Source of the DNA: Minisyncoccota bacterium
GTDB lineage: Bacteria > Patescibacteriota > Minisyncoccia > UBA6257 > 1-14-0-10-40-38
NCBI GenBank assembly: GCA_020052135.1
Contig: JAGVPS010000028.1
Location: forward strand, 1-34,055
DNA length: 34,055 nucleotides
Direction: 5' to 3'
This document shows, piece by piece, positions 1 to 34,055 of this stretch. The translations under genes and the position numbers were made by a program. The notes beneath the pieces are model-generated. The model ran no database searches and had not been told where the DNA came from. It worked only from the letters and a program-made list of their open reading frames with translations. How positions within the stretch are numbered: position 1 is the first letter of the stretch; each line of letters begins with the position of its first letter.

Positions 1-1959
1 AAGCTCGTAAGCCAGAGTGGTCAAGTACTTGCAGGACCAGTTGACATAACCGCAACGTCCCCGAACGTAACCTTTACGGATACGATTGAGTATCCCGTGG
101 GCACCTCGGTTATGACCTTAAAAGGTAGACTGGGAACTGATTATGCGACCGATGATACCGTTGCCGCATCCACGACTCCTGATTCCAACTGGACAACGGT
201 GAAGGGCGTGAATACCAACCAAACCATCAGTCTTTCAACCGCAGTCTTCACCGGCAATACGATGACGGTAAAAGCGGGAGCACTCCGTGTTTCCACATCT
301 CCGACACCGATTGCCCAGACCGTGGTTGCAGGTATAAACGGCTACAACTTCGCGAACTTCACGCTTGATGCAACTGCATCAGGTGAGGATGTCCGATTGA
401 ATTCAGTACAGGTTGAGTTTAACTTTGGCACCGCGAACTCGAACGATGATCTCACGAGTTGTCAGATATTCGATGGCGCGACTGCCCTTAACACCGGTAC
501 GAACGTGGTTAATGGCGCAAACGCCGATACAACTGCCGATGACAAGACCTTCACGTTCGATACAAGCTTGACCATTCCGAAAGGAACGGTGAAGACCTTG
601 GCGTTGAAGTGCAACATCGCAAAAGGCGGTAGCGGCACCACATACACCTTGGAAATCCCCGGTGATGCGGATGACATGATTCCGACGGGCGTAACCTCAG
701 GGTCTACGATCACCGAAACCTACGATGATACGACTGGTCAGGCAATTACACTTGCCACCGGCGGATCGCTCGCCATTGCACTTGATTCACAGAGTCCGTC
801 AATTGCGCTCGCAAATGCGAACACAACCGGCGTAACGCTCTCTGCGTATCGCTTCACGGCAACGAATGAAGCAGTCAAGGTAACACAGATCGGTCTTATG
901 CTCGGCGGTACCGCTTCGAACACTCCGCAGGATGTTACGAAAGTAACCTTGTGGGATGGCTCGACTCTCCTTGGTGAAGCAATCTTCACCTCTGATACCG
1001 CGACCGCAACCTTCGCAACTGGATTCACCGTACCGAAAGATAGCGATAAGGTCCTTACCATCAAGGGTGATATTGCGACGATCGGTGTCTCTGACCCAGC
1101 TCGTCCGGGCCACTTGATCCGGGTAGAAATTGATCCGAATGCGGCAGATGCTTCAGGTGATGCCACCCGAGGTATTGGTCAAGATTCCGGTAACACGATC
1201 TACTCGACTGGTTCTCCGGCAGCTTCAGCAGGAGTCCGCATCTTCAAGGCGGTTCCGATACTCGCAAAGGTTGCGCTCTCTTCGACGAAGCTCACTAACA
1301 CGACGCTTCCGCTCTACCGATTCTCGGTAACAGCACCGTCAACGGGTAGCGTGGGTCTCTACAAGTTCACGTACAATATCTCGACCTCCACGGGAGGCGC
1401 GCTAACGTACTCCATCACGAGCTTGCAGGTCCGTGGGTACCTTGACTCCGCGTTCTCGCAGACTGCGTACAGTAATGGCGGTCTCTTGAACTCTGGATCA
1501 GTGGGTGATGCCGGAGGCGTTACGAACGACGGCACCAATCTCTACAGTGTCCGATTTGACCCGACAACCGCAGGCACCGTCGAGGCCATTCAGGTCCCGG
1601 CTGGTACTACACGGTACTTCGAGCTCATTGGTACGGTAGCGAACATGGGCGCAACAACCACCTACACGGCTAACGTTAGACTGGAAGGTGATGCCGCATA
1701 CACTGCGGGTGCATGTACTTCATGCGACACACCAGGCGACACGTATACCGGTGCGCCTCTTGCGGCTACGACCGGCGGCATGAACTACACGTTTGCGACG
1801 ACTGCGGCGAATGTTGATGCAGACGCGACCCACGATGACTTCATCTGGGCTGGCAATGCCACAACGACCTCTGGTATCGCAACGTATGACTTCATGAACG
1901 GATTCCAGATTCCTGGACTCCCACCGACGAACACGACCGCAGAAGCGCTCTCGTCCTAA
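1..1959 (+). CDS. Large repetitive Thr/Ser/Ala/Gly-rich secreted or cell-surface protein, C-terminal part (5' end outside the window)
   Basis: Frame +1 is open from nt 1, so the GTG at 97 in the ORF track is internal. Stop is TAA 1957-1959. Three divergent ~170-200 aa modules share a pattern (..sp..ia....g..l..f.l.A..e.V.v..v.v ... ipKg..K.l.ik). T/S/A/G/N-rich composition is typical of beta-rich surface proteins. A strong terminator follows. No named family recognised. Confidence 0.75.
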   Translation, partial: KLVSQSGQVLAGPVDITATSPNVTFTDTIEYPVGTSVMTLKGRLGTDYATDDTVAASTTPDSNWTTVKGVNTNQTISLSTAVFTGNTMTVKAGALRVSTSPTPIAQTVVAGINGYNFANFTLDATASGEDVRLNSVQVEFNFGTANSNDDLTSCQIFDGATALNTGTNVVNGANADTTADDKTFTFDTSLTIPKGTVKTLALKCNIAKGGSGTTYTLEIPGDADDMIPTGVTSGSTITETYDDTTGQAITLATGGSLAIALDSQSPSIALANANTTGVTLSAYRFTATNEAVKVTQIGLMLGGTASNTPQDVTKVTLWDGSTLLGEAIFTSDTATATFATGFTVPKDSDKVLTIKGDIATIGVSDPARPGHLIRVEIDPNAADASGDATRGIGQDSGNTIYSTGSPAASAGVRIFKAVPILAKVALSSTKLTNTTLPLYRFSVTAPSTGSVGLYKFTYNISTSTGGALTYSITSLQVRGYLDSAFSQTAYSNGGLLNSGSVGDAGGVTNDGTNLYSVRFDPTTAGTVEAIQVPAGTTRYFELIGTVANMGATTTYTANVRLEGDAAYTAGACTSCDTPGDTYTGAPLAATTGGMNYTFATTAANVDADATHDDFIWAGNATTTSGIATYDFMNGFQIPGLPPTNTTAEALSS

Positions 1960-2006
1960 CCATCTTGAGCAGTCGCCGTATAGGCGACTGGGTTAACGGA
2001 TAGAGT

Positions 2007-2043
2007 AAAACTGCCCCGCAGAAATGCGGGGCAGTTTGTTTTC
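2007..2043 (+). terminator. Rho-independent terminator of the surface-protein gene
   Basis: Perfect 10-bp stem CTGCCCCGCA (2011-2020) / TGCGGGGCAG (2025-2034) with GAAA loop, followed by TTTGTTTTCT. A second 8-bp hairpin CAGTCGCC-GTATA-GGCGACTG lies at 1970-1990 without a T-tract. Confidence 0.85.
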
Positions 2044-2072
2044 TAAGGAGGAGGATGCATACTGCATGCGTA

Positions 2073-2081
2073 TGGTATAAT
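2073..2081 (+). promoter_or_regulatory. Extended -10 promoter (TGGTATAAT), predicted leaderless transcript for the 2089 gene
   Basis: TGnTATAAT match at 2073-2081. Only 7 nt separate the -10 hexamer from the ATG at 2089, and there is no SD in between. Confidence 0.4.
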
Positions 2082-2088
2082 TAAGTTC

Positions 2089-3441
2089 ATGAATAGAAAA
2101 CACATAGCATTTTTTATGGGGACAGGAATCTCATTGTTCCTATTTAGTTTTGTAGCTTTTGGACAAACTACCGCTGATCTTCAGGCGCAAATTCAGCAGC
2201 TTCTAAACCAGGTTGCGACATTGCAAGCGCAGCTAGTGCAAAAACCTGCTGCTCCGCCCTGTACCTTTTCCCGTACTTTGACGGTGGCCATAACTGGAGA
2301 AGATGTGCGTTGTTTGCAAAAATATTTAAATGCCAACGGCTTCATAATTACAGAGAACGGCGTTGGTTCCGTGGGTCAAGAATCCACCTACTTCGGCTTA
2401 AAAACCAAAGCCGCGGTCATCGCCTGGCAATCCGTGCAAAAGATTGCGCCGACAAGCGGGATTTTCGGCCCCATTTCGCGTGCTCGCTATGCTGAGCTTG
2501 CGATAGCCCCCGTGTTGCCCCCTCCACCTCCGCCGACGGATCCGGCACCCGTACCTCCGCCAGCAGTTGTGCCGCCTCCCACAGAGCCTCCATCAGTAAC
2601 GCAACCGACATGTTATGAACGGCTCGTGCCGAGCGCCTATCCCACCATCCAGGCCGCGGTAGATGTAGCGTGTCCAGACGATCATATCGTCGTTGCTCCA
2701 GGTAATTACGCAGAGAGTATTACGGTTGGCACCACGGGGCTTACGCTCACTGCCGCCAGTGGTCCGATGCTGACCACGATTGCTCCACCCACTGGTCCGG
2801 GAATTATGCTTGATGGAGGAGTAGGCGCCGTCACCATTGATGGGTTTATGATTGTGGGAACTTCTGAACACCCAGGCATCTATGTACCTGTTTCCGGAAG
2901 CGCATCGGTAGTGATCAAACATTCAATAATCAAAAATACATCGGTTGGCATATCAGTTGTCGCCACGAGCGGCACGGTGCTCATAGAGCGAAACCTCATT
3001 GTAAATAACAGATTTGAGGGTATCCACGACGGAGTTTCAGGAACAGGACTTATCCGCGCAGAGCATAACACGCTCATTGGGAACGATATCGGGTATTTTC
3101 TCGATACGACCGGCGGTACACACCGTGTCATAAATAGCATCGTTACTAGTAACTTGCGCTACGGCATCGCGCTCTCTTCGGCGTCAACTGATCAGGAGTA
3201 CAAGATTCTCTCCGTGAACTACACCGATACGTGGGGGAATAAAACGGAAAACTACTACTCTCATCGCACCGGGAGTACCTTTACTCCAGTAGGAATCGGC
3301 AATCTTATATCTAATCCGATTCTTCTCGAAACCTATATACCAGCCGCCACTTCTCCGGTGGTAGATACGGGAGACCCTACATTCCCGAACGATACCGATG
3401 GAACACGTGCGGATATCGGTGTATACATGGTGGAGCAGTAG
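2089..3441 (+). CDS. Secreted protein with signal peptide/TM, coiled coil, peptidoglycan-binding domain, Pro-rich linker and right-handed beta-helix (pectin-lyase-fold/NosD-like) domain
   Basis: N-terminal hydrophobic segment (IAFFMGTGISLFLFSFVAF). PG_binding_1-like stretch (GEDVRCLQKYLNANGF...YFGLKTKAAVIAWQ). PPPPPPTDPAPVPPPAVVPPPTEPP linker. Repeated I/V-x-x-N-x-I/V strands (IKHSIIKNT, IERNLIVNN, AEHNTLIGN, VINSIVTSN) typical of parallel beta-helix repeats. Confidence 0.8.
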   Translation: MNRKHIAFFMGTGISLFLFSFVAFGQTTADLQAQIQQLLNQVATLQAQLVQKPAAPPCTFSRTLTVAITGEDVRCLQKYLNANGFIITENGVGSVGQESTYFGLKTKAAVIAWQSVQKIAPTSGIFGPISRARYAELAIAPVLPPPPPPTDPAPVPPPAVVPPPTEPPSVTQPTCYERLVPSAYPTIQAAVDVACPDDHIVVAPGNYAESITVGTTGLTLTAASGPMLTTIAPPTGPGIMLDGGVGAVTIDGFMIVGTSEHPGIYVPVSGSASVVIKHSIIKNTSVGISVVATSGTVLIERNLIVNNRFEGIHDGVSGTGLIRAEHNTLIGNDIGYFLDTTGGTHRVINSIVTSNLRYGIALSSASTDQEYKILSVNYTDTWGNKTENYYSHRTGSTFTPVGIGNLISNPILLETYIPAATSPVVDTGDPTFPNDTDGTRADIGVYMVEQ

Positions 3442-3549
3442 TGAAATTCAGACTATAGATGTACCCATGAGCATCAGCTGACCCATTATACAAAAAGGGA
3501 ATTCTTTTCGAGTGAACGCGATTGTGGTGCCATATAGATTTCTGCTACT

Positions 3550-4233
3550 ATGTCTACTATGGGGAAAATAGATAAATGGATTTTGTGGATTGGCGGTATA
3601 GCGATCGCCATATTTTTTCTGATAGCGCTCTCTGTGCGAAGCAACGCCCCGCTATCGGAAGAACAGGCAACTACAACGCCTCCTCTCGAGGAAGACGTTG
3701 AAGTGGATGAAGAAATAAGCGGTGAAACTGAAGGAACTACAGTGGTCTTCCCGCCGTATATAGGTGATCCGATCGAGAACATCGGAAACGATTCTTTTAT
3801 AGCCCAAGTGCCTCCTGCCTCTCTCTTAGCATACAAAACCGAACTTGCTGAGCTCAAAGCTTCGCTTTCTAAAAAGCCAGGCAATTTTGATGGCTGGCTC
3901 CGACTCGGTGTTATTAAAAAATTCTTTAACAATTATACAGGTGCGCGCGATGCATGGGAATACGCGAACATAATCGCACCAAAAAACTCAAGTGCCTACT
4001 ACAATCTTGGCGGACTCTACGGTGCCTATCTTAAAGATTTTAAGAAAGCAGAGGAGCGTTACCTCACTGCAATAGAAAATGACCCCAAGTTTTCATATTT
4101 GTATGTAGACTTTGCCAATTTTTATTGGACTTTTGATATATCGAAAAAGCATCTGGCAAAAGGCGTGATTGAAAAGGGGCTCGTAGCACTCCCCGATGAC
4201 CCCTCCCTTCTCCAGGCGCTTGAGCGGTATTAA
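3550..4233 (+). CDS. Membrane-anchored TPR-repeat protein
   Basis: N-terminal TM (WILWIGGIAIAIFFLIALSV), an acidic linker, then TPR-like helices (GWLRLGVIKKFFNNYTGARDAWEYANIIAPKNSSAYYNLGGLYGAYLKDFKKAEERYLTAIENDP). Confidence 0.75.
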   Translation: MSTMGKIDKWILWIGGIAIAIFFLIALSVRSNAPLSEEQATTTPPLEEDVEVDEEISGETEGTTVVFPPYIGDPIENIGNDSFIAQVPPASLLAYKTELAELKASLSKKPGNFDGWLRLGVIKKFFNNYTGARDAWEYANIIAPKNSSAYYNLGGLYGAYLKDFKKAEERYLTAIENDPKFSYLYVDFANFYWTFDISKKHLAKGVIEKGLVALPDDPSLLQALERY

Positions 4234-4245
4234 CGAGGACATACA

Positions 4246-5808
4246 GTGAAGATTTCTCCCCTCATTGTTCTAGGGAGTATCGCCTTGATCGGAATTTCTG
4301 CCGTCTTACATTTTTCGTCTCCACATATTGCTGATGCGGATAGCTTTTTGTACATGCGGCAGGCATATCGCTTCCGCACGGAGTCGCTGTTTGACACTTC
4401 GTTTCCGTGGTTTTCGCACACTATTATTGAAGATTGGGGAGTTTCTTTGTGGTATGGATTCTCTATTTTACTCATACCATTCACGTTCTTTTCTGACCTT
4501 ACGCTTGGGATAAAAATCGCTGGCGTGGTTTTTACAACGTTTGCGCTTTTTATATATTACTGGATTGCTAAAAAGGAACACCTGCGATGGTCCTTTGTAT
4601 GGCCACTTGTCATTCTTGGCGCTACACCGAACACCATGTTTCGGCTTCTCATGGTTCGGATGCAGATTTTGACAGTGCCATTGTCAGCACTTCTTTTGTG
4701 GTTTCTTGTTCGGGGATATACATGGGCTTCATTTGTGGCATCATTTCTTATCGTATGGATTCATGGCAACTTTGCGTGGGTTCCTTTCCTGCTCTTAGGC
4801 ACGGCTCAGGGCGTTGCATTTATTTTCGAGAGGCGCTTTCTGTGGCGCGAAGGACTGGCAGTCATGGGCGGTTTTCTTGCGGGATGGCTACTCCGCCCCC
4901 ATCCCTTTTCTGCCGCGCGGGTTTTTTATACGCAAATAGTGGAACATTCGCTCGTGAAGAAAGCAGGCCTCCCTCTGCTTTTTGGAGCTGAACACTTTCC
5001 TCTTTCCTTCGCAGTATTCACAAGAAATTTCTTATGGTTCGCCATCGTGGAGGCAGTTGCCCTCATATTTTTTATATGGCTCTCAAAACAGGAGAAAATC
5101 ACAAATATAGATACACGGAAAACAAAAACTTTTATCGCTGGATTTTTTGCCGTTTCTCTCGGGTTTTTCATACTCACCATGCTTTTTAGCAGGCGTGCGT
5201 ATGATTTCTGGGTTGTTTGCGGAGTTCTTGCAATCGGAGGCACTCTCTCCTACGGATGGGAAAAAATTCGGAAAGGAAAAATACGAAACGTCGTCCTCGT
5301 TGTTGGTGCGATCATGATTCTTGTCATGGGTGTCCGGAGCATCGTCAAAACAAAAGCGAGTCTCGATACGGCCGGCTATCCTCCGCGCGGAGAAGCGGAG
5401 GTTTCCAAATGGCTCGCAGAGCATAGCAAGGAGGGAAACGTAGTATTTAACATCCACTGGCCATTATCCTCACGGCTTTTCTTTTGGAATCAAAAAAACT
5501 ATTACGTCGGCGGCTTTGATCCTATCTTTGAATATGCCGAGGATCGATCTCTTTATTGGAAGCACCATTATATTGCCGAAGACCAGGAAATAATTCTTTT
5601 AGGAAAAACATGTCGCGCGGTCGAGTGTCGCGGGGATGAACTGGAGAATATCTACCCGTTTATACGAGAAGAACTGGGCGCAAAATTTGTTCTTGTGGAG
5701 ACGAAGAGGAATCCCCGAGCTTTTCAATATTTCTCCTCTGATAAACGATTTGAAAAAGTTTTTGAAAATGGGGATAGTGTGGTATTTAAGGTCAAAACCG
5801 GCGTATGA
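4246..5808 (+). CDS. Polytopic membrane protein, GT-C-like (putative lipid-linked-sugar dependent glycosyltransferase) with C-terminal soluble domain
   Basis: GTG start 6 nt after GAGGA (4235-4239). More than 10 hydrophobic segments. Acidic/aromatic motif after TM1 (HIADADSFLYMRQAY). ATGA overlap with the next gene. Function is inferred from architecture only. Confidence 0.65.
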   Translation: MKISPLIVLGSIALIGISAVLHFSSPHIADADSFLYMRQAYRFRTESLFDTSFPWFSHTIIEDWGVSLWYGFSILLIPFTFFSDLTLGIKIAGVVFTTFALFIYYWIAKKEHLRWSFVWPLVILGATPNTMFRLLMVRMQILTVPLSALLLWFLVRGYTWASFVASFLIVWIHGNFAWVPFLLLGTAQGVAFIFERRFLWREGLAVMGGFLAGWLLRPHPFSAARVFYTQIVEHSLVKKAGLPLLFGAEHFPLSFAVFTRNFLWFAIVEAVALIFFIWLSKQEKITNIDTRKTKTFIAGFFAVSLGFFILTMLFSRRAYDFWVVCGVLAIGGTLSYGWEKIRKGKIRNVVLVVGAIMILVMGVRSIVKTKASLDTAGYPPRGEAEVSKWLAEHSKEGNVVFNIHWPLSSRLFFWNQKNYYVGGFDPIFEYAEDRSLYWKHHYIAEDQEIILLGKTCRAVECRGDELENIYPFIREELGAKFVLVETKRNPRAFQYFSSDKRFEKVFENGDSVVFKVKTGV

Positions 5809-7442
5809 TAAAAGACACAAAAGCGAGAGCAATGATCCTTATCTGTATTCTCGCCGTTGCGCTCGGATTACGCCTCTGGGGTCTGGGAGTCCAGGAATTT
5901 GTCGGAGACGAGGGCGCGTATGCGTTCCGTTCCGCGCTCTACCTGGATTACCTCGGCACCAACTTTCAAACACAGCCGATTGATTGGTACGCCAGTACAG
6001 AACTTCCCTCATGGACACAACTCTCTTTTCACGATCATCCTCCGCTCGGGTTTCTTATACGGCATTGGTTTTTTAGTATTTTTGGCGCGACTCCGTTCGT
6101 GGCGCGACTCCCGGGCGTACTTCTCGGCGTGTGTTCAATCGGATTGCTCTATGGAATTTTGAGAAGAAGTCCGATTTTTAAAGACGCGTCTGAATCGTAT
6201 GCATTGTGGGGCGCTCTTCTCGCATCAGTAAGCGGAGCCATGATCTGGAGCTCGCGCGCGGTTCTCCTTGAGCCGTTTGCATTGTTCTTTATTCTTGCAT
6301 CGCTCTATGCCTTTACCCGTTTTACCGAGGACCGTCGGTGGTGGTGGGCGTTAGGCATTGCCTTGGGTTTATCGCTCATCACCAAATACACCACCATTAT
6401 TCTTCTTCCGGTTTTTCTCGTCTATCTCCTGGTATATTATCGGCGGATATTCCGCGATGTACGGCTCTACGGAGCCCTACTCCTCGCACTCCTCTTTCTT
6501 TCTCCGGTTATATCCTACAATTTCAATCTCTATAAAGAGCGAGGGCATTTTGATTTACAGCTCGCCTATGTATTTCAACAAGCGACTCCAGAGTGGACTG
6601 GTCTTCTTGGAAAAAGCGAAGCTCCATTCCGCGAGATTGGAGGACGGACGCGAGATCTCTATGGCGTGAGCGAAATTATAATCGGACTTGCGGGTCTCGG
6701 TGTCATAGCGTTGTTTTGGAAGCGCGCGAATAAGAAAACCGTTGTGCTATGGGCGGCGTATATAATCGGATGTTTTGGTCTCTTCGTGTTGGTCGGAGTG
6801 GCGGAACGATTCATCGTACTCCTTGTTCCCGCAATGGTCGCGCTCGGAGCCGTTCTCTTCGGGGAGATGTTTGATCGAAGTGGAAAAGGCATAAAAAAAT
6901 ACATTGCTCCTGCCCTCCTCATACTTATAGTGTTTAGTGGATCAACTCGATATCTCGCGAATGTCTATAACACAGGAGTTATCGAGCTTGATCAGTATCT
7001 CAGCAAAGAATTTCAGGATACATCATCTGTCGCGCTTCCAAACACGGAGAATCCTCATCTAAACGGCATTATCAAAAAAAACGCGGAGGCGCACTCATCA
7101 GGAAGGCCAACTCGGACGCTCATCGTGTATAGTGATACGCTCGCGCTTCCTTCGCGGTTGTGGCTTTTTGATCGAAGGCTTCTCTTGGAGGGTATTCCGG
7201 TATTTTATGTAGAGGGATTTTCAGAAGCCGTGAAAGCAAACCCCGCAGTTTTTCAAGGGTTTTCAGCGTATTTTATGCAGGCCACGGAATACGGATTTTT
7301 AAATCCATTCAAGAAGGGTAATCAAGCAGGAAATGAATTTGAAAAAACGCTTGTATCGCAAGGGATAGAACCGGTGCGCAGTATATACGGACACGACGGA
7401 CTTCCTATGTTTCGCGTATATACATTTACTATCGAATCTTAA
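5805..7442 (+). CDS. PMT/ArnT-family (GT39/GT83-like, GT-C fold) membrane glycosyltransferase
   Basis: N-terminal TM followed by LRLWGLGVQEFVGDEGAYAFRSALY (the DE motif loop typical of PMT_2/ArnT-like enzymes). Many TM segments and a C-terminal extracytoplasmic domain. ATGA start overlap with the upstream gene. Confidence 0.8.
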   Translation: MIKDTKARAMILICILAVALGLRLWGLGVQEFVGDEGAYAFRSALYLDYLGTNFQTQPIDWYASTELPSWTQLSFHDHPPLGFLIRHWFFSIFGATPFVARLPGVLLGVCSIGLLYGILRRSPIFKDASESYALWGALLASVSGAMIWSSRAVLLEPFALFFILASLYAFTRFTEDRRWWWALGIALGLSLITKYTTIILLPVFLVYLLVYYRRIFRDVRLYGALLLALLFLSPVISYNFNLYKERGHFDLQLAYVFQQATPEWTGLLGKSEAPFREIGGRTRDLYGVSEIIIGLAGLGVIALFWKRANKKTVVLWAAYIIGCFGLFVLVGVAERFIVLLVPAMVALGAVLFGEMFDRSGKGIKKYIAPALLILIVFSGSTRYLANVYNTGVIELDQYLSKEFQDTSSVALPNTENPHLNGIIKKNAEAHSSGRPTRTLIVYSDTLALPSRLWLFDRRLLLEGIPVFYVEGFSEAVKANPAVFQGFSAYFMQATEYGFLNPFKKGNQAGNEFEKTLVSQGIEPVRSIYGHDGLPMFRVYTFTIES

Positions 7443-8635
7443 CAAGACGCGCGGTACAATGCTTCGGTTTTCTGTATCATCAAGGAAAGGCTAAACTCTG
7501 TTTGCAAGCGATGCCGGGCTTCTTTTCCAAAGATTTGAGCTCTATAGTGATCTCGCATGAGTTCTTGAAAAGCCCGGGAAAGGCGTTCGGGGTTTTTTTG
7601 AGGAACTACCATGCCCGTTGCGTCGTGCATGACGACTTCAGGCATTCCGCCCGCGTCAGTAACGACTGCTGGGATTCCCGCGGCACAGGATTCAAGAAGC
7701 GCATAGGGCAGGCCTTCTTTTACAGAGGTGAGCGTAAAAAGGTCGAATGCTTTCAGAAATTTTGCATCATCTCCAGTAGGAGGTATCAGAAAAAACCTAT
7801 CTTGTAATTGCCCGCCTGCCGGCGAGGCAGGGTAATTGGTAATTAGTAATTGGAGTTTTGAGTATTCCGGTCCTGCGCCAATGATAAAGAAATACGCATT
7901 TGGAACGAGCGCCGCTGCTTGAATGAGAGTGGCGTAATCTTTTTCTTTGGTTAGTCGGCCGATGGAGCCGATCCAGGGTTTAGCAACTAGTAATTGCCCG
8001 CCTGCCGGCGAGGCAGGGTAATTAGTAATTGGTAATTTTGAAATAATTGCCTTTCGCGCGGAAACCTTATCCAGGAAAGTAAGGTTTTGATAATCAATCC
8101 CATTGTGGATGGTGGTTAACTTTTTAGAAGGCGCTATGGCATAGCGGAGCGCAAGTTTGTAGTCGTATTCTGATACGCAAATAATGTAGTTCTGAAAATA
8201 CGCAGCCATACGATGAAGGCGTATATAAACAAAACGGGCAACAGGAGAAAGTGCGTTTGATGGATTAAAAACCCAGCCATGGGCGGTGAAGATTACTTTT
8301 GCAGGTAAATGGTAAATGGTAAATGGTAAATGATTGTAAAGAAATGCGGCAAACGAGCCGATTACTCCTGCCTTAGAGCTGTTCAGGTGGATAATATCCG
8401 GGTGCTCTTTTCGATATACGCTCATGAGTGAAAAAAGCGCTCTCCAGTCATTTGCGAAGAGCGCGTACCAGGCGATTTTATTTGAAAGCGAGGGAATATC
8501 AACGCCTCCCCGTATGACGCGAATGTCAAAAGAGGCGCGGTCAAGATGTGAGGCGAGATCTGCTACATACTTTTGAGCGCCTCCTACGTCATCTTTGGTG
8601 ATGACATAGAGCACCTTTTTACGTTGCTCATCCAT
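7439..8635 (-). CDS. GT4-family (GT-B fold) glycosyltransferase carrying three in-frame repeat insertions
   Basis: N-terminal VLYVITKDDVGGAQKY and C-terminal EGLPYALLESCAAGIPAVVTDAGGMPEVV (E-x7-E region) are GT4 hallmarks. The stop overlaps the convergent 5805-7442 gene by 4 nt. Confidence 0.85.
   Translation of the reverse strand: MDEQRKKVLYVITKDDVGGAQKYVADLASHLDRASFDIRVIRGGVDIPSLSNKIAWYALFANDWRALFSLMSVYRKEHPDIIHLNSSKAGVIGSFAAFLYNHLPFTIYHLPAKVIFTAHGWVFNPSNALSPVARFVYIRLHRMAAYFQNYIICVSEYDYKLALRYAIAPSKKLTTIHNGIDYQNLTFLDKVSARKAIISKLPITNYPASPAGGQLLVAKPWIGSIGRLTKEKDYATLIQAAALVPNAYFFIIGAGPEYSKLQLLITNYPASPAGGQLQDRFFLIPPTGDDAKFLKAFDLFTLTSVKEGLPYALLESCAAGIPAVVTDAGGMPEVVMHDATGMVVPQKNPERLSRAFQELMRDHYRAQIFGKEARHRLQTEFSLSLMIQKTEALYRASC
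7804..7853 (-). repeat. Hairpin-plus-heptamer cassette, copy 1 (in frame, encodes ..LLITNYPASPAGGQLQ..)
   Basis: The plus strand reads GTAATTG-CCCGCCTGCCGGCGAGGCAGG-GTAATTG-GTAATTA-GTAATTG-G. It is an imperfect GC palindrome flanked by GTAATTN heptamers. Confidence 0.9.
7990..8037 (-). repeat. Hairpin-plus-heptamer cassette, copy 2 (in frame, encodes ..LPITNYPASPAGGQLL..)
   Basis: The plus strand reads GTAATTG-CCCGCCTGCCGGCGAGGCAGG-GTAATTA-GTAATTG-GTAATTT. It is a direct repeat of copy 1, exactly 186 nt away. Confidence 0.9.
8304..8331 (-). repeat. Perfect tandem heptamer (GGTAAAT)x4 inside the GT4 coding sequence
   Basis: Four uninterrupted units at 8304-8310, 8311-8317, 8318-8324 and 8325-8331. 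They encode HLPFTIYHLP on the minus strand. Confidence 0.95.
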
Positions 8636-8672
8636 ACATTTCTAGGATACCATTACTTACATCTAACCCTCT

Positions 8673-10955
8673 ATGGAACGAGAAAGTAATCCCATTGCAG
8701 TCTTTTCATTGGCATACCAGCCATTTGTGGGTGGCGCGGAAATAGCAATCCACGAAATCATACAGCGAATGCCGAAAGAGCAGTTCGTTTGTTTTACGCG
8801 TCGATTTGATGCGTCGTGGCCGAAAAGAGAAACCGAGGGAAATGAGACGATTGTGCGCCTTGGGCGTCCCGCGAGAGAGTATTATGGCCATGCGCTCTTA
8901 AAACTTTTCTATGTATTTCTTGCCTATCGTGCGGCGACGCGGATGCATCGGGAAGAGCCTTTTAAGGCAATCTGGGCGATCATGGCTTCGTATGGCGGCA
9001 TGGCAGCGCTTCTTTTTAAACTTCGGCATCCAAAGATCCCGCTCTTGCTTACGCTCCAAGAAGGTGATTCTGAAACGCATATCTTGAAGCGCGTGGGTAT
9101 TTTCTATCCGATATGGCGACTCATTTTTTTGCGCGCAGATCGCATACAAGTCATTAGCAGCTTCCTTAAAAGTTTCGCCGAGCGACAAGGAGCAATATGC
9201 CCGATAACCGTTATTCCAAACGGCGTTGATTTAAGTAAATTCAAACCAGAAATGGCGGTTGGAAGATTGCTTCATAAAATGTTTACCATTATTACAACAT
9301 CGAGACTTGTCCGGAAAAATGGAATCGATATTCTTGTGAAAGCGATAGTAGTGCTGAAGAAAGAGGGGAAAAAAGTAAGACTTCTTATTATAGGTGGTGG
9401 ACCCGAAGAAGAAGCACTCAAGATACTTGTAAAAGAGCTCGACGTTCAAAACGAAGTAGAGTTTATCGGACAAGTTGCGTCAGATGCAATTCCAGGATAT
9501 TTAAAAAAAACAGCTGACGTTGTGTTTGTTAGACCTTCTCGATCTGAGGGGCTGGGGAGTTCTTTTCTTGAAGCTATGGCAGCAGGAATTCCTATTATTG
9601 GTACTCCTGTTGGAGGTATCTCAGATTTTCTTTTTGATCGAGAAACTGGGCTTTTTGTTCGAGAAGAAGATCCAATTGATCTAGCAAAAAAGATTAGAGA
9701 GCTCATAGATGATTCCCAACTCTGGGATCGTCTTCGAAAAAAAGGTCTCAACCTTATCCAGCGGTATTCATGGGATCAAATCGCCGAAGAGATAGAAGGG
9801 ATATTTCTAGATCTCAAAGTGATCAAGCGCGTAGTTATTGCGACCGGCATCTTCCCCCCGGATATCGGCGGTTCGGCAAGCTATGCCGCAGTGCTCACCG
9901 AGAAATTGCCTGCCTATGGTTGCGCGCCTCTTGTGGTTACCTATGGAAAAGCGCGCCCATCGAAAATCATCTCCGTATCGCGCGGGCTTCCGAAGCCACT
10001 ACGGCATGGGCTCTTTTTTCTGAAAGTGTATATGAGCGCATTGCATGCGGATGTGGTGCTTTCTGCCGATGCTTCGTTTGGCGCAGGCTTTTTTGCGATG
10101 CTCGCCGCGCGTGCGGCGGGAGTACGCGCACTTGTTCGAGTCACGGGAGACTATGCCTGGGAGCAGGGATTGCAGAGATTCAATGTGCGCGATCTCATCG
10201 ATGGATTCCAAAAAAAGCGATATGGATTTTTTGTGGAAGCGTTGCGCTTCTTTCAAAAGGCAACGCTTCGCCTTGCGGATCAGGTGATCGTGCCAAGCGC
10301 ATATCTTGGTGCGCTCGCACGCGGGTGGGGCATCAGGGAGAAAAAAATACAGATTATCTATAATGCTGTCGAGCCGCCCCCTCCGCTTTCGTATGAAAAG
10401 GCGAGACACGCGCTTGGCATAACGGGAGATGTCATTGTTTCTGCTGGAAGACTGGTTCCGTGGAAGGGATTTGAGATGCTTATTCGCTCCCTTCCGGAAA
10501 TCAAAAAAGATTTTCCCCGGCTTACTGTTTTCATCGTTGGTGACGGACCCGAGTGCGCCCATTTAGAAAAGCTGTCGAAAAGCCTCGGAGTTAGCGGCAC
10601 AGTCCGCTTTCTTGGTATCCTGTCGAAGGATATGCTACAGGTTTATCTGCAAGCGGCAGATCTTTTTGTGTTGAATACTTCGTACGAGGGATTTTCCCAT
10701 CAATTGATAGAAGCCATGCTCGTGGGTATTCCCGTCCTCTCTACGGAAGTAGGGGGCAACAGGGAACTGGCTGAACTTGGGAAAAATATCACGCTCATAC
10801 CTTATAACGACGCGGAGGCATTCCAGAAAAATATAGTAGCCCTGCTTAACAGCAAGGCGGAAAAACCTCGGCATTATATAGATAGAAGCCTTGCTGACCG
10901 GGTTTCCGTGTCGAGAATGATACAGGAGCTTGTACGCCTCATGCGTCCTTTATGA
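8673..10955 (+). CDS. Fused double GT4 glycosyltransferase (two complete GT-B modules)
   Basis: There are two E-x7-E regions: SEGLGSSFLEAMAAGIPIIGTPVGGISDF and YEGFSHQLIEAMLVGIPVLSTEVGGNREL. The second module starts at KRVVIATGIFPPDIGGSASY (about nt 9824). Confidence 0.85.
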   Translation: MERESNPIAVFSLAYQPFVGGAEIAIHEIIQRMPKEQFVCFTRRFDASWPKRETEGNETIVRLGRPAREYYGHALLKLFYVFLAYRAATRMHREEPFKAIWAIMASYGGMAALLFKLRHPKIPLLLTLQEGDSETHILKRVGIFYPIWRLIFLRADRIQVISSFLKSFAERQGAICPITVIPNGVDLSKFKPEMAVGRLLHKMFTIITTSRLVRKNGIDILVKAIVVLKKEGKKVRLLIIGGGPEEEALKILVKELDVQNEVEFIGQVASDAIPGYLKKTADVVFVRPSRSEGLGSSFLEAMAAGIPIIGTPVGGISDFLFDRETGLFVREEDPIDLAKKIRELIDDSQLWDRLRKKGLNLIQRYSWDQIAEEIEGIFLDLKVIKRVVIATGIFPPDIGGSASYAAVLTEKLPAYGCAPLVVTYGKARPSKIISVSRGLPKPLRHGLFFLKVYMSALHADVVLSADASFGAGFFAMLAARAAGVRALVRVTGDYAWEQGLQRFNVRDLIDGFQKKRYGFFVEALRFFQKATLRLADQVIVPSAYLGALARGWGIREKKIQIIYNAVEPPPPLSYEKARHALGITGDVIVSAGRLVPWKGFEMLIRSLPEIKKDFPRLTVFIVGDGPECAHLEKLSKSLGVSGTVRFLGILSKDMLQVYLQAADLFVLNTSYEGFSHQLIEAMLVGIPVLSTEVGGNRELAELGKNITLIPYNDAEAFQKNIVALLNSKAEKPRHYIDRSLADRVSVSRMIQELVRLMRPL

Positions 10956-12061
10956 AAATCCTTATGATTTCAACCGATGCGCGCATATGCGATGCAGAGT
11001 CTTCAGTCGCTCGGCGCATGCAGGAATACGGCAATCTCTGCGATGAGTTACACATTGTTGTTTTTTGTAAAAAAAATGTGATATATCCTCGACCAGAACG
11101 AATTCGTATTGAAAAACAGACGTGGGTATATCCTACGTGGTCTCGTTACAAGTGGTGTTTTATATGGGATGGGTTAAAAACCGCCAAAACTATTTTGAAT
11201 AAAGAAGAAGCATGGGTCATTACCACTCAAGATCCGTTCGAATCAGGAGTCGTGGGATTCTTGCTTGTGCGGAACTTTCCCGAGGCTCGACTTCAAGTAC
11301 AAGCACACACTGATTTTTTAAGCCCCTTCTTTCGTGCAGAGTCTCTTAAAAATAGATTTCGTGGCACACTCGCCCGTTTTTCTATACGACGTGCCGATAG
11401 TATTCGGGTAGTGAGCGAACGAATTAAACAATCAATCATAATAAAGTACGGCGTGCCAAGCTCACAGATTGTGACGTTGCCTATTTTCGTAGACGTGAAA
11501 AAAATAAGAGAAGTGCCGCCCACACTCGACCTTCGAAAAAAATATGCGGGGAAAAGCCCCATCTTTCTCATAGCGTCGCGCCTTACCAAAGAAAAGAATA
11601 TTCCGCTTGCCCTTCGGGCGTTCCGGGAGGTGTGTTTAGCGAATCCAAACGCGTTACTCGTGATTGTGGGGGAGGGACCAGAGAAGTCAAAAATCCAATT
11701 ACTGATTACCCGCTACCAATTACAGAAGAATGTAATTCTTGAGCCATGGACGGACGATCTTTCATCCCACTATAAAACAGCAGATTGTTTTTTGCTCACC
11801 TCAAACTATGAGGGGTATGGCAGAACCATCGTTGAGGCGCTTGCCGCGGGCTGTCCGGTTATATCAAGCGACGTAGGTGTCGCGCGTGAGGCCATAACTC
11901 CTGAAAGCGGAAGCATATTCACGGTGGGGAATAGCCACGCGCTTGCACTGCTCCTTAAAGAGGTTATGCAAGGAAAGAAGTTTCAGCCAACCCTCCCCAA
12001 AAAATTTGATATATCAAAAGAGGAATACCTACAGCAGTGGCAACGCATGATGAGCAAATAG
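10952..12061 (+). CDS. GT4-family glycosyltransferase
   Basis: ATGA overlap with the upstream gene. LIASRLTKEKN, VGEGPE and YEGYGRTIVEALAAGCPVISSDVGVAREAI are GT4 C-terminal domain motifs. Confidence 0.85.
   Translation: MKILMISTDARICDAESSVARRMQEYGNLCDELHIVVFCKKNVIYPRPERIRIEKQTWVYPTWSRYKWCFIWDGLKTAKTILNKEEAWVITTQDPFESGVVGFLLVRNFPEARLQVQAHTDFLSPFFRAESLKNRFRGTLARFSIRRADSIRVVSERIKQSIIIKYGVPSSQIVTLPIFVDVKKIREVPPTLDLRKKYAGKSPIFLIASRLTKEKNIPLALRAFREVCLANPNALLVIVGEGPEKSKIQLLITRYQLQKNVILEPWTDDLSSHYKTADCFLLTSNYEGYGRTIVEALAAGCPVISSDVGVAREAITPESGSIFTVGNSHALALLLKEVMQGKKFQPTLPKKFDISKEEYLQQWQRMMSK
11696..11723 (+). repeat. Four-unit heptamer tract (CAATTAC TGATTAC CCGCTAC CAATTAC) at the position homologous to the cassette, without the GC hairpin
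   Basis: Period-7 xxxTTAC/xxxCTAC units read directly from the sequence. They encode QLLITRYQLQ. Confidence 0.7.
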
Positions 12062-12112
12062 GTTGTAAAACACGGACTTGCCATGAGAGAATGAGCCGTA
12101 CCTGAAACTCTT

Positions 12113-12820
12113 ATGAAAACCTACAAGAAAATTTCGATCGTCATCCCGGCGTACAACGAAAAAAATACGATTGAGGAGATTATTCGCCGCGTAAAAGCCG
12201 CAGATGTGTTGGGTTTAGAAAAAGAGATTATCGTTGTAGACGATGGCTCAAAGGACGGCACGCGGGATATGCTAAAAGCCATTCCCGGCATCAGGTATAT
12301 TTTTCATGAAAAGAACAAGGGAAAAGGGGGGGCGGTAAAGACGGGCATTGCCTCTGCCACGGGCGACATCATCATCTTTCAAGATGCCGATCTTGAATAT
12401 GACCCAAATGATTATGCCGCGATGATTAGCCCTATTATCGAGGGTGGAACATTGGTCACAAACAGCGTGCGCATCAAGCCGGAGCGAGATGGTCGCCGTA
12501 GAAAATCCCTCTATTGGATAAGCTGGGCGGCGAACGGAGCCATCACGCTTCTCACGAACGTTTTATATTTTCATTGGAGCGGGGAATACGAGGGATGTTA
12601 TAAGGCATTTGACGCAGAAGTTTTAAAGAGTGTCGAGGTAAAAACAAACAATTTTGATTTTGATAACGAGCTCGTGTGCAAGCTCCTGAAGCGCGGTTAC
12701 AAGATCGTTGATGTTCCTATACGCTACTATCCACGGAACTATGAAGAAGGAAAGAAAATAAACTGGAAACACGGTTTTTTGATTTTGTGGACGATCGCGA
12801 AATACAGGTTTGTAAAATGA
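12113..12820 (+). CDS. GT2-family glycosyltransferase, small DPM1/Ppm1-like (polyprenyl-phosphate sugar synthase type)
   Basis: SIVIPAYNEKNTIEEII, VVDDGSKDGT and FQDADLEYDP (DxD) are present. At about 235 aa it lacks C-terminal TM helices. It is a paralog of 25783-26472. Confidence 0.85.
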   Translation: MKTYKKISIVIPAYNEKNTIEEIIRRVKAADVLGLEKEIIVVDDGSKDGTRDMLKAIPGIRYIFHEKNKGKGGAVKTGIASATGDIIIFQDADLEYDPNDYAAMISPIIEGGTLVTNSVRIKPERDGRRRKSLYWISWAANGAITLLTNVLYFHWSGEYEGCYKAFDAEVLKSVEVKTNNFDFDNELVCKLLKRGYKIVDVPIRYYPRNYEEGKKINWKHGFLILWTIAKYRFVK

Positions 12821-12880
12821 AACTCCCCGTGCTCACGCCCGTGGTATCTAAGTTTCACCCCGCCATCGGCGGGGTTTATT
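12818..12880 (+). terminator. Double-hairpin terminator module, copy L (begins with the TGA stop of the GT2 gene)
   Basis: Outer stem is TGAAACT (12818-12824) / AGTTTCA (12851-12857), enclosing an inner hairpin with a TCAC loop. Then comes CCCCGCC-ATC-GGCGGGG (12858-12874) followed by TTTATT. It matches the reverse complement of 17116-17175 at 52 of 60 positions. Confidence 0.75.
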
Positions 12881-12939
12881 AAATCCCTCACCGCTTTCAT
12901 ACCCGTGCTCACGCACAGGGTATTCAGCGGGGATTTAAT
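12878..12939. other. Long imperfect hairpin in the convergent intergenic region
   Basis: ATTAAATCCC..CCGC..ACCCGTGC-TCAC-GCACAGGGT..GCGG..GGATTTAAT. The inner stem-loop resembles the inner hairpin of the terminator module. It may terminate the minus-strand 12986-13681 gene. Confidence 0.4.
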
Positions 12940-12985
12940 AAAAAAATACCCCCAGAGCCTCGCGCGAGGTTGAAGGTGATTGCGG

Positions 12986-13681
12986 TCAGTAGTACACGAC
13001 CGCGTAAGCCGAAATCGCAGATACTCCCCACTGCCTGTGGTTGAATTCCGATTGGGGAGTTAGTACGTACTCTCCGGCATTGATGTGAAGAGGATCTCGT
13101 GACATTGAGAAAAACCTGAGAGAACCCTCAAACACCATCACGAGTTGATGTTGCCACTGGTCGAGACAGCGTGGACCGCCAAGCACAAGGCCTGGATTGG
13201 ATCCAGGAACGTGCTGAGCTGGATGGTGGGAGTGATACTCGTAACCCTCGCCCCAGCCGAAACTCCGAGGTTGTTGGGAGACGAAGCGGCAGATGGTAGT
13301 GCTCCATGCCTCCTCAGAGCTCGCTGGCAGAAACCAAGTGCGTGGTTCGTTTGCAGGAAGCTCAATCCCTGCTCCTTCCTCGAGGAGCGCGATGTCGTCA
13401 TCATGTTCGCACGCGAAAAGGCCGTGGAGCACTTGTACTGCCTCGAGTCGTCCTCCGTGGGCTGGGAGTGGCGGTTGCCATCCTGGGTAGCCATCCCGCT
13501 GTACGTACTTCTGAGAGCGCGCCTCACGACCCGCCTTCCAAAGCTTCACCATGAGACCGTGCGGATCGTCCTTTGCGACGAAGCGGGGATCATCGGGCGC
13601 AAACTGGTTGCCAATGAGCCACTCGCCGTCCGGATGTTCTACCGTGCCTTGCCAGAGGCCGGGTCCAATACTTCGGAACAA
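12986..13681 (-). CDS. Hypothetical protein, possibly bicupin-like
   Basis: TTG start 7 nt after GGAGG (13693-13689), with its own promoter. Two halves have cupin-like strand patterns (GEWLIGNQF...GLMVKLWKAG...LEAVQVLHGLF and HQLVMVFEGSLRF...INAGEYVLTP). The family assignment is weak. Confidence 0.6.
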   Translation of the reverse strand: MFRSIGPGLWQGTVEHPDGEWLIGNQFAPDDPRFVAKDDPHGLMVKLWKAGREARSQKYVQRDGYPGWQPPLPAHGGRLEAVQVLHGLFACEHDDDIALLEEGAGIELPANEPRTWFLPASSEEAWSTTICRFVSQQPRSFGWGEGYEYHSHHPAQHVPGSNPGLVLGGPRCLDQWQHQLVMVFEGSLRFFSMSRDPLHINAGEYVLTPQSEFNHRQWGVSAISAYAVVYY

Positions 13682-13721
13682 GAGTATTCCTCCGGTAAGG
13701 GGAAAGTGATCGCGAGATTAT

Positions 13722-13749
13722 ATAATATATCGTTTTGAAATCTTGTCAA
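13722..13749 (-). promoter_or_regulatory. Sigma70-type promoter for the 12986-13681 gene (TTGACA-16-TATTAT)
   Basis: The reverse complement of 13744-13749 is TTGACA. The reverse complement of 13722-13727 is TATTAT. The spacer is 16 nt. Confidence 0.6.
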
Positions 13750-13773
13750 CTAGCTAGCGGCAAATAGTTGACA
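13744..13773. promoter_or_regulatory. 9-bp inverted repeat TGTCAACTA / TAGTTGACA spanning both divergent -35 boxes (possible operator)
   Basis: The arms are 13744-13752 and 13765-13773. The 12-nt spacer contains the palindrome GCTAGC. Confidence 0.5.
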
Positions 13774-13796
13774 TATTTTTCTAGAAAATGTATTAT
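13768..13796 (+). promoter_or_regulatory. Sigma70-type promoter for the first DUF218 gene (TTGACA-17-TATTAT)
   Basis: TTGACA at 13768-13773, a 17-nt spacer, then TATTAT at 13791-13796. Confidence 0.6.
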
Positions 13797-13871
13797 AGCT
13801 TTCAGCTAGGTTACCCGAACGATCACTTTTTATAGGGAGGTAATAGCATTTCCACTGCTGAATCCGATCAA

Positions 13872-14486
13872 TTGGCCGAACTGCTCGTTCGCGTGTTGTG
13901 CGATGAACATCGGGAAGACTCGGAAGTGGTGTACGCAGTCACGGAAACGGGCGACAACGAGGACTCTATCTTTCGAACCGCTGCTCGAATCCACCGTACC
14001 CACCGTGTTCCGGTAGCCGTGAGCGATGCTACCACGGCGACGGGGTATCCGGGCTTCATCAAATGGGCCGGAAAGCTGCGCTCCCATTACCGGGTATCCG
14101 AGATCATCTGCATACGTCCGCCTGCCGGAGGAGCTCTGAACACCAACACGGAATTTCTGGAGTTCGTGTTGGTTGCGCGGGAAGAGGGGTGGCGCGCGGT
14201 GACAATTGTGGCTTCGCCGTTTCATCAACCCCGCTCATTCATCAATGCTGTAACAGCCGCAATCCGTATCTACCCCGATCTTTGCATCTACGGAGCTGTT
14301 GGGGTGGCACAGAACTGGCTCGAAGACGTGCGTTACTCTCAAGGCATTCACATGGGAGCACGCGCACGGCTTGTGCATGCGGAGATGGATCGCATCCGGA
14401 GATACACGACCCAGGGAGACCTTCTTCCCGCCTCTGAGATTCTCGACTACCTGAACGCCCGGGACGCACGCGTCCATTCATCATGA
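13872..14486 (+). CDS. DUF218/YdcF-like (SanA/ElyC family) protein, paralog 1
   Basis: ALNTNTEFLEF....AVTIVASPFHQPRSF matches the DUF218 pattern (NT.eN ... lVTs.fHm.RA). It is clearly paralogous to 16332-17012. The TTG at 13872 comes from the ORF track, but an ATT at 13848 sits 7 nt after GGGAGG and may be the real start. Confidence 0.75.
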   Translation: MAELLVRVLCDEHREDSEVVYAVTETGDNEDSIFRTAARIHRTHRVPVAVSDATTATGYPGFIKWAGKLRSHYRVSEIICIRPPAGGALNTNTEFLEFVLVAREEGWRAVTIVASPFHQPRSFINAVTAAIRIYPDLCIYGAVGVAQNWLEDVRYSQGIHMGARARLVHAEMDRIRRYTTQGDLLPASEILDYLNARDARVHSS

Positions 14487-14487
14487 C

Positions 14488-14527
14488 CCGCAGATAAGCA
14501 ATCGGTTTGCTGTCTGCGGTTTTTTTT
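14488..14527 (+). terminator. Rho-independent terminator
   Basis: CCGCAGA-ta-AGCAA-tcggt-TTGCT-g-TCTGCGG followed by T8 (14520-14527). Confidence 0.85.
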
Positions 14528-14545
14528 GCTAAAAATATAAAAAAA

Positions 14546-14580
14546 GAACCCTTGACGATATCGCCGTAGCGATTGGGTTC
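14546..14580 (-). terminator. Rho-independent terminator of the ClpP-like gene
   Basis: GAACCC (14546-14551) pairs with GGGTTC (14575-14580), with an inner ATCGC/GCGAT pairing. On the minus strand the hairpin is followed by TTTTTTTATATTTTT. Confidence 0.6.
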
Positions 14581-14598
14581 TAACGGGTAGAGTTATAC

Positions 14599-15165
14599 CT
14601 ACTCCTCCTCATCTGCTGGAAGGTACTCATCCTCGGGCACGATCTCGTGAATGATGCCGTAGTGGAGGGCTTCTCGGGCGGAAAGCGTTGCCTTGCTCCT
14701 CATGAAGTTCAAAAGGGTAGCAGTAGGGATTCCCGTCTGCTCCTTCATAAAGGAGAGAAACCAGCCTTGAGCGGCTCTCATGCGACGGAGCCACTCCTCG
14801 ATCACTTCTCGCTTTTCGGCCATGACTTCATCCTCGAAGTACCGCCTCACCATTTCGACGTCGCAGATGGTGACTGCGTGTCCGTTGATGAGTGTCCTAA
14901 CTTCATGAAAGAAGAAGGTTGCGCTTGGGAAGGCTCGTCGGCTACGACCCAAGAGGAAAAGGATGATCGCGGCCGAATAGACATCCCCGGCGAGCGTAAT
15001 GATTCCACGACGCTCGATACTGGGAGCCCGAGAGGAGAAGAAGTCGAATCTACCCCCTGGCGAACTCACATACACGCATTGAGGAGCATCGGGTCGCTGT
15101 AGCGAGAGCAAAAGGCCATCGACCGTCTCTTCGCTGATCTTTTCTTCAAAGCATAGGTATTTCAC
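14599..15165 (-). CDS. ClpP/peptidase-S14-like protein lacking the N-terminal axial region
   Basis: GTG start 6 nt after AGGAG. VYVSSPGG (compare INSPGG), GDVYSAA (compare GQAASMG, Ser retained), FFFHEV (compare MIHQP, His retained) and LSAREALHYGIIHEI (compare LSAPEAVEYGLVDSI). Confidence 0.7.
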   Translation of the reverse strand: MKYLCFEEKISEETVDGLLLSLQRPDAPQCVYVSSPGGRFDFFSSRAPSIERRGIITLAGDVYSAAIILFLLGRSRRAFPSATFFFHEVRTLINGHAVTICDVEMVRRYFEDEVMAEKREVIEEWLRRMRAAQGWFLSFMKEQTGIPTATLLNFMRSKATLSAREALHYGIIHEIVPEDEYLPADEEE

Positions 15166-15201
15166 TAAAAACTCCTGGGTTGGGTTGGAGTGCCGAAGCT
15201 A

Positions 15202-15230
15202 TTTATAATCTGATTTATAAAAATAGTCAA
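15202..15230 (-). promoter_or_regulatory. Sigma70-type promoter for the ClpP-like gene (TTGACT-17-TATAAA)
   Basis: The reverse complement of 15225-15230 is TTGACT. The reverse complement of 15202-15207 is TATAAA. The spacer is 17 nt. Confidence 0.55.
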
Positions 15231-15414
15231 GGATTTCTGGACAAAAAAGTGATGATATGACATTCTATATTCAGTTCAACGGCCCGACTCTCACCCCGAG
15301 AAAGATGCACACTTTTTTGTTCATGGTTTTCTCAAAAGTATGCGCCGAAATTTTCGGATTCAAAAGGGAATCTAGGTAAAAAGTTCCACCATAAACTCAC
15401 AGCCAGAAGGTTTT

Positions 15415-16230
15415 ATGAAAACAACCGTGTTTGATCCAGGGGCGAAAGATGGAAGGGTGAGTATGGCTATGAAGGGAGTGGCGTACGAGGCTGGGCGATT
15501 ACTCCGCTCGATGCAGAGCACTGGCCTCGATCGTGACATGAAGGGATCTCACGATTTTTCGACTGCGGCCGACCTTGCGTCTCAACGATTAATTCGAGAG
15601 AAACTCTCCAGTGTTTTTCCTGACGTGGCAATCGTGGCAGAAGAGGACGATGAACATGTGCTCAAACAGACGTGCTTCATCGTCGATCCGCTCGATGCGA
15701 CGTACAACTACAGCGTTGGAGGTTCTGATTGGGGCGTTGTTATCGGCCTCCTTACCTACGGGAATCCGGTGCGCGCGGTGCTCTACCAGCCGAACGCAGA
15801 CCTCATCGTCGAGGTAGCTCAAGGAGGGGGCGTTTTAATGAACGGAGTGCCGTGCGTGCCTCCGCTCGAACGTCCGCTCAAAGAGTCTATCATCGGCACT
15901 GAGATCGTGTGGTCTAACCCCGAGGGGTTTATCGACCACGTAATAAAGCCACTTCAGAAGCAATGTCTTGGTTTGGTGTGTCCGCTTTCGGCAAGCGCTG
16001 GAGTTGTGAAGTTGCTTCGGGGTGAGATTGCCGCCTACGTTAACCTTACGCATGGCAAGGTGTGGGACTTCGTGGTCCACGCGCTCGCCATGGAGGAATG
16101 GGGAGGCGTCGCTCTTGCTCCCAATGGCATGCCGCTTCAGTGGGATAGTCTCCCGATGCGCGGAGTGTTCTCGCCGCACCAGAAGCTTGCCGAGGCGCTC
16201 CTTACGCTCACCCGAAGGGTGGAACAGTAA
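15415..16230 (+). CDS. Inositol monophosphatase / CysQ / FBPase-family phosphatase
   Basis: IVAEEDDE (metal-binding EE), FIVDPLDATYNY (a DPxD[GA]T motif) and KVWDFVVHA (the WD motif region). ATG preceded by GAAGG. Confidence 0.85.
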   Translation: MKTTVFDPGAKDGRVSMAMKGVAYEAGRLLRSMQSTGLDRDMKGSHDFSTAADLASQRLIREKLSSVFPDVAIVAEEDDEHVLKQTCFIVDPLDATYNYSVGGSDWGVVIGLLTYGNPVRAVLYQPNADLIVEVAQGGGVLMNGVPCVPPLERPLKESIIGTEIVWSNPEGFIDHVIKPLQKQCLGLVCPLSASAGVVKLLRGEIAAYVNLTHGKVWDFVVHALAMEEWGGVALAPNGMPLQWDSLPMRGVFSPHQKLAEALLTLTRRVEQ

Positions 16231-16241
16231 CCATCCTTTAT

Positions 16242-16266
16242 CCCTCGCACGCGGGGGAATTTTTTT
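16242..16266 (+). terminator. Candidate rho-independent terminator
   Basis: CCCTC-gcacgc-GGGGG (one G-T pair), then AA and T7. The T-tract overlaps the next promoter. Confidence 0.45.
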
Positions 16267-16293
16267 GACAAAAAATCTGTCTACTTGTACCAT
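16265..16293 (+). promoter_or_regulatory. Candidate promoter for the second DUF218 gene (TTGACA-17-TACCAT)
   Basis: TTGACA at 16265-16270, a 17-nt spacer, then TACCAT at 16288-16293. Confidence 0.4.
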
Positions 16294-16331
16294 CTTTTGA
16301 GTACTACATCTCTAGGGAGATATGACAAGCA

Positions 16332-17012
16332 ATGACTGATACGTTCGAATCAACTCTTGGAGCATTCACGAGACGCGTCCTTTCGGACCTGCCTCCCGCT
16401 CGTCCGTTCGACTATCTCCTCCTCGTGGGGCAAACCGCTGACAACGAGCGGTCGGTCCTCAATCGCGCGGCTCGCTACTCACGCGACAATCGCGGCGGAC
16501 AGTGGATGAATCCGCATCTCCTCATCGTTGATGGGCCGACAGGCTTTGGCTTCCCTGGTTTTCCTCGGTGGGAGGCGAACCTGCGACAGCAGGGTGTTAA
16601 TCCGGAGAATATCGTGCGGGTCTCGTATTCGAATCCCGAACGGGGCATCAATACGAATACCGAGATGCAGGCGTTTCTCGACTACCTGTTGCGCGAGGTT
16701 GCTCCAGATGGCGCTATGCGGCTTGGCATCATTGCGGCGCCATTTCACCAGCCACGCGCGTTCGTGAATTTCGTGAGCGTGGCGCTCATGAGTGGCACAG
16801 ACTCTCGCATGATTGACGCCTTCAGCGTACCCGGTGATCCGTTGCCCATGGATGAAGTTGTCGCTCATTCGCAGGGCATAACCCGAGGCATGCGTGCAGA
16901 TCTTGTACGCACTGAAGCTGAACGGATTCGGGCGTACACGGCGAAGGGCGATTTGCTCCCCATTCCTGAAATCATCGCCTACATGGACGAGAGAGATGCT
17001 CGGAACCGGTAA
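16332..17012 (+). CDS. DUF218/YdcF-like protein, paralog 2
   Basis: GINTNTEMQAFLDY...LGIIAAPFHQPRAF. It shares the C-terminal RIRAYTAKGDLLPIPEIIAYMDERDAR block with paralog 1. Confidence 0.8.
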   Translation: MTDTFESTLGAFTRRVLSDLPPARPFDYLLLVGQTADNERSVLNRAARYSRDNRGGQWMNPHLLIVDGPTGFGFPGFPRWEANLRQQGVNPENIVRVSYSNPERGINTNTEMQAFLDYLLREVAPDGAMRLGIIAAPFHQPRAFVNFVSVALMSGTDSRMIDAFSVPGDPLPMDEVVAHSQGITRGMRADLVRTEAERIRAYTAKGDLLPIPEIIAYMDERDARNR

Positions 17013-17014
17013 CT

Positions 17015-17058
17015 CCGCGAGATCGGCATATGCGTATGCAGAGACTCGCGGTTTTTTT
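17015..17058 (+). terminator. Rho-independent terminator
   Basis: CCGCGAG (17015-17021) pairs with CTCGCGG (17045-17051), followed by T7. Confidence 0.7.
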
Positions 17059-17112
17059 ATATGCGCAATCTAGAGAATTCTCTGGCCGTTTCAGATTAGG
17101 GGTAAAGCGCAT

Positions 17113-17175
17113 ATAAAACCCCGCCGTTGGCGGGGTGAAGCTTAGATACCACGGCCGTGAGGCCGTAGAGCTTCA
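17113..17175 (-). terminator. Double-hairpin terminator module, copy R (begins with the TGA stop of the oxidoreductase gene)
   Basis: The minus strand reads TGAAGCT-ct-ACGGCC-TCAC-GGCCGT-ggtatcta-AGCTTCA-CCCCGCC-AAC-GGCGGGG-TTTTAT. It has the same architecture as 12818-12880. Confidence 0.75.
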
Positions 17176-18099
17176 TAAAGATTTTGAAATAGTTTCAAGA
17201 TGTGCAGTTACGGTAGCGCCAAACGCAACATCGGTGAGCGGAGAGAGACGATTCTCAATGCAGGCGCGAAAATGCTCCAACTCGTTTTTGAGCGGTTCCG
17301 TAGTAAACGAAGGAATGGCGATGGGTGTTGGAGAGGCAATCGTAAGCGTATTCGGGACAACTCCTGTATCGAGTATAATTTTTGTTGTGTCTCCCAGACA
17401 CACGAATTTCCTTACTTTTTCTGGACCGAGCCAGGAAGTGGTGATCGTGAGAAGCGGTCCGTGATCAAACGCAACGGTCGCCGAAACAAAGTCCTCGTGA
17501 GAACCATTTTGTATACGAAATTTTTTTCCTGAAACGCTTCTAATTTTCCCCGGATTAAACAGATAGTTAAAAACAGAAAGCGGATGCGGCGCCGCGTCCC
17601 AAAAACAATTGATGTCTGTGCGTGGAGGGCTTACCAAGTGTTCGCTCATGACATGGGTGATTGTGCCGAGGCGTCCCGCGTCAAGTTCAGTTTTTAAAAA
17701 TCGTATCGCATCATTATAGATGTATTGGTACCCAACCATGCATATTTTTCCCGATCGGGATGCTGTACGAGCAAGGAGTCGCGCTTCCTTCGTACTCATC
17801 ACCATTGGTTTTTCAACGAGCACATGTTTGCCCGCGCGGAGCGCGGCATGCGCAAGCGCAAAGTGGGTGTGCGCCGGGGTCGCGATAATAACCGCATCAA
17901 TGTCCGGAGACGCGAAAACTTCGCTAGGGTTTAGGGTATAGCGAATAGGAGAAGAGATAAGACTTTTCAGTTCTGGATGTTCACGAGTGGTTACGACTGA
18001 AAGGAGGGCGAACCCCTCGAGCGATTGCAAGAGTCGGAGATAGTTTTTTCCAAAGTTACCAACACCAAAAAGTGCGCACCTAAGCAGTGGTTGGCTCAT
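17173..18099 (-). CDS. Gfo/Idh/MocA-family NAD(P)-dependent oxidoreductase (likely sugar-nucleotide reductase/dehydrogenase)
   Basis: N-terminal FGVGNFGKNY Rossmann motif and the VLVEKPM (EKP) motif. Confidence 0.85.
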   Translation of the reverse strand: MSQPLLRCALFGVGNFGKNYLRLLQSLEGFALLSVVTTREHPELKSLISSPIRYTLNPSEVFASPDIDAVIIATPAHTHFALAHAALRAGKHVLVEKPMVMSTKEARLLARTASRSGKICMVGYQYIYNDAIRFLKTELDAGRLGTITHVMSEHLVSPPRTDINCFWDAAPHPLSVFNYLFNPGKIRSVSGKKFRIQNGSHEDFVSATVAFDHGPLLTITTSWLGPEKVRKFVCLGDTTKIILDTGVVPNTLTIASPTPIAIPSFTTEPLKNELEHFRACIENRLSPLTDVAFGATVTAHLETISKSL

Positions 18100-19168
18100 T
18101 ATGTGCGGGCTCAGTCTTAAGTATGGAGCGATACCACGTGAGCGTTCGCGTAAGGCCGGTTTTCAAATTCACCGATGGTTTAAAACCCAGCTCTTTTTGG
18201 ATTTTTGTAATGTCGGGGCAACGTCGCTGTGGTTCGCCTGCCGGATATGATGCCGGATAAGCAATCAGCTCTACGGTTGGTTTTTGGGTTACGAGAGAGC
18301 TCACGAGATTCCCTAAGCTCACCATATTAATTTCTTCATTGGGGCGCCCTACGTTATATATTTCCCCGTTTTTCTCTGACGCAAGCACTTTTAGAAATCC
18401 CTGGATAGCATCGGTAATGTAGCAAAATGTCCGTGTTTGATTCCCTTTGTCATGCACCGGCAAGGCCTCGCCCTTCAAGGCTTTGACCATAAAGGTTGGA
18501 ATTACTCGGTAGTCATGCACCTTCATACCGGGCCCGTAGACATTGAACGGCCGGACAATTTTAACCGGTATGCGGTAGAGCTGGTGATAGGTCATGCAGA
18601 GCGTTTCTCCGAGGCGTTTTGACTCGTCATAGCAGGCGCGCGGTCCCACCGCGGAAACATTGCCCCAGTATCCTTCGGGTGTCGGGATATAATTAGGGTT
18701 CGGGTCGCCGTAGACTTCGCTCGAACTGAAATAGAGCATGCTTTTTACCTTTTTGCTCTTTGCAAACTCTAAAAAGTTTTTAGTGCCGTTCACTGCAACC
18801 TCAATGGTTTCCAAGGGGAATTTCCGGTAATAAAAAGGAGAGGCGAGCCCGGCGGCGTGGATAAGGTAGTCGGCCTTCAATTTGTGCGGGAGCTGATTCC
18901 GCACATCATGGGTCATGAGCGTGAAGTGCGGATCAGTGTTGTCAATAATGCTATTTTCTTCAGCGCTCGTGATGTAGTTATCCATGACGATAACCTTGCA
19001 CGGCTTTTTCAAAACCTTTTTATTGAGCTCAAGAAACGTTGCAACAAAATAACTGCCCAAGAAGCCACAGCCGCCGGAAATGAGAATGGTTTTTCCTTCG
19101 AATGTTTTTGCTTCTGTTCGTATCGATCGGATAATGGATTGTATGTCTTCGTGGACGAGTTTGTTCAT
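18080..19168 (-). CDS. Extended SDR NAD-dependent epimerase/dehydratase, UDP-glucuronate decarboxylase (UXS)-like
   Basis: ILISGGCGFLGSYF and ACYDESKRLGETLCMTY (YxxxK in a UXS-like context). ATGA overlap with the upstream methyltransferase gene. Confidence 0.8.
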   Translation of the reverse strand: MNKLVHEDIQSIIRSIRTEAKTFEGKTILISGGCGFLGSYFVATFLELNKKVLKKPCKVIVMDNYITSAEENSIIDNTDPHFTLMTHDVRNQLPHKLKADYLIHAAGLASPFYYRKFPLETIEVAVNGTKNFLEFAKSKKVKSMLYFSSSEVYGDPNPNYIPTPEGYWGNVSAVGPRACYDESKRLGETLCMTYHQLYRIPVKIVRPFNVYGPGMKVHDYRVIPTFMVKALKGEALPVHDKGNQTRTFCYITDAIQGFLKVLASEKNGEIYNVGRPNEEINMVSLGNLVSSLVTQKPTVELIAYPASYPAGEPQRRCPDITKIQKELGFKPSVNLKTGLTRTLTWYRSILKTEPAHNEPTTA

Positions 19169-20439
19169 ACGAGTTTGGGTTCGGGTACGGGAATAATAAA
19201 CTTTCCGCCATTGGCTTTAAATGAGGAAAGTTTTTTCATAATAGGATCCGCAAAGTTCCATGCAAGGATTAGGATATAGTCAGGATTTTTCTCGGCAAGC
19301 TTTGCGGAGGAGAAAACCGGGATATGGGTACCCGGCATATATAAGCCCTGTTTCCAATGACTATCGTCAACAATATACTCAAGCGTTTCAGGACCGATGC
19401 CAAAATGGGTGAGCAGTGTTGTGCCTTTTGCGGGAGCTCCGTAGCCCGCGACGAACTTCTTCTTTTTTTTGAGATATCTTAGGAGTTCGGTAAGCGCTAC
19501 TTTGTTCTTTAGAATCTTATGCGAAAAGTTCTGATACGTCAAAGATTCATGGAGCTTATGTTCCATTTCTTCTTTTAGGAATTTTTGTATATGAGAGCGT
19601 TGTAGCGCGTGGGGACCATTACGAAGCTCAGCAAAAATTCGAAGCGATCCTCCATGCGTATCTGTTTTCTCTACATCAAATACCTCCATATCGAGCCGTT
19701 CAAAAAGCCGGATAGCCGTTCGTACGGAGAAGTAGGAAAGGTGTTCGTGATAAATAGTATCAAACAAATTTTTTGATATGAGATCTCCGAGGTAATATGC
19801 CTCAACCATAAAAACACCGTCTTTTTTAAGAAGGATGCGGACTCCTTCCACAATTTCATCAAGGTTGTCGATGTGGGGGAACGCGCTCGTCGCTGTTATG
19901 AGCGCCGCAGACCCGTGTTTTTCTAAAATCTTTTTAGCAAGTGCGGGGGTAAAGAATTCAGGAATTGTTTCCACGCCGTTTGCCGTTGCTTCGCGCGCGA
20001 TTTTCTCCGCGGGGTCGATGCCCAAGACGCGGAACCCTAATTTTTTAAATGGCTTAAGGAGTATGCCGTCGTTACTGCCAATATCCACGATAAGTGAATT
20101 TTCAATGAATGAAAACCGCCGGGAAATAGTCTTTGCCAACTCTTCAAAATGTGTGACAAATACTGGAGAAGTGGAGGATACATACACATAGTCCCTAAAT
20201 AAGAGTTCGGGTGACACAATGTCGCGGAGCTGCACAAAACTGCACTGCGTACAAAAATCGAGATCAAGAGGAAAAAAAGGCTCTGGTTGTAAGAGATCTG
20301 CTTTAGTAAGAAATGCGTTTGCGGGAGGAGTTGGCGCAAGCGAAAGTACAGGAATAAGGGCTTTTCCTTTGCACGCTCTGCACTCGAATCTTGGTTTAGA
20401 TAAATGGGACTCGGACAGTGTCTTCTTCATATGCTCCAT
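19165..20439 (-). CDS. NDP-hexose C-methyltransferase (TylCIII/NovU-type, zinc-ribbon + SAM MTase + C-terminal domain)
   Basis: FECRACKG...FCTQCSFVQL zinc ribbon, then LIVDIGSNDG SAM motif, then a long C-terminal domain. The start is uncertain: TTG 20466, ATG 20439 or ATG 20430. Confidence 0.75.
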   Translation of the reverse strand: MEHMKKTLSESHLSKPRFECRACKGKALIPVLSLAPTPPANAFLTKADLLQPEPFFPLDLDFCTQCSFVQLRDIVSPELLFRDYVYVSSTSPVFVTHFEELAKTISRRFSFIENSLIVDIGSNDGILLKPFKKLGFRVLGIDPAEKIAREATANGVETIPEFFTPALAKKILEKHGSAALITATSAFPHIDNLDEIVEGVRILLKKDGVFMVEAYYLGDLISKNLFDTIYHEHLSYFSVRTAIRLFERLDMEVFDVEKTDTHGGSLRIFAELRNGPHALQRSHIQKFLKEEMEHKLHESLTYQNFSHKILKNKVALTELLRYLKKKKKFVAGYGAPAKGTTLLTHFGIGPETLEYIVDDSHWKQGLYMPGTHIPVFSSAKLAEKNPDYILILAWNFADPIMKKLSSFKANGGKFIIPVPEPKLV

Positions 20440-20782
20440 CTTTACGGGATTTAGTGGCGAGCACAATCCACGTAGTGTCCTCTAAAAATTTCATGGCATG
20501 GACACGGAGCGGTGGCGAAAACACCATATCGCCGGTTTCAAGAACAGCGCTTTCTTTTTTACTGTTATCTTCGTCAATACCTTTTTCAAAATACTCCATT
20601 TTTCCAGCGACCATATAGCAATAATGCGAATCCTCCTTATGATAGTGGTTTGCGCGTACCGAACCTTTCTTTGAGGTGATAATAAGCACGCTCTTAATCA
20701 CGGTTATGCCATCATCAAAAAGCATGGTGATGTTGCCTCGTTCTTCAGCTACTTCCGGTTTGATGTTGCGGTATATTTTCAT
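20396..20782 (-). CDS. Cupin-fold sugar-nucleotide epimerase/isomerase-like protein
   Basis: GSVRANHYHKEDSHYCYMVAGKMEY...GDMVFSPPLRVHAM is a cupin pattern seen in WxcM/FdtA/CapF-C-like proteins. I chose the internal ATG (MKIYRN), but the ORF is open to 20818. Confidence 0.65.
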   Translation of the reverse strand: MKIYRNIKPEVAEERGNITMLFDDGITVIKSVLIITSKKGSVRANHYHKEDSHYCYMVAGKMEYFEKGIDEDNSKKESAVLETGDMVFSPPLRVHAMKFLEDTTWIVLATKSRKDGAYEEDTVRVPFI

Positions 20783-20867
20783 GCACTTTACTATACCTAT
20801 AGGAGCCATGAAAAGCAACGGATGACCAAAGGTTTTTAGATATGGTTTGATATGCTATGGCTTTCAT

Positions 20868-23105
20868 ATGAATAAAATCTTTTTTGTCTCAACAGCGCGA
20901 GTGCCAACGCAACGAGCGCACGGACTTCAGATTATGAAAACCTGCGAAGCGCTTGCCAACGCGGGCGCCGACGTAGAACTCGTTATTCCCTCCCGGTTTA
21001 ATGAGCTTTCGGATGACCCGTTTGACTACTATAAAGTTCAACGCAACTTTAACATCCGCACGATCCGATCGCTTAATCTTGCGCCGCGTCGGGAACCCGC
21101 GCATCCGGTTTTTTATTGGATTCAAGCATGGACGTTTGCACTATCAGCGCTCCTGTATCTATGGAAAGAAAAGGATGCATACATTTATTTCCGATACGAC
21201 GTACCCCTCCTCATCACTTTTCAAGCTTTTTTCAGGCGGCGCATGCTTGTATGTGAAGCGCATTTTTTAATTCACGGACGGGCTAAGCGGTTACTACTAC
21301 GTTGTTTTGGGGTCATAACAATTGTGGATGCTGCAAAAGAAATATATGAACGTGCAGAAGATTTCAGCGACAATATACTTGTCGCTCCCGATGGGGTCAC
21401 CGTTTCAGACTTTAATATTTCTGTTTCACAAGCCGAAGCCCGGAAGCGTCTCGGGCTACCGCACGAAAAAAAACTCATACTGTATACTGGCTATTTCTAC
21501 GCGTGGAAAGGGGTAAATGCTTTAGTAAAGGCAGTACGGTATCTGAATGAGAATATAGAGATTGTACTCGTAGGTGGATATGAAAAAGACAGGCAACAGA
21601 TTGAAAAGATTATGGATGAGGAAGAATTTTCTGAAATCGAGCGTCGCCGAGTGACCATCATCGGCCATCGTCCCTATGCGGAGATGCCCTATTATCAACG
21701 AGCAGCTGATTGTCTCGTCGTGACCGGAGTTAAAAAGGGAGATCGATCAATGTTCACCTCGCCGCTCAAGCTTTTTGAATATATGGCATCCGGTGTTCCG
21801 ATAGTTGCCTCTGGCAATGTTTCGATAAAAGAGGTGCTTACGCATCAAAAGAATGCATATCTAGTCGAACCAGAGAATCCCCGCGCACTTGCTGTAGCGG
21901 TTACCGCAGTGCTTTCAAATATGCGACTGGCTGAGCGTATTGCGTTGCAGGCACGCACAGATGTTCTTAAATATGATTGGGCTATACGCGGTAAAAAAAT
22001 ATGGGACTTTATGTCCAAGCAACAAAAAGCGCCTCGTGTGGCATATCTATTTGCTGGGAAACGAGAGTCGCTTATTCAAAACGTGCGCGCGCACATGGCG
22101 CCAGATTCAGAACTTATCGGATTGAATTATCTGTATCGATTTGGTATCCGGGGTACGTTTTTGGAAACACCCCTCATGAATATGCTAAGAAAGCTGTTTT
22201 TTAATGCGGCGCAATTGCCGGCATTGTGGAGGGTGAGGACATATGACGTTGTGTTCCTGGGATCTAACCTGCCGTTTGTTTTCCTGATAAAGAAAATTTT
22301 GCATTGGCAGCGCCCGCGCGTGGTGCTCTATAATACATTTTTTACCCATACGCTAAAGCGCCATCCAAACGGGTGGTATGGCGCGCTCCTGCGGAGCGCG
22401 CTCCGTTCCGCTGATGCTATTGTCTGCCCCACAGAAGCGCAGACAGACTTTTTAAAGAAGGAAAAAATAGATTCCCATCGCATTCACCTGGTGCTGAATG
22501 GCGTAGATACAGATTTCTTTGCTCCTGCGAGAGCTGATCTTTCAGAAACCGATGGATATATTTTGAGTATTGGAAAAGATCTCGGCCGTGATTACCCGAC
22601 ACTCATTGCGGCGGCATCACGCATACCGGAGACTACTTTTTATATTATTGCGGCAGAAAGAAACCTCAAGAACGTGCCTGCACTGCCAGCGAACATAAAA
22701 GTTTTTTTTGATGTGCCGCACAAGGAAACGCTCGCGTTTTATCGCAAGGCCAAGTTTGTTATAATTCCTACGTATTCCGAAGAAAGTTTGCGGGGATCCG
22801 ACTGCTCGGGCCAATATGCGCTTCTTGATGCCATGGCTGCGAGGAAGGCGATCATTGTGAGTAGCCGAAGCACCCTCTCGGATTACATTGAAGCAGGAAA
22901 GGATGCACTCATCGTGAAGGCCGAGGATCCCGATGAGCTCATAACCGCCATTCGACTCCTTGGAAATGATAGTGCGCTCCGAGATCGCTTAGGGAAGGCG
23001 GCATTAGCAAAAGCAGAAGAGCGGTTTACCACAGAAAAGCTTGCTGAACGGCTCAGTATTGTTTTCAGATCAGTTTCACATCGCTCGTTTTACCTTTATG
23101 AATGA
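20868..23105 (+). CDS. Fused double glycosyltransferase (two GT4-like GT-B modules)
   Basis: Module 1 has KIFFVSTARVPTQRAHGLQIMK and SPLKLFEYMASGVPIVAS. Module 2 starts near PRVAYLFAGKRE and has GQYALLDAMAARKAIIVSS. I chose the ATG at 20868 over the TTG at 20847. Confidence 0.8.
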   Translation: MNKIFFVSTARVPTQRAHGLQIMKTCEALANAGADVELVIPSRFNELSDDPFDYYKVQRNFNIRTIRSLNLAPRREPAHPVFYWIQAWTFALSALLYLWKEKDAYIYFRYDVPLLITFQAFFRRRMLVCEAHFLIHGRAKRLLLRCFGVITIVDAAKEIYERAEDFSDNILVAPDGVTVSDFNISVSQAEARKRLGLPHEKKLILYTGYFYAWKGVNALVKAVRYLNENIEIVLVGGYEKDRQQIEKIMDEEEFSEIERRRVTIIGHRPYAEMPYYQRAADCLVVTGVKKGDRSMFTSPLKLFEYMASGVPIVASGNVSIKEVLTHQKNAYLVEPENPRALAVAVTAVLSNMRLAERIALQARTDVLKYDWAIRGKKIWDFMSKQQKAPRVAYLFAGKRESLIQNVRAHMAPDSELIGLNYLYRFGIRGTFLETPLMNMLRKLFFNAAQLPALWRVRTYDVVFLGSNLPFVFLIKKILHWQRPRVVLYNTFFTHTLKRHPNGWYGALLRSALRSADAIVCPTEAQTDFLKKEKIDSHRIHLVLNGVDTDFFAPARADLSETDGYILSIGKDLGRDYPTLIAAASRIPETTFYIIAAERNLKNVPALPANIKVFFDVPHKETLAFYRKAKFVIIPTYSEESLRGSDCSGQYALLDAMAARKAIIVSSRSTLSDYIEAGKDALIVKAEDPDELITAIRLLGNDSALRDRLGKAALAKAEERFTTEKLAERLSIVFRSVSHRSFYLYE

Positions 23106-23976
23106 CATGCCGTGTTTTGTATGTGGAGGAAAAGGAGAAAAAGTTTTTTACACTGTTGAGGAAAAGAAATTTTTATCGTGCATGGGGTGCGGCCTGATTA
23201 GCCTGGAGCAGATTCCAGGCGCGCAAGAATTTTATGCGCATTATAATGAGCGATATTATACCAAGGACTATGCAGGGCGGGGAGAGCGCTCGTTTCCTGA
23301 TTTTTCATATCGCTTCAGGTTTCTTGACCGGTTCATTTCCCCTCCGGGGAACGTGCTCGAAGTGGGCGCGGCAGGAGGAGAATTTTTAGAGCTCTTAAAA
23401 AAACGGGGCTGGGAAGTTTCAGGAGTCGAGATTTCAGAACCTGCAGTGCGTGCCGCACACCGCAATTACGGCCTTACGCTGGAGCAGGGCGTGCTTGAGG
23501 ATGTGGCCTATCCCTCAAATACTTTTGATGTGGTCCTGCTCTATCACGTGCTTGAACATGTGCGGTATCCCTTAGAAACTCTCGCGGAGATACGGCGCAT
23601 TCTGAAACCGGGCGGATCAATCATCGTTGAACTTCCAAATCCAACCGGCTTTGATGCGCGCGTGAGCGCCACATTGCTCGAGAGCGTTCTCGATTATCCC
23701 AATCATTTGCATCTCTTTCCAAAAAATACTGCTCGGCGTATACTCGTGCAATCAGGTTTTGGCGAAACGGCATGTGAGGCATCCTTTTCTTTCGCGCTCG
23801 CCTCTCTCTTACCTCATTTTAAGAGGGGCTACGCCAGAGCGAAAAGGACAGAGGAGGGCGAAACAATCATTCCTCTTCCCGAGAAATATATGACTTTGCC
23901 TCCTCAAAGAGCACGATCGCTTCTCGGGCGACTATTTCCAGGGATGAAGTTTACCATCCGGGCAATAAAGATATAG
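23098..23976 (+). CDS. Class I SAM-dependent methyltransferase with N-terminal zinc ribbon
   Basis: The ATG at 23098 overlaps the upstream stop (ATGAATGA). CFVCGG...CMGCG, then VLEVGAAGGEFL (motif I) and LKPGGSIIVELPN. Confidence 0.8.
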   Translation: MNDMPCFVCGGKGEKVFYTVEEKKFLSCMGCGLISLEQIPGAQEFYAHYNERYYTKDYAGRGERSFPDFSYRFRFLDRFISPPGNVLEVGAAGGEFLELLKKRGWEVSGVEISEPAVRAAHRNYGLTLEQGVLEDVAYPSNTFDVVLLYHVLEHVRYPLETLAEIRRILKPGGSIIVELPNPTGFDARVSATLLESVLDYPNHLHLFPKNTARRILVQSGFGETACEASFSFALASLLPHFKRGYARAKRTEEGETIIPLPEKYMTLPPQRARSLLGRLFPGMKFTIRAIKI

Positions 23977-23990
23977 CGAGACGCATATAT

Positions 23991-25028
23991 ATGAAAGACA
24001 CGCCGAAGCGTTTAAAGGGCAAAAAATTTTTGATATGTGGAGGATCGGGTTTTATGGGTTCGAACTTTATTCATTTCCTCATGAAGACTGTTCCGGATAC
24101 CCACGTCGTGAATCTTGACGCGCTCACCTATGCGGGGAATCCTGATAATCTTCTCGGGGTGCCTCCGGGTCGCTATCGATTCAAAAAAGGGGATATCTGC
24201 GACGAAAAGCTGGTGGGACAGTTAATGAAAAAAGCGGACTTCGTCATCAATTTTGCCGCAGAGACTCATGTCGACAGATCCATTCATTCTGACCAGAATG
24301 ACTTTATACACACAAATATACTCGGGGTGCATTCTTTGCTGAAGGCGTTTCGCAAAGCCGCCCCTTCTGCCGCAAAAATGATTCATGTTTCAACCGATGA
24401 AGTATGGGGAGATCTCCCCTTGAGCGCTAAAGGACGCTTCTCTGAAAAATCCCCCTTTAGGCCTAATTCTCCCTATGCCGCTTCCAAAGCGGCAGGCGAC
24501 CTCCTCATTCGTTCGTATACGAAAACATACGGAGTTCCCGTCATTGTATGCAACTCAGTGAATTTTTTTGGCCCTCGGCAATTCCCAGAAAAACTTATTC
24601 CCTTTTTTACGTTGCGCGCCATGGAAAATGAGCCACTCCCGCTCTACGGGAATGGCAAAAATATTCGCGAATGGATTCATGTTGAAGATTATGCAAGGGC
24701 GCTCCTCGTGCTTTGCAATCGAGGAAAGACGGGAGAAATATACCTTGCATCCAGCGAGGAAGGTGTATCTAATATATCTATTGCCCGGCGGATCTTAAAA
24801 ATACTAAAAAAACCGGAAAGCCTCATTACCTTTGTTGCCGATCGCCCAGGGCACGACCGCAAGTATGCGGTTAACACTTCGAAGCTTCGGGCACTTGGTT
24901 GGTCTCCACGATACTCCATTACGCGCGATTTGAGCGCCACAGTCAATTGGTATGCCCAGAATACCCGATGGGTACAACGAGTACTCGGTCGCGAGAAAAG
25001 GATTAATGCTCATATCCGACTTACCTAA
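23991..25028 (+). CDS. rmlB: dTDP-glucose 4,6-dehydratase
   Basis: FLICGGSGFMGSNF, LDALTYAGN, HVSTDEVWG, PNSPYAASKAAGDLL, GPRQFPEKLIP and IREWIHVEDYARAL are canonical RmlB motifs. Confidence 0.9.
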   Translation: MKDTPKRLKGKKFLICGGSGFMGSNFIHFLMKTVPDTHVVNLDALTYAGNPDNLLGVPPGRYRFKKGDICDEKLVGQLMKKADFVINFAAETHVDRSIHSDQNDFIHTNILGVHSLLKAFRKAAPSAAKMIHVSTDEVWGDLPLSAKGRFSEKSPFRPNSPYAASKAAGDLLIRSYTKTYGVPVIVCNSVNFFGPRQFPEKLIPFFTLRAMENEPLPLYGNGKNIREWIHVEDYARALLVLCNRGKTGEIYLASSEEGVSNISIARRILKILKKPESLITFVADRPGHDRKYAVNTSKLRALGWSPRYSITRDLSATVNWYAQNTRWVQRVLGREKRINAHIRLT

Positions 25029-25031
25029 TCT

Positions 25032-25778
25032 ATGAAAGGAGTAATTCTCGCTGGTGGGAATGGCACGCGTTTGCATCCGCTTACCTTCGTAACAAATAAG
25101 CATCTCCTGCCCGTCTATAACAAGCCGATGATTTATTGGCCGATCGAGACGCTTGTTCAATGCGGCATTACGGAAATTCTCATCGTCTCAGGCCGCGGAC
25201 ACGCAGGGCATTTTTTAAATTTGCTTGGTTCGGGGAAAAAGTGGAATGCTCGTTTTACGTACGAAGTGCAGGAAAATGCTGGAGGCATTGCGGATGCGCT
25301 CTCCCTGGCAGAAGATTTTTCCGATGGAGGCAAAATCGCTGTTATTTTGGGTGACAATATTTTTACGGCAGTCGGCGAGATTAAAAAAGGCATTAATCGT
25401 TTTACGCGGCAAAAAAGGGGAGCTATGGTTTTTTTGAAGCAGGTCAAAGACCCGCATCGATTTGGCGTTGCTGAAATCAGGAAGGGAAAGATTGTCGGTC
25501 TTGAGGAAAAACCGCGGCATCCGAAATCAAAGTTTGCGGTAACCGGAATGTATCTTTACGATGAGAACGTATTTGATATTATTCGCGCCCTCACACCATC
25601 GGGGCGTGGCGAGCTCGAGGTCACTGACGTAAACAAGGCATATGTAAAGCAGGGAGTTATGTTTCACACCATCATCTCCTCAGAATGGCGAGACGCGGGG
25701 ACATTTGATTCGTTGTTGGAAGCAAATGTGCTTATTGCTCGCGCAGAGCGTTCGACAAAACGCAAAAACGGAAAATAA
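25032..25778 (+). CDS. rmlA: Glucose-1-phosphate thymidylyltransferase-like sugar nucleotidyltransferase (short form)
   Basis: MKGVILAGGNGTRLHPLT...NKHLLPVYNKPMIYWPIETL. It lies immediately downstream of rmlB. Confidence 0.8.
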   Translation: MKGVILAGGNGTRLHPLTFVTNKHLLPVYNKPMIYWPIETLVQCGITEILIVSGRGHAGHFLNLLGSGKKWNARFTYEVQENAGGIADALSLAEDFSDGGKIAVILGDNIFTAVGEIKKGINRFTRQKRGAMVFLKQVKDPHRFGVAEIRKGKIVGLEEKPRHPKSKFAVTGMYLYDENVFDIIRALTPSGRGELEVTDVNKAYVKQGVMFHTIISSEWRDAGTFDSLLEANVLIARAERSTKRKNGK

Positions 25779-25782
25779 TTTT

Positions 25783-26472
25783 ATGAAACTCTCGATACTC
25801 ATCCCGGCATATAATGAGGCGCGCACGATTGCGAAGGTTATAGAGCAGGTAAAAAAAGTTGATCTCGGCCGCATCGTGAAAGAGATTATCGTCATAGACG
25901 ACGGATCAACAGATGGAACTGCGGATAATGTTTCTGCGGGTACGGCAGAAGTGCTTCGTCTCTCGAAAAATCAAGGCAAGGGATCGGCAATCAGGGCAGG
26001 TTTTGCCAAAGCCACGGGAGATATCGTCCTTATCCAGGACGCCGATCTTGAATATTCTCCGGAAGATATTCCAACGCTCATCGCCCCGATTATTGAGGGA
26101 AGCGCGGATGTGGTATATGGATCCCGCTTTGTAGGGGACAAGCCGCACCGCGTGCTCCTCTTCCATCACTACATGGCGAACCGATGCATTACTTTTTTTT
26201 CTGACCTCTGTACAAATTTAAACCTCACAGATGTCGAAACTGGCTACAAAGCATTTTCCCGCGCCGCGATAGATCGAATTCTTCCTCGTCTCGTATCATA
26301 TCGATTTGGTATCGAGATTGAGCTTACGGCACGGGTTTCCAAGGCTTCGCTCCGCGTGTACGAGGTCGGCGTTTCCTATCATGGTCGCACGTATGCGGAG
26401 GGCAAGAAGATCCGTTGGACCGATGGGCTTGCGGCGCTTTGGCATATCATCCGTTTTAATCTTTTTTCTTAA
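25783..26472 (+). CDS. GT2-family glycosyltransferase, small DPM1/Ppm1-like
   Basis: ATG at 25783 (the ORF-track extension to 25705 overlaps rmlA). SILIPAYNEARTI, VIDDGSTDGT and IQDADLEYSP. Paralog of 12113-12820. Confidence 0.85.
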   Translation: MKLSILIPAYNEARTIAKVIEQVKKVDLGRIVKEIIVIDDGSTDGTADNVSAGTAEVLRLSKNQGKGSAIRAGFAKATGDIVLIQDADLEYSPEDIPTLIAPIIEGSADVVYGSRFVGDKPHRVLLFHHYMANRCITFFSDLCTNLNLTDVETGYKAFSRAAIDRILPRLVSYRFGIEIELTARVSKASLRVYEVGVSYHGRTYAEGKKIRWTDGLAALWHIIRFNLFS

Positions 26473-26477
26473 AACCT

Positions 26478-27041
26478 ATGGGAGATAGATTTTGTGAACC
26501 AATATTCCGGTGGCTCCGCATTCGGCGAATGAAGTTGTTTTTGAATGCCCAAACGAATTTGCTCGATGTGGGTTCAGGCGCCGAGGGCACGATGCTGAAG
26601 GATTTAAGCCCCTACATCAAAGCAGGGGTGGGCATTGATTTGCGCGCGGAGCCGTATGAGGAGGGGAATATAAAAATCCAGCAGGTTGAGTTTGACGAGA
26701 AACCGCTTCCGTTTGCCGATAGCTCGTTTGACTGCGTTTCGCTCCTTGCAACGCTGGAGCACATGAACCGCCGAGTTGAGCTTCTCGAGGAAATTCGCCG
26801 CGTTTTGAAGCCCGGAGGAGTGCTTATCATCACCGTTCCCACATGGGCCGCAAAGCCCATACTCGAGTTTCTTGCGTTTCGGTTGAAGATTGTAAGTGAC
26901 GTGGGAGTGAAAGAGCACAAAACGTATTTTTGGAAAGCGGAGCTCGTGGAAGCGCTCAAAAAAGCCGGGTTTTCCCCGGAGCAAACTACAGTGAACTATT
27001 TTGAATTAGGGTTCAACTTGTCCGCGGTAGCGCGCAAATAG
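26478..27041 (+). CDS. Class I SAM-dependent methyltransferase
   Basis: LLDVGSGAEG (motif I), LATLEHM and LKPGGVLIITVP. Confidence 0.8.
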   Translation: MGDRFCEPIFRWLRIRRMKLFLNAQTNLLDVGSGAEGTMLKDLSPYIKAGVGIDLRAEPYEEGNIKIQQVEFDEKPLPFADSSFDCVSLLATLEHMNRRVELLEEIRRVLKPGGVLIITVPTWAAKPILEFLAFRLKIVSDVGVKEHKTYFWKAELVEALKKAGFSPEQTTVNYFELGFNLSAVARK

Positions 27042-27044
27042 AAC

Positions 27045-28178
27045 ATGAGTAAACCAAAACTCTGCTATGTGATACCGGAATATAACAGTGAAGCGCATAC
27101 GCATTTTGCCTATCTTACCCCCTTTATTCGTGCTTTGTCCGAAACATTCGATATTTGGCTCGTAGTTGAGCGGGGCACAGCGCCGCCGGATATGGGAACG
27201 GTGCGGGTATCTGTGGCGCGCATGCGCATCCCACTTTTGCGACTCATAAACATAAAATTCTTGCTGTTTTGGGCACGTGTCTCTGGGTATAAAGATTTTT
27301 ACGTACACTACTCTTTCTTTTCGGCATATGTCGCTTCGGTCATTGCGCGCGTAACGGGTGGGCGGGTGTTCTATTGGAATTGCGGTGAGCCATGGAAATA
27401 TAAACGGAATTTTTTCCGCGAAGCGTTTGAGCGAACGGTGTACTCGCTCGTGACGTATCTTGTGACGGGCACGGAAGGAATGAAGCAGGCATACGCGAAG
27501 CACTATGGGTTGTCGCTCGAAAAAATAAAGGTAATGCCGAATTGGGTGGATATCTCAAATATAAAATCTCAAATCGCAAATCTTAGCACTAAAGATATAA
27601 AAAAAGAACTCAATATTTCCAAAGATACAAAAATCATCTTGTTTGCGCACCGGCTTTCAAAGCGAAAGGGTGCGCACTATCTACCGGAAATTATAAAGGC
27701 TTTACAAAATGAGAATGTTGTTCTTCTCATCGCTGGTGATGGTCCTGAAAAAGAAAATATCCAATTACAAATTACCAATTACCCTGCCTCGCCGGCAGGC
27801 GGGCAATTACAAAATCGCGTGCAATTTTTAGGGTGGGTGCCGCAAAAAGATACGGCGCAGTATTTTGCTATCGCCGATGTATTTATTCTACCCTCCGAAG
27901 AGGAGGGGTTCCCGCACGTGATATTGGAATCAATGGCATATGGCGTACCCTCTGTCGCGTTTAACGTAGGGGGAGTGAAAGAAATCATTTTGCCAGAGCT
28001 TTTAACGTATGTTGTTGCTCCGGGCGACACGGCTGAATTTATTAGAAAAGTAAATACGCTTTTAGATATATCTTTAGAAAAAAGGAATTCACTGCAGGCG
28101 CGTATGAACGCTTGGATACGAAAATATGATCTTTTATCTTCAGTATCTATTTTTAAAAAAATAGCCCAGATAGTATAG
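27045..28178 (+). CDS. GT4-family glycosyltransferase carrying one in-frame cassette copy
   Basis: ILFAHRLSKRKG, AGDGPE and EEEGFPHVILESMAYGVPSVAFNVGGVKEII. Confidence 0.85.
   Translation: MSKPKLCYVIPEYNSEAHTHFAYLTPFIRALSETFDIWLVVERGTAPPDMGTVRVSVARMRIPLLRLINIKFLLFWARVSGYKDFYVHYSFFSAYVASVIARVTGGRVFYWNCGEPWKYKRNFFREAFERTVYSLVTYLVTGTEGMKQAYAKHYGLSLEKIKVMPNWVDISNIKSQIANLSTKDIKKELNISKDTKIILFAHRLSKRKGAHYLPEIIKALQNENVVLLIAGDGPEKENIQLQITNYPASPAGGQLQNRVQFLGWVPQKDTAQYFAIADVFILPSEEEGFPHVILESMAYGVPSVAFNVGGVKEIILPELLTYVVAPGDTAEFIRKVNTLLDISLEKRNSLQARMNAWIRKYDLLSSVSIFKKIAQIV
27761..27810 (+). repeat. Hairpin-plus-heptamer cassette, copy 3 (in frame, encodes ..QLQITNYPASPAGGQLQ..)
   Basis: CCAATTACAAATTACCAATTACCCTGCCTCGCCGGCAGGCGGGCAATTAC equals the reverse complement of 7804-7853 at 49 of 50 positions. 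Confidence 0.9.
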
Positions 28179-28186
28179 TGTCGCAT

Positions 28187-28195
28187 GCTATAATT
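28187..28195 (+). promoter_or_regulatory. Extended -10 promoter (TGCTATAAT), predicted leaderless transcript for the 28201 gene
   Basis: TGnTATAAT match. Only 5 nt (TTTTT) lie before the ATG at 28201, and there is no SD. Confidence 0.4.
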
Positions 28196-28200
28196 TTTTT

Positions 28201-29529
28201 ATGCATCGCGCAAAAGAAATTCTAAAAAACCCACTCGCGATTATCCTCTTCGTAGGTTTCATAATTGCGCTTGTATATGCATTTTATTTTAAAATTCCGC
28301 CGCTTGTTGATGCGCGCGGGTATGACAATATTGGTTGGCATTTGGCAGAAGGGTATGGGTACAGAGAATTCCTTACCACCCCACTTTTAAATGACGTGGG
28401 TATTGTGCGCGTGGGGCCTGGTTACGAGTTTTTTCTTGCAGGTATTTTTCTTTTATTCGGTCATTCGTATCCGGCCGTATGGATCATACAGTCACTGCTT
28501 CTCATGGGCACAGGCTACTTTGCCTATGCATTATCCCGCGAAGTATTTAAAGCCGCATGGCAACCACTCATAGGATATAGTGCCGCCGCGTTGGTGGTGT
28601 TTTCCCCTGACCTTATCACCATAAACGCGATGCTCATGACGGAAACCTTGGGCATTTTCCTTGCCGTGCTCGCCACATACCTCTTTTTCAAATACGTGAA
28701 TCAAAATTCGGACATGTATCTCTTTTGGTCAGTGGTTACCCTTTTTTCCGCCACGCTCGCGCGGACACCGGCAGTATTTCTCTTTATCCCGCTCTTTGGA
28801 TACCTCCTGTGGCAAAAACATTTCAAAAAAGTTTTTTTACTCCTGATACTCGTTGCCGCACTCGCTACGCCGTGGACAGTCCGGAATTATAAAATCTACG
28901 GCGCCTTTGTGCCATTCCATGCGGGGGGAAATTACAACATTGTGATCGGGAACCACGAAGGGGCAACGGGCGAGCAGGACCCCTATCCTAAACTAGGAGA
29001 ATATTTGGAAAAGTATGGCGCAATCGAAGCGGGTAAGCTCGCAAAGGCGGAAGGCTTCTCGTTCATACGATCACACCCGCTCGAATTTGTACGCCTTACT
29101 CTTTCACGAACCATTACGTATTTCAGCGGTGCTCGGCCAACCGGATTCTGGTTCCATCTTACGGGTACGAGCAAAGCCACAACCCTCGTTCTTTCTTCGC
29201 TCTATGCATTTTTACTTTTCTCATCTGGTTTCTTTGGTCTTGCAAGTGCGCGTACACTTGCTTCAGCTGATCATGCTCGCGCGAAGCTCTATAGGTGGTT
29301 TCTCGTCATGATGCCGCTTGCGGTCGTGGGACTCGTGGTTGAGACGCGCTACCGGTTTTTGCTCTATCCCTTTCTTGCAGTTTTTGCAGGGTATGGAATT
29401 TACCGCGCACTCCTTACGAAGCCAGAAAAAAAATTGCTCATAGGATCTATAGGGGCGGTTATTGCGATTGCTGTAGTTGATGTGCTCCGAAACCTCGATC
29501 GAATACTTGAACGCATCTCCGATATTTAG
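28201..29529 (+). CDS. GT-C-like (PMT/ArnT-like) polytopic membrane glycosyltransferase
   Basis: More than 10 hydrophobic segments. Acidic/aromatic loop after TM1 (VDARGYDNIGWHLAEGYGY). The stop overlaps the convergent gene by 4 nt. Confidence 0.7.
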   Translation: MHRAKEILKNPLAIILFVGFIIALVYAFYFKIPPLVDARGYDNIGWHLAEGYGYREFLTTPLLNDVGIVRVGPGYEFFLAGIFLLFGHSYPAVWIIQSLLLMGTGYFAYALSREVFKAAWQPLIGYSAAALVVFSPDLITINAMLMTETLGIFLAVLATYLFFKYVNQNSDMYLFWSVVTLFSATLARTPAVFLFIPLFGYLLWQKHFKKVFLLLILVAALATPWTVRNYKIYGAFVPFHAGGNYNIVIGNHEGATGEQDPYPKLGEYLEKYGAIEAGKLAKAEGFSFIRSHPLEFVRLTLSRTITYFSGARPTGFWFHLTGTSKATTLVLSSLYAFLLFSSGFFGLASARTLASADHARAKLYRWFLVMMPLAVVGLVVETRYRFLLYPFLAVFAGYGIYRALLTKPEKKLLIGSIGAVIAIAVVDVLRNLDRILERISDI

Positions 29530-31208
29530 AGCTCATAGCGATAAATAGACACTGTGGGGCCACTTGCCGCCCCAGAAAAAAGGTTAGAGAGACTGCCGAT
29601 CGCGCCCTCGGTGAGCTCAAAGCCCGGGCGATCAAAGCCGGGAAAGCGAGCAATAAGTACTCCATCCCCCACGAGCGAGGCAAGTGCCTTCTCTTTTACA
29701 GGGCTTTCTCCGTAGATGCTCTGTGCAAGGACTGCATACTCATATTTTTTTTCCTTTCGATACGTAGCGACGTTTTCAAAAAATGGATGATCAGCTCGAA
29801 GTGTATAAAGATTCAGTGCATGAAACGCTTTATGTTTCAGAAGCGAGGGGTCGAGTACTGCCTCTGCCTCATCAACTGACCGAAGCGATTGTGGGTCGAT
29901 ATCTTTTTGCTCGCGTATGGCAGTGGGCGTTGCAGAAAGGCGAGTTTGGGGAGAAAGAACGAGGATTTTTGCGCCTTGAGGGAGATTTGACTCCATCCAC
30001 TCGCGAGCTTGTGCTCGCGTATCGTTTTTTAGCAGGAGCGTATCCACACGTATTGTGGGGATAACCATGCCAACGAGAGTTATAGAAAAAAGAGTGATGC
30101 GAATGAAGCGAAGATTTTTGAGCCTATGCCACACTGCGGCCGCTCCGTAACCGGACACCAGGGCAAAGAGCGGGATCTGGTATGCGATAAAGCGATCGTC
30201 GATATGGAAGAGGAGGTAGAAGATGAGAACGTACGCACCTACAAAGAGGAGAGTCGCAGAGAACATACGCCGCTCGTTTTTAAAAAGAAAAATGAGTCCG
30301 ATTAGAGTCCAAACAGCAAAAAAAGGTTCAGAACGTATGAACGGAAGAAAAAGAGCGGCTACCGCGGAGAAGAATCCAAGAAGAGATTTTATCTCTGTCG
30401 TTGAGTGCGCGTATCGCAGGAAAAAACCGCCGGGGTGGATGAGGTATGATGCCGCAACGAGCAAGATAAAAAGTATCGCTCCAAAGATAACGCGGCGGTC
30501 TTTCAATAATTGTAAAAGAGAAACTCGCTCGACCACCAAGAGTCAAATAAGCACAAAGAGGGGAATGAATCCGGCAATAACGCTTACTCCAAACCCAACT
30601 CCCGAGATGAGCGCAATGATACATGCGCGGCGAGGCGCCGGCCGTGTGCGGTCGGTGATGAGGGCAAGCGCAAGCGCAAAGAGAAAAATCGAAAGCGTCC
30701 AATCTCGTCCCCAGTGGGAGAGAAGCGCATGCGAGGCGCTCATCGTGACAACAATTGCCCCGATCAATGAGGCGTATGTATTTTGAAAGAAATGTTTACC
30801 CGCCTTGTAGACAAAGAGAATAGTTGCGGTTCCCGCAAGCGCGCTTATGATTCGAGCGAGTATAAAAAGAGATGAGGGATCAGCGGTAATATACGAGACC
30901 AGAATTGCTATATCTCGAATGTGAAAGAGATATTGAAGCCCGAGTACTAACGCGAAGGGAATGAGGTAGAGATACGAGAGGTACGGAGGGAAATAGAGGA
31001 TGGGGTTAAAGATTTCAGGATGGAGAACCGGAAACAGCGTTTGCAACTTCAGCATCTGAAGTGTGGCAATAATAAACGGAGGTTCATCACCCACAAGCCA
31101 TAGGGGCAATCCATAGTTCACACCTATCATGCGGAGTCCAAATCCGAGTGTGAGGAGAGAAAGAAGTATTGCCGTTGTTTTTGTCATAAATGGTTTTGTC
31201 TTTACCAT
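29526..31208 (-). pseudogene. GT-C/PMT-like membrane glycosyltransferase interrupted by a single in-frame TGA (30543-30545)
   Basis: ORFs 30543-31208 and 29526-30539 are in the same frame, separated only by TGA plus one codon. Together (about 560 aa) they have the architecture of the intact paralogs: TM1, a GDEPPF loop, many TMs and a C-terminal soluble domain. Confidence 0.6.
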
Positions 31209-31284
31209 CTCTATTGTAGACAGATAGGCATAGGTTAGGCAAAACAGGTCAGGTGAGATATTCTAAAGTACAACAATCCAGTAT

Positions 31285-32595
31285 ATGGCAAACAAGAGAA
31301 AAGAAATTCTAGTAATTGCTCTTGTCGTTGTAGGGATATTACTCCGGGGAGCATTGCTCGGATGGAATAGCTATGAGCACGGCGACGTCGCGCAGTATGC
31401 CGCCGCGGCAGAGTCCTTTGCCGAACAAGGAAATTTTCTCATTGATGCGAATGTCGAAAAAGACTATTTCTATTCGTTAAAAGAATTGGGCGGGCAACAC
31501 CTAGAGCACAACCCCTTATGGCCTTTCCTGGGCGGGATTTTTGTTTTTATTTTTGGCATGTCCGGATACCACGCACTTCAGATACTGTCCTTCATAAGCG
31601 GCGTGGCACTGCTACCGCTCATCTTTATACTTGGTAAAAAACTAGGAGGGTACGGAACAGGGCTACTCGCACTTATTTTCGGAACGTTTTCATACGCGCT
31701 CATAGATTTTTCGGCGAACGGCTCCTTTTATATCTTTCAAGCAGTACTCTATGTGCTGTTTCTTCTCGGAATGCTCGACATGGAAAAACCCGCTCGCGCG
31801 GCCTTTGTGTGGGCAATCATGGGTGTTGCATTGCTTTTGAATCAGCAGAACATAGTGCTCTTAGCGGCGTATGTTCTGTATACGTTTATATATTTTCGAG
31901 GCAACTCAAAACGCGCGATGATCTATGTCCTCTGTTGCATTGGAATAGTTGCCGTTATCCAATTGCCGTGGTGGATTCGTAACTACGTGCTCTTTGAGTC
32001 GCCACTCCACTCGATCGATATAACCTATGTATGGGACAAGATTGGGGTTCCCCGTACCGTGACTGACCACGTTATTTCCTACGCCGTTACGCCACAAACG
32101 TATCTTACGCTCGCAAAAACCTCTCTTTCATCTTGGCTACCGCACAATCTGTACTTTATGCATCGGAAATTCTTTGTGGTGGCACCCCTCGTATATATCT
32201 TTGCACTTTTTTCCTTGGCAGAAGCCTTCTTTGGGGAAAAACTGAGGGAGAAAAAACAGCTGCTTATTCCTCTCCTCTTACTATTCGCGTTCTACGTCGG
32301 CATATCCACGATGTGGCCGATTGCAAAATTTCGCTACCTCATTCCACTCCTGCCTCTTATATTCGTACTTGGCTCTTGGTATATGACCGCACACATGAGG
32401 AACAGAACAGGGAGAACAGTAAGCATAGCGATGAGCATTGTCACAGTTTTTGTTTTTTCAGTGCTTACATTCTTTGGAACGCCCTCGCACACCTACTATT
32501 ATGATGGCGTTATAACGACCGATAATTTCGGGAAACGCGGCGAGCTGGATTTTATCAATGGATATGAAACTATAGTAGGTGATAGAGAACAATGA
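31285..32595 (+). CDS. GT-C-like (PMT/ArnT-like) polytopic membrane glycosyltransferase
   Basis: TM1 followed by GWNSYEHGDVAQYAAAAESFAEQGNF, then many hydrophobic segments. Confidence 0.7.
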   Translation: MANKRKEILVIALVVVGILLRGALLGWNSYEHGDVAQYAAAAESFAEQGNFLIDANVEKDYFYSLKELGGQHLEHNPLWPFLGGIFVFIFGMSGYHALQILSFISGVALLPLIFILGKKLGGYGTGLLALIFGTFSYALIDFSANGSFYIFQAVLYVLFLLGMLDMEKPARAAFVWAIMGVALLLNQQNIVLLAAYVLYTFIYFRGNSKRAMIYVLCCIGIVAVIQLPWWIRNYVLFESPLHSIDITYVWDKIGVPRTVTDHVISYAVTPQTYLTLAKTSLSSWLPHNLYFMHRKFFVVAPLVYIFALFSLAEAFFGEKLREKKQLLIPLLLLFAFYVGISTMWPIAKFRYLIPLLPLIFVLGSWYMTAHMRNRTGRTVSIAMSIVTVFVFSVLTFFGTPSHTYYYDGVITTDNFGKRGELDFINGYETIVGDREQ

Positions 32596-32693
32596 ACATA
32601 TATAAAAAATTAGCCTACCTTCTTATGGCGGCGATTATACTCTTTACGCTCATAGACGGTGTCTTTTTACGGTGGACACTTACGTTGTTCTAA
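32592..32693 (+). CDS. Candidate 33-aa single-TM small protein, translationally coupled to the upstream GT-C gene
   Basis: ATGA overlap with the stop at 32593-32595. Translation is MNIYKKLAYLLMAAIILFTLIDGVFLRWTLTLF, stop TAA 32691-32693. It is below the ORF-track size cut-off. Confidence 0.35.
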   Translation: MNIYKKLAYLLMAAIILFTLIDGVFLRWTLTLF

Positions 32694-32705
32694 ATTTTAC
32701 CTATT

Positions 32706-32751
32706 AGAAAATCACGTCAATTGAACGATCGTCCAATTGACGTGATTTTCT
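32706..32751. terminator. Perfect 18-bp-stem hairpin between convergent genes (bidirectional terminator candidate)
   Basis: AGAAAATCACGTCAATTG (32706-32723) pairs with CAATTGACGTGATTTTCT (32734-32751). The 10-nt loop AACGATCGTC is itself partly palindromic. Confidence 0.75.
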
Positions 32752-32759
32752 ATGTTTTC

Positions 32760-33437
32760 CTAAAAAAAATTTTTTATAACTGACCAAACATAGCGGTGGG
32801 CTACTTTCCATACCTGGAAGCGGGAAGAACCGAACTTCCGCCGATATTCGTGGCTGGGCACGTCCTGGACGCGATACCCGCGCTTCAGGCATTGCATGAG
32901 CATCTCTTGTTCAATCGTCGTAATGTTTTCGCGGAGCGTGAGCGATCTCGCAACGTCGGTTTTAATAGCGCGGAACCCATTTTGGCTGTCGGTCAAGCGA
33001 ACATTGAATCGATAGTTGATAGCAAGCACAATCAGGTGCCCGCCAACATTTCGGATGAAATCCGCGACTGTTCCCCATGCTTCATCCGAGCCCCCGAGAC
33101 TGCGCGAGCCTATCACGAGATCAGCTTTATTTTCGAGAATGGGCGATGTAAGTCTTGGGATATCCGTGGGTTCATGGGACCCATCAGCGTCGATAAAAAC
33201 TATAATAGATCCGAGCGCATGGGTAATCCCTACCTTAATCGCATCCCCCTTGCCTTTTTGATGGTCAAGAAAAATTCGCGCCCCGAGAGATTCTGCGATG
33301 GTTCGAGTTTCATCGATCGAATGTCCGTCAATGAGCAAAATTTCGTCGCCATACGGGCGAACGTGAGCAATAATGTCGCCAATAGTTTTCGCTTCGTTCT
33401 TAGCGCATATAACAATGGATATAGTGATTTTTTTCAT
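32760..33437 (-). CDS. GT2-family glycosyltransferase, small DPM1/Ppm1-like
   Basis: ATG at 33437 (MKKITISIVICAKNEAKTI). LLIDGHSIDET and FIDADGSHEP (DxD). Confidence 0.85.
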   Translation of the reverse strand: MKKITISIVICAKNEAKTIGDIIAHVRPYGDEILLIDGHSIDETRTIAESLGARIFLDHQKGKGDAIKVGITHALGSIIVFIDADGSHEPTDIPRLTSPILENKADLVIGSRSLGGSDEAWGTVADFIRNVGGHLIVLAINYRFNVRLTDSQNGFRAIKTDVARSLTLRENITTIEQEMLMQCLKRGYRVQDVPSHEYRRKFGSSRFQVWKVAHRYVWSVIKNFF

Positions 33438-33442
33438 ATCGC

Positions 33443-34055
33443 TCAGAGCGCATATATACACTGCGCGCCTTTTTCTTCATACACTTTTTTGAGCGCGGGC
33501 ATCGGTATGCATGTTTCGCTCAAGATATAGTCCGCCTGAAATTGCTCGGCAACTGTACGGATCATTTCAGGATTGTGCGCCGCGTAGGCAGCTTCCACGA
33601 GCTGTTTACGATTATACCATTCGACGAGATTATTTGATGAAGGAGCGATTGCCGCGCCATCACGGTAGTGGTATACGAGGCCGCGAAGCGCACATACCCT
33701 AAAGGGCGGGAACCGTTGAGGGTCAATCAGGAATAAGCTGTCCTCGGCCGTATGTTCGCGGATCCACCCGTAGAGTGTTGGAGCGCAGGTGTCGGCAACA
33801 GGAGTGCTACGCTTAAGGTTTAAAAGTGTTATTGCATGAGAAACTTTTTCTCGTGCAAGAAATATTCCGGCTCCGAGGCACATAATGAGAAGCGCCATAC
33901 AGATAACACGTGTTCGTAGGGTGGTAGAACTGAAAGATTTAAGTTTTTGAAATAGCAACGCAAGGGAAAATCCCAGATAGAGGTATAGAATAAAATAAAT
34001 GAAGCGGAGCGCGCGCGGCTCTTCTATAAGAAACGGAGGTATTTTTAAAAATATT
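33443..34055 (-). CDS. Membrane protein, C-terminal part (N-terminus beyond the 3' window edge); possibly another GT-C-like protein
   Basis: The reading frame stays open from the ORF-track TTG at 33958 up to nt 34054 (..FIYFILYLYLGFSLALLFQKL..), so the gene continues outside the window. It has hydrophobic segments followed by a soluble C-terminal domain. Confidence 0.6.
   Translation of the reverse strand, partial: IFLKIPPFLIEEPRALRFIYFILYLYLGFSLALLFQKLKSFSSTTLRTRVICMALLIMCLGAGIFLAREKVSHAITLLNLKRSTPVADTCAPTLYGWIREHTAEDSLFLIDPQRFPPFRVCALRGLVYHYRDGAAIAPSSNNLVEWYNRKQLVEAAYAAHNPEMIRTVAEQFQADYILSETCIPMPALKKVYEEKGAQCIYAL

Follow-up and report, generated by a model that had tools for sequence, protein, structure and literature searches.

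A 21-nt hairpin sequence inserted in heptamer arrays of two glycosyltransferase genes and dispersed across bacterial phyla, a probable mobile element

Introduction

The elements SDR1-SDR8 of Nostoc punctiforme and its relatives were reportedly described by Elhai et al. in 2008 (Genome Res). To our knowledge, a single cyanobacterial family is the only previous source of mobile DNA as small as the 21-nt sequence described here, which is termed E, and SDRs are not known to occur frequently in frame within protein-coding genes. According to papers that cite this work, these elements are 21-27 nt in length, are dispersed, and have a predicted hairpin with compensatory changes; they often sit in tandem heptamers or other small repeats, nest in themselves, and insert precisely (PMC5861425, PMC4390886, PMC3116915). 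The first of these papers reports them from Nostocaceae only (PMC5861425). REP palindromes are sometimes located inside genes, and have the tag GTAG or CGTC at one end (PMC3733652). Repeats of the heptamer TAACTGA are found in Beggiatoaceae, Cyanobacteria and Bacteroidetes, with 'no mechanism evident' (MacGregor 2015, PMC4679880).

The sequence analysed here is a stretch of 34,055 nucleotides from a Minisyncoccota bacterium (contig JAGVPS010000028.1 of the assembly GCA_020052135.1), and the whole stretch is called the window. A sequence-only reading of the window had described a GC-rich hairpin with heptamer flanks as a cassette inserted twice in one glycosyltransferase gene.

Results

Three copies of E in the window

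The 34-nt core AATTACCCTGCCTCGCCGGCAGGCGGGCAATTAC matches exactly at 7804-7837 and 7990-8023 on the minus strand, in agreement with the sequence-only reading, and a third copy is present at 27777-27810 on the plus strand. No match to the core was obtained in dinucleotide-preserving shuffles of the window. The spacing of 186 nt between the first two copies was confirmed by repeat comparison, and both copies are translated in one frame, each reading ITNYPASPAGGQL within the ORF at 7439-8635 (minus strand). This ORF encodes GT4a, a family-4 glycosyltransferase of 398 aa with the Pfam domains Glyco_transf_4 and Glycos_transf_1 (E-values of 5e-29 and 1.3e-19). The GT-B fold, both domains and the C-terminal E-x7-E region of the GT4 family are present, and the homologs of GT4a are orthologs in Parcubacteria/Harrisonbacteria MAGs. 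The third copy lies in frame in GT4c, a family-4 glycosyltransferase of 377 aa (27045-28178, plus strand) assigned by Pfam and orthologs.

The inserted unit E is the exact 21-nt sequence CCTGCCTCGCCGGCAGGCGGG, and the encoded peptide is PASPAGG. Copies A (7811-7831) and B (7997-8017), on the minus strand, are exact matches. Copy A encodes the residues 269-275 of GT4a, after the helix following GxGPE, and copy B encodes the residues 207-213 in the inter-domain linker. The site of copy C (27783-27803, plus strand) is homologous to that of copy A.

All three copies are flanked by tandem heptamers, as had been claimed, and TRF detected period-7 arrays at three places in GT4a and at two in GT4c. 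On the gene strand, copy A is preceded by CAATTAC TAATTAC CAATTAC (7832-7852, minus strand; TRF period 7) and followed by CAATTAC (7804-7810). According to TRF and the sequence, AAATTAC CAATTAC TAATTAC (8018-8038, minus strand) precedes copy B, which is followed by CAATTAC (7990-7996) and then by the degenerate unit TAGTTGC. Copy C lies between CAATTAC AAATTAC CAATTAC (27762-27782, plus strand; TRF and sequence) and CAATTAC (27804-27810). Plain segmental duplication, against which the sequence-only reading had cautioned, is not borne out: the core is present elsewhere, and the copies cease to be identical at the array, with different codons beyond it.

Location of the inserts in the protein

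The AlphaFold model of GT4a (pLDDT 90) consists of two Rossmann-like halves. The copy A insert is modeled as a loop at residues 268-276. The copy B region (residues 204-213) shows pLDDT below 50 and forms a disordered loop before the strand 221-225, at the inter-domain linker proposed earlier. According to this prediction, which was made with the inserts included, both inserts of GT4a are in loops. GT4a can be aligned to the solved structure of BshA (2jjm), and PASPAGG of copy A is then opposite a 7-residue gap. Inserts of 13 aa had been proposed; compared with orthologs and solved GT4 structures, the extra segment is the 7 residues PASPAGG (21 nt). The helix after GxGPE, which copy A was thought to replace, is kept in the model (residues 258-267) and is encoded by heptamers, its C-terminal end being followed by PASPAGG as an additional loop. 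The array at 7832-7852 (minus strand) encodes the helix end QLLITNY; it is the target and lies outside the insert. Both GT4 host genes are probably intact and still functional.

Empty sites

An unoccupied counterpart is present in the paralogous GT4 gene at 10952-12061, where the segment 11696-11723 (plus strand), CAATTAC TGATTAC CCGCTAC CAATTAC, encodes QLLITRYQL without the 21-nt insert. A precise empty site at the nucleotide level was found in the GT4c ortholog P0166, which reads ATTACTAATTAC followed directly by CAATTACAAGAC. Across the junction it has AATTAC and then CAATTACAA, i.e. the window sequence minus exactly 21 nt. No target-site duplication is seen in this comparison, the empty and filled sites differing by exactly 21 nt. 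Three other orthologs (P0128, P0137 and P0146) are also empty at the copy C site. In each GT4 family, with about 100 orthologs compared, PASPAGG is confined to the window proteins. The P0007 ortholog has the array upstream of copy A letter for letter, but with a different insert. The orthologs have differing heptamer arrays at the same places as the window genes.

P0166 and the paralog have the heptamers without the GC part, and in other genomes E lies between quite different heptamers or has none. The hairpin and the heptamers are not one inserted cassette. Judging from these sequences, the CAATTAC heptamers existed before E was inserted.

Hairpin and sister families

E is a GC-rich hairpin that contains the palindrome GCCGGC. 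The minimum-energy fold is the same bulged hairpin as DNA and as RNA, and its stability relative to shuffled sequences corresponds to z of about -2. The minimum-energy fold lacks the CCTGCC/GGCAGG stem of the sequence-only reading. This stem was rejected as the relevant fold of E, being neither of minimum energy nor supported by variation. Hairpins of the CCTGCC/GGCAGG type may matter as a target; E was found inserted in their loops.

A trinucleotide check of both strands detected no stop codon in any of the six frames of E. With its length of 21 nt (3 x 7) and its lack of stops, E preserves the reading frame as well as the heptamer phase. E is far too small to encode anything, and so would have to be copied into its sites by machinery in trans.

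The sister family CCTGCCTTGCCGGCAGGCAGG is also abundant. Position 8 pairs with position 19 in the predicted hairpin, and the change from C8:G19 to T8:A19 preserves this pair; the T8A19 sister family has 98 copies, as against 2 for T8G19. Of 280 copies, 248 have a standard pair here, of five types, and the pair is broken in the 20 copies of the G8A19 subfamily. The other pairs of the E hairpin are invariant. Two other folds are kept almost equally well, because most positions never vary.

Occurrence in other genomes

The exact 21-mer was found at no fewer than 133 sites in at least 120 genome stretches, whereas about 0.05 matches are expected by chance in the whole database at 45% GC. The lineages belong to at least 15 phyla, including Patescibacteria with their tiny genomes, Bacteroidota, Omnitrophota and Acidobacteriota, and none of the matches listed is from Cyanobacteria. 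Cultured carriers are Aureibaculum, Agriterribacter, Namhaeicola and Lutimonas; besides isolate genomes, contigs of megabase scale and assemblies at chromosome level contain E. Among the genomes with E or a sister family are OY969116.1 (Berkelbacteria), OY970216.1, Namhaeicola litoreus CCUG 61485, Lutimonas vermicola IMCC1616 and Aureibaculum sp. 2210JD6-5. The flanks are unique and unrelated at about 100 of the 133 sites. GC content is below 50% at 85 of the 120 loci, and chance may account for a few matches in GC-rich genomes, e.g. that of Sorangium. The proposal that a tiny repeat element colonises coding sequence in frame is supported by these data, the sequence being found elsewhere with unrelated flanks.

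E was absent from plasmids (7.3 Gb) and phages (2.3 Gb), in which BLAST with the core gave partial chance matches only, and a plasmid BLAST search with the sister family gave the same result. One match was obtained in a scan of viral contigs. The 34-mer had no match in the metagenome collection, a scan of 7700-8150 against Rfam (E-values up to 10) gave two chance-level matches only, and a full-text literature search with sequence strings of E returned nothing relevant. Pfam detected no transposase in the 20 larger ORFs of the window, where genes for glycosylation and sugar nucleotides are found instead. When the 2404 ORFs within about 4 kb of 121 sites were compared with one another by BLAST, no ORF family recurred near E. 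That neither a mobilising gene nor a plasmid or phage carrier was found counts against the reading that E is mobilised in trans.

Target sites and genic context

A heptamer direct repeat spans E at 11 of 133 sites, compared with 12 of 6498 controls (about 45-fold enrichment), and lies across the insert at 16 of 97 sites of the sister family. General target duplication was rejected as an explanation, since the heptamer repeat is present at only about 8-16% of sites. Some sites lie at the tips of hairpins, and others inside copies of E; nested or adjacent copies are found at L030, L041, L055, L057, L026 and L095, and E also occurs within a larger Acidobacteriota repeat. The +1 base is a pyrimidine in 90-95% of sites. 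Inverted-repeat flanks were scored at 3 of 131 sites. E was also considered as a MITE, and this was rejected: there is no target-site duplication and no general flanking direct repeat, and inverted-repeat flanks are as rare as stated. Strand orientation relative to GC skew was inconsistent between families. A search for heptamer arrays interrupted by other insert families revealed few cases beyond E.

An ORF of at least 150 codons spans 82 of the 133 sites (62%). Many copies of E lie in frame in housekeeping genes, for example those for QueA, a CopA-type ATPase, TopA, AroB and TrmH. The TrmH insert of Aureibaculum is shared by three related proteins, and congeners at 77-84% identity are without it. 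E is placed on both strands relative to genes and in six frames; it is also found between genes and in a partial (pseudo) tRNA copy.

Discussion

Comparison with known elements

As far as descriptions rather than consensus sequences can be compared, the SDRs of Nostocaceae appear to be the closest analogue of E. The size class, the dispersed identical copies, the embedding in heptamer arrays and the self-nesting are found in both. Unlike SDRs, E is identical across Patescibacteria, Bacteroidota, Omnitrophota, Acidobacteriota and other phyla.

E resembles REP/REPIN sequences as a dispersed imperfect palindrome of 20-40 nt with a bulged stem base, and would share with REPIN-RAYT a presumed single-stranded DNA mechanism without target duplication. 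Unlike REP, it has GTAG or CGTC on neither strand, its flanks are not conserved, and it prefers heptamer arrays and loop tips, with 62% of sites in long ORFs. REP sequences are very numerous between genes and flank a RAYT gene; next to E no such gene was seen, nor were doublets of the REPIN kind noted. A REP family is usually specific to a species or genus, whereas E is letter-identical across phyla.

The likeness to Rickettsia palindromic elements (RPEs) suggested earlier holds in one respect, as both lie in frame in functional protein-coding genes, where surface regions tolerate them. It fails in size and lineage: RPEs are 100-150 bp in length and restricted to Rickettsia, whereas E is 21 nt in length and is found in many phyla. 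The yeast mitochondrial 'byp' elements, reportedly described by Lang et al. in 2014 (PNAS), are said to be skipped by the ribosome. Like these GC clusters, E is a short GC-rich palindromic insert, apparently mobile, in AT-richer DNA including coding sequence. Byps belong to eukaryotic organelles; E is in frame and free of stops, so no bypass is needed.

The flanks of the window copies are arrays like the cyanobacterial STRR or TAACTGA heptamers, and the patchy distribution of such arrays across phyla parallels that of E. STRR and TAACTGA arrays are mostly intergenic, whereas the arrays in the window are translated in frame as three-unit blocks. E interrupts the heptamer array, and is not the array itself.

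Insertion of E and other explanations

We consider that E is probably an inserted, dispersed element mobilised in trans. In the window, E would have been inserted without target duplication at a unit boundary of existing CAATTAC arrays, which appear to encode tolerant surface segments of the two glycosyltransferases, and the insertion would add a flexible PASPAGG loop with the frame kept. The sites suggest that the target is DNA looped out as a single strand, i.e. slipped tandem repeats and palindrome tips, and that insertion mostly takes place immediately 5' of a pyrimidine. An enzyme of the HUH style (IS200/IS605 TnpA, RAYT), acting in trans on single-strand DNA, could recognise the folded strand of E. 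This HUH-like, single-strand mechanism is proposed tentatively, and the odds are somewhat against it.

A wider reading is that E and its sisters are an unrecognised pan-bacterial class of 21-nt selfish hairpins which use only host replication and repair, take looped-out single strands as targets, and are copied by the same process that creates or maintains the heptamer arrays. We regard this as unlikely.

The common immediate flanks of the three window copies (AATTAC-E-CAATTAC, 34 identical nt) would also be expected from a purely local history, in which gene conversion or recombination, with no transposition, spread one 21-nt insertion or de novo segment through the GT4 genes. Copies A and C occupy homologous sites in paralogous genes (83% identity over 87 nt), and the left-hand arrays give about 21 nt of near-identity. 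Such a history does not account for E in the other genome stretches (at least 120) with unrelated flanks; copy B occupies a site in the protein that is not homologous to the others, and the divergence outside the arrays is that of ordinary paralogs. As a full explanation it is improbable. As the route by which E, an inserted element in our reading, spread inside this genome, local conversion or recombination through the shared heptamers may have operated: the heptamer flanks of all three copies are the same, which makes transposition within the genome and gene conversion indistinguishable here.

The letter conservation of E, the paired change that preserves a hairpin, the fold stabler than shuffles and the palindrome GCCGGC could also point to a functional cis-element, i.e. 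a protein-binding palindrome or an RNA hairpin that is selected and only incidentally translated. The sequence-only reading had likewise offered, as an alternative, a signal within the gene that acts at the DNA or RNA level. E, however, keeps to no one strand or frame, both strands and all six frames being represented, and it also occurs between genes, in the pseudo-tRNA copy and nested in itself; its position relative to gene starts and ends is not fixed, no Rfam match was obtained, and the orthologs function without it. We judge a cis-element very unlikely.

Glycosyltransferases are classic phase-variable genes. The arrays could be contingency loci, in which slippage by 7 nt shifts the frame and the hairpin is part of the switch, for instance as a replication pause or a block to slippage. 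The period-7 arrays at five places of the two genes, and the different arrays at the same places of the orthologs, are consistent with such loci. The arrays are, however, short (3-4 units) and imperfect, the genes are all in frame with no frameshifted allele among about 240 homologs, and most sites of E are outside such genes, which leaves phase variation with very little probability as well. An assembly or library artefact, which the length of exactly 21 nt (the default smallest k-mer of common assemblers) and the predominance of MAGs among the matches might bring to mind, is practically negligible, as E occurs in isolate genomes and in megabase-scale and chromosome-level assemblies, has diverged variants and a decaying copy in orthologs, and always has sequence on either side of it, in frame within intact genes.

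Implications

What the sequence-only reading had taken for a cassette in the window is an insertion into an already existing repeat. Through E, the heptamer arrays, so far unexplained, are tied to one defined sequence that inserts, and the presumed mobility of E can be tested in the culturable strains of Aureibaculum, Namhaeicola, Lutimonas and Agriterribacter. E can also serve to trace horizontal exchange among lineages that are very distant from one another. E provides a route to 7-residue protein loops without frameshift, which is relevant to the annotation of MAGs and to protein evolution. If the pan-bacterial reading were true, elements of the E type would be a general source of 7-residue loop insertions.

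Copies of the element in the window

The gene GT4a (ORF 7439–8635, minus strand) encodes a family-4 glycosyltransferase of 398 aa (Pfam Glycos_transf_1, 5e-29; Glyco_transf_4, 1.3e-19). The sequence-only reading had noticed a 34-nt core, AATTACCCTGCCTCGCCGGCAGGCGGGCAATTAC, twice in this gene. Exact matches were found at 7804–7837 and 7990–8023 (−), at the proposed spacing of 186 nt and with the proposed common translation ITNYPASPAGGQL; no match was obtained in 100 dinucleotide-preserving shuffles. According to Tandem Repeats Finder, period-7 arrays adjoin each copy, as had been claimed of the flanks. An exact sequence search of the window located a third exact copy, absent from the earlier reading, at 27777–27810 (+) in another GT4 gene, GT4c (27045–28178), so that the observation is both confirmed and extended.

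Each core contains a 21-nt GC-rich hairpin insert encoding PASPAGG, hereafter E. Copy A (7811–7831, −) lies after the GxGPE helix of GT4a, and copy B (7997–8017, −) lies in the GT4a inter-domain linker. Copy C (27783–27803, +) is read in the same frame as copy A, and also follows the GxGPE motif, at the same structural site of GT4c. According to the Pfam scan, the 20 larger ORFs of the window are glycosylation and sugar-nucleotide genes, and no transposase was found among them.

Two period-7 arrays of these genes are without E: (GGTAAAT)x4.1 at 8304–8332, in frame in the GT4a N-domain loop and encoding LPFTIYHLP, and (ATCTCAA)x4.6 at 27552–27583, in frame in the GT4c inter-domain linker. An intergenic repeat of about 55–61 nt (87% identity) is present at 12826–12880 (+) and 17116–17176 (−), where two convergent gene blocks end; it combines a small hairpin, TATCTAAGYTTCA, with a terminator-like one, CCCCGCC-loop-GGCGGGG then T's. 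At 32705–32752, between two genes, two directly abutting 24-nt arms (96% complementary) form a near-perfect palindrome of 48 nt.

The inserted unit and its target

The inserted unit had been taken to be the hairpin plus its heptamers, which proved incorrect. When copies A, B and C are aligned with their flanks, the identity stops at the heptamer arrays. A fourth GT4 gene of the window (10952–12061) has the heptamers CAATTAC TGATTAC CCGCTAC CAATTAC, encoding QLLITRYQL, without the GC part. For GT4a and for GT4c, about 120 homologs each were gathered. All come from Patescibacteria/Parcubacteria MAGs (many named Harrisonbacteria), which gives the taxonomic position of the window, and PASPAGG is confined to the window proteins. 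The GT4c ortholog P0166 reads ATT ACT AAT TAC|CAA TTA CAA GAC at the site where the window reads ATT ACC AAT TAC-CCTGCCTCGCCGGCAGGCGGG-CAA TTA CAA AAT. The two differ by exactly 21 nt, and a target duplication is absent. Comparison of GT4a with the solved GT4 structure BshA (2jjm) gives a 7-residue gap exactly at PASPAGG. The mobile or extra unit is thus the 21-mer E, and the heptamers are the target that was there before it. Arrays in other genomes, such as TTTCCAA|E|TTTCCAA at the locus L097, set the register of E.

Being 3 x 7 nt long, E disturbs neither the reading frame nor the phase of the heptamers, and the stop trinucleotides TAA, TAG and TGA are missing from both of its strands. GT4a was modeled with AlphaFold2 using 30 homologs (mean pLDDT 90). 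The copy B residues lie in the segment 204–213 with pLDDT below 50, which is predicted to be a disordered inter-domain linker before the strand 221–225. At copy A, the residues 268–276 (YPASPAGGQ) are modeled as a loop ahead of the strand 281–284. The element had been thought to replace the helix after GxGPE; since the heptamer-encoded helix 258–267 is retained in the model, that claim is not right. Locally, a 21-nt hairpin has been inserted in frame three times into heptamer-encoded loops of two GT4 enzymes.

In GT4a orthologs, unrelated peptides encoded by heptamer arrays are present at three places (the N-domain loop, the linker and the helix after GxGPE), for example (AAACTAC)n encoding KLQTTNYKLQT. 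The GT4a ortholog P0007 (L122, gene 513–1769) shows only 55% protein identity, yet its array is letter-for-letter the same, CTCCAATTACTAATTACCAATTAC...CAATTACAA. At the same array junction it has another GC-rich in-frame insert, of 72 nt, whose first 24 nt form a hairpin (GTCCGCCAATCGGCGGAGCCGGGA) flanked by 7-nt direct repeats (TCCCGAC). Because P0007 has the same array but a different insert, these arrays are hot spots at which several tiny hairpins have been inserted. A further family of tiny inserts is seen in a Patescibacteria MAG (L059, 4857–4886), where a 30-nt hairpin pair (TCCGCCAGAGGCGGA + CCAGCCTTTGGCTGG) interrupts an AACTTTT array.

Distribution in other genomes

The 21-mer was searched against one genome per species (GTDB; 596 Gb), and E was found in at least 120 genome stretches, whereas about 0.05 occurrences are expected by chance in the whole database at 45% GC. 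Among the matches listed, the flanks are unlike any other site at about 100 of 133 sites. The proposal of a small repeat element that colonizes coding sequence is thus upheld, and we have high confidence that E is an inserted dispersed element. The GC content is below 50% at 85 of the 120 loci listed; the few matches in GC-rich genomes may be due to chance.

The carriers among the matches listed include many Patescibacteria classes and Bacteroidota, among them the cultured Aureibaculum sp. 2210JD6-5, Agriterribacter humi YJ03, Namhaeicola litoreus CCUG 61485 and Lutimonas vermicola IMCC1616. Omnitrophota, Acidobacteriota, Elusimicrobia, Gammaproteobacteria, Bdellovibrionales, Planctomycetia, Nitrospirae, Armatimonadota, a Baltobacteraceae MAG, an Ignavibacteria-type MAG and one Bathyarchaeota MAG are also listed. 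E had no match in plasmids (7.3 Gb) or phage genomes (2.3 Gb), and occurred once in IMG/VR viral contigs. A full-text search of one literature library found no paper with E or its sister sequence.

Insertion sites

The 7 nt before E equal the 7 nt after E (at least 6/7) in 11 of the 133 sites listed, compared with 12 of 6498 controls (about 45-fold enrichment). The heptamers are mutually unrelated (TTTCCAA, AGTCCAA, TCACCAA, CTCCGAC, TACGAAT, CGCTATA), and an octamer, CCCCTCAA, is also observed. E is located at the tips of unrelated hairpins (L045, L048), inside a larger Acidobacteriota repeat, inside E-like hairpins (L041, L050, L055), and as tandem or partial copies (L030, L057, L026, L095). 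No general target duplication was detected at the 133 sites listed, and at 90% of them E is followed by a pyrimidine (+1).

An ORF of at least 150 codons spans E at 82 of the 133 sites listed, versus 82% of random positions, and PASPAGG is the commonest frame (34 of these 82). In QueA, E is an insertion relative to PDB 1yy3; other housekeeping hosts are a copper-type P-ATPase, topoisomerase I and AroB. In the cultured Aureibaculum sp. 2210JD6-5 (L014, 3511–4338), E contributes the residues TRLPARQ to a TrmH-family RNA methyltransferase. Two relatives of this protein (among P0241–P0250) have the diverged inserts AKLSARQ and TGLQVGQ at the same site, whereas the proteins of A. algae, A. conchae and A. 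marinum lack the insert, though 78–84% identical. Congeners thus differ in having or lacking the insert, and its decay can be seen.

At L010 (7456–7875), the 5' half of tRNA-Arg(CCG) is partially duplicated, and E lies in the D-loop of the duplicate; the intact tRNA-Arg and a small GIY-YIG-like ORF are located about 300 nt downstream. The arrangement resembles a small element that integrated at the tRNA, with E in the remnant. At L004, L090 and L120 (Ca. Taenariivivens baikalensis MAG), E is enclosed by a larger repeat starting GTCATTGCGAG...CGCGGCAATC; hairpin repeats of this type are widespread in MAGs of several phyla.

Fold and sister families

The predicted fold of E as DNA or RNA is GCC-T-CGCC-GGCA-GGCG-GG+Y (z about −2); the stem of 7 bp, closed by the +1 pyrimidine, contains a bulged T and is capped by a GGCA loop. 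Metagenomes were scanned for variants in which position 8 is not C and position 19 is free (L127–L246). T8/A19 accounted for 98 of the 128 copies, followed by G8/A19 (20), A8/A19 (4), T8/G19 (2), A8/T19 (2), G8/T19 (1) and T8/C19 (1). The 98 T8A19 copies indicate a large sister family, CCTGCCTTGCCGGCAGGCAGG, which differs from E by a paired change keeping the pair 8–19. It has 10-bp palindrome arms and one extra T; as in E, the +1 base is a pyrimidine (95%) and heptamers are associated (16/97). The G8A19 copies break the pair 8–19 while the remaining positions are nearly invariant, and thus two alternative folds are possible. The support for the hairpin structure is moderate.

Possible mechanism

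No recurrent ORF family was found near E sites. E would be non-autonomous and copied in trans, and its target would be DNA looping out as a single strand, namely slipped tandem repeats and palindrome tips including its own; insertion would proceed without duplication. HUH single-strand transposases behave so on IS200/IS605 ends and REPs, and by this analogy we infer an HUH-like process. Relative to GC skew, T8A19 copies are significantly biased in orientation (65 vs 33 at the 1-kb scale), and copies of E are not (66 vs 67). As copies A, B and C have the same flanks, these three may instead have spread by gene conversion through the heptamers. Our confidence in any specific mechanism for E is low.

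Relation to known systems

The Rickettsia palindromic elements had been offered as an analogy, of which only the in-frame tolerance stands. The GTAG or CGTC tag that defines REPs is absent from E, and a flanking RAYT gene is absent near E. The nearest known system, compared by description, is the SDR elements of Nostoc. In Elhai's account of 2008, SDRs are reportedly 21–27 nt long, located in heptamer repeats and self-nesting, with a hairpin kept by compensatory changes and no known mechanism. According to PMC5861425, they are reported from Nostocaceae only. Heptamer arrays are common to distant phyla, with 'no mechanism evident' (MacGregor, 2015; PMC4679880). The general feature appears to be an SDR-type element, letter-perfect across many phyla among the matches listed. 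The finding is real, and it reaches beyond what the sequence-only reading had proposed.

Follow-up and report, generated by a model that had tools for sequence, protein, structure and literature searches.

Two convergent three-gene operons lie within the window, by which is meant the complete metagenomic contig of 34,055 nucleotides (34 kb) analysed here, and the 3' end of each carries a copy of the same small element, the two copies being inverted relative to each other and bracketing five further genes. This raises the question as to whether the element is a module that closes the two operons or whether its copies are the ends of a segment delivered between them. The features concerned are as follows.

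8673-12820, plus strand: operon 1, with copy A at its 3' end; double GT4 (760 aa), GT4 (369 aa), GT2 (235 aa)
17173-20466, minus strand: operon 2, with copy B at its 3' end; sugar C-methyltransferase (433 aa), NAD-dependent epimerase/dehydratase (362 aa), Gfo/Idh/MocA oxidoreductase (308 aa)
12817-12880, plus strand: module copy A, from repeat search, folding and covariance model; GT2 TGA (12818-12820) in the outer stem, UCAC-loop inner hairpin with two mismatches, GC hairpin at 12857-12875, then UUUAUU
17113-17176, minus strand: module copy B, from repeat search, folding and covariance model; oxidoreductase TGA (17175-17173) in the outer stem, perfect 8-bp inner hairpin with UCAC loop, GC hairpin at 17136-17118, then UUUUAU
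12986-17012, mixed strands: central block of five genes, predicted to be separately transcribed, GC 0.54-0.58, each with its own hairpin and T7-T8 terminator
12986-13681, minus strand: cupin-like gene
13872-14486, plus strand: alpha/beta paralogue
14599-15165, minus strand: ClpP-like gene
15415-16230, plus strand: inositol-monophosphatase family gene
16332-17012, plus strand: alpha/beta paralogue
12940-12985, minus strand: the cupin-like gene's own terminator, a hairpin around CCTCGCGCGAGG (12958-12969) followed by T7 (12946-12940)
17013-17058, plus strand: own terminator of the alpha/beta gene 16332-17012, CCGCGAGA...TCTCGCGG followed by T7 (17052-17058)

Two Inverted Copies of One Module

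A repeat search of the window pairs 12817-12877 (plus) with 17176-17116 (minus) over 61 nt at 87% identity. The ungapped alignment of copies A and B reproduces the 52 identities in 60 positions that the original prediction had reported over 12818-12877, the eight differences falling in columns 6, 10, 11, 14, 15, 22, 37 and 50. As also proposed there, both 60-nt spans open with a TGA that serves as stop codon, in two unrelated genes: the GT2 (12113-12820, plus) and the Gfo/Idh/MocA oxidoreductase (17173-18099, minus); the claim that similarity starts exactly at the stop needs a small correction, as the coding sequences upstream are indeed unrelated but the true start is one base earlier, at a shared A. 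The core 17-mer has two exact occurrences, against 0.13 expected even when 3 mismatches are permitted, and a covariance model built on the pair returns 96.1 bits for copy B and 92.9 bits for copy A, the next-best match in the 34-kb window (17.8 bits) being the GC hairpin on the opposite strand. An assembly artefact or chimera was considered and rejected: the longest exact repeat between the copies is 14 nt, too short for joining contigs, and the same gene adjacency is seen again in independent contigs.

The element is scarce in the material searched. The window holds two full copies and one decayed copy in 34 kb; searches for further copies gave 0 matches to the pattern GTGGTATCTAAGNTTCACCCC in genome_contigs, five chance matches to GTGGTATCTAAGNTTCACC in metagenome_contigs, all without flanking similarity, and one chance match to GGTATCTAAGNTTCACC in viral_contigs, while blastn against plasmids and phages returned nothing relevant to the module. 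As a negative control, the covariance model was run on 1.28 Mb of other genomes, consisting of the contigs matched by the oxidoreductase alignment (identity at most 36% among the matches listed), and gave 0 matches. Exact-protein look-ups for the GT2 and the oxidoreductase found no record.

Fold and Terminator Features of the Module

Both copies fold into a 6-7-bp outer stem that includes the stop codon and encloses an 8-bp inner stem capped by a UCAC loop, followed by a second hairpin, ACCCCGCC-NNN-GGCGGGGU. The module is real and structured, with the stop codon an integral part of its outer stem, and the two compensatory pairs described earlier are both present: A-U in place of G-C at columns 6-37, and G-C in place of C-G at columns 15-22. 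Two other differences disrupt pairs in copy A (C.U and U.C), and because of these mismatches its first hairpin is weak (-10.6 kcal/mol, versus -21.1 kcal/mol in copy B). Fold stability of the two copies corresponds to z = -4.4 and -6.0, and at least two compensatory pairs arise in a random-substitution simulation with P ~0.006; a column-shuffle control (97/500) is uninformative, as the alignment consists of two sequences only. Since the two strands of the module fold with about the same energy, RNA-level and DNA-level structure are indistinguishable.

The second hairpin, ACCCCGCC-AUC/AAC-GGCGGGGU, has seven G-C pairs, one A-U pair and a 3-nt loop, a stem of the GC-rich, ~5-14-bp, short-looped kind expected of intrinsic terminators; its energies are -15.4 and -14.0 kcal/mol, and U3-4 follows in an AU-rich tail. 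The original prediction had called it a classical intrinsic terminator. The hairpin itself and a plausible one-directional terminator are upheld, but the U-tracts are short (UUUAUU in copy A, UUUUAU in copy B) and the rule of a simple terminator scan, at least 5 T within 8 bases, is reached by copy B only. Read from the opposite strand, the GC hairpin runs into UGAAAC, and it is therefore predicted to terminate the incoming operon only. Operons 8673-12820 and 20466-17173 have no terminator-like structure at their ends other than copies A and B. An attenuator was rejected since, as read from the alignment, the anti-terminator pairing available in copy A (CCCCG) is not conserved in copy B.

The two copies do not differ in their unpaired parts (the UCAC loop and GUAUCUAAG), and seven of the eight differences lie in stems. 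Such a pattern, together with the order hairpin, terminator, U tail that is the architecture of many 3'-UTR-derived small RNAs, would suit a regulatory role in which sibling small RNAs are cut from the two 3' UTRs, or a common 3'-UTR protein-binding site is used, to co-ordinate two operons of one sugar pathway; both host operons do lie within one gene neighbourhood in relatives. We consider this quite improbable. Rfam gave 0 matches over the window at gathering thresholds, the best sub-threshold one being anti-hemB, whose 20.8 bits fall short of the cutoff of 49.5 and are due to the terminator hairpin; the module is conserved in no related locus; gene starts show no enrichment for sequence complementary to the conserved loop, a 9-mer scan giving 10 matches against 4.8 expected, two of which are the copies themselves; and the first hairpin of copy A is decaying.

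A Decayed Third Copy and Neighbouring Hairpins

Two further structures adjoin the copies.

12878-12946, plus strand: decayed third copy (A2), in direct orientation, from repeat search, folding and the covariance model (11.3 bits); inner hairpin ACCCGUGC-UCAC-GCAC(A)GGGU, then UAU, then TCAGCGGGGATT, which resembles the 3' arm of the GC hairpin
17055-17118, minus strand: long hairpin after copy B with 12-bp arms TTTTATATGCGC / GCGCATATAAAA, from folding and repeat search

A2 is without ~18 nt of the module and is enclosed by a 13-bp AT-rich stem (12875-12887 / 12930-12942) in which the module U-tract pairs with an A-run. It retains the UCAC loop and the following GGUAU and, as read from the sequences, differs from the inner stem of copy B by four compensatory pairs and one G.U change, with no pair broken. 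The inner 5' arm and loop of copy A are identical to A2 over 13 nt while its 3' arm is identical to copy B over 14 nt, and the inner stem of copy A therefore looks like a chimera of A2 and copy B; sequence exchange between family members would explain its two mismatches. The presence of A2 beside copy A points to a small repeat family, in which stems may be kept by compensatory change while members exchange sequence. The hairpin at 17055-17118 occupies the position that corresponds to the hairpin after copy A, but in sequence it is unlike the module and the covariance model does not match it.

Other repeats are found on the contig. A different spreading hairpin repeat occurs within the GT4 genes, and AATTAC heptamer-like repeats are present in the window. 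The latter hinted at a cyanobacterial origin, which was rejected because the window has only one HIP1 site.

The GT2/Oxidoreductase Junction in Related Lineages

Where the block is absent, the two flanking genes were expected to be directly convergent, and this is the case for orthologues in two related lineages. In one (L094-L097), the GT2 (72% identity) and the oxidoreductase overlap by 23 nt; in the other (L099/L100), the GT2 (75% identity) and the oxidoreductase are 2 nt apart; both are devoid of block and module, and both are distant relatives (72-75% and 46-48% amino-acid identity). Elsewhere the same junction is occupied: in L092/L093 the oxidoreductase orthologue is closely followed by a cupin-like homologue, in L098 one alpha/beta homologue is convergent to it, and in L101 three are. 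The assertion that all genes lying between the copies are functionally foreign to the locus finds no support in this comparison; because homologues of block genes adjoin the same oxidoreductase in three lineages, the "island" is better described as an accessory slot of the pathway with variable content than as foreign cargo, and, from gene order, the convergent GT2/oxidoreductase junction appears to behave as such a slot.

The covariance model finds 0 matches in the related loci, and the module appears, by sequence comparison, to be lineage-specific and not a conserved feature of the GT2 or oxidoreductase genes. Relatives that lack the element and yet share the gene ends had been named in advance as counter-evidence; they exist in part, GT2 orthologues ending at the same residue and oxidoreductase orthologues within two residues. 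Since these element-less relatives share the gene ends, the module would replace the native stop at its native position.

These gene ends also bear on the idea that UGA is recoded, the hairpin that follows it promoting either the insertion of selenocysteine or a read-through that would add a C-terminal extension. The stem-loop does begin at UGA and the frames beyond are open for 50 and 66 codons, but the UGAs stand at orthologous C-termini (exactly so for the GT2, within 2 residues for the oxidoreductase), the extensions would cross a terminator and the terminators of the convergent genes, and they are unrelated past the shared 20 codons. Neither UGA lies inside a conserved coding region with the protein continuing downstream, and no SECIS family is found in Rfam, even at E up to 10. 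TGA is the stop of 10 of the 29 genes in the window, at natural positions; recoding is hardly conceivable here, and an alternative genetic code was likewise rejected.

The empty sites, in turn, are what would be expected if the copies marked, as terminal inverted repeats, the two ends of a mobile cassette lacking a transposase, either MIC-like or a segment moved by two flanking MITE-like units, that delivered the five-gene block to the junction; with a stop codon and an inward-facing terminator at each end, it would leave both host genes intact. Precedents exist in MICs and MITE-pair-mobilised segments (PMC3913671, PMC4133298), and like them the block consists of passenger genes without a transposase, lying between inverted repeats (61 nt, 87%), with empty sites of abutting orthologues in L094-L097 and L099/L100. 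The repeats stand exactly at the block boundaries, their ends read 5'-TG...CA-3' with AAA on both sides, and the block differs in composition from the flanking glycan genes (GC 0.54-0.58 and GC3 0.59-0.63, versus 0.43-0.51). This explanation nevertheless seems unlikely. The window contains no transposase or recombinase, the repeats match no known IS end and are themselves hairpin and terminator modules, the copies have diverged by 13%, and there is no convincing target duplication, the AAA flanks being non-significant in an A-rich context; in a reconstruction, excision of the block with a 3-bp duplication leaves a long, unnatural C-terminal extension on the oxidoreductase. The decayed third copy, moreover, sits inside the supposed element, and the empty-site relatives are distant, while others hold parts of the block at the junction: L092, L098 and L101 have subsets of its gene families there without such repeats, and the slot therefore seems to have been filled piecemeal.

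The same geometry could in principle serve for flipping the 4.2-kb block, the inverted repeats being sites of homologous or site-specific inversion. A discrete segment is bounded by 61-nt inverted repeats, and with both stop codons inside them the flanking genes would survive a flip intact. Against this, no invertase or recombinase gene is nearby, each block gene has its own promoter and terminator so that a flip would be without obvious effect, and repeats with 13% divergence and a longest identity of 14 nt make a poor substrate for homologous recombination; inversion is highly improbable. An integron attC array was also discarded, as there are no core or inverse-core sites and no integrase, and the units are multi-gene.

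Comparison with Known Repeat Systems

As small bacterial repeats go, the module is of an ordinary type. REP, BIME and REPIN elements of proteobacteria typically number tens to hundreds per genome. Like the module, they are GC-rich but imperfect palindromes (20-40 nt) found where operons end and where convergent genes meet, their stems preserved through compensatory change, and the roles predicted for the module have their counterpart in these elements, which combine terminator and mRNA stabiliser, may occur as inverted units and are possible insertion hot spots (PMC1525189); that REPs can be both terminators and stabilisers has been reported separately (bioRxiv 10.64898/2026.03.23.713779). The first stem-loop of the module is likewise a palindrome of 40 nt at gene 3' ends, at two convergent junctions, extragenic save for a 3-nt overlap with the stop codon. 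Unlike these elements, the module has its inverted copies 4.2 kb apart and not adjacent, and a canonical GC hairpin and U-tract fused to the palindrome. The REP tetranucleotide GTAG is not conserved, CTAC/GTAG standing at the stem base in copy B only (copy A has CCCC, the third copy ATAC), and a RAYT (Y1-transposase-like) gene was not found within the 34-kb window.

By comparison, SPRITE, as summarised in PMC3184786, is a repeat of ~105 nt with many copies in a Gram-positive pathogen; the module, with two full copies and a decayed one visible, begins at a stop codon, and no sequence relation between the two is expected. In MIRU, repeat ends overlap adjacent gene ends so that the repeat supplies the stop codon, as in the module (PMC3184786); MIRUs, however, are tandem 40-100-bp units inside polycistronic operons that carry small ORFs, and are not terminator hairpins. 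MIC and TIME elements differ further from the block in that its passenger gene families are also found at the same junction elsewhere without repeats.

A Candidate 3'-End Repeat Module

What the element quite possibly represents, and this is the tentative reading that we prefer, is a lineage-restricted REP/BIME- or SPRITE-like repeat family, two diverged copies of which form the 3'-end terminator module closing two convergent sugar-pathway operons. A ~60-nt palindromic 3'-end module, present as two diverged copies with the decayed third adjoining copy A, would on the mRNA act through its GC hairpin and short U-tract as a one-directional Rho-independent terminator; the stop-codon-embedded stem-loop ahead of it is predicted to be a 3' protective or stabilising hairpin, possibly protein-binding. 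Both copies would insulate the operons from the central slot with its five genes, each having its own promoter and terminator. The sequence itself shows the copies, their folds and compensatory changes and their place at operon ends, and the relatives show that occupancy of the slot varies; that the module terminates and stabilises RNA, and that it is multi-copy in the genome, is what we infer from these features. The spreading hairpin repeat in the GT4 genes of the same contig lends the preferred reading some support; it is weakened by the small number of copies, by the lack of any in the collections searched, by the degraded first hairpin of copy A and the short U-tracts, by the missing REP hallmarks in the window (conserved GTAG, RAYT gene) and by an inverted pair placed exactly at the block boundaries, as the terminal repeats of an inserted cassette would be.

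It is decidedly unlikely that the inverted pair amounts to more than two ordinary terminators, being either a palindromic terminator doublet between GT2 and oxidoreductase that was split, or the ends of a transposase-less cassette. A split doublet, if true, would make the junction a landing pad where accessory pathway genes come and go; with cassette ends, the stop codon and inward terminator would permit entry into overlapping convergent gene ends, neither being damaged. Should the module prove multi-copy, it would give a poorly sampled groundwater lineage a first described family of small repeats, and would be a clean example of stop codon, protective hairpin and terminator as one repeat unit.

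Gene Families of the Central Slot

Among named organisms, Patescibacteria and other uncultured groups have the closest relatives of the glycan genes. Within the slot, a defence island was rejected, PADLOC giving no match in the window. An alpha/beta paralogue has a Pfam DUF218 match below cutoff, and its AlphaFold model (pLDDT 82) has no significant neighbour in the PDB (best E 0.012, TM 0.35). The cupin-like family is rare, with 30 cluster representatives in 1.84 billion; Cupin_2 is matched weakly and in 4 of 24 members only, and PDB profile matches are to bicupins at E ~0.008. These two function-unknown families recur beside a C-methyltransferase / epimerase / oxidoreductase sugar cassette and, because of this recurrent adjacency, are candidates for steps of the sugar pathway.

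Two convergent operons end on an inverted repeat

The window is annotated almost wholly as a glycan locus, within which two operons, each closed by one copy of a two-hairpin module, face each other across a block of five genes; the features are as follows.

8673-12820, plus strand: operon closed by copy A (double GT4, GT4, GT2)
12817-12877, plus strand: copy A
12986-13681, minus strand: cupin-like gene (block)
13872-14486, plus strand: alpha/beta paralogue 1 (block)
14599-15165, minus strand: ClpP-like gene (block)
15415-16230, plus strand: inositol-monophosphatase-family gene (block)
16332-17012, plus strand: alpha/beta paralogue 2 (block)
17116-17176, minus strand: copy B
20466-17173, minus strand: operon closed by copy B (sugar C-methyltransferase, epimerase/dehydratase, oxidoreductase)

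The two stretches named in the original prediction are present as claimed and, over its span, identical at 52 of 60 positions in an ungapped alignment (eight differences); a repeat search of the window returns them as an inverted pair, 12817-12877 / 17116-17176, of 61 nt and 87% complementarity. Each stretch does open with the TGA stop of its host gene, a GT2 (12113-12820, plus strand) and a Gfo/Idh/MocA oxidoreductase (17173-18099, minus strand); these genes are indeed unrelated, their upstream coding sequences being dissimilar, but the similarity begins one base earlier than the stop and not exactly at it. The match lies far above chance: the core 17-mer has two exact occurrences, against 0.13 expected even at three mismatches, and a covariance model built from the pair gives the two copies 96 and 93 bits, the next window match (17.8 bits) being merely the GC hairpin in backward reading. 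A k-mer assembly artefact is ruled out, as the longest exact run common to both copies is only 14 nt.

Fold of the module

Folding gives both copies an outer stem (6-7 bp) in which the stop codon itself supplies the 5' arm, (U)GAARCU, and an inner stem of 8 bp with a UCAC loop, UAUCUA remaining unpaired on the 3' side. Directly 3' of this first stem-loop stands a GC hairpin (-14 to -15.4 kcal/mol), ACCCCGCC-NNN-GGCGGGGU, followed by UUUAUU or UUUUAU. As to its description as a classical terminator, the hairpin is there, but the U-tract is short and a simple terminator scan is passed by copy B alone. On the opposite strand the GC hairpin is followed by UGAAAC, and termination is therefore possible for the incoming operon only.

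The two compensatory pairs claimed between the copies are real, with P ~0.006 for at least two of them in a simulation of eight random substitutions; a column-shuffle control (97/500) is uninformative with two sequences only. Two other differences disrupt pairs in copy A, and its first hairpin reaches only -10.6 kcal/mol, compared with -21.1 kcal/mol in copy B. As both strands fold with similar energy, the structure may act on RNA or on single-stranded DNA.

Repeat search and folding also reveal a decayed third copy immediately 3' of copy A:

12878-12946: long hairpin

Its core, ACCCGUGC-UCAC-GCAC(A)GGGU-AU, has a 13-mer in common with the inner hairpin of copy A and is followed by TCAGCGGGGATT, similar to the 3' arm of the GC hairpin; judged by sequence, it looks like the module minus about 18 nt. 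Between the inner stems of the third copy and copy B, both of them perfect, there are four compensatory double changes and one G.U change; no pair is broken, and both copies retain the UCAC loop and the GGUAU after the stem. The inner stem of copy A resembles the third copy in its 5' arm (7/8 positions) and copy B in its 3' arm (7/8); because the arms match different copies, its two mismatches are explained as exchange among family members. This comparison is the best evidence for a putative small, structurally constrained hairpin family in this genome. The perfect conservation of the unpaired UCAC and GUAUCUAAG between copies A and B makes a regulatory-RNA role possible; it is the only support for that role, which we regard as quite improbable.

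The junction in related loci

The module was not found in the genome, metagenome, viral, plasmid and phage collections and the related loci searched, and has no match in Rfam. Among contigs carrying oxidoreductase homologues, L094-L097, from Hainich groundwater and Logan assemblies, have an oxidoreductase orthologue (48% identity) overlapping by 23 nt a convergent GT2 72% identical to that of the window, and in L099/L100 the pair (46% and 75% identity) lies 2 nt apart. The two genes are thus directly convergent where the block is missing, as the original prediction had proposed to check. The GT2 ends on the same C-terminal residue in the window and in both sets of loci, and the window oxidoreductase falls two residues short of its relatives; these loci thus represent the slot, that is the convergent junction, empty and without module.

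Other relatives fill the slot. In L092/L093 the oxidoreductase is followed, 81 nt downstream, by a cupin-like gene (41% identity) that has a predicted promoter to itself, TTGACA-17-TATTAT; in L098 one alpha/beta homologue (36%) converges on the oxidoreductase, a single bidirectional hairpin separating the two, and in L101 three alpha/beta paralogues (27-39%) are likewise convergent to it, behind a bidirectional terminator. The slot genes of L092 and L098 are GC-richer than their neighbours. The junction thus serves as an accessory slot of variable content, which some lineages leave empty and others fill in different ways, and the modules are lineage-specific additions that take the place of native stops at native positions.

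The closest oxidoreductase relative, L009 (NCBI GCA_964357575.1; 57% identity, upstream synteny conserved), is uninformative on the junction, since its contig ends 6 nt past the stop (4066-4072). Contigs are expected to break off like this at repeats or at junctions that vary between strains; L009 itself is silent on the matter.

The frames past both TGA stops, 12818-12970 (plus strand) and 17175-16975 (minus strand), run on without a stop for 50 and 66 codons, of which the initial 20 are common module sequence. Recoding of UGA at these stops is unlikely; as the stops sit at orthologous C-termini, the open frames are probably due to chance.

The block and the role of the module

All five block genes have their own hairpin and T7-T8 terminator, and several are preceded by near-consensus promoter-like sites. 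Block GC is 0.54-0.58 (GC3 0.59-0.63), compared with 0.43-0.51 in the glycan genes on either side; GC is likewise higher over the contig's first 3.5 kb. The proposal that the block is functionally foreign is not supported, at least three of the five genes being members of families that recur next to this sugar cassette elsewhere. That the pair forms the terminal repeats of a transposase-less cassette is possible but less likely: transposase is absent from the window, the copies have diverged by 13%, target duplication is not convincing, the reconstructed empty site is implausible, the third copy falls within the supposed element and relatives fill the slot piecemeal. Inversion of the block via the repeats is unlikely.

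The best-supported mechanism, put forward tentatively, is a REP/SPRITE-like 3'-end module closing both operons, in which the GC hairpin and U-tract would serve each operon as a one-directional intrinsic terminator and the hairpin ahead of it, with the stop codon in its base, would be protective. Its working would be comparable to that of SPRITE (PMC3184786) and of REPs at convergent junctions (bioRxiv 10.64898/2026.03.23.713779), and overlap with gene ends is also a feature of MIRUs. The GTAG/RAYT hallmark of the REP family was not found within the window, which is a complete 34-kb contig; the likeness to REPs is one of analogy, for copies known from this contig. The repeat may have spread independently to both sites, or a face-to-face doublet may have been split later by gene insertion.

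Both junctions are laid out alike, the module being followed by a 60-65-nt hairpin that pairs its U-tract with an A-run; on the other strand this A-run is the T-run of the terminator belonging to the block-end gene. Elsewhere on the contig, the convergent pair 28201-29529 / 29526-30539 overlaps by 4 nt with terminator absent, so the two-hairpin module is not the general end of convergent genes here. Between the convergent genes 31285-32595 (plus strand) and 32760-33461 (minus strand) lies a 48-nt near-perfect palindrome (32705-32752; 24-nt arms, 96% complementary, no spacer).

Protein families linked to the sugar cassette

The recurring link of two uncharacterised protein families with the C-methyl-sugar cassette is a more useful lead than the module. 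The block alpha/beta genes, 13872-14486 and 16332-17012, share 38% identity as paralogues within a very rare family, for which 5.8 billion clusters yielded only three homologues; it recurs convergent to the same oxidoreductase in L098 (3733-4380) and, in triplicate, in L101 (4820-7256), and a PDB comparison of its AlphaFold model (pLDDT 82) gave no significant neighbour. The cupin-like family (12986-13681; L092 4789-5460) has 30 cluster representatives among 1.84 billion proteins, with a weak Cupin_2 match in 4 of 24 members; as the oxidoreductase orthologue of L092 has a homologue immediately downstream, the protein may act on the same sugar. Two back-to-back promoter-like sites at 13722-13796 (TTGACA-16/17-TATTAT, 11/12 matches each) are predicted to be oriented divergently, towards the cupin-like and the first alpha/beta gene, and the L092 cupin-like homologue has identical hexamers. 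For the ClpP-like protein (14599-15165), similarity to the Pfam Clp protease profile is confined to roughly the final 45 profile positions, and its NCBIfam ClpP matches fall far under the cutoff (32 bits vs 228); it may have a Clp fold that has diverged or is not proteolytic.

A second spreading repeat

The same contig holds a second spreading hairpin repeat, a unit some 48 nt long, AATTACCAATTAC(C/T)AATTACCCTGCCTCGCCGGCAGGCGGGCAATTAC, with three in-frame occurrences inside GT4 genes, two of them in one gene:

7801-7851 and 7987-8037: units 1 and 2, in gene 7439-8635 (minus strand)
27763-27810: unit 3, in gene 27045-28178 (plus strand)

The unit encodes ...ITNY-PASPAGG-QL, and at the corresponding site (11669-11717) the paralogue 10952-12061 lacks the 21-nt GC hairpin. 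In appearance this is a palindromic insertion that keeps the reading frame, and it recalls the Rickettsia palindromic elements.

Follow-up and report, generated by a model that had tools for sequence, protein, structure and literature searches.

The 4.2-kb segment described here, which carries five genes (g1–g5) at positions 12986–17012, is probably the variable cassette at the centre of a surface-glycan biosynthesis locus from a probable groundwater member of the Patescibacteria (CPR), and neither an island that stands on its own nor one functional system. It lies in a window (the whole stretch of DNA that was analysed) of 34,055 nt, and would represent ordinary mosaic evolution of a glycan locus together with some uncharacterised enzyme families.

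Composition and expression signals of the segment

All five open reading frames of the first-pass annotation were confirmed, as was its impression that their composition is unlike that of the neighbouring genes. Genes within the segment have a GC content of 0.54–0.58 and a GC3 of 0.59–0.64, compared with a GC content of 0.435–0.543 in neighbours, whose GC3 is mostly 0.43–0.55 but reaches 0.575 and 0.60 in two genes. Tetranucleotide usage correlates at 0.66–0.70 between the segment and the rest of the contig and at 0.88–0.92 between other parts of the glycan locus, a comparison made inside this 34-kb contig alone, in which it may be the flanking glycan genes that are atypical and not the cassette. 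GC content is also higher at the left, non-glycan end of the contig, whose tetranucleotide correlation with the segment is 0.41. Intergenic gaps measure 101–249 nt within the segment versus mostly −74 to +51 nt elsewhere. No integrase, transposase or tRNA was found, and PADLOC returned no match, in agreement with the earlier statement that the genes could not be assigned to a toxin–antitoxin or defence system.

Expression signals also distinguish the segment, as had been proposed, with Shine–Dalgarno (SD)-led monocistronic units on both strands as opposed to the SD-less or leaderless, overlapping genes around it. An SD core precedes four of the five genes but only 2 of 25 neighbours (Fisher p = 0.0026), and all three perfect TTGACA −35 boxes in the 34-kb window, together with both 11/12 promoter matches, fall in intergenic regions of the segment in the correct orientation; the scan omits the g3 promoter because its −10 box ends in A. 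The suggestion that each gene has its own TTGACA/TTGACT promoter holds for g1, g2, g3 and g5 but not for g4, for which neither a promoter nor an SD could be convincingly identified and whose 249-nt leader contains no recognised promoter and no Rfam element. GGAGG-type SD sites at 6–7 nt, likewise proposed throughout, are present in g1, g2 and g3, but that of g5 lies 12 nt from its ATG. Of the individual hairpin-plus-T-run terminators, those of g2, g3, g4 and g5 fold and that of g1 folds more weakly (Table 1).

Table 1 Features of the segment and its borders (window positions).
Feature	Position	Strand	Details
Left MITE/REP-like copy	12816–12939; element proper ~12819–12936	+	Inverted repeat I3
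Terminator-like hairpin + U7, downstream of g1	12940–12977	−	Weak fold, z −1.1
g1, near-orphan all-beta cupin-like protein, 231 aa	12986–13681	−	TTG start, GGAGG 7 nt upstream
Divergent promoter pair	13722–13796	g1 13722–13749 (−), g2 13768–13796 (+)	Both TTGACA-16/17-TATTAT, 11/12 match
g2, DUF218/YdcF-like, paralog a, probably cytoplasmic	13848–14486	+	GGGAGG 7 nt upstream of ATT (probable start)
Stretch without counterpart in L055, 2.5 kb	14441–16973		blastn and three-way alignment A7
g2 intrinsic terminator	14488–14527	+	Fold z −4.06
g3 intrinsic terminator	14538–14581	−	Fold z −2.85
g3, Patescibacteria-type ClpP-like protein, 188 aa	14599–15165	−	GTG start, AGGAG 6 nt upstream
g3 promoter	15202–15230	−	TTGACT-17-TATAAA, direct sequence reading
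g4, IMPase/SuhB/CysQ-superfamily phosphatase, 271 aa	15415–16230	+	Inositol_P E 4e-34
g4 terminator	16241–16258 plus T-run	+	Hairpin + U-run fold
g5 promoter	16265–16293	+	TTGACA-17-TACCAT; g4 terminator overlaps
g5, DUF218/YdcF-like, paralog b, probably cytoplasmic, 226 aa	16332–17012	+	ATG start
g5 intrinsic terminator	17015–17058	+	Hairpin + U-run fold
Right MITE/REP-like copy	17059–17177; element proper 17062–17174	−	Empty site in L055

Predicted functions of the five proteins

The products of g2 and g5 are paralogs (36–37% identity) whose own DUF218 matches are sub-threshold (E 0.13 and 0.006, respectively), but 23 of the 48 members of their family match DUF218 (best E 1e-9), and the earlier DUF218-like assignment stands. 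In common with DUF218 proteins (PF02698; YdcF, SanA and ElyC in E. coli), whose profile is matched by about half of the relatives of this pair, they have an alpha/beta fold, a tie to envelope glycans and conserved Thr, Glu and His residues at NTxxE and PFHQ motifs; Thr108, Glu111 and His139 of g5 match the proposed DUF218 triad, a putative Thr/Glu/His triad having been described in SanA (PMC12176290). They differ in scoring under the Pfam cut-off and in carrying an extra conserved C-terminal module (HSQG...R...E..RI..Y..GDL). As in YdcF and unlike SanA and ElyC, no N-terminal hydrophobic membrane-anchor segment is seen in the sequence, and both proteins are therefore probably cytoplasmic. The AF2 model of g5 is confident (pLDDT 93.8, alpha/beta), and Foldseek found no PDB entry matching it at E<0.001, YdcF included. 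The envelope-related role first suggested for these genes is plausible: they may encode cytoplasmic enzymes with a nucleotide- or SAM-binding fold and a Thr/His/Glu site, whose substrate would be a lipid-linked or nucleotide-sugar intermediate; the two paralogs might work as a pair. An ortholog of g5 (P0002, locus L059) is 70% identical, with the 5′ UTR and −10 box conserved. The tentatively proposed ATT start of g2 at 13848 is probable, supported by its SD spacing and by N-terminal homology with the related locus L055, whose GTG-started product aligns with g2 from residue 3; a stop codon lies in frame at 13845, ahead of the ATT, and the version predicted by the gene caller (P0005) begins at V16.

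The description of g1 as bicupin-like was not verified: it has only a weak, sub-threshold match to Cupin_2 (E 0.0036, residues 66–116) and an all-beta AF2 model with a pLDDT of 44. Its exact sequence is not in the protein collection, and its sole homolog there, P0154 (37% identity by BLASTP, 42% in the MAFFT alignment), adjoins a fragment of an NTP_transferase (sugar nucleotidyltransferase) gene; g1 is probably an accessory member of the glycan locus. The match of g3 to CLP_protease (E 1e-7) and its start ~28 residues later than that of true ClpP agree with its annotation as an N-terminally truncated ClpP-like protein. Ser63 and His86 are retained, at the positions of the catalytic Ser and His in ClpPs of known structure (peptidase family S14), whereas the catalytic Asp position is Lys in g3 and Glu or Asn in its relatives, the N-terminal axial-loop region is missing and the handle region has a ~20-residue insertion. 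Homologs with 44–58% identity occur in Patescibacteria in five unrelated, independent contexts; this is a conserved patescibacterial gene, usually amid housekeeping genes and each time with its own TTGACA promoter, and one relative genome (L049) carries a separate canonical ClpP. The assignment of g4 to the IMPase/CysQ-family phosphatases is upheld by its Inositol_P match, with the DPLDAT and WD motifs and the EE metal site present.

Related loci and the elements bracketing the segment

In none of the 46 loci with a g2/g5 relative does a homolog of g1, g3 or g4 lie within 6 kb of it, and homologs of the five genes are likewise unlinked in the five independent contexts of the ClpP-like gene and at the one locus with a g1 homolog, contrary to the self-contained island first proposed. 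The further claim that the island interrupts a glycan locus is at odds with the DUF218-like gene itself being part of patescibacterial glycan loci (L009, L043, L032 and L015), in which such genes adjoin orthologs of the window flanks (C-methyltransferase, GFO/IDH/MocA oxidoreductase, GT2 and epimerase). The order in L009 is cupin, GFO/IDH/MocA (39% identical to window 17173–18099), GT2, C-methyltransferase (43%, E 6e-110, to window 19165–20466), DUF218-like, YfhO-like and a second DUF218-like gene, while in L043 it is epimerase, membrane protein, DUF218-like, GT2, C-methyltransferase (42%) and dehydratase; in L015 a GHMP sugar kinase and a nucleotidyltransferase lie near the DUF218-like gene. 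L009 and L046 likewise have a paralog pair, and L015 has one in part. Since the family sits inside glycan loci, g2 and g5, as predicted accessory enzymes, belong to the locus, as g1 probably does, on the basis of four to five genome loci from Patescibacteria together with short metagenomic contigs; as CPR genomes are rich in glycan genes, adjacency by chance is possible. Outside the CPR the neighbours differ, being argF/argD/argB in Planctomycetota and varied elsewhere.

The related metagenomic locus L055/L056 likewise speaks against a simple interruption, as a g2-like gene (54% amino acid identity) is there followed directly by the 3′ end of the same oxidoreductase gene (81% nucleotide identity). 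The last ~40 nt and terminator of this gene are 95% identical to those of g5, and the g5-type terminator directly abuts the oxidoreductase stop codon. The stretch without counterpart in L055 comprises g3, g4, most of g5 and the tail and terminator of g2; both its ends lie where g2 and g5 are homologous, at their 3′ ends. It represents either a deletion between paralogs or an insertion; L055 also lacks ~17062–17174 (~116 nt). The g2 gene is only 68–71% identical to L055 at the nucleotide level, which suggests cassette replacement, and the GC step is shared by L055 (0.544/GC3 0.633 vs 0.451/0.438), arguing against a recent insertion private to the genome of the window. L055 is 1.1 kb long with an in-frame TAG in its gene, and may differ in genome of origin from L058, a locus from the same sample with 89% nucleotide identity to window 17561–18640.

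An inverted repeat of 46–61 nt (I3; 87–93% identity), present in only two copies in 34 kb, brackets the segment, and we infer that these belong to two separate, putatively mobile MITE-like insertions of ~115 nt in opposite orientation. The right copy is flanked by ATA at 17059–17061 and 17175–17177, and its empty site in L055 reads CGCGG-T6-ATAAAG; its arm folds with z −4.4 and an internal hairpin (17055–17118) with z −3.8. By analogy, the left copy would have a 3-bp duplication (AAT, 12816–12818 and 12937–12939) and a corresponding empty site. Within it lie hairpin 1, a terminator hairpin and a long hairpin of 70 nt, the two-hairpin arm folding with z −2.75 and the long hairpin (12875–12942) with z −8.4/−9.0. 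Its first ~58 nt align with the right copy at 52 of 58 positions, and its 46-nt core (12832–12877) is 93% identical. MITEs and REP-like elements include the Correia elements of Neisseria, RUP and ERIC. In contrast to these, the present copies have no clear terminal inverted repeats, and transposition is putative, with two known copies sharing just the first ~58 nt; they are similar in being short (~113–118 nt), hairpin-rich and without an ORF, in sitting in 3′ intergenic DNA by terminators and changing gene ends, and in that a relative shows the empty site, the duplication being at most 3 bp long (ATA).

Origin of the segment

As part of a mosaic glycan locus, the cassette may have been allelically or xenologously replaced by recombination among Patescibacteria, before the split from the L055 lineage, and the higher GC content, SD-led monocistronic units and low identity of g2 to its counterpart fit such a replacement. 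While g2, g5 and probably g1 would serve the glycan locus, g3 and g4 may be passengers, present here yet absent from the related locus. O-antigen and capsule loci similarly present a central block of atypical GC between conserved flanks, within a locus of glycosyltransferases, epimerases and methyltransferases, and vary in content, here seen in the 2.5-kb indel and in flanks with 81–95% nucleotide identity against the 68–71% of the cassette gene. Unlike in those loci, the genes here are monocistronic on both strands, with promoters and terminators of their own, two of them (the ClpP-like and IMPase genes) are not known to act in glycan synthesis, and the host is a probable CPR bacterium.

Acquisition of a self-contained foreign block of five genes between two convergent glycan genes, unrelated to glycan synthesis, would explain the GC and GC3 values, a tetranucleotide correlation lower than anywhere else in the contig's glycan part, the contrast in expression signals and the adjacency of GT2 and GFO/IDH/MocA in L009, which resembles the window flanks minus the segment. 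We regard this as unlikely, as the five families are unlinked everywhere else, DUF218-like genes are regular in CPR glycan loci, the g5 terminator–oxidoreductase junction and GC step are conserved in L055, integrase, transposase and tRNA are absent, and the bracketing repeat is part of two small separate insertions. Polysaccharide loci often have a GC content below that of the rest of the genome, and the segment might instead be native chromosome backbone between two separately acquired low-GC glycan modules, consistent with the higher GC of the left end and the usual housekeeping context of the ClpP-like gene; the dissimilarity of left end and segment, the syntenic module formed by flanks and DUF218-like genes in L009 and L043, and the lack of g3 and g4 at the same site in L055 make this quite improbable. 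We are just as doubtful about a single new pathway encoded by all five genes, in which, for instance, two DUF218 enzymes would work with a cupin isomerase, a phosphatase and a ClpP-fold hydrolase to make or modify a sugar or cyclitol destined for the glycan: the genes are co-located within a glycan locus, IMPase-family and cupin enzymes are known in sugar and cyclitol pathways, and the L015 kinase and nucleotidyltransferase are suggestive, but no other locus pairs even two of g1, g3 and g4 with a DUF218-like gene, the genes form five separate transcription units on both strands and L055 lacks g3 and g4.

That the repeats bracket the segment exactly, as their sole two copies, would suit a composite non-autonomous transposon, with the repeats as terminal inverted repeats and the five genes as cargo moved in trans. 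This is highly improbable, since the 3′ end of g5 and its terminator are contiguous with the oxidoreductase in L055, from which just the ~116 nt with the right arm are missing, placing this arm in a small separate insertion outside the g5 terminator; moreover, transposase is absent, the whole 4.3 kb has no common flanking target duplication, and the conserved repeat ends point outward, to the stop codons of the flanking genes. Under the mosaic-locus interpretation, the ~115-nt element would have inserted twice independently, each time in a TA-rich junction between the stop codon of one gene and the terminator of a convergent one, giving each flanking gene a new TGA stop codon. The left copy donates that of GT2 (12818–12820) and the right copy that of the oxidoreductase (17173–17175), for which L055 has TAA.

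Composition, expression signals and gene starts of the cassette

The five open reading frames (g1–g5) of the segment at 12986–17012 were confirmed at the positions proposed in the first-pass annotation (see table). The 34-kb contig otherwise consists of a glycan locus that encodes GT4, GT2 and PMT_2 transferases, NAD-dependent epimerases/dehydratases, a sugar C-methyltransferase, a nucleotidyltransferase and methyltransferases, and we propose that the segment is, on balance, likely to be the variable central cassette of this Patescibacterial locus. Its composition is atypical of its surroundings in GC content, as previously described (0.54–0.58 in the cassette genes vs 0.435–0.543 in the neighbours), and also in GC3 (0.59–0.635 vs mostly 0.43–0.55) and in tetranucleotide usage, the cassette correlating with the rest of the contig at r 0.66–0.70 and the remaining glycan-locus parts among themselves at 0.88–0.92; the non-glycan left end (1–3441) is a separate and stronger tetranucleotide outlier than the cassette. 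An SD core precedes four of the five cassette genes vs 2 of 25 others (p = 0.0026). Perfect TTGACA boxes forming promoter-like sites occur only three times in the window, all in cassette spacers and in the right orientation, and a fourth cassette promoter (TTGACT-17-TATAAA) was read directly from the sequence upstream of g3. Terminators with a hairpin and U-run are predicted to fold 3′ of g2, g3, g4 and g5, and weakly for g1. The claim that the genes carry their own promoters, SD sites and terminators thus holds with the exception of g4, which has no convincing promoter or SD, and the original observation stands overall with two caveats, the signals of g4 and the ‘bicupin’ label of g1. In a g5 orthologue from Hainich groundwater (70% amino acid identity) the 5′ UTR and −10 box are kept.

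Genes neighbouring the cassette overlap or abut, and where they start a unit their initiation looks leaderless or SD-less. The ATGs at 2089 and 28201 each have a TATAAT 7 nt upstream (window 2064–2091 and 28176–28203), and divergent GT4 genes are only 37 nt apart (8636–8672). Upstream of g4 is a 249-nt spacer (15166–15414) containing the near-palindrome CCGAAATTTTCGG; it has no recognisable promoter and no Rfam match, and could hold a regulatory element. Scanning the window for Rfam families and tRNA genes gave no relevant match and no tRNA. Initiation of g2 is probably at an ATT, with GGGAGG 7 nt upstream (window 13835–13850), and a start before this codon is excluded because of an in-frame TAG at 13845. 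The g2 residues ahead of the first TTG align with a GTG-started homologue on a related metagenomic contig (L055), and the gene-caller version of g2 (P0005) begins 15 residues later, cutting the conserved N-terminal helix.

Coordinates of the cassette genes, of DUF218-like paralogue pairs in comparison loci and of palindromic mini-insertions
Feature	Location	Strand	Description
g1	12986–13681	−	cupin-like ORF
g2	13872–14486 as first called; ATT 13848 the more probable start	+	DUF218-like ORF
g3	14599–15165	−	ClpP-like ORF
g4	15415–16230	+	IMPase-type ORF
g5	16332–17012	+	DUF218-like ORF
DUF218-like pair, L009	6001–6618 and 9241–9837		paralogue pair
DUF218-like pair, L046	3865–4629 and 5953–6624		paralogue pair
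DUF218-like pair, L015	4418–4741 and 6001–6609		paralogue pair
Mini-insertion copies 1 and 2	7801–7851 and 7987–8037	−	GT4 gene 7439–8635
Mini-insertion copy 3	27763–27810		GT4 gene 27045–28178

Protein families of the cassette

The two DUF218-like proteins are paralogues of 36–37% identity. Individually, both score below the gathering threshold of PF02698 (g5 16.9 bits, g2 12.6 bits; threshold 27.6 bits), but 23 of 48 family members match Pfam DUF218 at E ≤ 0.01 (best E 1e-9); we conclude from these profile matches that g2 and g5 represent a divergent subfamily of the DUF218 superfamily. While k-mer protein searches gave four matches for g5 and one for g1, the g2/g5 family emerged through profile search, with at least 1000 related 50%-identity clusters (272 below 1e-30), and its loci were located by a genome scan with a 5-sequence alignment. 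Members occur in Planctomycetota, Bacteroidota, Nitrospirota, Gammaproteobacteria, Patescibacteria and one Woesearchaeota archaeon. Across 48 sequences E111 is invariant and T108 and H139 nearly so, both g2 and g5 carry NTNTE and PFHQPR motifs, and the family has invariant Glu/Arg/Gln/Glu/Tyr/Arg residues. Thr/His/Glu has been reported as the putative catalytic triad of SanA (PMC12176290), and from motif order the NTxxE and PFHQ motifs would supply an equivalent Thr/Glu/His triad; g2 and g5 thus share these residues with DUF218 proteins but not the Pfam score. No N-terminal hydrophobic membrane-anchor segment was seen in the sequences, which argues for a YdcF-like rather than a SanA/ElyC-like type. 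The confident AF2 model of g5 (pLDDT 93.8) has an alpha/beta fold on a multi-stranded beta-sheet; a Foldseek search of this model against the PDB gave nothing below E 0.007, with YdcF outside the top 50, and the family profile gave only chance matches to PDB sequences.

For g1, the ‘bicupin’ description is reduced to a single cupin-like stretch that matches Cupin_2 below threshold (17.4 vs 27.2 bits), as does its homologue P0154, and the AF2 model, built from two sequences, is all-beta but of unusable quality (pLDDT 44). The gene is almost an orphan, P0154 being its sole homologue (37% identity by BLASTP, 42% in the MAFFT alignment), and the conserved blocks common to the two indicate that it is a real gene. 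It had no match among PDB sequences, its profile showed no relation to the cupin of L009 (a Patescibacteria locus), and neither metagenome nor viral contigs yielded a relative when searched. The divergent neighbour of the g1 homologue in L052 looked DUF218-like by eye, a reading rejected for want of support from hhalign and Pfam. The exact g1 product is missing from the protein collection, a 197-aa ORF (13145–13738, +) overlaps g1 on the opposite strand, and the source annotation may have missed or mis-called the gene.

The g3 protein has a ClpP fold and 22 homologues at 44–59% identity; the few with a named source are from Patescibacteria, as are all genome contexts found. Its description as N-terminally truncated is borne out at the level of the family, which lacks the first ~28 residues of ClpP (aligned to a true ClpP, L049 15505–16086) and carries an insertion in the handle region, and its PDB alignments begin at chain residues 31–67. 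Unlike peptidases of the S14 type, g3 does not retain a complete Ser-His-Asp triad, as Ser63 and His86 are conserved and the position of the catalytic Asp is Lys in g3 and Glu/Asn in relatives; the N-terminal axial loops used by ClpP for pore gating and AAA+ docking are also absent. One relative genome has a separate gene for a canonical ClpP. This Patescibacterial (CPR) ClpP-like family, lacking both the Asp residue and the axial loops, is descriptively new. IMPase-superfamily membership of g4 agrees with a full-length PF00459 match of 118.8 bits (cut-off 27, E 4e-34) over positions 10–269 of the 271-position profile, and its EE, DPLDAT and WD metal-binding motifs align with solved IMPases including the Staphylococcus aureus IMPase 3t0j, while its score is below every NCBIfam equivalog cut-off.

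Glycan-locus synteny and proposed origin of the cassette

The cassette had been described as interrupting the glycan locus, a view largely not borne out by four Patescibacteria loci in which a DUF218-like gene is embedded in glycan clusters. In L009 the order is cupin, GFO/IDH/MocA (39% identical to the gene on the right flank of the cassette), GT2, C-methyltransferase (43% identical, E 6e-110, to window 19165–20466), DUF218-like, YfhO-like membrane protein and a second DUF218-like gene, so that GT2, a cupin-type protein, two DUF218-like proteins, GFO/IDH/MocA and C-methyltransferase are common to this locus and window 12113–20466, which has only g3 and g4 in addition to the L009 family set. 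The other loci comprise epimerase, membrane protein, DUF218-like, GT2, C-methyltransferase (42%), dehydratase and reductase (L043); GT11, GT2, DUF218-like, epimerase and GFO/IDH/MocA (L032); and RmlC-like protein, GHMP kinase, DUF218-like, epimerases and nucleotidyltransferase (L015). Members outside the CPR have other neighbours, which suggests that the glycan link of the family is lineage-specific; Pfam counts of neighbours at non-CPR, non-Planctomycetota loci revealed no recurring partner. A CPR-specific association of a large, unstudied and widespread DUF218-like family with C-methyl-sugar gene sets is new in descriptive terms.

Pairs of DUF218-like genes also occur within ~3 kb in other CPR/DPANN loci (see table). 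In a Woesearchaeota locus the paralogues are 31% identical with an M16 peptidase gene in between, which parallels the position here of the peptidase-fold g3, flanked by the two paralogues. In Planctomycetota (L001, L013, L016, L019, L021, L024 and others) the DUF218-like gene is consistently beside argF (OTCase), argD and argB, a neighbourhood that may reflect a different role or lineage synteny only, and agmatine deiminase is encoded near it in two non-Planctomycetota loci.

The alternative of a foreign, self-contained island accounts for the deviating composition, but the homologues of its genes are scattered and unlinked elsewhere: none of 46 loci has a g1, g3 or g4 homologue within 6 kb of a g2/g5 relative, the ClpP-like gene stands alone among unrelated housekeeping genes in all of five independent contexts (seven contigs: L047/L048, L049/L050, L051, L053/L054, L057), and the g1 homologue adjoins an unrelated 220-aa gene and a nucleotidyltransferase fragment. 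A single five-gene pathway and a backbone remnant are likewise weaker explanations. Unlike genomic islands or integrative elements, the cassette is without integrase, transposase, tRNA target or flanking direct repeats (no recombinase domain was found among the five proteins and no direct repeats flank the block). An inverted repeat that had gone unreported does bracket the segment (12817–12877 vs 17116–17176, 87% identical), as in a composite transposon; this reading is weaker too, and the arms were rejected as ends of a 4.3-kb mobile unit, because the right arm falls in a ~116-nt stretch absent from L055, an indel separate from the cassette. PADLOC matched none of the five proteins, in line with the earlier lack of a defence or toxin–antitoxin assignment, and PHROGs gave only weak ClpP-fold protease matches. 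The parts are divergent DUF218, ClpP-fold and IMPase-superfamily members and possibly cupins, and together constitute no new kind of system, whether defence, toxin or pathway.

The variable-cassette reading is informed by two related 1.1-kb metagenomic contigs, L055 and L056 (ENA ERZ27293400, JGI 3300004210), with a g2-like gene of 54% amino acid and 68–71% nucleotide identity to g2. Over its last ~40 nt and terminator this gene matches the end of g5 at 95% identity, and the 3′ end of the oxidoreductase gene (81% nucleotide, 61–63% amino acid identity) is immediately next to it and convergent. Relative to L055 the window has ~2.53 kb extra (about 14441–16973, running from the tail of g2 and its terminator through g3 and g4 and over most of g5), the ends of which fall in the homologous 3′ ends of g2 and g5. 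This difference fits a deletion in the L055 lineage by g2–g5 recombination, with which decay signalled by an in-frame TAG in the L055 hybrid gene agrees, and it also fits an insertion in the window lineage. The TAG (L055 ~286–291, also in L056) is present in two independent assemblies, and the hybrid may be a pseudogene. A GC step is common to L055 (DUF218 gene 0.544/GC3 0.633 vs oxidoreductase 0.451/0.438) and the window, so the compositional boundary predates the split of these lineages. L058, a contig from the same sample, is 89% identical in nucleotide sequence to window 17561–18640, and the far greater divergence of the g2 region than of this flank would fit allelic or xenologous replacement of the cassette.

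Judged by its composition and expression signals, the cassette would have been replaced by recombination from a higher-GC Patescibacterium; L009-type genomes have ~0.59–0.61 GC over the same module. As a whole the cassette resembles the mosaic centres of polysaccharide loci, and the centre of this locus varies between close relatives. In the proposed arrangement, g2, g5 and probably g1 would be accessory enzymes of the glycan locus, and g3 and g4 variable passengers. From homology and neighbourhood, the DUF218-like pair would have a nucleotide- or SAM-binding-type fold, use the Thr/His/Glu site and act with the sugar C-methyltransferase pathway. A bolder proposal, which we consider rather unlikely, is that g2/g5 are an uncharacterised class of cytoplasmic glycan-tailoring enzyme, working as a paralogue pair beside sugar C-methyltransferases in CPR/DPANN, and that the cassette, including the ClpP-fold Ser/His protein and the IMPase-type phosphatase, is a swappable module diversifying the surface of episymbiotic Patescibacteria. 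Patescibacteria live on the surface of host cells to which they attach, a lifestyle in which their own surface glycans probably play a central part; to our knowledge, almost nothing is known of how these glycans are made or varied.

Small palindromic insertions at gene ends and within genes

The 46-nt core of the inverted repeat is 93% identical between its arms, the sole two copies in the window. The L055 comparison and the layout of the left copy indicate that the repeat is a pair of small MITE/REP-like insertions, which occupy analogous TA-rich sites separating a stop codon from a convergent terminator. For the right element, L055 has the empty site (CGCGG-T6-ATAAAG) and the window the filled one, with 113 nt (17062–17174) inserted between two ATA triplets. 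This copy resembles a MITE in being short and non-coding, in having an unoccupied counterpart site in a relative and in being flanked by a target-site duplication, and it swaps the TAA stop of the oxidoreductase for its own TGA. No clear MITE-type TIRs were found in the elements. The left copy (~12819–12936) has the same layout in opposite orientation, provides the TGA stop of GT2 and borders the g1 terminator at its A-run; its removal with a putative AAT duplication would restore a TAA stop. The first ~58 nt are common to both and contain a small TCAC-loop hairpin and a terminator hairpin, followed in the left copy by a long hairpin of different sequence (z −8.4). The 539 kb of fetched loci contained no additional copy, and an exact scan of metagenome contigs with the core gave 0 matches. 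An invertible, phase-variable segment was rejected, as there is no recombinase and inversion would change nothing for five self-contained transcription units. A chimeric assembly at this repeat was also rejected, since the arms have no exact run in common longer than 14 nt. Such stop-codon-donating small palindromic elements are descriptively new, and tiny elements of this kind reshape gene ends and apparently coding sequences too.

Within coding sequences, a palindromic mini-insertion of ~27–28 nt (CAATTAC[CCTGCCTCGCCGGCAGGCGGGCAATTAC]) is present in three copies of 94–96% identity, each of which keeps the GT4 frame open and encodes ...ITNYPASPAGGQL..., while the GT4 paralogue at 10952–12061 is uninterrupted at 11690–11717 (...ITRYQLQKNV...). 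These look like selfish palindromes in protein-coding genes, or local gene conversion, and the former are comparable to the Rickettsia palindromic elements, selfish palindromes inside protein-coding genes. A 48-nt near-perfect palindrome of two abutting 24-nt arms (96% complementary) is located at 32705–32752, in the spacer of the convergent genes 31285–32595 and 32760–33461.

What the first reader, a model, noticed from the sequence alone, without database searches (positions are those of the whole stretch)
27761..27810. Third cassette copy in a diverged GT4 gene: 49/50 nt identical, same frame, inverted about 19.9 kb from copy 1
27761-27810 equals the reverse complement of 7804-7853 at 49 of 50 positions. 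The flanking codons of the two genes are diverged (GPEKENIQLQ / NRVQFLGWVPQ versus GPEYSKLQLL / DRFFLIPPTGD). Because the genes lie on opposite strands, the cassette is again in the same reading frame and at the homologous structural position. DNA conservation far above that of the host genes implies recent spread, gene conversion or selection on the nucleotide sequence itself. The two copies form inverted repeats. Recombination between them would invert 7854-27760 and exchange the 3' thirds (about 365 nt each) of the two GT4 genes in frame, producing chimeric enzymes. That would be a shufflon-like route to surface-glycan variation. No recombinase gene is present in the window, so this remains a hypothesis.
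Basis: partly seen in the sequence, partly recalled or inferred. Interest (0 to 1): 0.8.

Follow-up and report, generated by a model that had tools for sequence, protein, structure and literature searches.

The report
Tiny in-frame hairpin repeat, not shufflon
The 50-base "cassette" is a copy of a 21-base GC-rich hairpin repeat, sitting in a run of 7-base repeats, that is scattered in frame through many unrelated genes of candidate-phyla-radiation (CPR) bacteria; nothing shows that it acts as a DNA-inversion switch.

Summary
27761-27810 matches the reverse complement of 7804-7853 at 49/50 bases. It is read in the same frame (ITNYPASPAGGQL) at the homologous helix-to-strand loop of two GT4 genes that are only about 25% identical, and their DNA similarity stops at the element's edges.

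The cassette is not private to this locus. It has two parts:
- a 21-nt palindromic core, CCTGCCTCGCCGGCAGGCGGG (27783-27803), equal to 7 codons;
- a heptanucleotide array (CAATTAC-type) in which the core sits.

Evidence:
- The identical core occurs in 101 independent contexts in groundwater and sediment metagenomes, usually inside a heptamer array whose unit is specific to each locus.
- 58 contexts lie in long ORFs of about 94 Pfam families (UvrD, LigA, aaRS, TsaD, PGK and others). They are strongly biased to the sense strand and to the PASPAGG frame.
- GT4B orthologues lack exactly the 7 residues. A Harrisonbacteria orthologue keeps the CAATTAC array with no core, which is an empty site.
- An AlphaFold model places the insert in a surface loop.

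Both GT4 genes are colinear with their own orthologues and neighbours. The window has no recombinase, and no chimeric protein was found. The shufflon idea is therefore unsupported.

Best reading: an RPE-like, in-frame-tolerated selfish mini-repeat, which I found no description of in CPR. How it moves is unknown.

The parts
27783..27803 (+). 21-nt GC-rich palindromic core CCTGCCTCGCCGGCAGGCGGG (stem CCTGCC/GGCAGG). It encodes PASPAGG, residues 247-253 of GT4B, and is the sequence actually inserted.
   Evidence: Coordinates. 22 GT4B orthologues lack exactly these 7 residues. The Harrisonbacteria orthologue's DNA has the array with no core. Hairpin -14.6 kcal/mol, z = -2.5. The AF2 model places residues 245-254 in a loop with pLDDT about 83.
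27762..27782 (+). Heptanucleotide array 5' of the core: CAATTAC AAATTAC CAATTAC, encoding (Q)LQITNY, the end of helix 236-244.
   Evidence: The same array is present without a core in orthologue P0005 (L114) and in degenerate form in P0008 (L116).
27804..27810 (+). Heptamer 3' of the core, CAATTAC, in register with the 5' array (X|core|X).
7811..7831 (-). Identical 21-nt core, "copy 1", at site 2 of GT4A. This is the position homologous to the GT4B copy, 8 residues after the GxGPE motif.
7832..7852 (-). Heptamer array 5' of copy 1: CAATTAC TAATTAC CAATTAC.
   Evidence: Orthologue P0126 (L118) has the identical array and, at the same junction, a different 72-nt GC-hairpin insert. P0122 (L119) has a diverged core. 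P0129 (L117) has (AAATTAC)x5 and no core.
7804..7810 (-). 3' heptamer CAATTAC of copy 1.
7997..8017 (-). Identical 21-nt core, "copy 2", at site 1 of GT4A, in the loop before WIGSIGRL.
   Evidence: All 21 aligned orthologues lack it.
8018..8038 (-). Heptamer array 5' of copy 2: AAATTAC CAATTAC TAATTAC. The 3' side (7976-7996) reads CAATTAC TAGTTGC TAAACCC.
   Evidence: At this site orthologues carry arrays with other units: (AAACTAC)x5 in L117 and (AAATTGG)x4 in L118.
27045..28178 (+). Host gene GT4B, a family-4 glycosyltransferase of 377 aa.
   Evidence: Pfam Glycos_transf_1 7e-38. Orthologues in Parcubacteria are at most 55% identical. AF2 mean pLDDT 92.4.
7439..8635 (-). Host gene GT4A, a family-4 glycosyltransferase of 398 aa that carries two cores and three heptamer arrays.
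   Evidence: Pfam. Orthologues are at most 65% identical.
8304..8332 (-). Core-less perfect heptamer array (CATTTAC)x4 in GT4A (site 0), encoding HLPFTIYHLP.
   Evidence: Orthologues have other units at this loop: CTAAACC x8, GCATGTC x3-4, and CCCAAAC-type.
27552..27583 (+). Core-less imperfect heptamer array (ATCTCAA)x4.6 in GT4B.

Best explanation
Copy 3 is one insertion of a very small dispersed repeat found in Candidate Phyla Radiation (Patescibacteria) genomes. The repeat is a 21-nt GC-rich hairpin (CCTGCC-loop-GGCAGG-CGGG), which is 7 codons with no stop in any of the six frames. It sits preferentially inside A/T-rich heptanucleotide tandem arrays (consensus CAAWWWC).

The element is copied as DNA. 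Where it lands in a gene, it survives only if the encoded peptide is harmless, so the surviving copies lie mostly in surface loops, in the sense orientation and in the Pro/Ala/Ser/Gly frame.

In this window the three AATTAC-type arrays (two in GT4A, one in GT4B) each carry a core, and the two arrays with other units carry none. The GT4A and GT4B families both have an AATTAC-type array at the same helix-loop position, so two cores ended up at homologous positions and in the same frame. That is why they look like a shared "cassette".

The inverted arrangement of copies 1 and 3 follows from the opposite orientation of the two genes. It is not a designed recombination site.

Shown: composition, distribution, frame bias, empty sites, loop location and the non-chimeric state of both genes.

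Inferred:
- The element is selfish or neutral.
- It is mobilised in trans by an unidentified enzyme, or by a copying process that makes no target-site duplication.
- Arrays are its preferred landing sites, rather than its by-products.
For: 1. Not private to the locus. The exact 24-mer core+CAA occurs in 112 metagenome stretches, which reduce to 101 independent contexts. One further copy lies in an intergenic region of a Woesebacteria MAG.
2. DNA-level copying. The same DNA is read as PASPAGG (35 contexts), LPRRQAG (13), CLAGRRA (2) or antisense (8). Frame bias has p = 4e-8 and strand bias p = 2e-8.
3. Unrelated hosts. The 55 host ORFs hit 94 Pfam families, including UvrD, LigA, class-I aaRS, CysRS, TsaD, MiaA, PGK and PPDK.
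4. Insertion polymorphism:
   - GT4B orthologues lack exactly 7 aa.
   - L114 has CAATTAC TAATTAC TAATTAC CAATTAC with no core.
   - Four UvrD/AddA orthologues carry the core at four different loops, each absent from the other three.
   - L038 differs from L035 by one extra 21-nt variant core with no duplication.
5. Association with arrays. 50 of 102 contexts show X|core|X with at least 5/7 matches in exact register, and 35 show at least 6/7, while X differs between loci. GC-rich segments between identical heptamers are mostly 21 nt long (30 of 61), followed by 42, 28 and 49 nt. Period-7 arrays are greatly over-represented in these contigs: 226, against 32 for period 6 and 79 for period 8.
6. 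Tolerated position. The AF2 model puts residues 247-253 in the loop between helix 236-244 and strand 259-263.
7. Similarity between the two GT4 genes stops at the element's edges.
Against: - No transposase or other mobilising enzyme was identified, and the rest of this genome is not available.
- The exact-match search design forces the core to be identical and the 3' flank to begin with CAA, so the true diversity and copy number of the family are unknown.
- Whether the arrays predate the cores or are produced around them is unresolved.
- AATTAC-type arrays lie at the homologous position in two GT4 families that are only about 25% identical, and in several genomes. Simple random insertion does not explain this.
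- P0122, the 65%-identical GT4A orthologue, has a diverged core at the same site. This means either an old insertion later re-homogenised or a recurrent hot spot, and the first option would favour gene conversion.
- Translation of the insert is inferred from intact ORFs, not shown.
Confidence: 0.7

Rival explanations
1. Shufflon-like switch. A site-specific recombinase uses the inverted copies at 7.8 and 27.8 kb to invert about 19.9 kb and swap the 3' thirds of the two GT4 genes, which would diversify surface glycans.
For: The copies are inverted, 49/50 identical and in the same frame at homologous positions. The locus is a glycan-biosynthesis cluster.
Against: - The window has no recombinase.
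- The same sequence lies in at least 101 other contexts, including essential single-copy genes, where it cannot be a switch.
- Both genes and their neighbourhoods are in the parental arrangement.
- No chimeric protein was found among 5.8 billion clusters.
- The crossover would split the C-terminal Rossmann domain.
Confidence: 0.03
2. Ectopic gene conversion between GT4 paralogues, rather than insertion of a mobile element. A short patch (array plus core) was copied from one GT4 gene to the others by homologous recombination seeded on the shared AATTAC arrays.
For: - All three window copies share the same AATTAC-type flanks, while other loci have other units.
- Arrays of the same unit pre-exist at these sites in orthologues, which provides 21-28 nt of homology on each side.
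- The core insert is exactly 21 nt with no duplication.
Against: This cannot explain the many bare cores in genes that have no arrays (LigA L096, SucC-like L107, LeuRS L108, SodA-like L033). It also cannot explain cores flanked by dozens of different heptamers. Within this genome it remains a plausible route for spread from one copy to the next, and it is not exclusive of the main explanation.
Confidence: 0.15
3. Contingency locus. The heptamer arrays (7 is not a multiple of 3), perhaps helped by the adjacent hairpin, slip during replication and switch the GT4 genes on and off, as in E. coli K1 neuO.
For: - All five period-7 arrays in the window lie in the two GT4 genes, and one is perfect with 4 units.
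- In L114 and L117 most period-7 arrays also lie in GT4 genes.
- The neuO precedent (PMC13001214).
Against: - Arrays also sit in LeuRS, GatB, TsaD, radical-SAM and UvrD genes, and most of them are intergenic.
- Arrays are short (3-5 units) and often imperfect.
- No 7- or 14-nt indel was seen among 24 homologous locus pairs at 80-99% identity.
- Every array observed in a gene is in frame.
Confidence: 0.07
4. Assembly or sequencing artefact, with a chimeric or spurious sequence inserted into the contig.
For: The sequence is short, GC-rich, palindromic and repeated.
Against: - The core is found in assemblies from many projects and assemblers (JGI Ga..., ENA Hainich, MEGAHIT k141, NCBI MAGs), each time with different flanks.
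- It always preserves the reading frame of real genes.
- Diverged variants exist at orthologous sites.
Confidence: 0.02

Closest known systems
Rickettsia palindromic elements (RPE)
   Same: Both are dispersed palindromic repeats inserted in frame into many unrelated genes, housekeeping genes included. Both add a conserved peptide at positions compatible with the protein fold, and both show presence/absence between orthologues (review PMC10969869; here).
   Different: RPEs are about 100-150 bp, fall into ten families and are restricted to Rickettsia. This core is 21 nt (7 codons), is found in CPR bacteria, is read in several frames and is typically embedded in heptanucleotide arrays. There is no sequence relationship.
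REP / REPIN elements mobilised by RAYT (IS200/IS605-like Y1 transposases)
   Same: Both are 20-40-nt GC-rich imperfect palindromes scattered through a genome. Insertion without a target-site duplication fits single-strand "peel-and-paste" chemistry (my knowledge of the IS200/IS605 family). Here, the 21-nt differences carry no duplication.
   Different: REPs are extragenic by definition and usually occur as inverted doublets with a GTAG motif. Here, 58 of 101 contexts are inside ORFs and most copies are single. No RAYT could be looked for.
GC clusters of yeast mitochondrial genomes
   Same: Both are short GC-rich palindromic mobile sequences in A/T-rich surroundings, and both sometimes lie inside coding sequence (my own knowledge, not checked here).
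   Different: GC clusters belong to organellar genomes and are 30-60 bp long. No heptamer-array association is known for them.
Heptanucleotide coding VNTR of E. coli K1 neuO, and cyanobacterial STRR heptamer repeats
   Same: In neuO, tandem 7-nt units inside a coding region are translated only when the unit number keeps the frame (PMC13001214). STRR repeats show heptamer tandem arrays as a genome-wide feature (my own knowledge).
   Different: The neuO array is long (3-53 units), hypervariable and confined to one surface-modifying gene. Here the arrays have 3-5 units, sit in many gene classes and showed no length polymorphism. STRR repeats are mainly intergenic and carry no embedded hairpin core.
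Shufflons and invertons (Rci/sfx, Hin/hix, Bacteroides invertible regions)
   Same: Both involve inverted short repeats whose recombination would exchange the 3' ends of genes in frame.
   Different: There is no adjacent recombinase, the repeats are not locus-specific, the spacing is 19.9 kb and no second orientation is seen.

Membership tests
Shufflon / site-specific DNA inversion system | A dedicated tyrosine or serine recombinase is encoded in or next to the invertible region. | tested here: not met
   Pfam scan of 30 ORFs that cover the window found no Phage_integrase, Resolvase, Recombinase or DDE domain.
Shufflon / site-specific DNA inversion system | The crossover repeats are specific to the locus. 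| tested here: not met
   The identical core occurs in 101 independent contexts in other organisms and genes.
Shufflon / site-specific DNA inversion system | Both orientations, or chimeric gene products, are detectable. | tested here: inconclusive
   Only one contig of this organism is on record. It is in the parental arrangement by orthology and synteny, and no chimeric protein is in the database. Reads were not available.
RPE-type in-frame palindromic repeat | A dispersed palindromic repeat inserted in frame into unrelated protein-coding genes. | tested here: met
   58 of 101 contexts lie in long ORFs. The hosts hit 94 Pfam families.
RPE-type in-frame palindromic repeat | The repeat is absent from orthologues at the same site (insertion polymorphism). 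| tested here: met
   and L035 versus L038.
RPE-type in-frame palindromic repeat | Sequence or size membership in RPE families 1-10 (about 100-150 bp, Rickettsia). | tested here: not met
   The core is 21 nt and the host is a Parcubacteria-like CPR bacterium. No Rfam match. It works like an RPE but is not a member of those families.
REP/REPIN-RAYT | A short imperfect palindrome that is dispersed through the genome. | tested here: met
REP/REPIN-RAYT | Extragenic location. | tested here: not met
   Most copies are intragenic.
REP/REPIN-RAYT | A cognate RAYT / Y1 transposase is present in the genome. | not testable with these tools
MITE | Terminal inverted repeats. | tested here: inconclusive
   Only the 6-bp stem CCTGCC/GGCAGG is present. 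A 42-nt variant in L063 shares both termini.
MITE | A target-site duplication is created on insertion. | tested here: not met
   Filled and empty sites differ by exactly 21 nt with equal heptamer counts. L038's extra core brings no duplication. Bare cores have unrelated flanks. X|core|X is what any insertion into a period-7 array gives.
SSR contingency (phase-variable) locus, neuO type | A tandem repeat inside a coding region, with a unit length that is not a multiple of 3. | tested here: met
SSR contingency (phase-variable) locus, neuO type | The unit number varies between close relatives. | tested here: not met
   No 7- or 14-nt indels were found in 24 homologous locus pairs. The sample is small.
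SSR contingency (phase-variable) locus, neuO type | The repeats are confined to surface or variable-function genes. | tested here: not met
   Arrays also lie in LeuRS, GatB, TsaD, UvrD and radical-SAM genes.
GT4 glycosyltransferase (host genes) | Glyco_transf_4 plus Glycos_transf_1 domains and a GT-B fold. | tested here: met
   Pfam. The AF2 model shows two Rossmann-like halves, pLDDT 92.

The most novel reading that the evidence does not exclude
The 21-nt hairpin is an active, trans-mobilised "nano-element" and would be the smallest known mobile insertion that is routinely translated. It spreads across CPR phyla by duplication-free insertion into heptanucleotide arrays. Those arrays, which are pervasive in these genomes and hypervariable between orthologues, would be either its landing pads or its footprints. 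Together they would form a previously undescribed element-and-target system that continually remodels surface loops of CPR proteins, essential enzymes included.
Probability: 0.25. Interest if true: 0.8.

Novelty: new variant of a known kind. Interest (0 to 1): 0.55.

Why it matters
For this locus, the result removes an attractive but unsupported story of shufflon-driven chimeric glycosyltransferases.

More broadly, it points to a repeat system in CPR/Patescibacteria that I found no description of in the searched literature. The system has two parts: an exactly conserved 21-nt hairpin that is tolerated in frame in dozens of gene families, and abundant heptanucleotide arrays that differ between orthologues at the same loop.

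If the system is real and mobile, three things follow:
- It bears on how tiny, streamlined genomes still generate protein-loop diversity.
- It would affect gene annotation and orthologue alignment in CPR MAGs.
- It would give a new example of in-frame selfish DNA beyond Rickettsia.

Tried and rejected
- **Peptide search.** With a 72-aa concatenate it found only 16 word-sharing candidates and none scored, so it gave no census of PASPAGG-bearing proteins.
- **Source contig.** The look-up of encoding contigs for the window's own GT4B found nothing on record. The source genome therefore could not be searched for more copies or for a transposase.
- **Genome-contig scan.** I ran it with a 28-mer that included the ATTAC flank, which was too specific.
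- **Viral contigs.** One true copy, next to a (TCCTTTT) array. The 13 hits to a degenerate pattern lie in GC-rich coding contexts and look unrelated.
- **Rfam and tRNA scans.** Nothing found.
- **Literature.** Searches for the core sequence, the peptides, and CPR combined with palindromic, MITE, heptanucleotide or hairpin terms found no description.
- **Programmed -1 frameshift signal (heptamer plus hairpin).** Rejected because CAATTAC-type units are not XXXYYYZ slippery sites and the ORFs read straight through.
- **Protein-level convergence.** Rejected because the same DNA is read in several frames.
- **Intrinsic terminator.** Rejected for the genic copies, which lie inside ORFs and have no T-run.
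Full report
**1. Observation**

The stretch 27761-27810 is CCAATTACAAATTACCAATTACCCTGCCTCGCCGGCAGGCGGGCAATTAC. It matches the reverse complement of 7804-7853 at 49 of 50 positions and the reverse complement of 7990-8039 at 46 of 50. A 29-nt pattern covering the core and its 3' heptamer occurs three times in the window and never in 100 shuffles.

Two copies lie in the GT4 gene 7439-8635(-), called GT4A here, and one in the GT4 gene 27045-28178(+), called GT4B. All three are read as ITNYPASPAGGQL. The two proteins are about 25% identical. At the DNA level their similarity is confined to 53 nt (98%) and 48 nt at the element copies and is at background outside them.

**2. Anatomy**

Each copy is composite:
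- three A/T-rich heptamers (CAATTAC AAATTAC CAATTAC at 27762-27782);
- a 21-nt GC-rich palindromic core, CCTGCCTCGCCGGCAGGCGGG (27783-27803);
- at least one more heptamer (CAATTAC at 27804-27810).

The core folds as a hairpin of -14.6 kcal/mol, z = -2.5. It has no stop codon in any of the six frames. The AATTAC-type heptamers give TAA stops in all three antisense frames (direct reading of the sequence).

**3. What was inserted**

I aligned GT4B with 21 orthologues, all Parcubacteria-type (Harrisonbacteria, Paceibacterota and others) and at most 55% identical. They lack exactly seven residues, PASPAGG, which is the 21-nt core.

The Harrisonbacteria orthologue P0005 (L114) reads ...GAA AAT ATC CAATTAC TAATTAC TAATTAC CAATTAC AAGAC. 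This is the same heptamer array with the same number of units and no core, so it is an empty site and shows no target-site duplication.

An AlphaFold2 model of GT4B (mean pLDDT 92.4) puts residues 245-254 in a loop between helix 236-244 and strand 259-263 of the C-terminal Rossmann half. Confidence dips locally to about 83.

**4. GT4A**

GT4A's orthologues are at most 65% identical. They show three hypervariable loops that are built from heptamer arrays at the DNA level, and the unit differs between orthologues at the same site.

| Site | Window | L117 | L118 | L119 |
|---|---|---|---|---|
| Site 0 (window 8304-8332) | (CATTTAC)x4 | CCCAAAC-type | (CTAAACC)x8 | (GCATGTC)x3-4 |
| Site 1 (copy 2) | AATTAC-type array plus core | (AAACTAC)x5 | (AAATTGG)x4 | not resolved |

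At site 2 (copy 1), which is homologous to the GT4B site, the orthologues differ as follows:
- L118 has exactly CAATTAC TAATTAC CAATTAC | CAATTAC, but with a different 72-nt GC-hairpin insert at the junction.
- L119 has a diverged core, GCCTACCGGCAGGCAGG.
- L117 has (AAATTAC)x5 and no core.

Within the window, all five period-7 arrays lie in these two genes. Only the three AATTAC-type arrays carry a core.

**5. The core is a dispersed repeat of CPR bacteria**

- An exact search for the core plus CAA in JGI and ENA metagenomes returned 112 stretches, mostly from groundwater and sediment. These reduce to 101 independent contexts.
- A Woesebacteria MAG has one copy in the intergenic region after uppS.
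- In 50 of 102 contexts the 7 nt before and after the core match at 5 or more positions in exact register, and in 35 contexts at 6 or more. The heptamer itself differs from locus to locus: CAAATTC, CAATTTT, CAATATC, CAAGAAC, CAACCGA and others, with consensus CAAWWWC.
- The remaining contexts are bare cores or cores nested in a longer palindromic repeat.
- GC-rich segments bracketed by identical heptamers are 21 nt long in 30 of 61 cases. The next most common lengths are 42, 28 and 49 nt, that is, two cores or a core plus a unit. A 42-nt variant shares both termini with the core.
- Period-7 tandem arrays are strongly over-represented in these contigs: 226, against 32 for period 6 and 79 for period 8. 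Most arrays have no core nearby.

**6. Coding context**

Of the 101 contexts, 58 lie in ORFs that are open for at least 50 codons on both sides.
- 50 are in the sense orientation and 8 are antisense (p = 2e-8).
- Among the sense copies, the frames are PASPAGG 35, LPRRQAG 13 and CLAGRRA 2 (p = 4e-8).

The 55 host ORFs scanned hit 94 Pfam families, including UvrD/AddA helicases, GT4, class-I aminoacyl-tRNA synthetases, CysRS, TsaD, LigA, MiaA, PGK and PPDK. Four UvrD/AddA orthologues carry the core at four different loops, and each site is empty in the other three. L038 differs from its 90%-identical homologue L035 by one additional 21-nt variant core and nothing else.

These results show four things: the element is copied as DNA, it inserts repeatedly and independently, it is not specific to glycosyltransferases, and it survives where the encoded peptide is innocuous.

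**7. The shufflon hypothesis**

The geometry is right. Copies 1 and 3 are inverted and in the same frame, so a crossover would invert 7854-27760 and swap the 3' thirds of the two genes. The evidence is against a function of this kind:
- None of the 30 ORFs has a recombinase domain.
- The "site" is a ubiquitous repeat (section 5).
- The N- and C-terminal segments of each GT4 match their own orthogroup best. A_N and A_C are 69% and 68% identical to P0122. B_N and B_C are 61% and 48% identical to P0002. Cross-family values are about 30%.
- Gene order is conserved with related contigs. For GT4B it is methyltransferase, then GT4B, then PMT_2 downstream. For GT4A it is a divergent GT4 pair upstream and a PMT/TPR/PG-binding block downstream.
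- No protein in the 5.8-billion-cluster database resembles a chimera.
- The crossover point lies inside a Rossmann domain.

Rare RecA-dependent inversion across 50 nt of identity cannot be excluded. That would need reads, which are not available here, because only this one contig of the organism is on record.

**8. Mechanism: shown and inferred**

Shown:
- composition of the element;
- insertion polymorphism in units of 21 nt with no duplication;
- preference for heptamer arrays;
- strand and frame bias;
- loop location.

Inferred:
- The core is a selfish or neutral mini-element, spread either by an unidentified trans-acting enzyme or, within a genome, by short-patch conversion between arrays of the same unit. 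Duplication-free insertion is reminiscent of IS200/IS605/RAYT single-strand chemistry. That is a resemblance from my own knowledge, not a test.
- The frame bias reflects purifying selection for a Pro/Ala/Ser/Gly loop.

Unresolved:
- whether arrays are landing pads or by-products;
- why AATTAC-type arrays occupy the homologous loop in two distant GT4 families. One possibility is that the native consensus there, I-K-N-Y-E-L-x-D, is already close to what (AATTAC)n encodes (I-T-N-Y-Q-L), which would favour both acquisition and tolerance. This is inference.

Phase variation by heptamer slippage, as in neuO (PMC13001214), is a minor rival. Arrays also sit in essential genes, most are intergenic, and no 7-nt indels were seen among 24 homologous locus pairs.

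**9. Comparison with known systems, and novelty**

The element works like a Rickettsia palindromic element, that is, an in-frame, fold-compatible insertion into unrelated genes (PMC10969869). It is not a member of those families, being 21 nt rather than about 100-150 bp, from a different phylum and with no sequence homology.
- It resembles REP/REPIN hairpins but is mostly intragenic.
- It fails the MITE criteria for size and target-site duplication.
- Its arrays recall cyanobacterial STRR repeats and the neuO VNTR.

No Rfam family matches. Full-text searches for the sequence, the peptides or the concept in CPR found nothing. I rate it a new variant of a known kind.

**10. Verdict**

The specific shufflon claim has low interest. 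The underlying repeat system has moderate to good interest, and I score the finding 0.55 overall.

Noticed in passing
window 12817-12877 and 17116-17176: A 61-nt inverted repeat, 87% complementary. It is the same module, GTGGTATCTAAG(T/C)TTCACCCCGCC-loop-GGCGGGGTTT (a terminator-like hairpin followed by a T-run), placed after the GT2 gene 12113-12820(+) and after the GFO/IDH gene 17173-18099(-). The two copies bracket a 4.2-kb stretch of higher GC (0.54-0.565, against about 0.46 elsewhere) whose ORFs mostly lack Pfam hits. It may be a second dispersed repeat or an inserted island.
   Followed up: partly
window 32705-32752: A near-perfect 24+24-nt palindrome (TAGAAAATCACGTCAATTGAACGA / TCGTCCAATTGACGTGATTTTCTA) between the convergent genes 31285-32595(+) and 32760-33461(-). 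It could be a bidirectional terminator or an operator.
   Followed up: no
window 8304-8332(-) and 27552-27583(+): Heptanucleotide arrays with no core inside the same two GT4 genes: (CATTTAC)x4, perfect, encoding HLPFTIYHLP, and (ATCTCAA)x4.6. At the first loop every orthologue examined has a different heptamer unit.
   Followed up: yes
L117 4997-5335, 9157-9191, 10287-10775; L114 10401-10760: In the related Parcubacteria contigs, most period-7 arrays fall inside GT4 genes (7 of 8 in L117, 3 of 4 in L114). Across the wider locus set, arrays also lie in essential genes and most are intergenic.
   Followed up: partly
L002, L008, L014, L017, L022, L044, L046, L049, L056, L086, L102: The same 21-nt core is nested at a fixed point (GACGAAG|core|CAATCT) inside a longer palindromic repeat, gtcattgcgag...ctcgcaatgac. 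This composite element has itself multiplied.
   Followed up: no
L038 about 12623-12690, compared with L035 and L004; L055 523-574: Tandem cores. In L038 a variant core (CCTGCCCTCCGGGCAGGCAGG) lies directly 5' of the canonical one and is absent from the 90%-identical L035. In L055 two canonical cores are separated by a single CAATTTC unit.
   Followed up: partly
L118 (P0126) site 2, gene 513-1769: At exactly the CAATTAC|CAATTAC junction that holds the core in the window's GT4A, this orthologue carries an unrelated 72-nt insert with its own GC hairpin (CCGCCAATCGGCGG). The junction therefore looks like a hot spot for more than one hairpin element.
   Followed up: partly
L117 1851-2822 and 3464-4448: An rve-family integrase gene and what looks like a split GT4 gene (a 196-aa ORF plus a 96-aa Glycos_transf_1 fragment) lie close to the GT4 cluster of this related contig. 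I did not examine whether the split is at a heptamer array.
   Followed up: no
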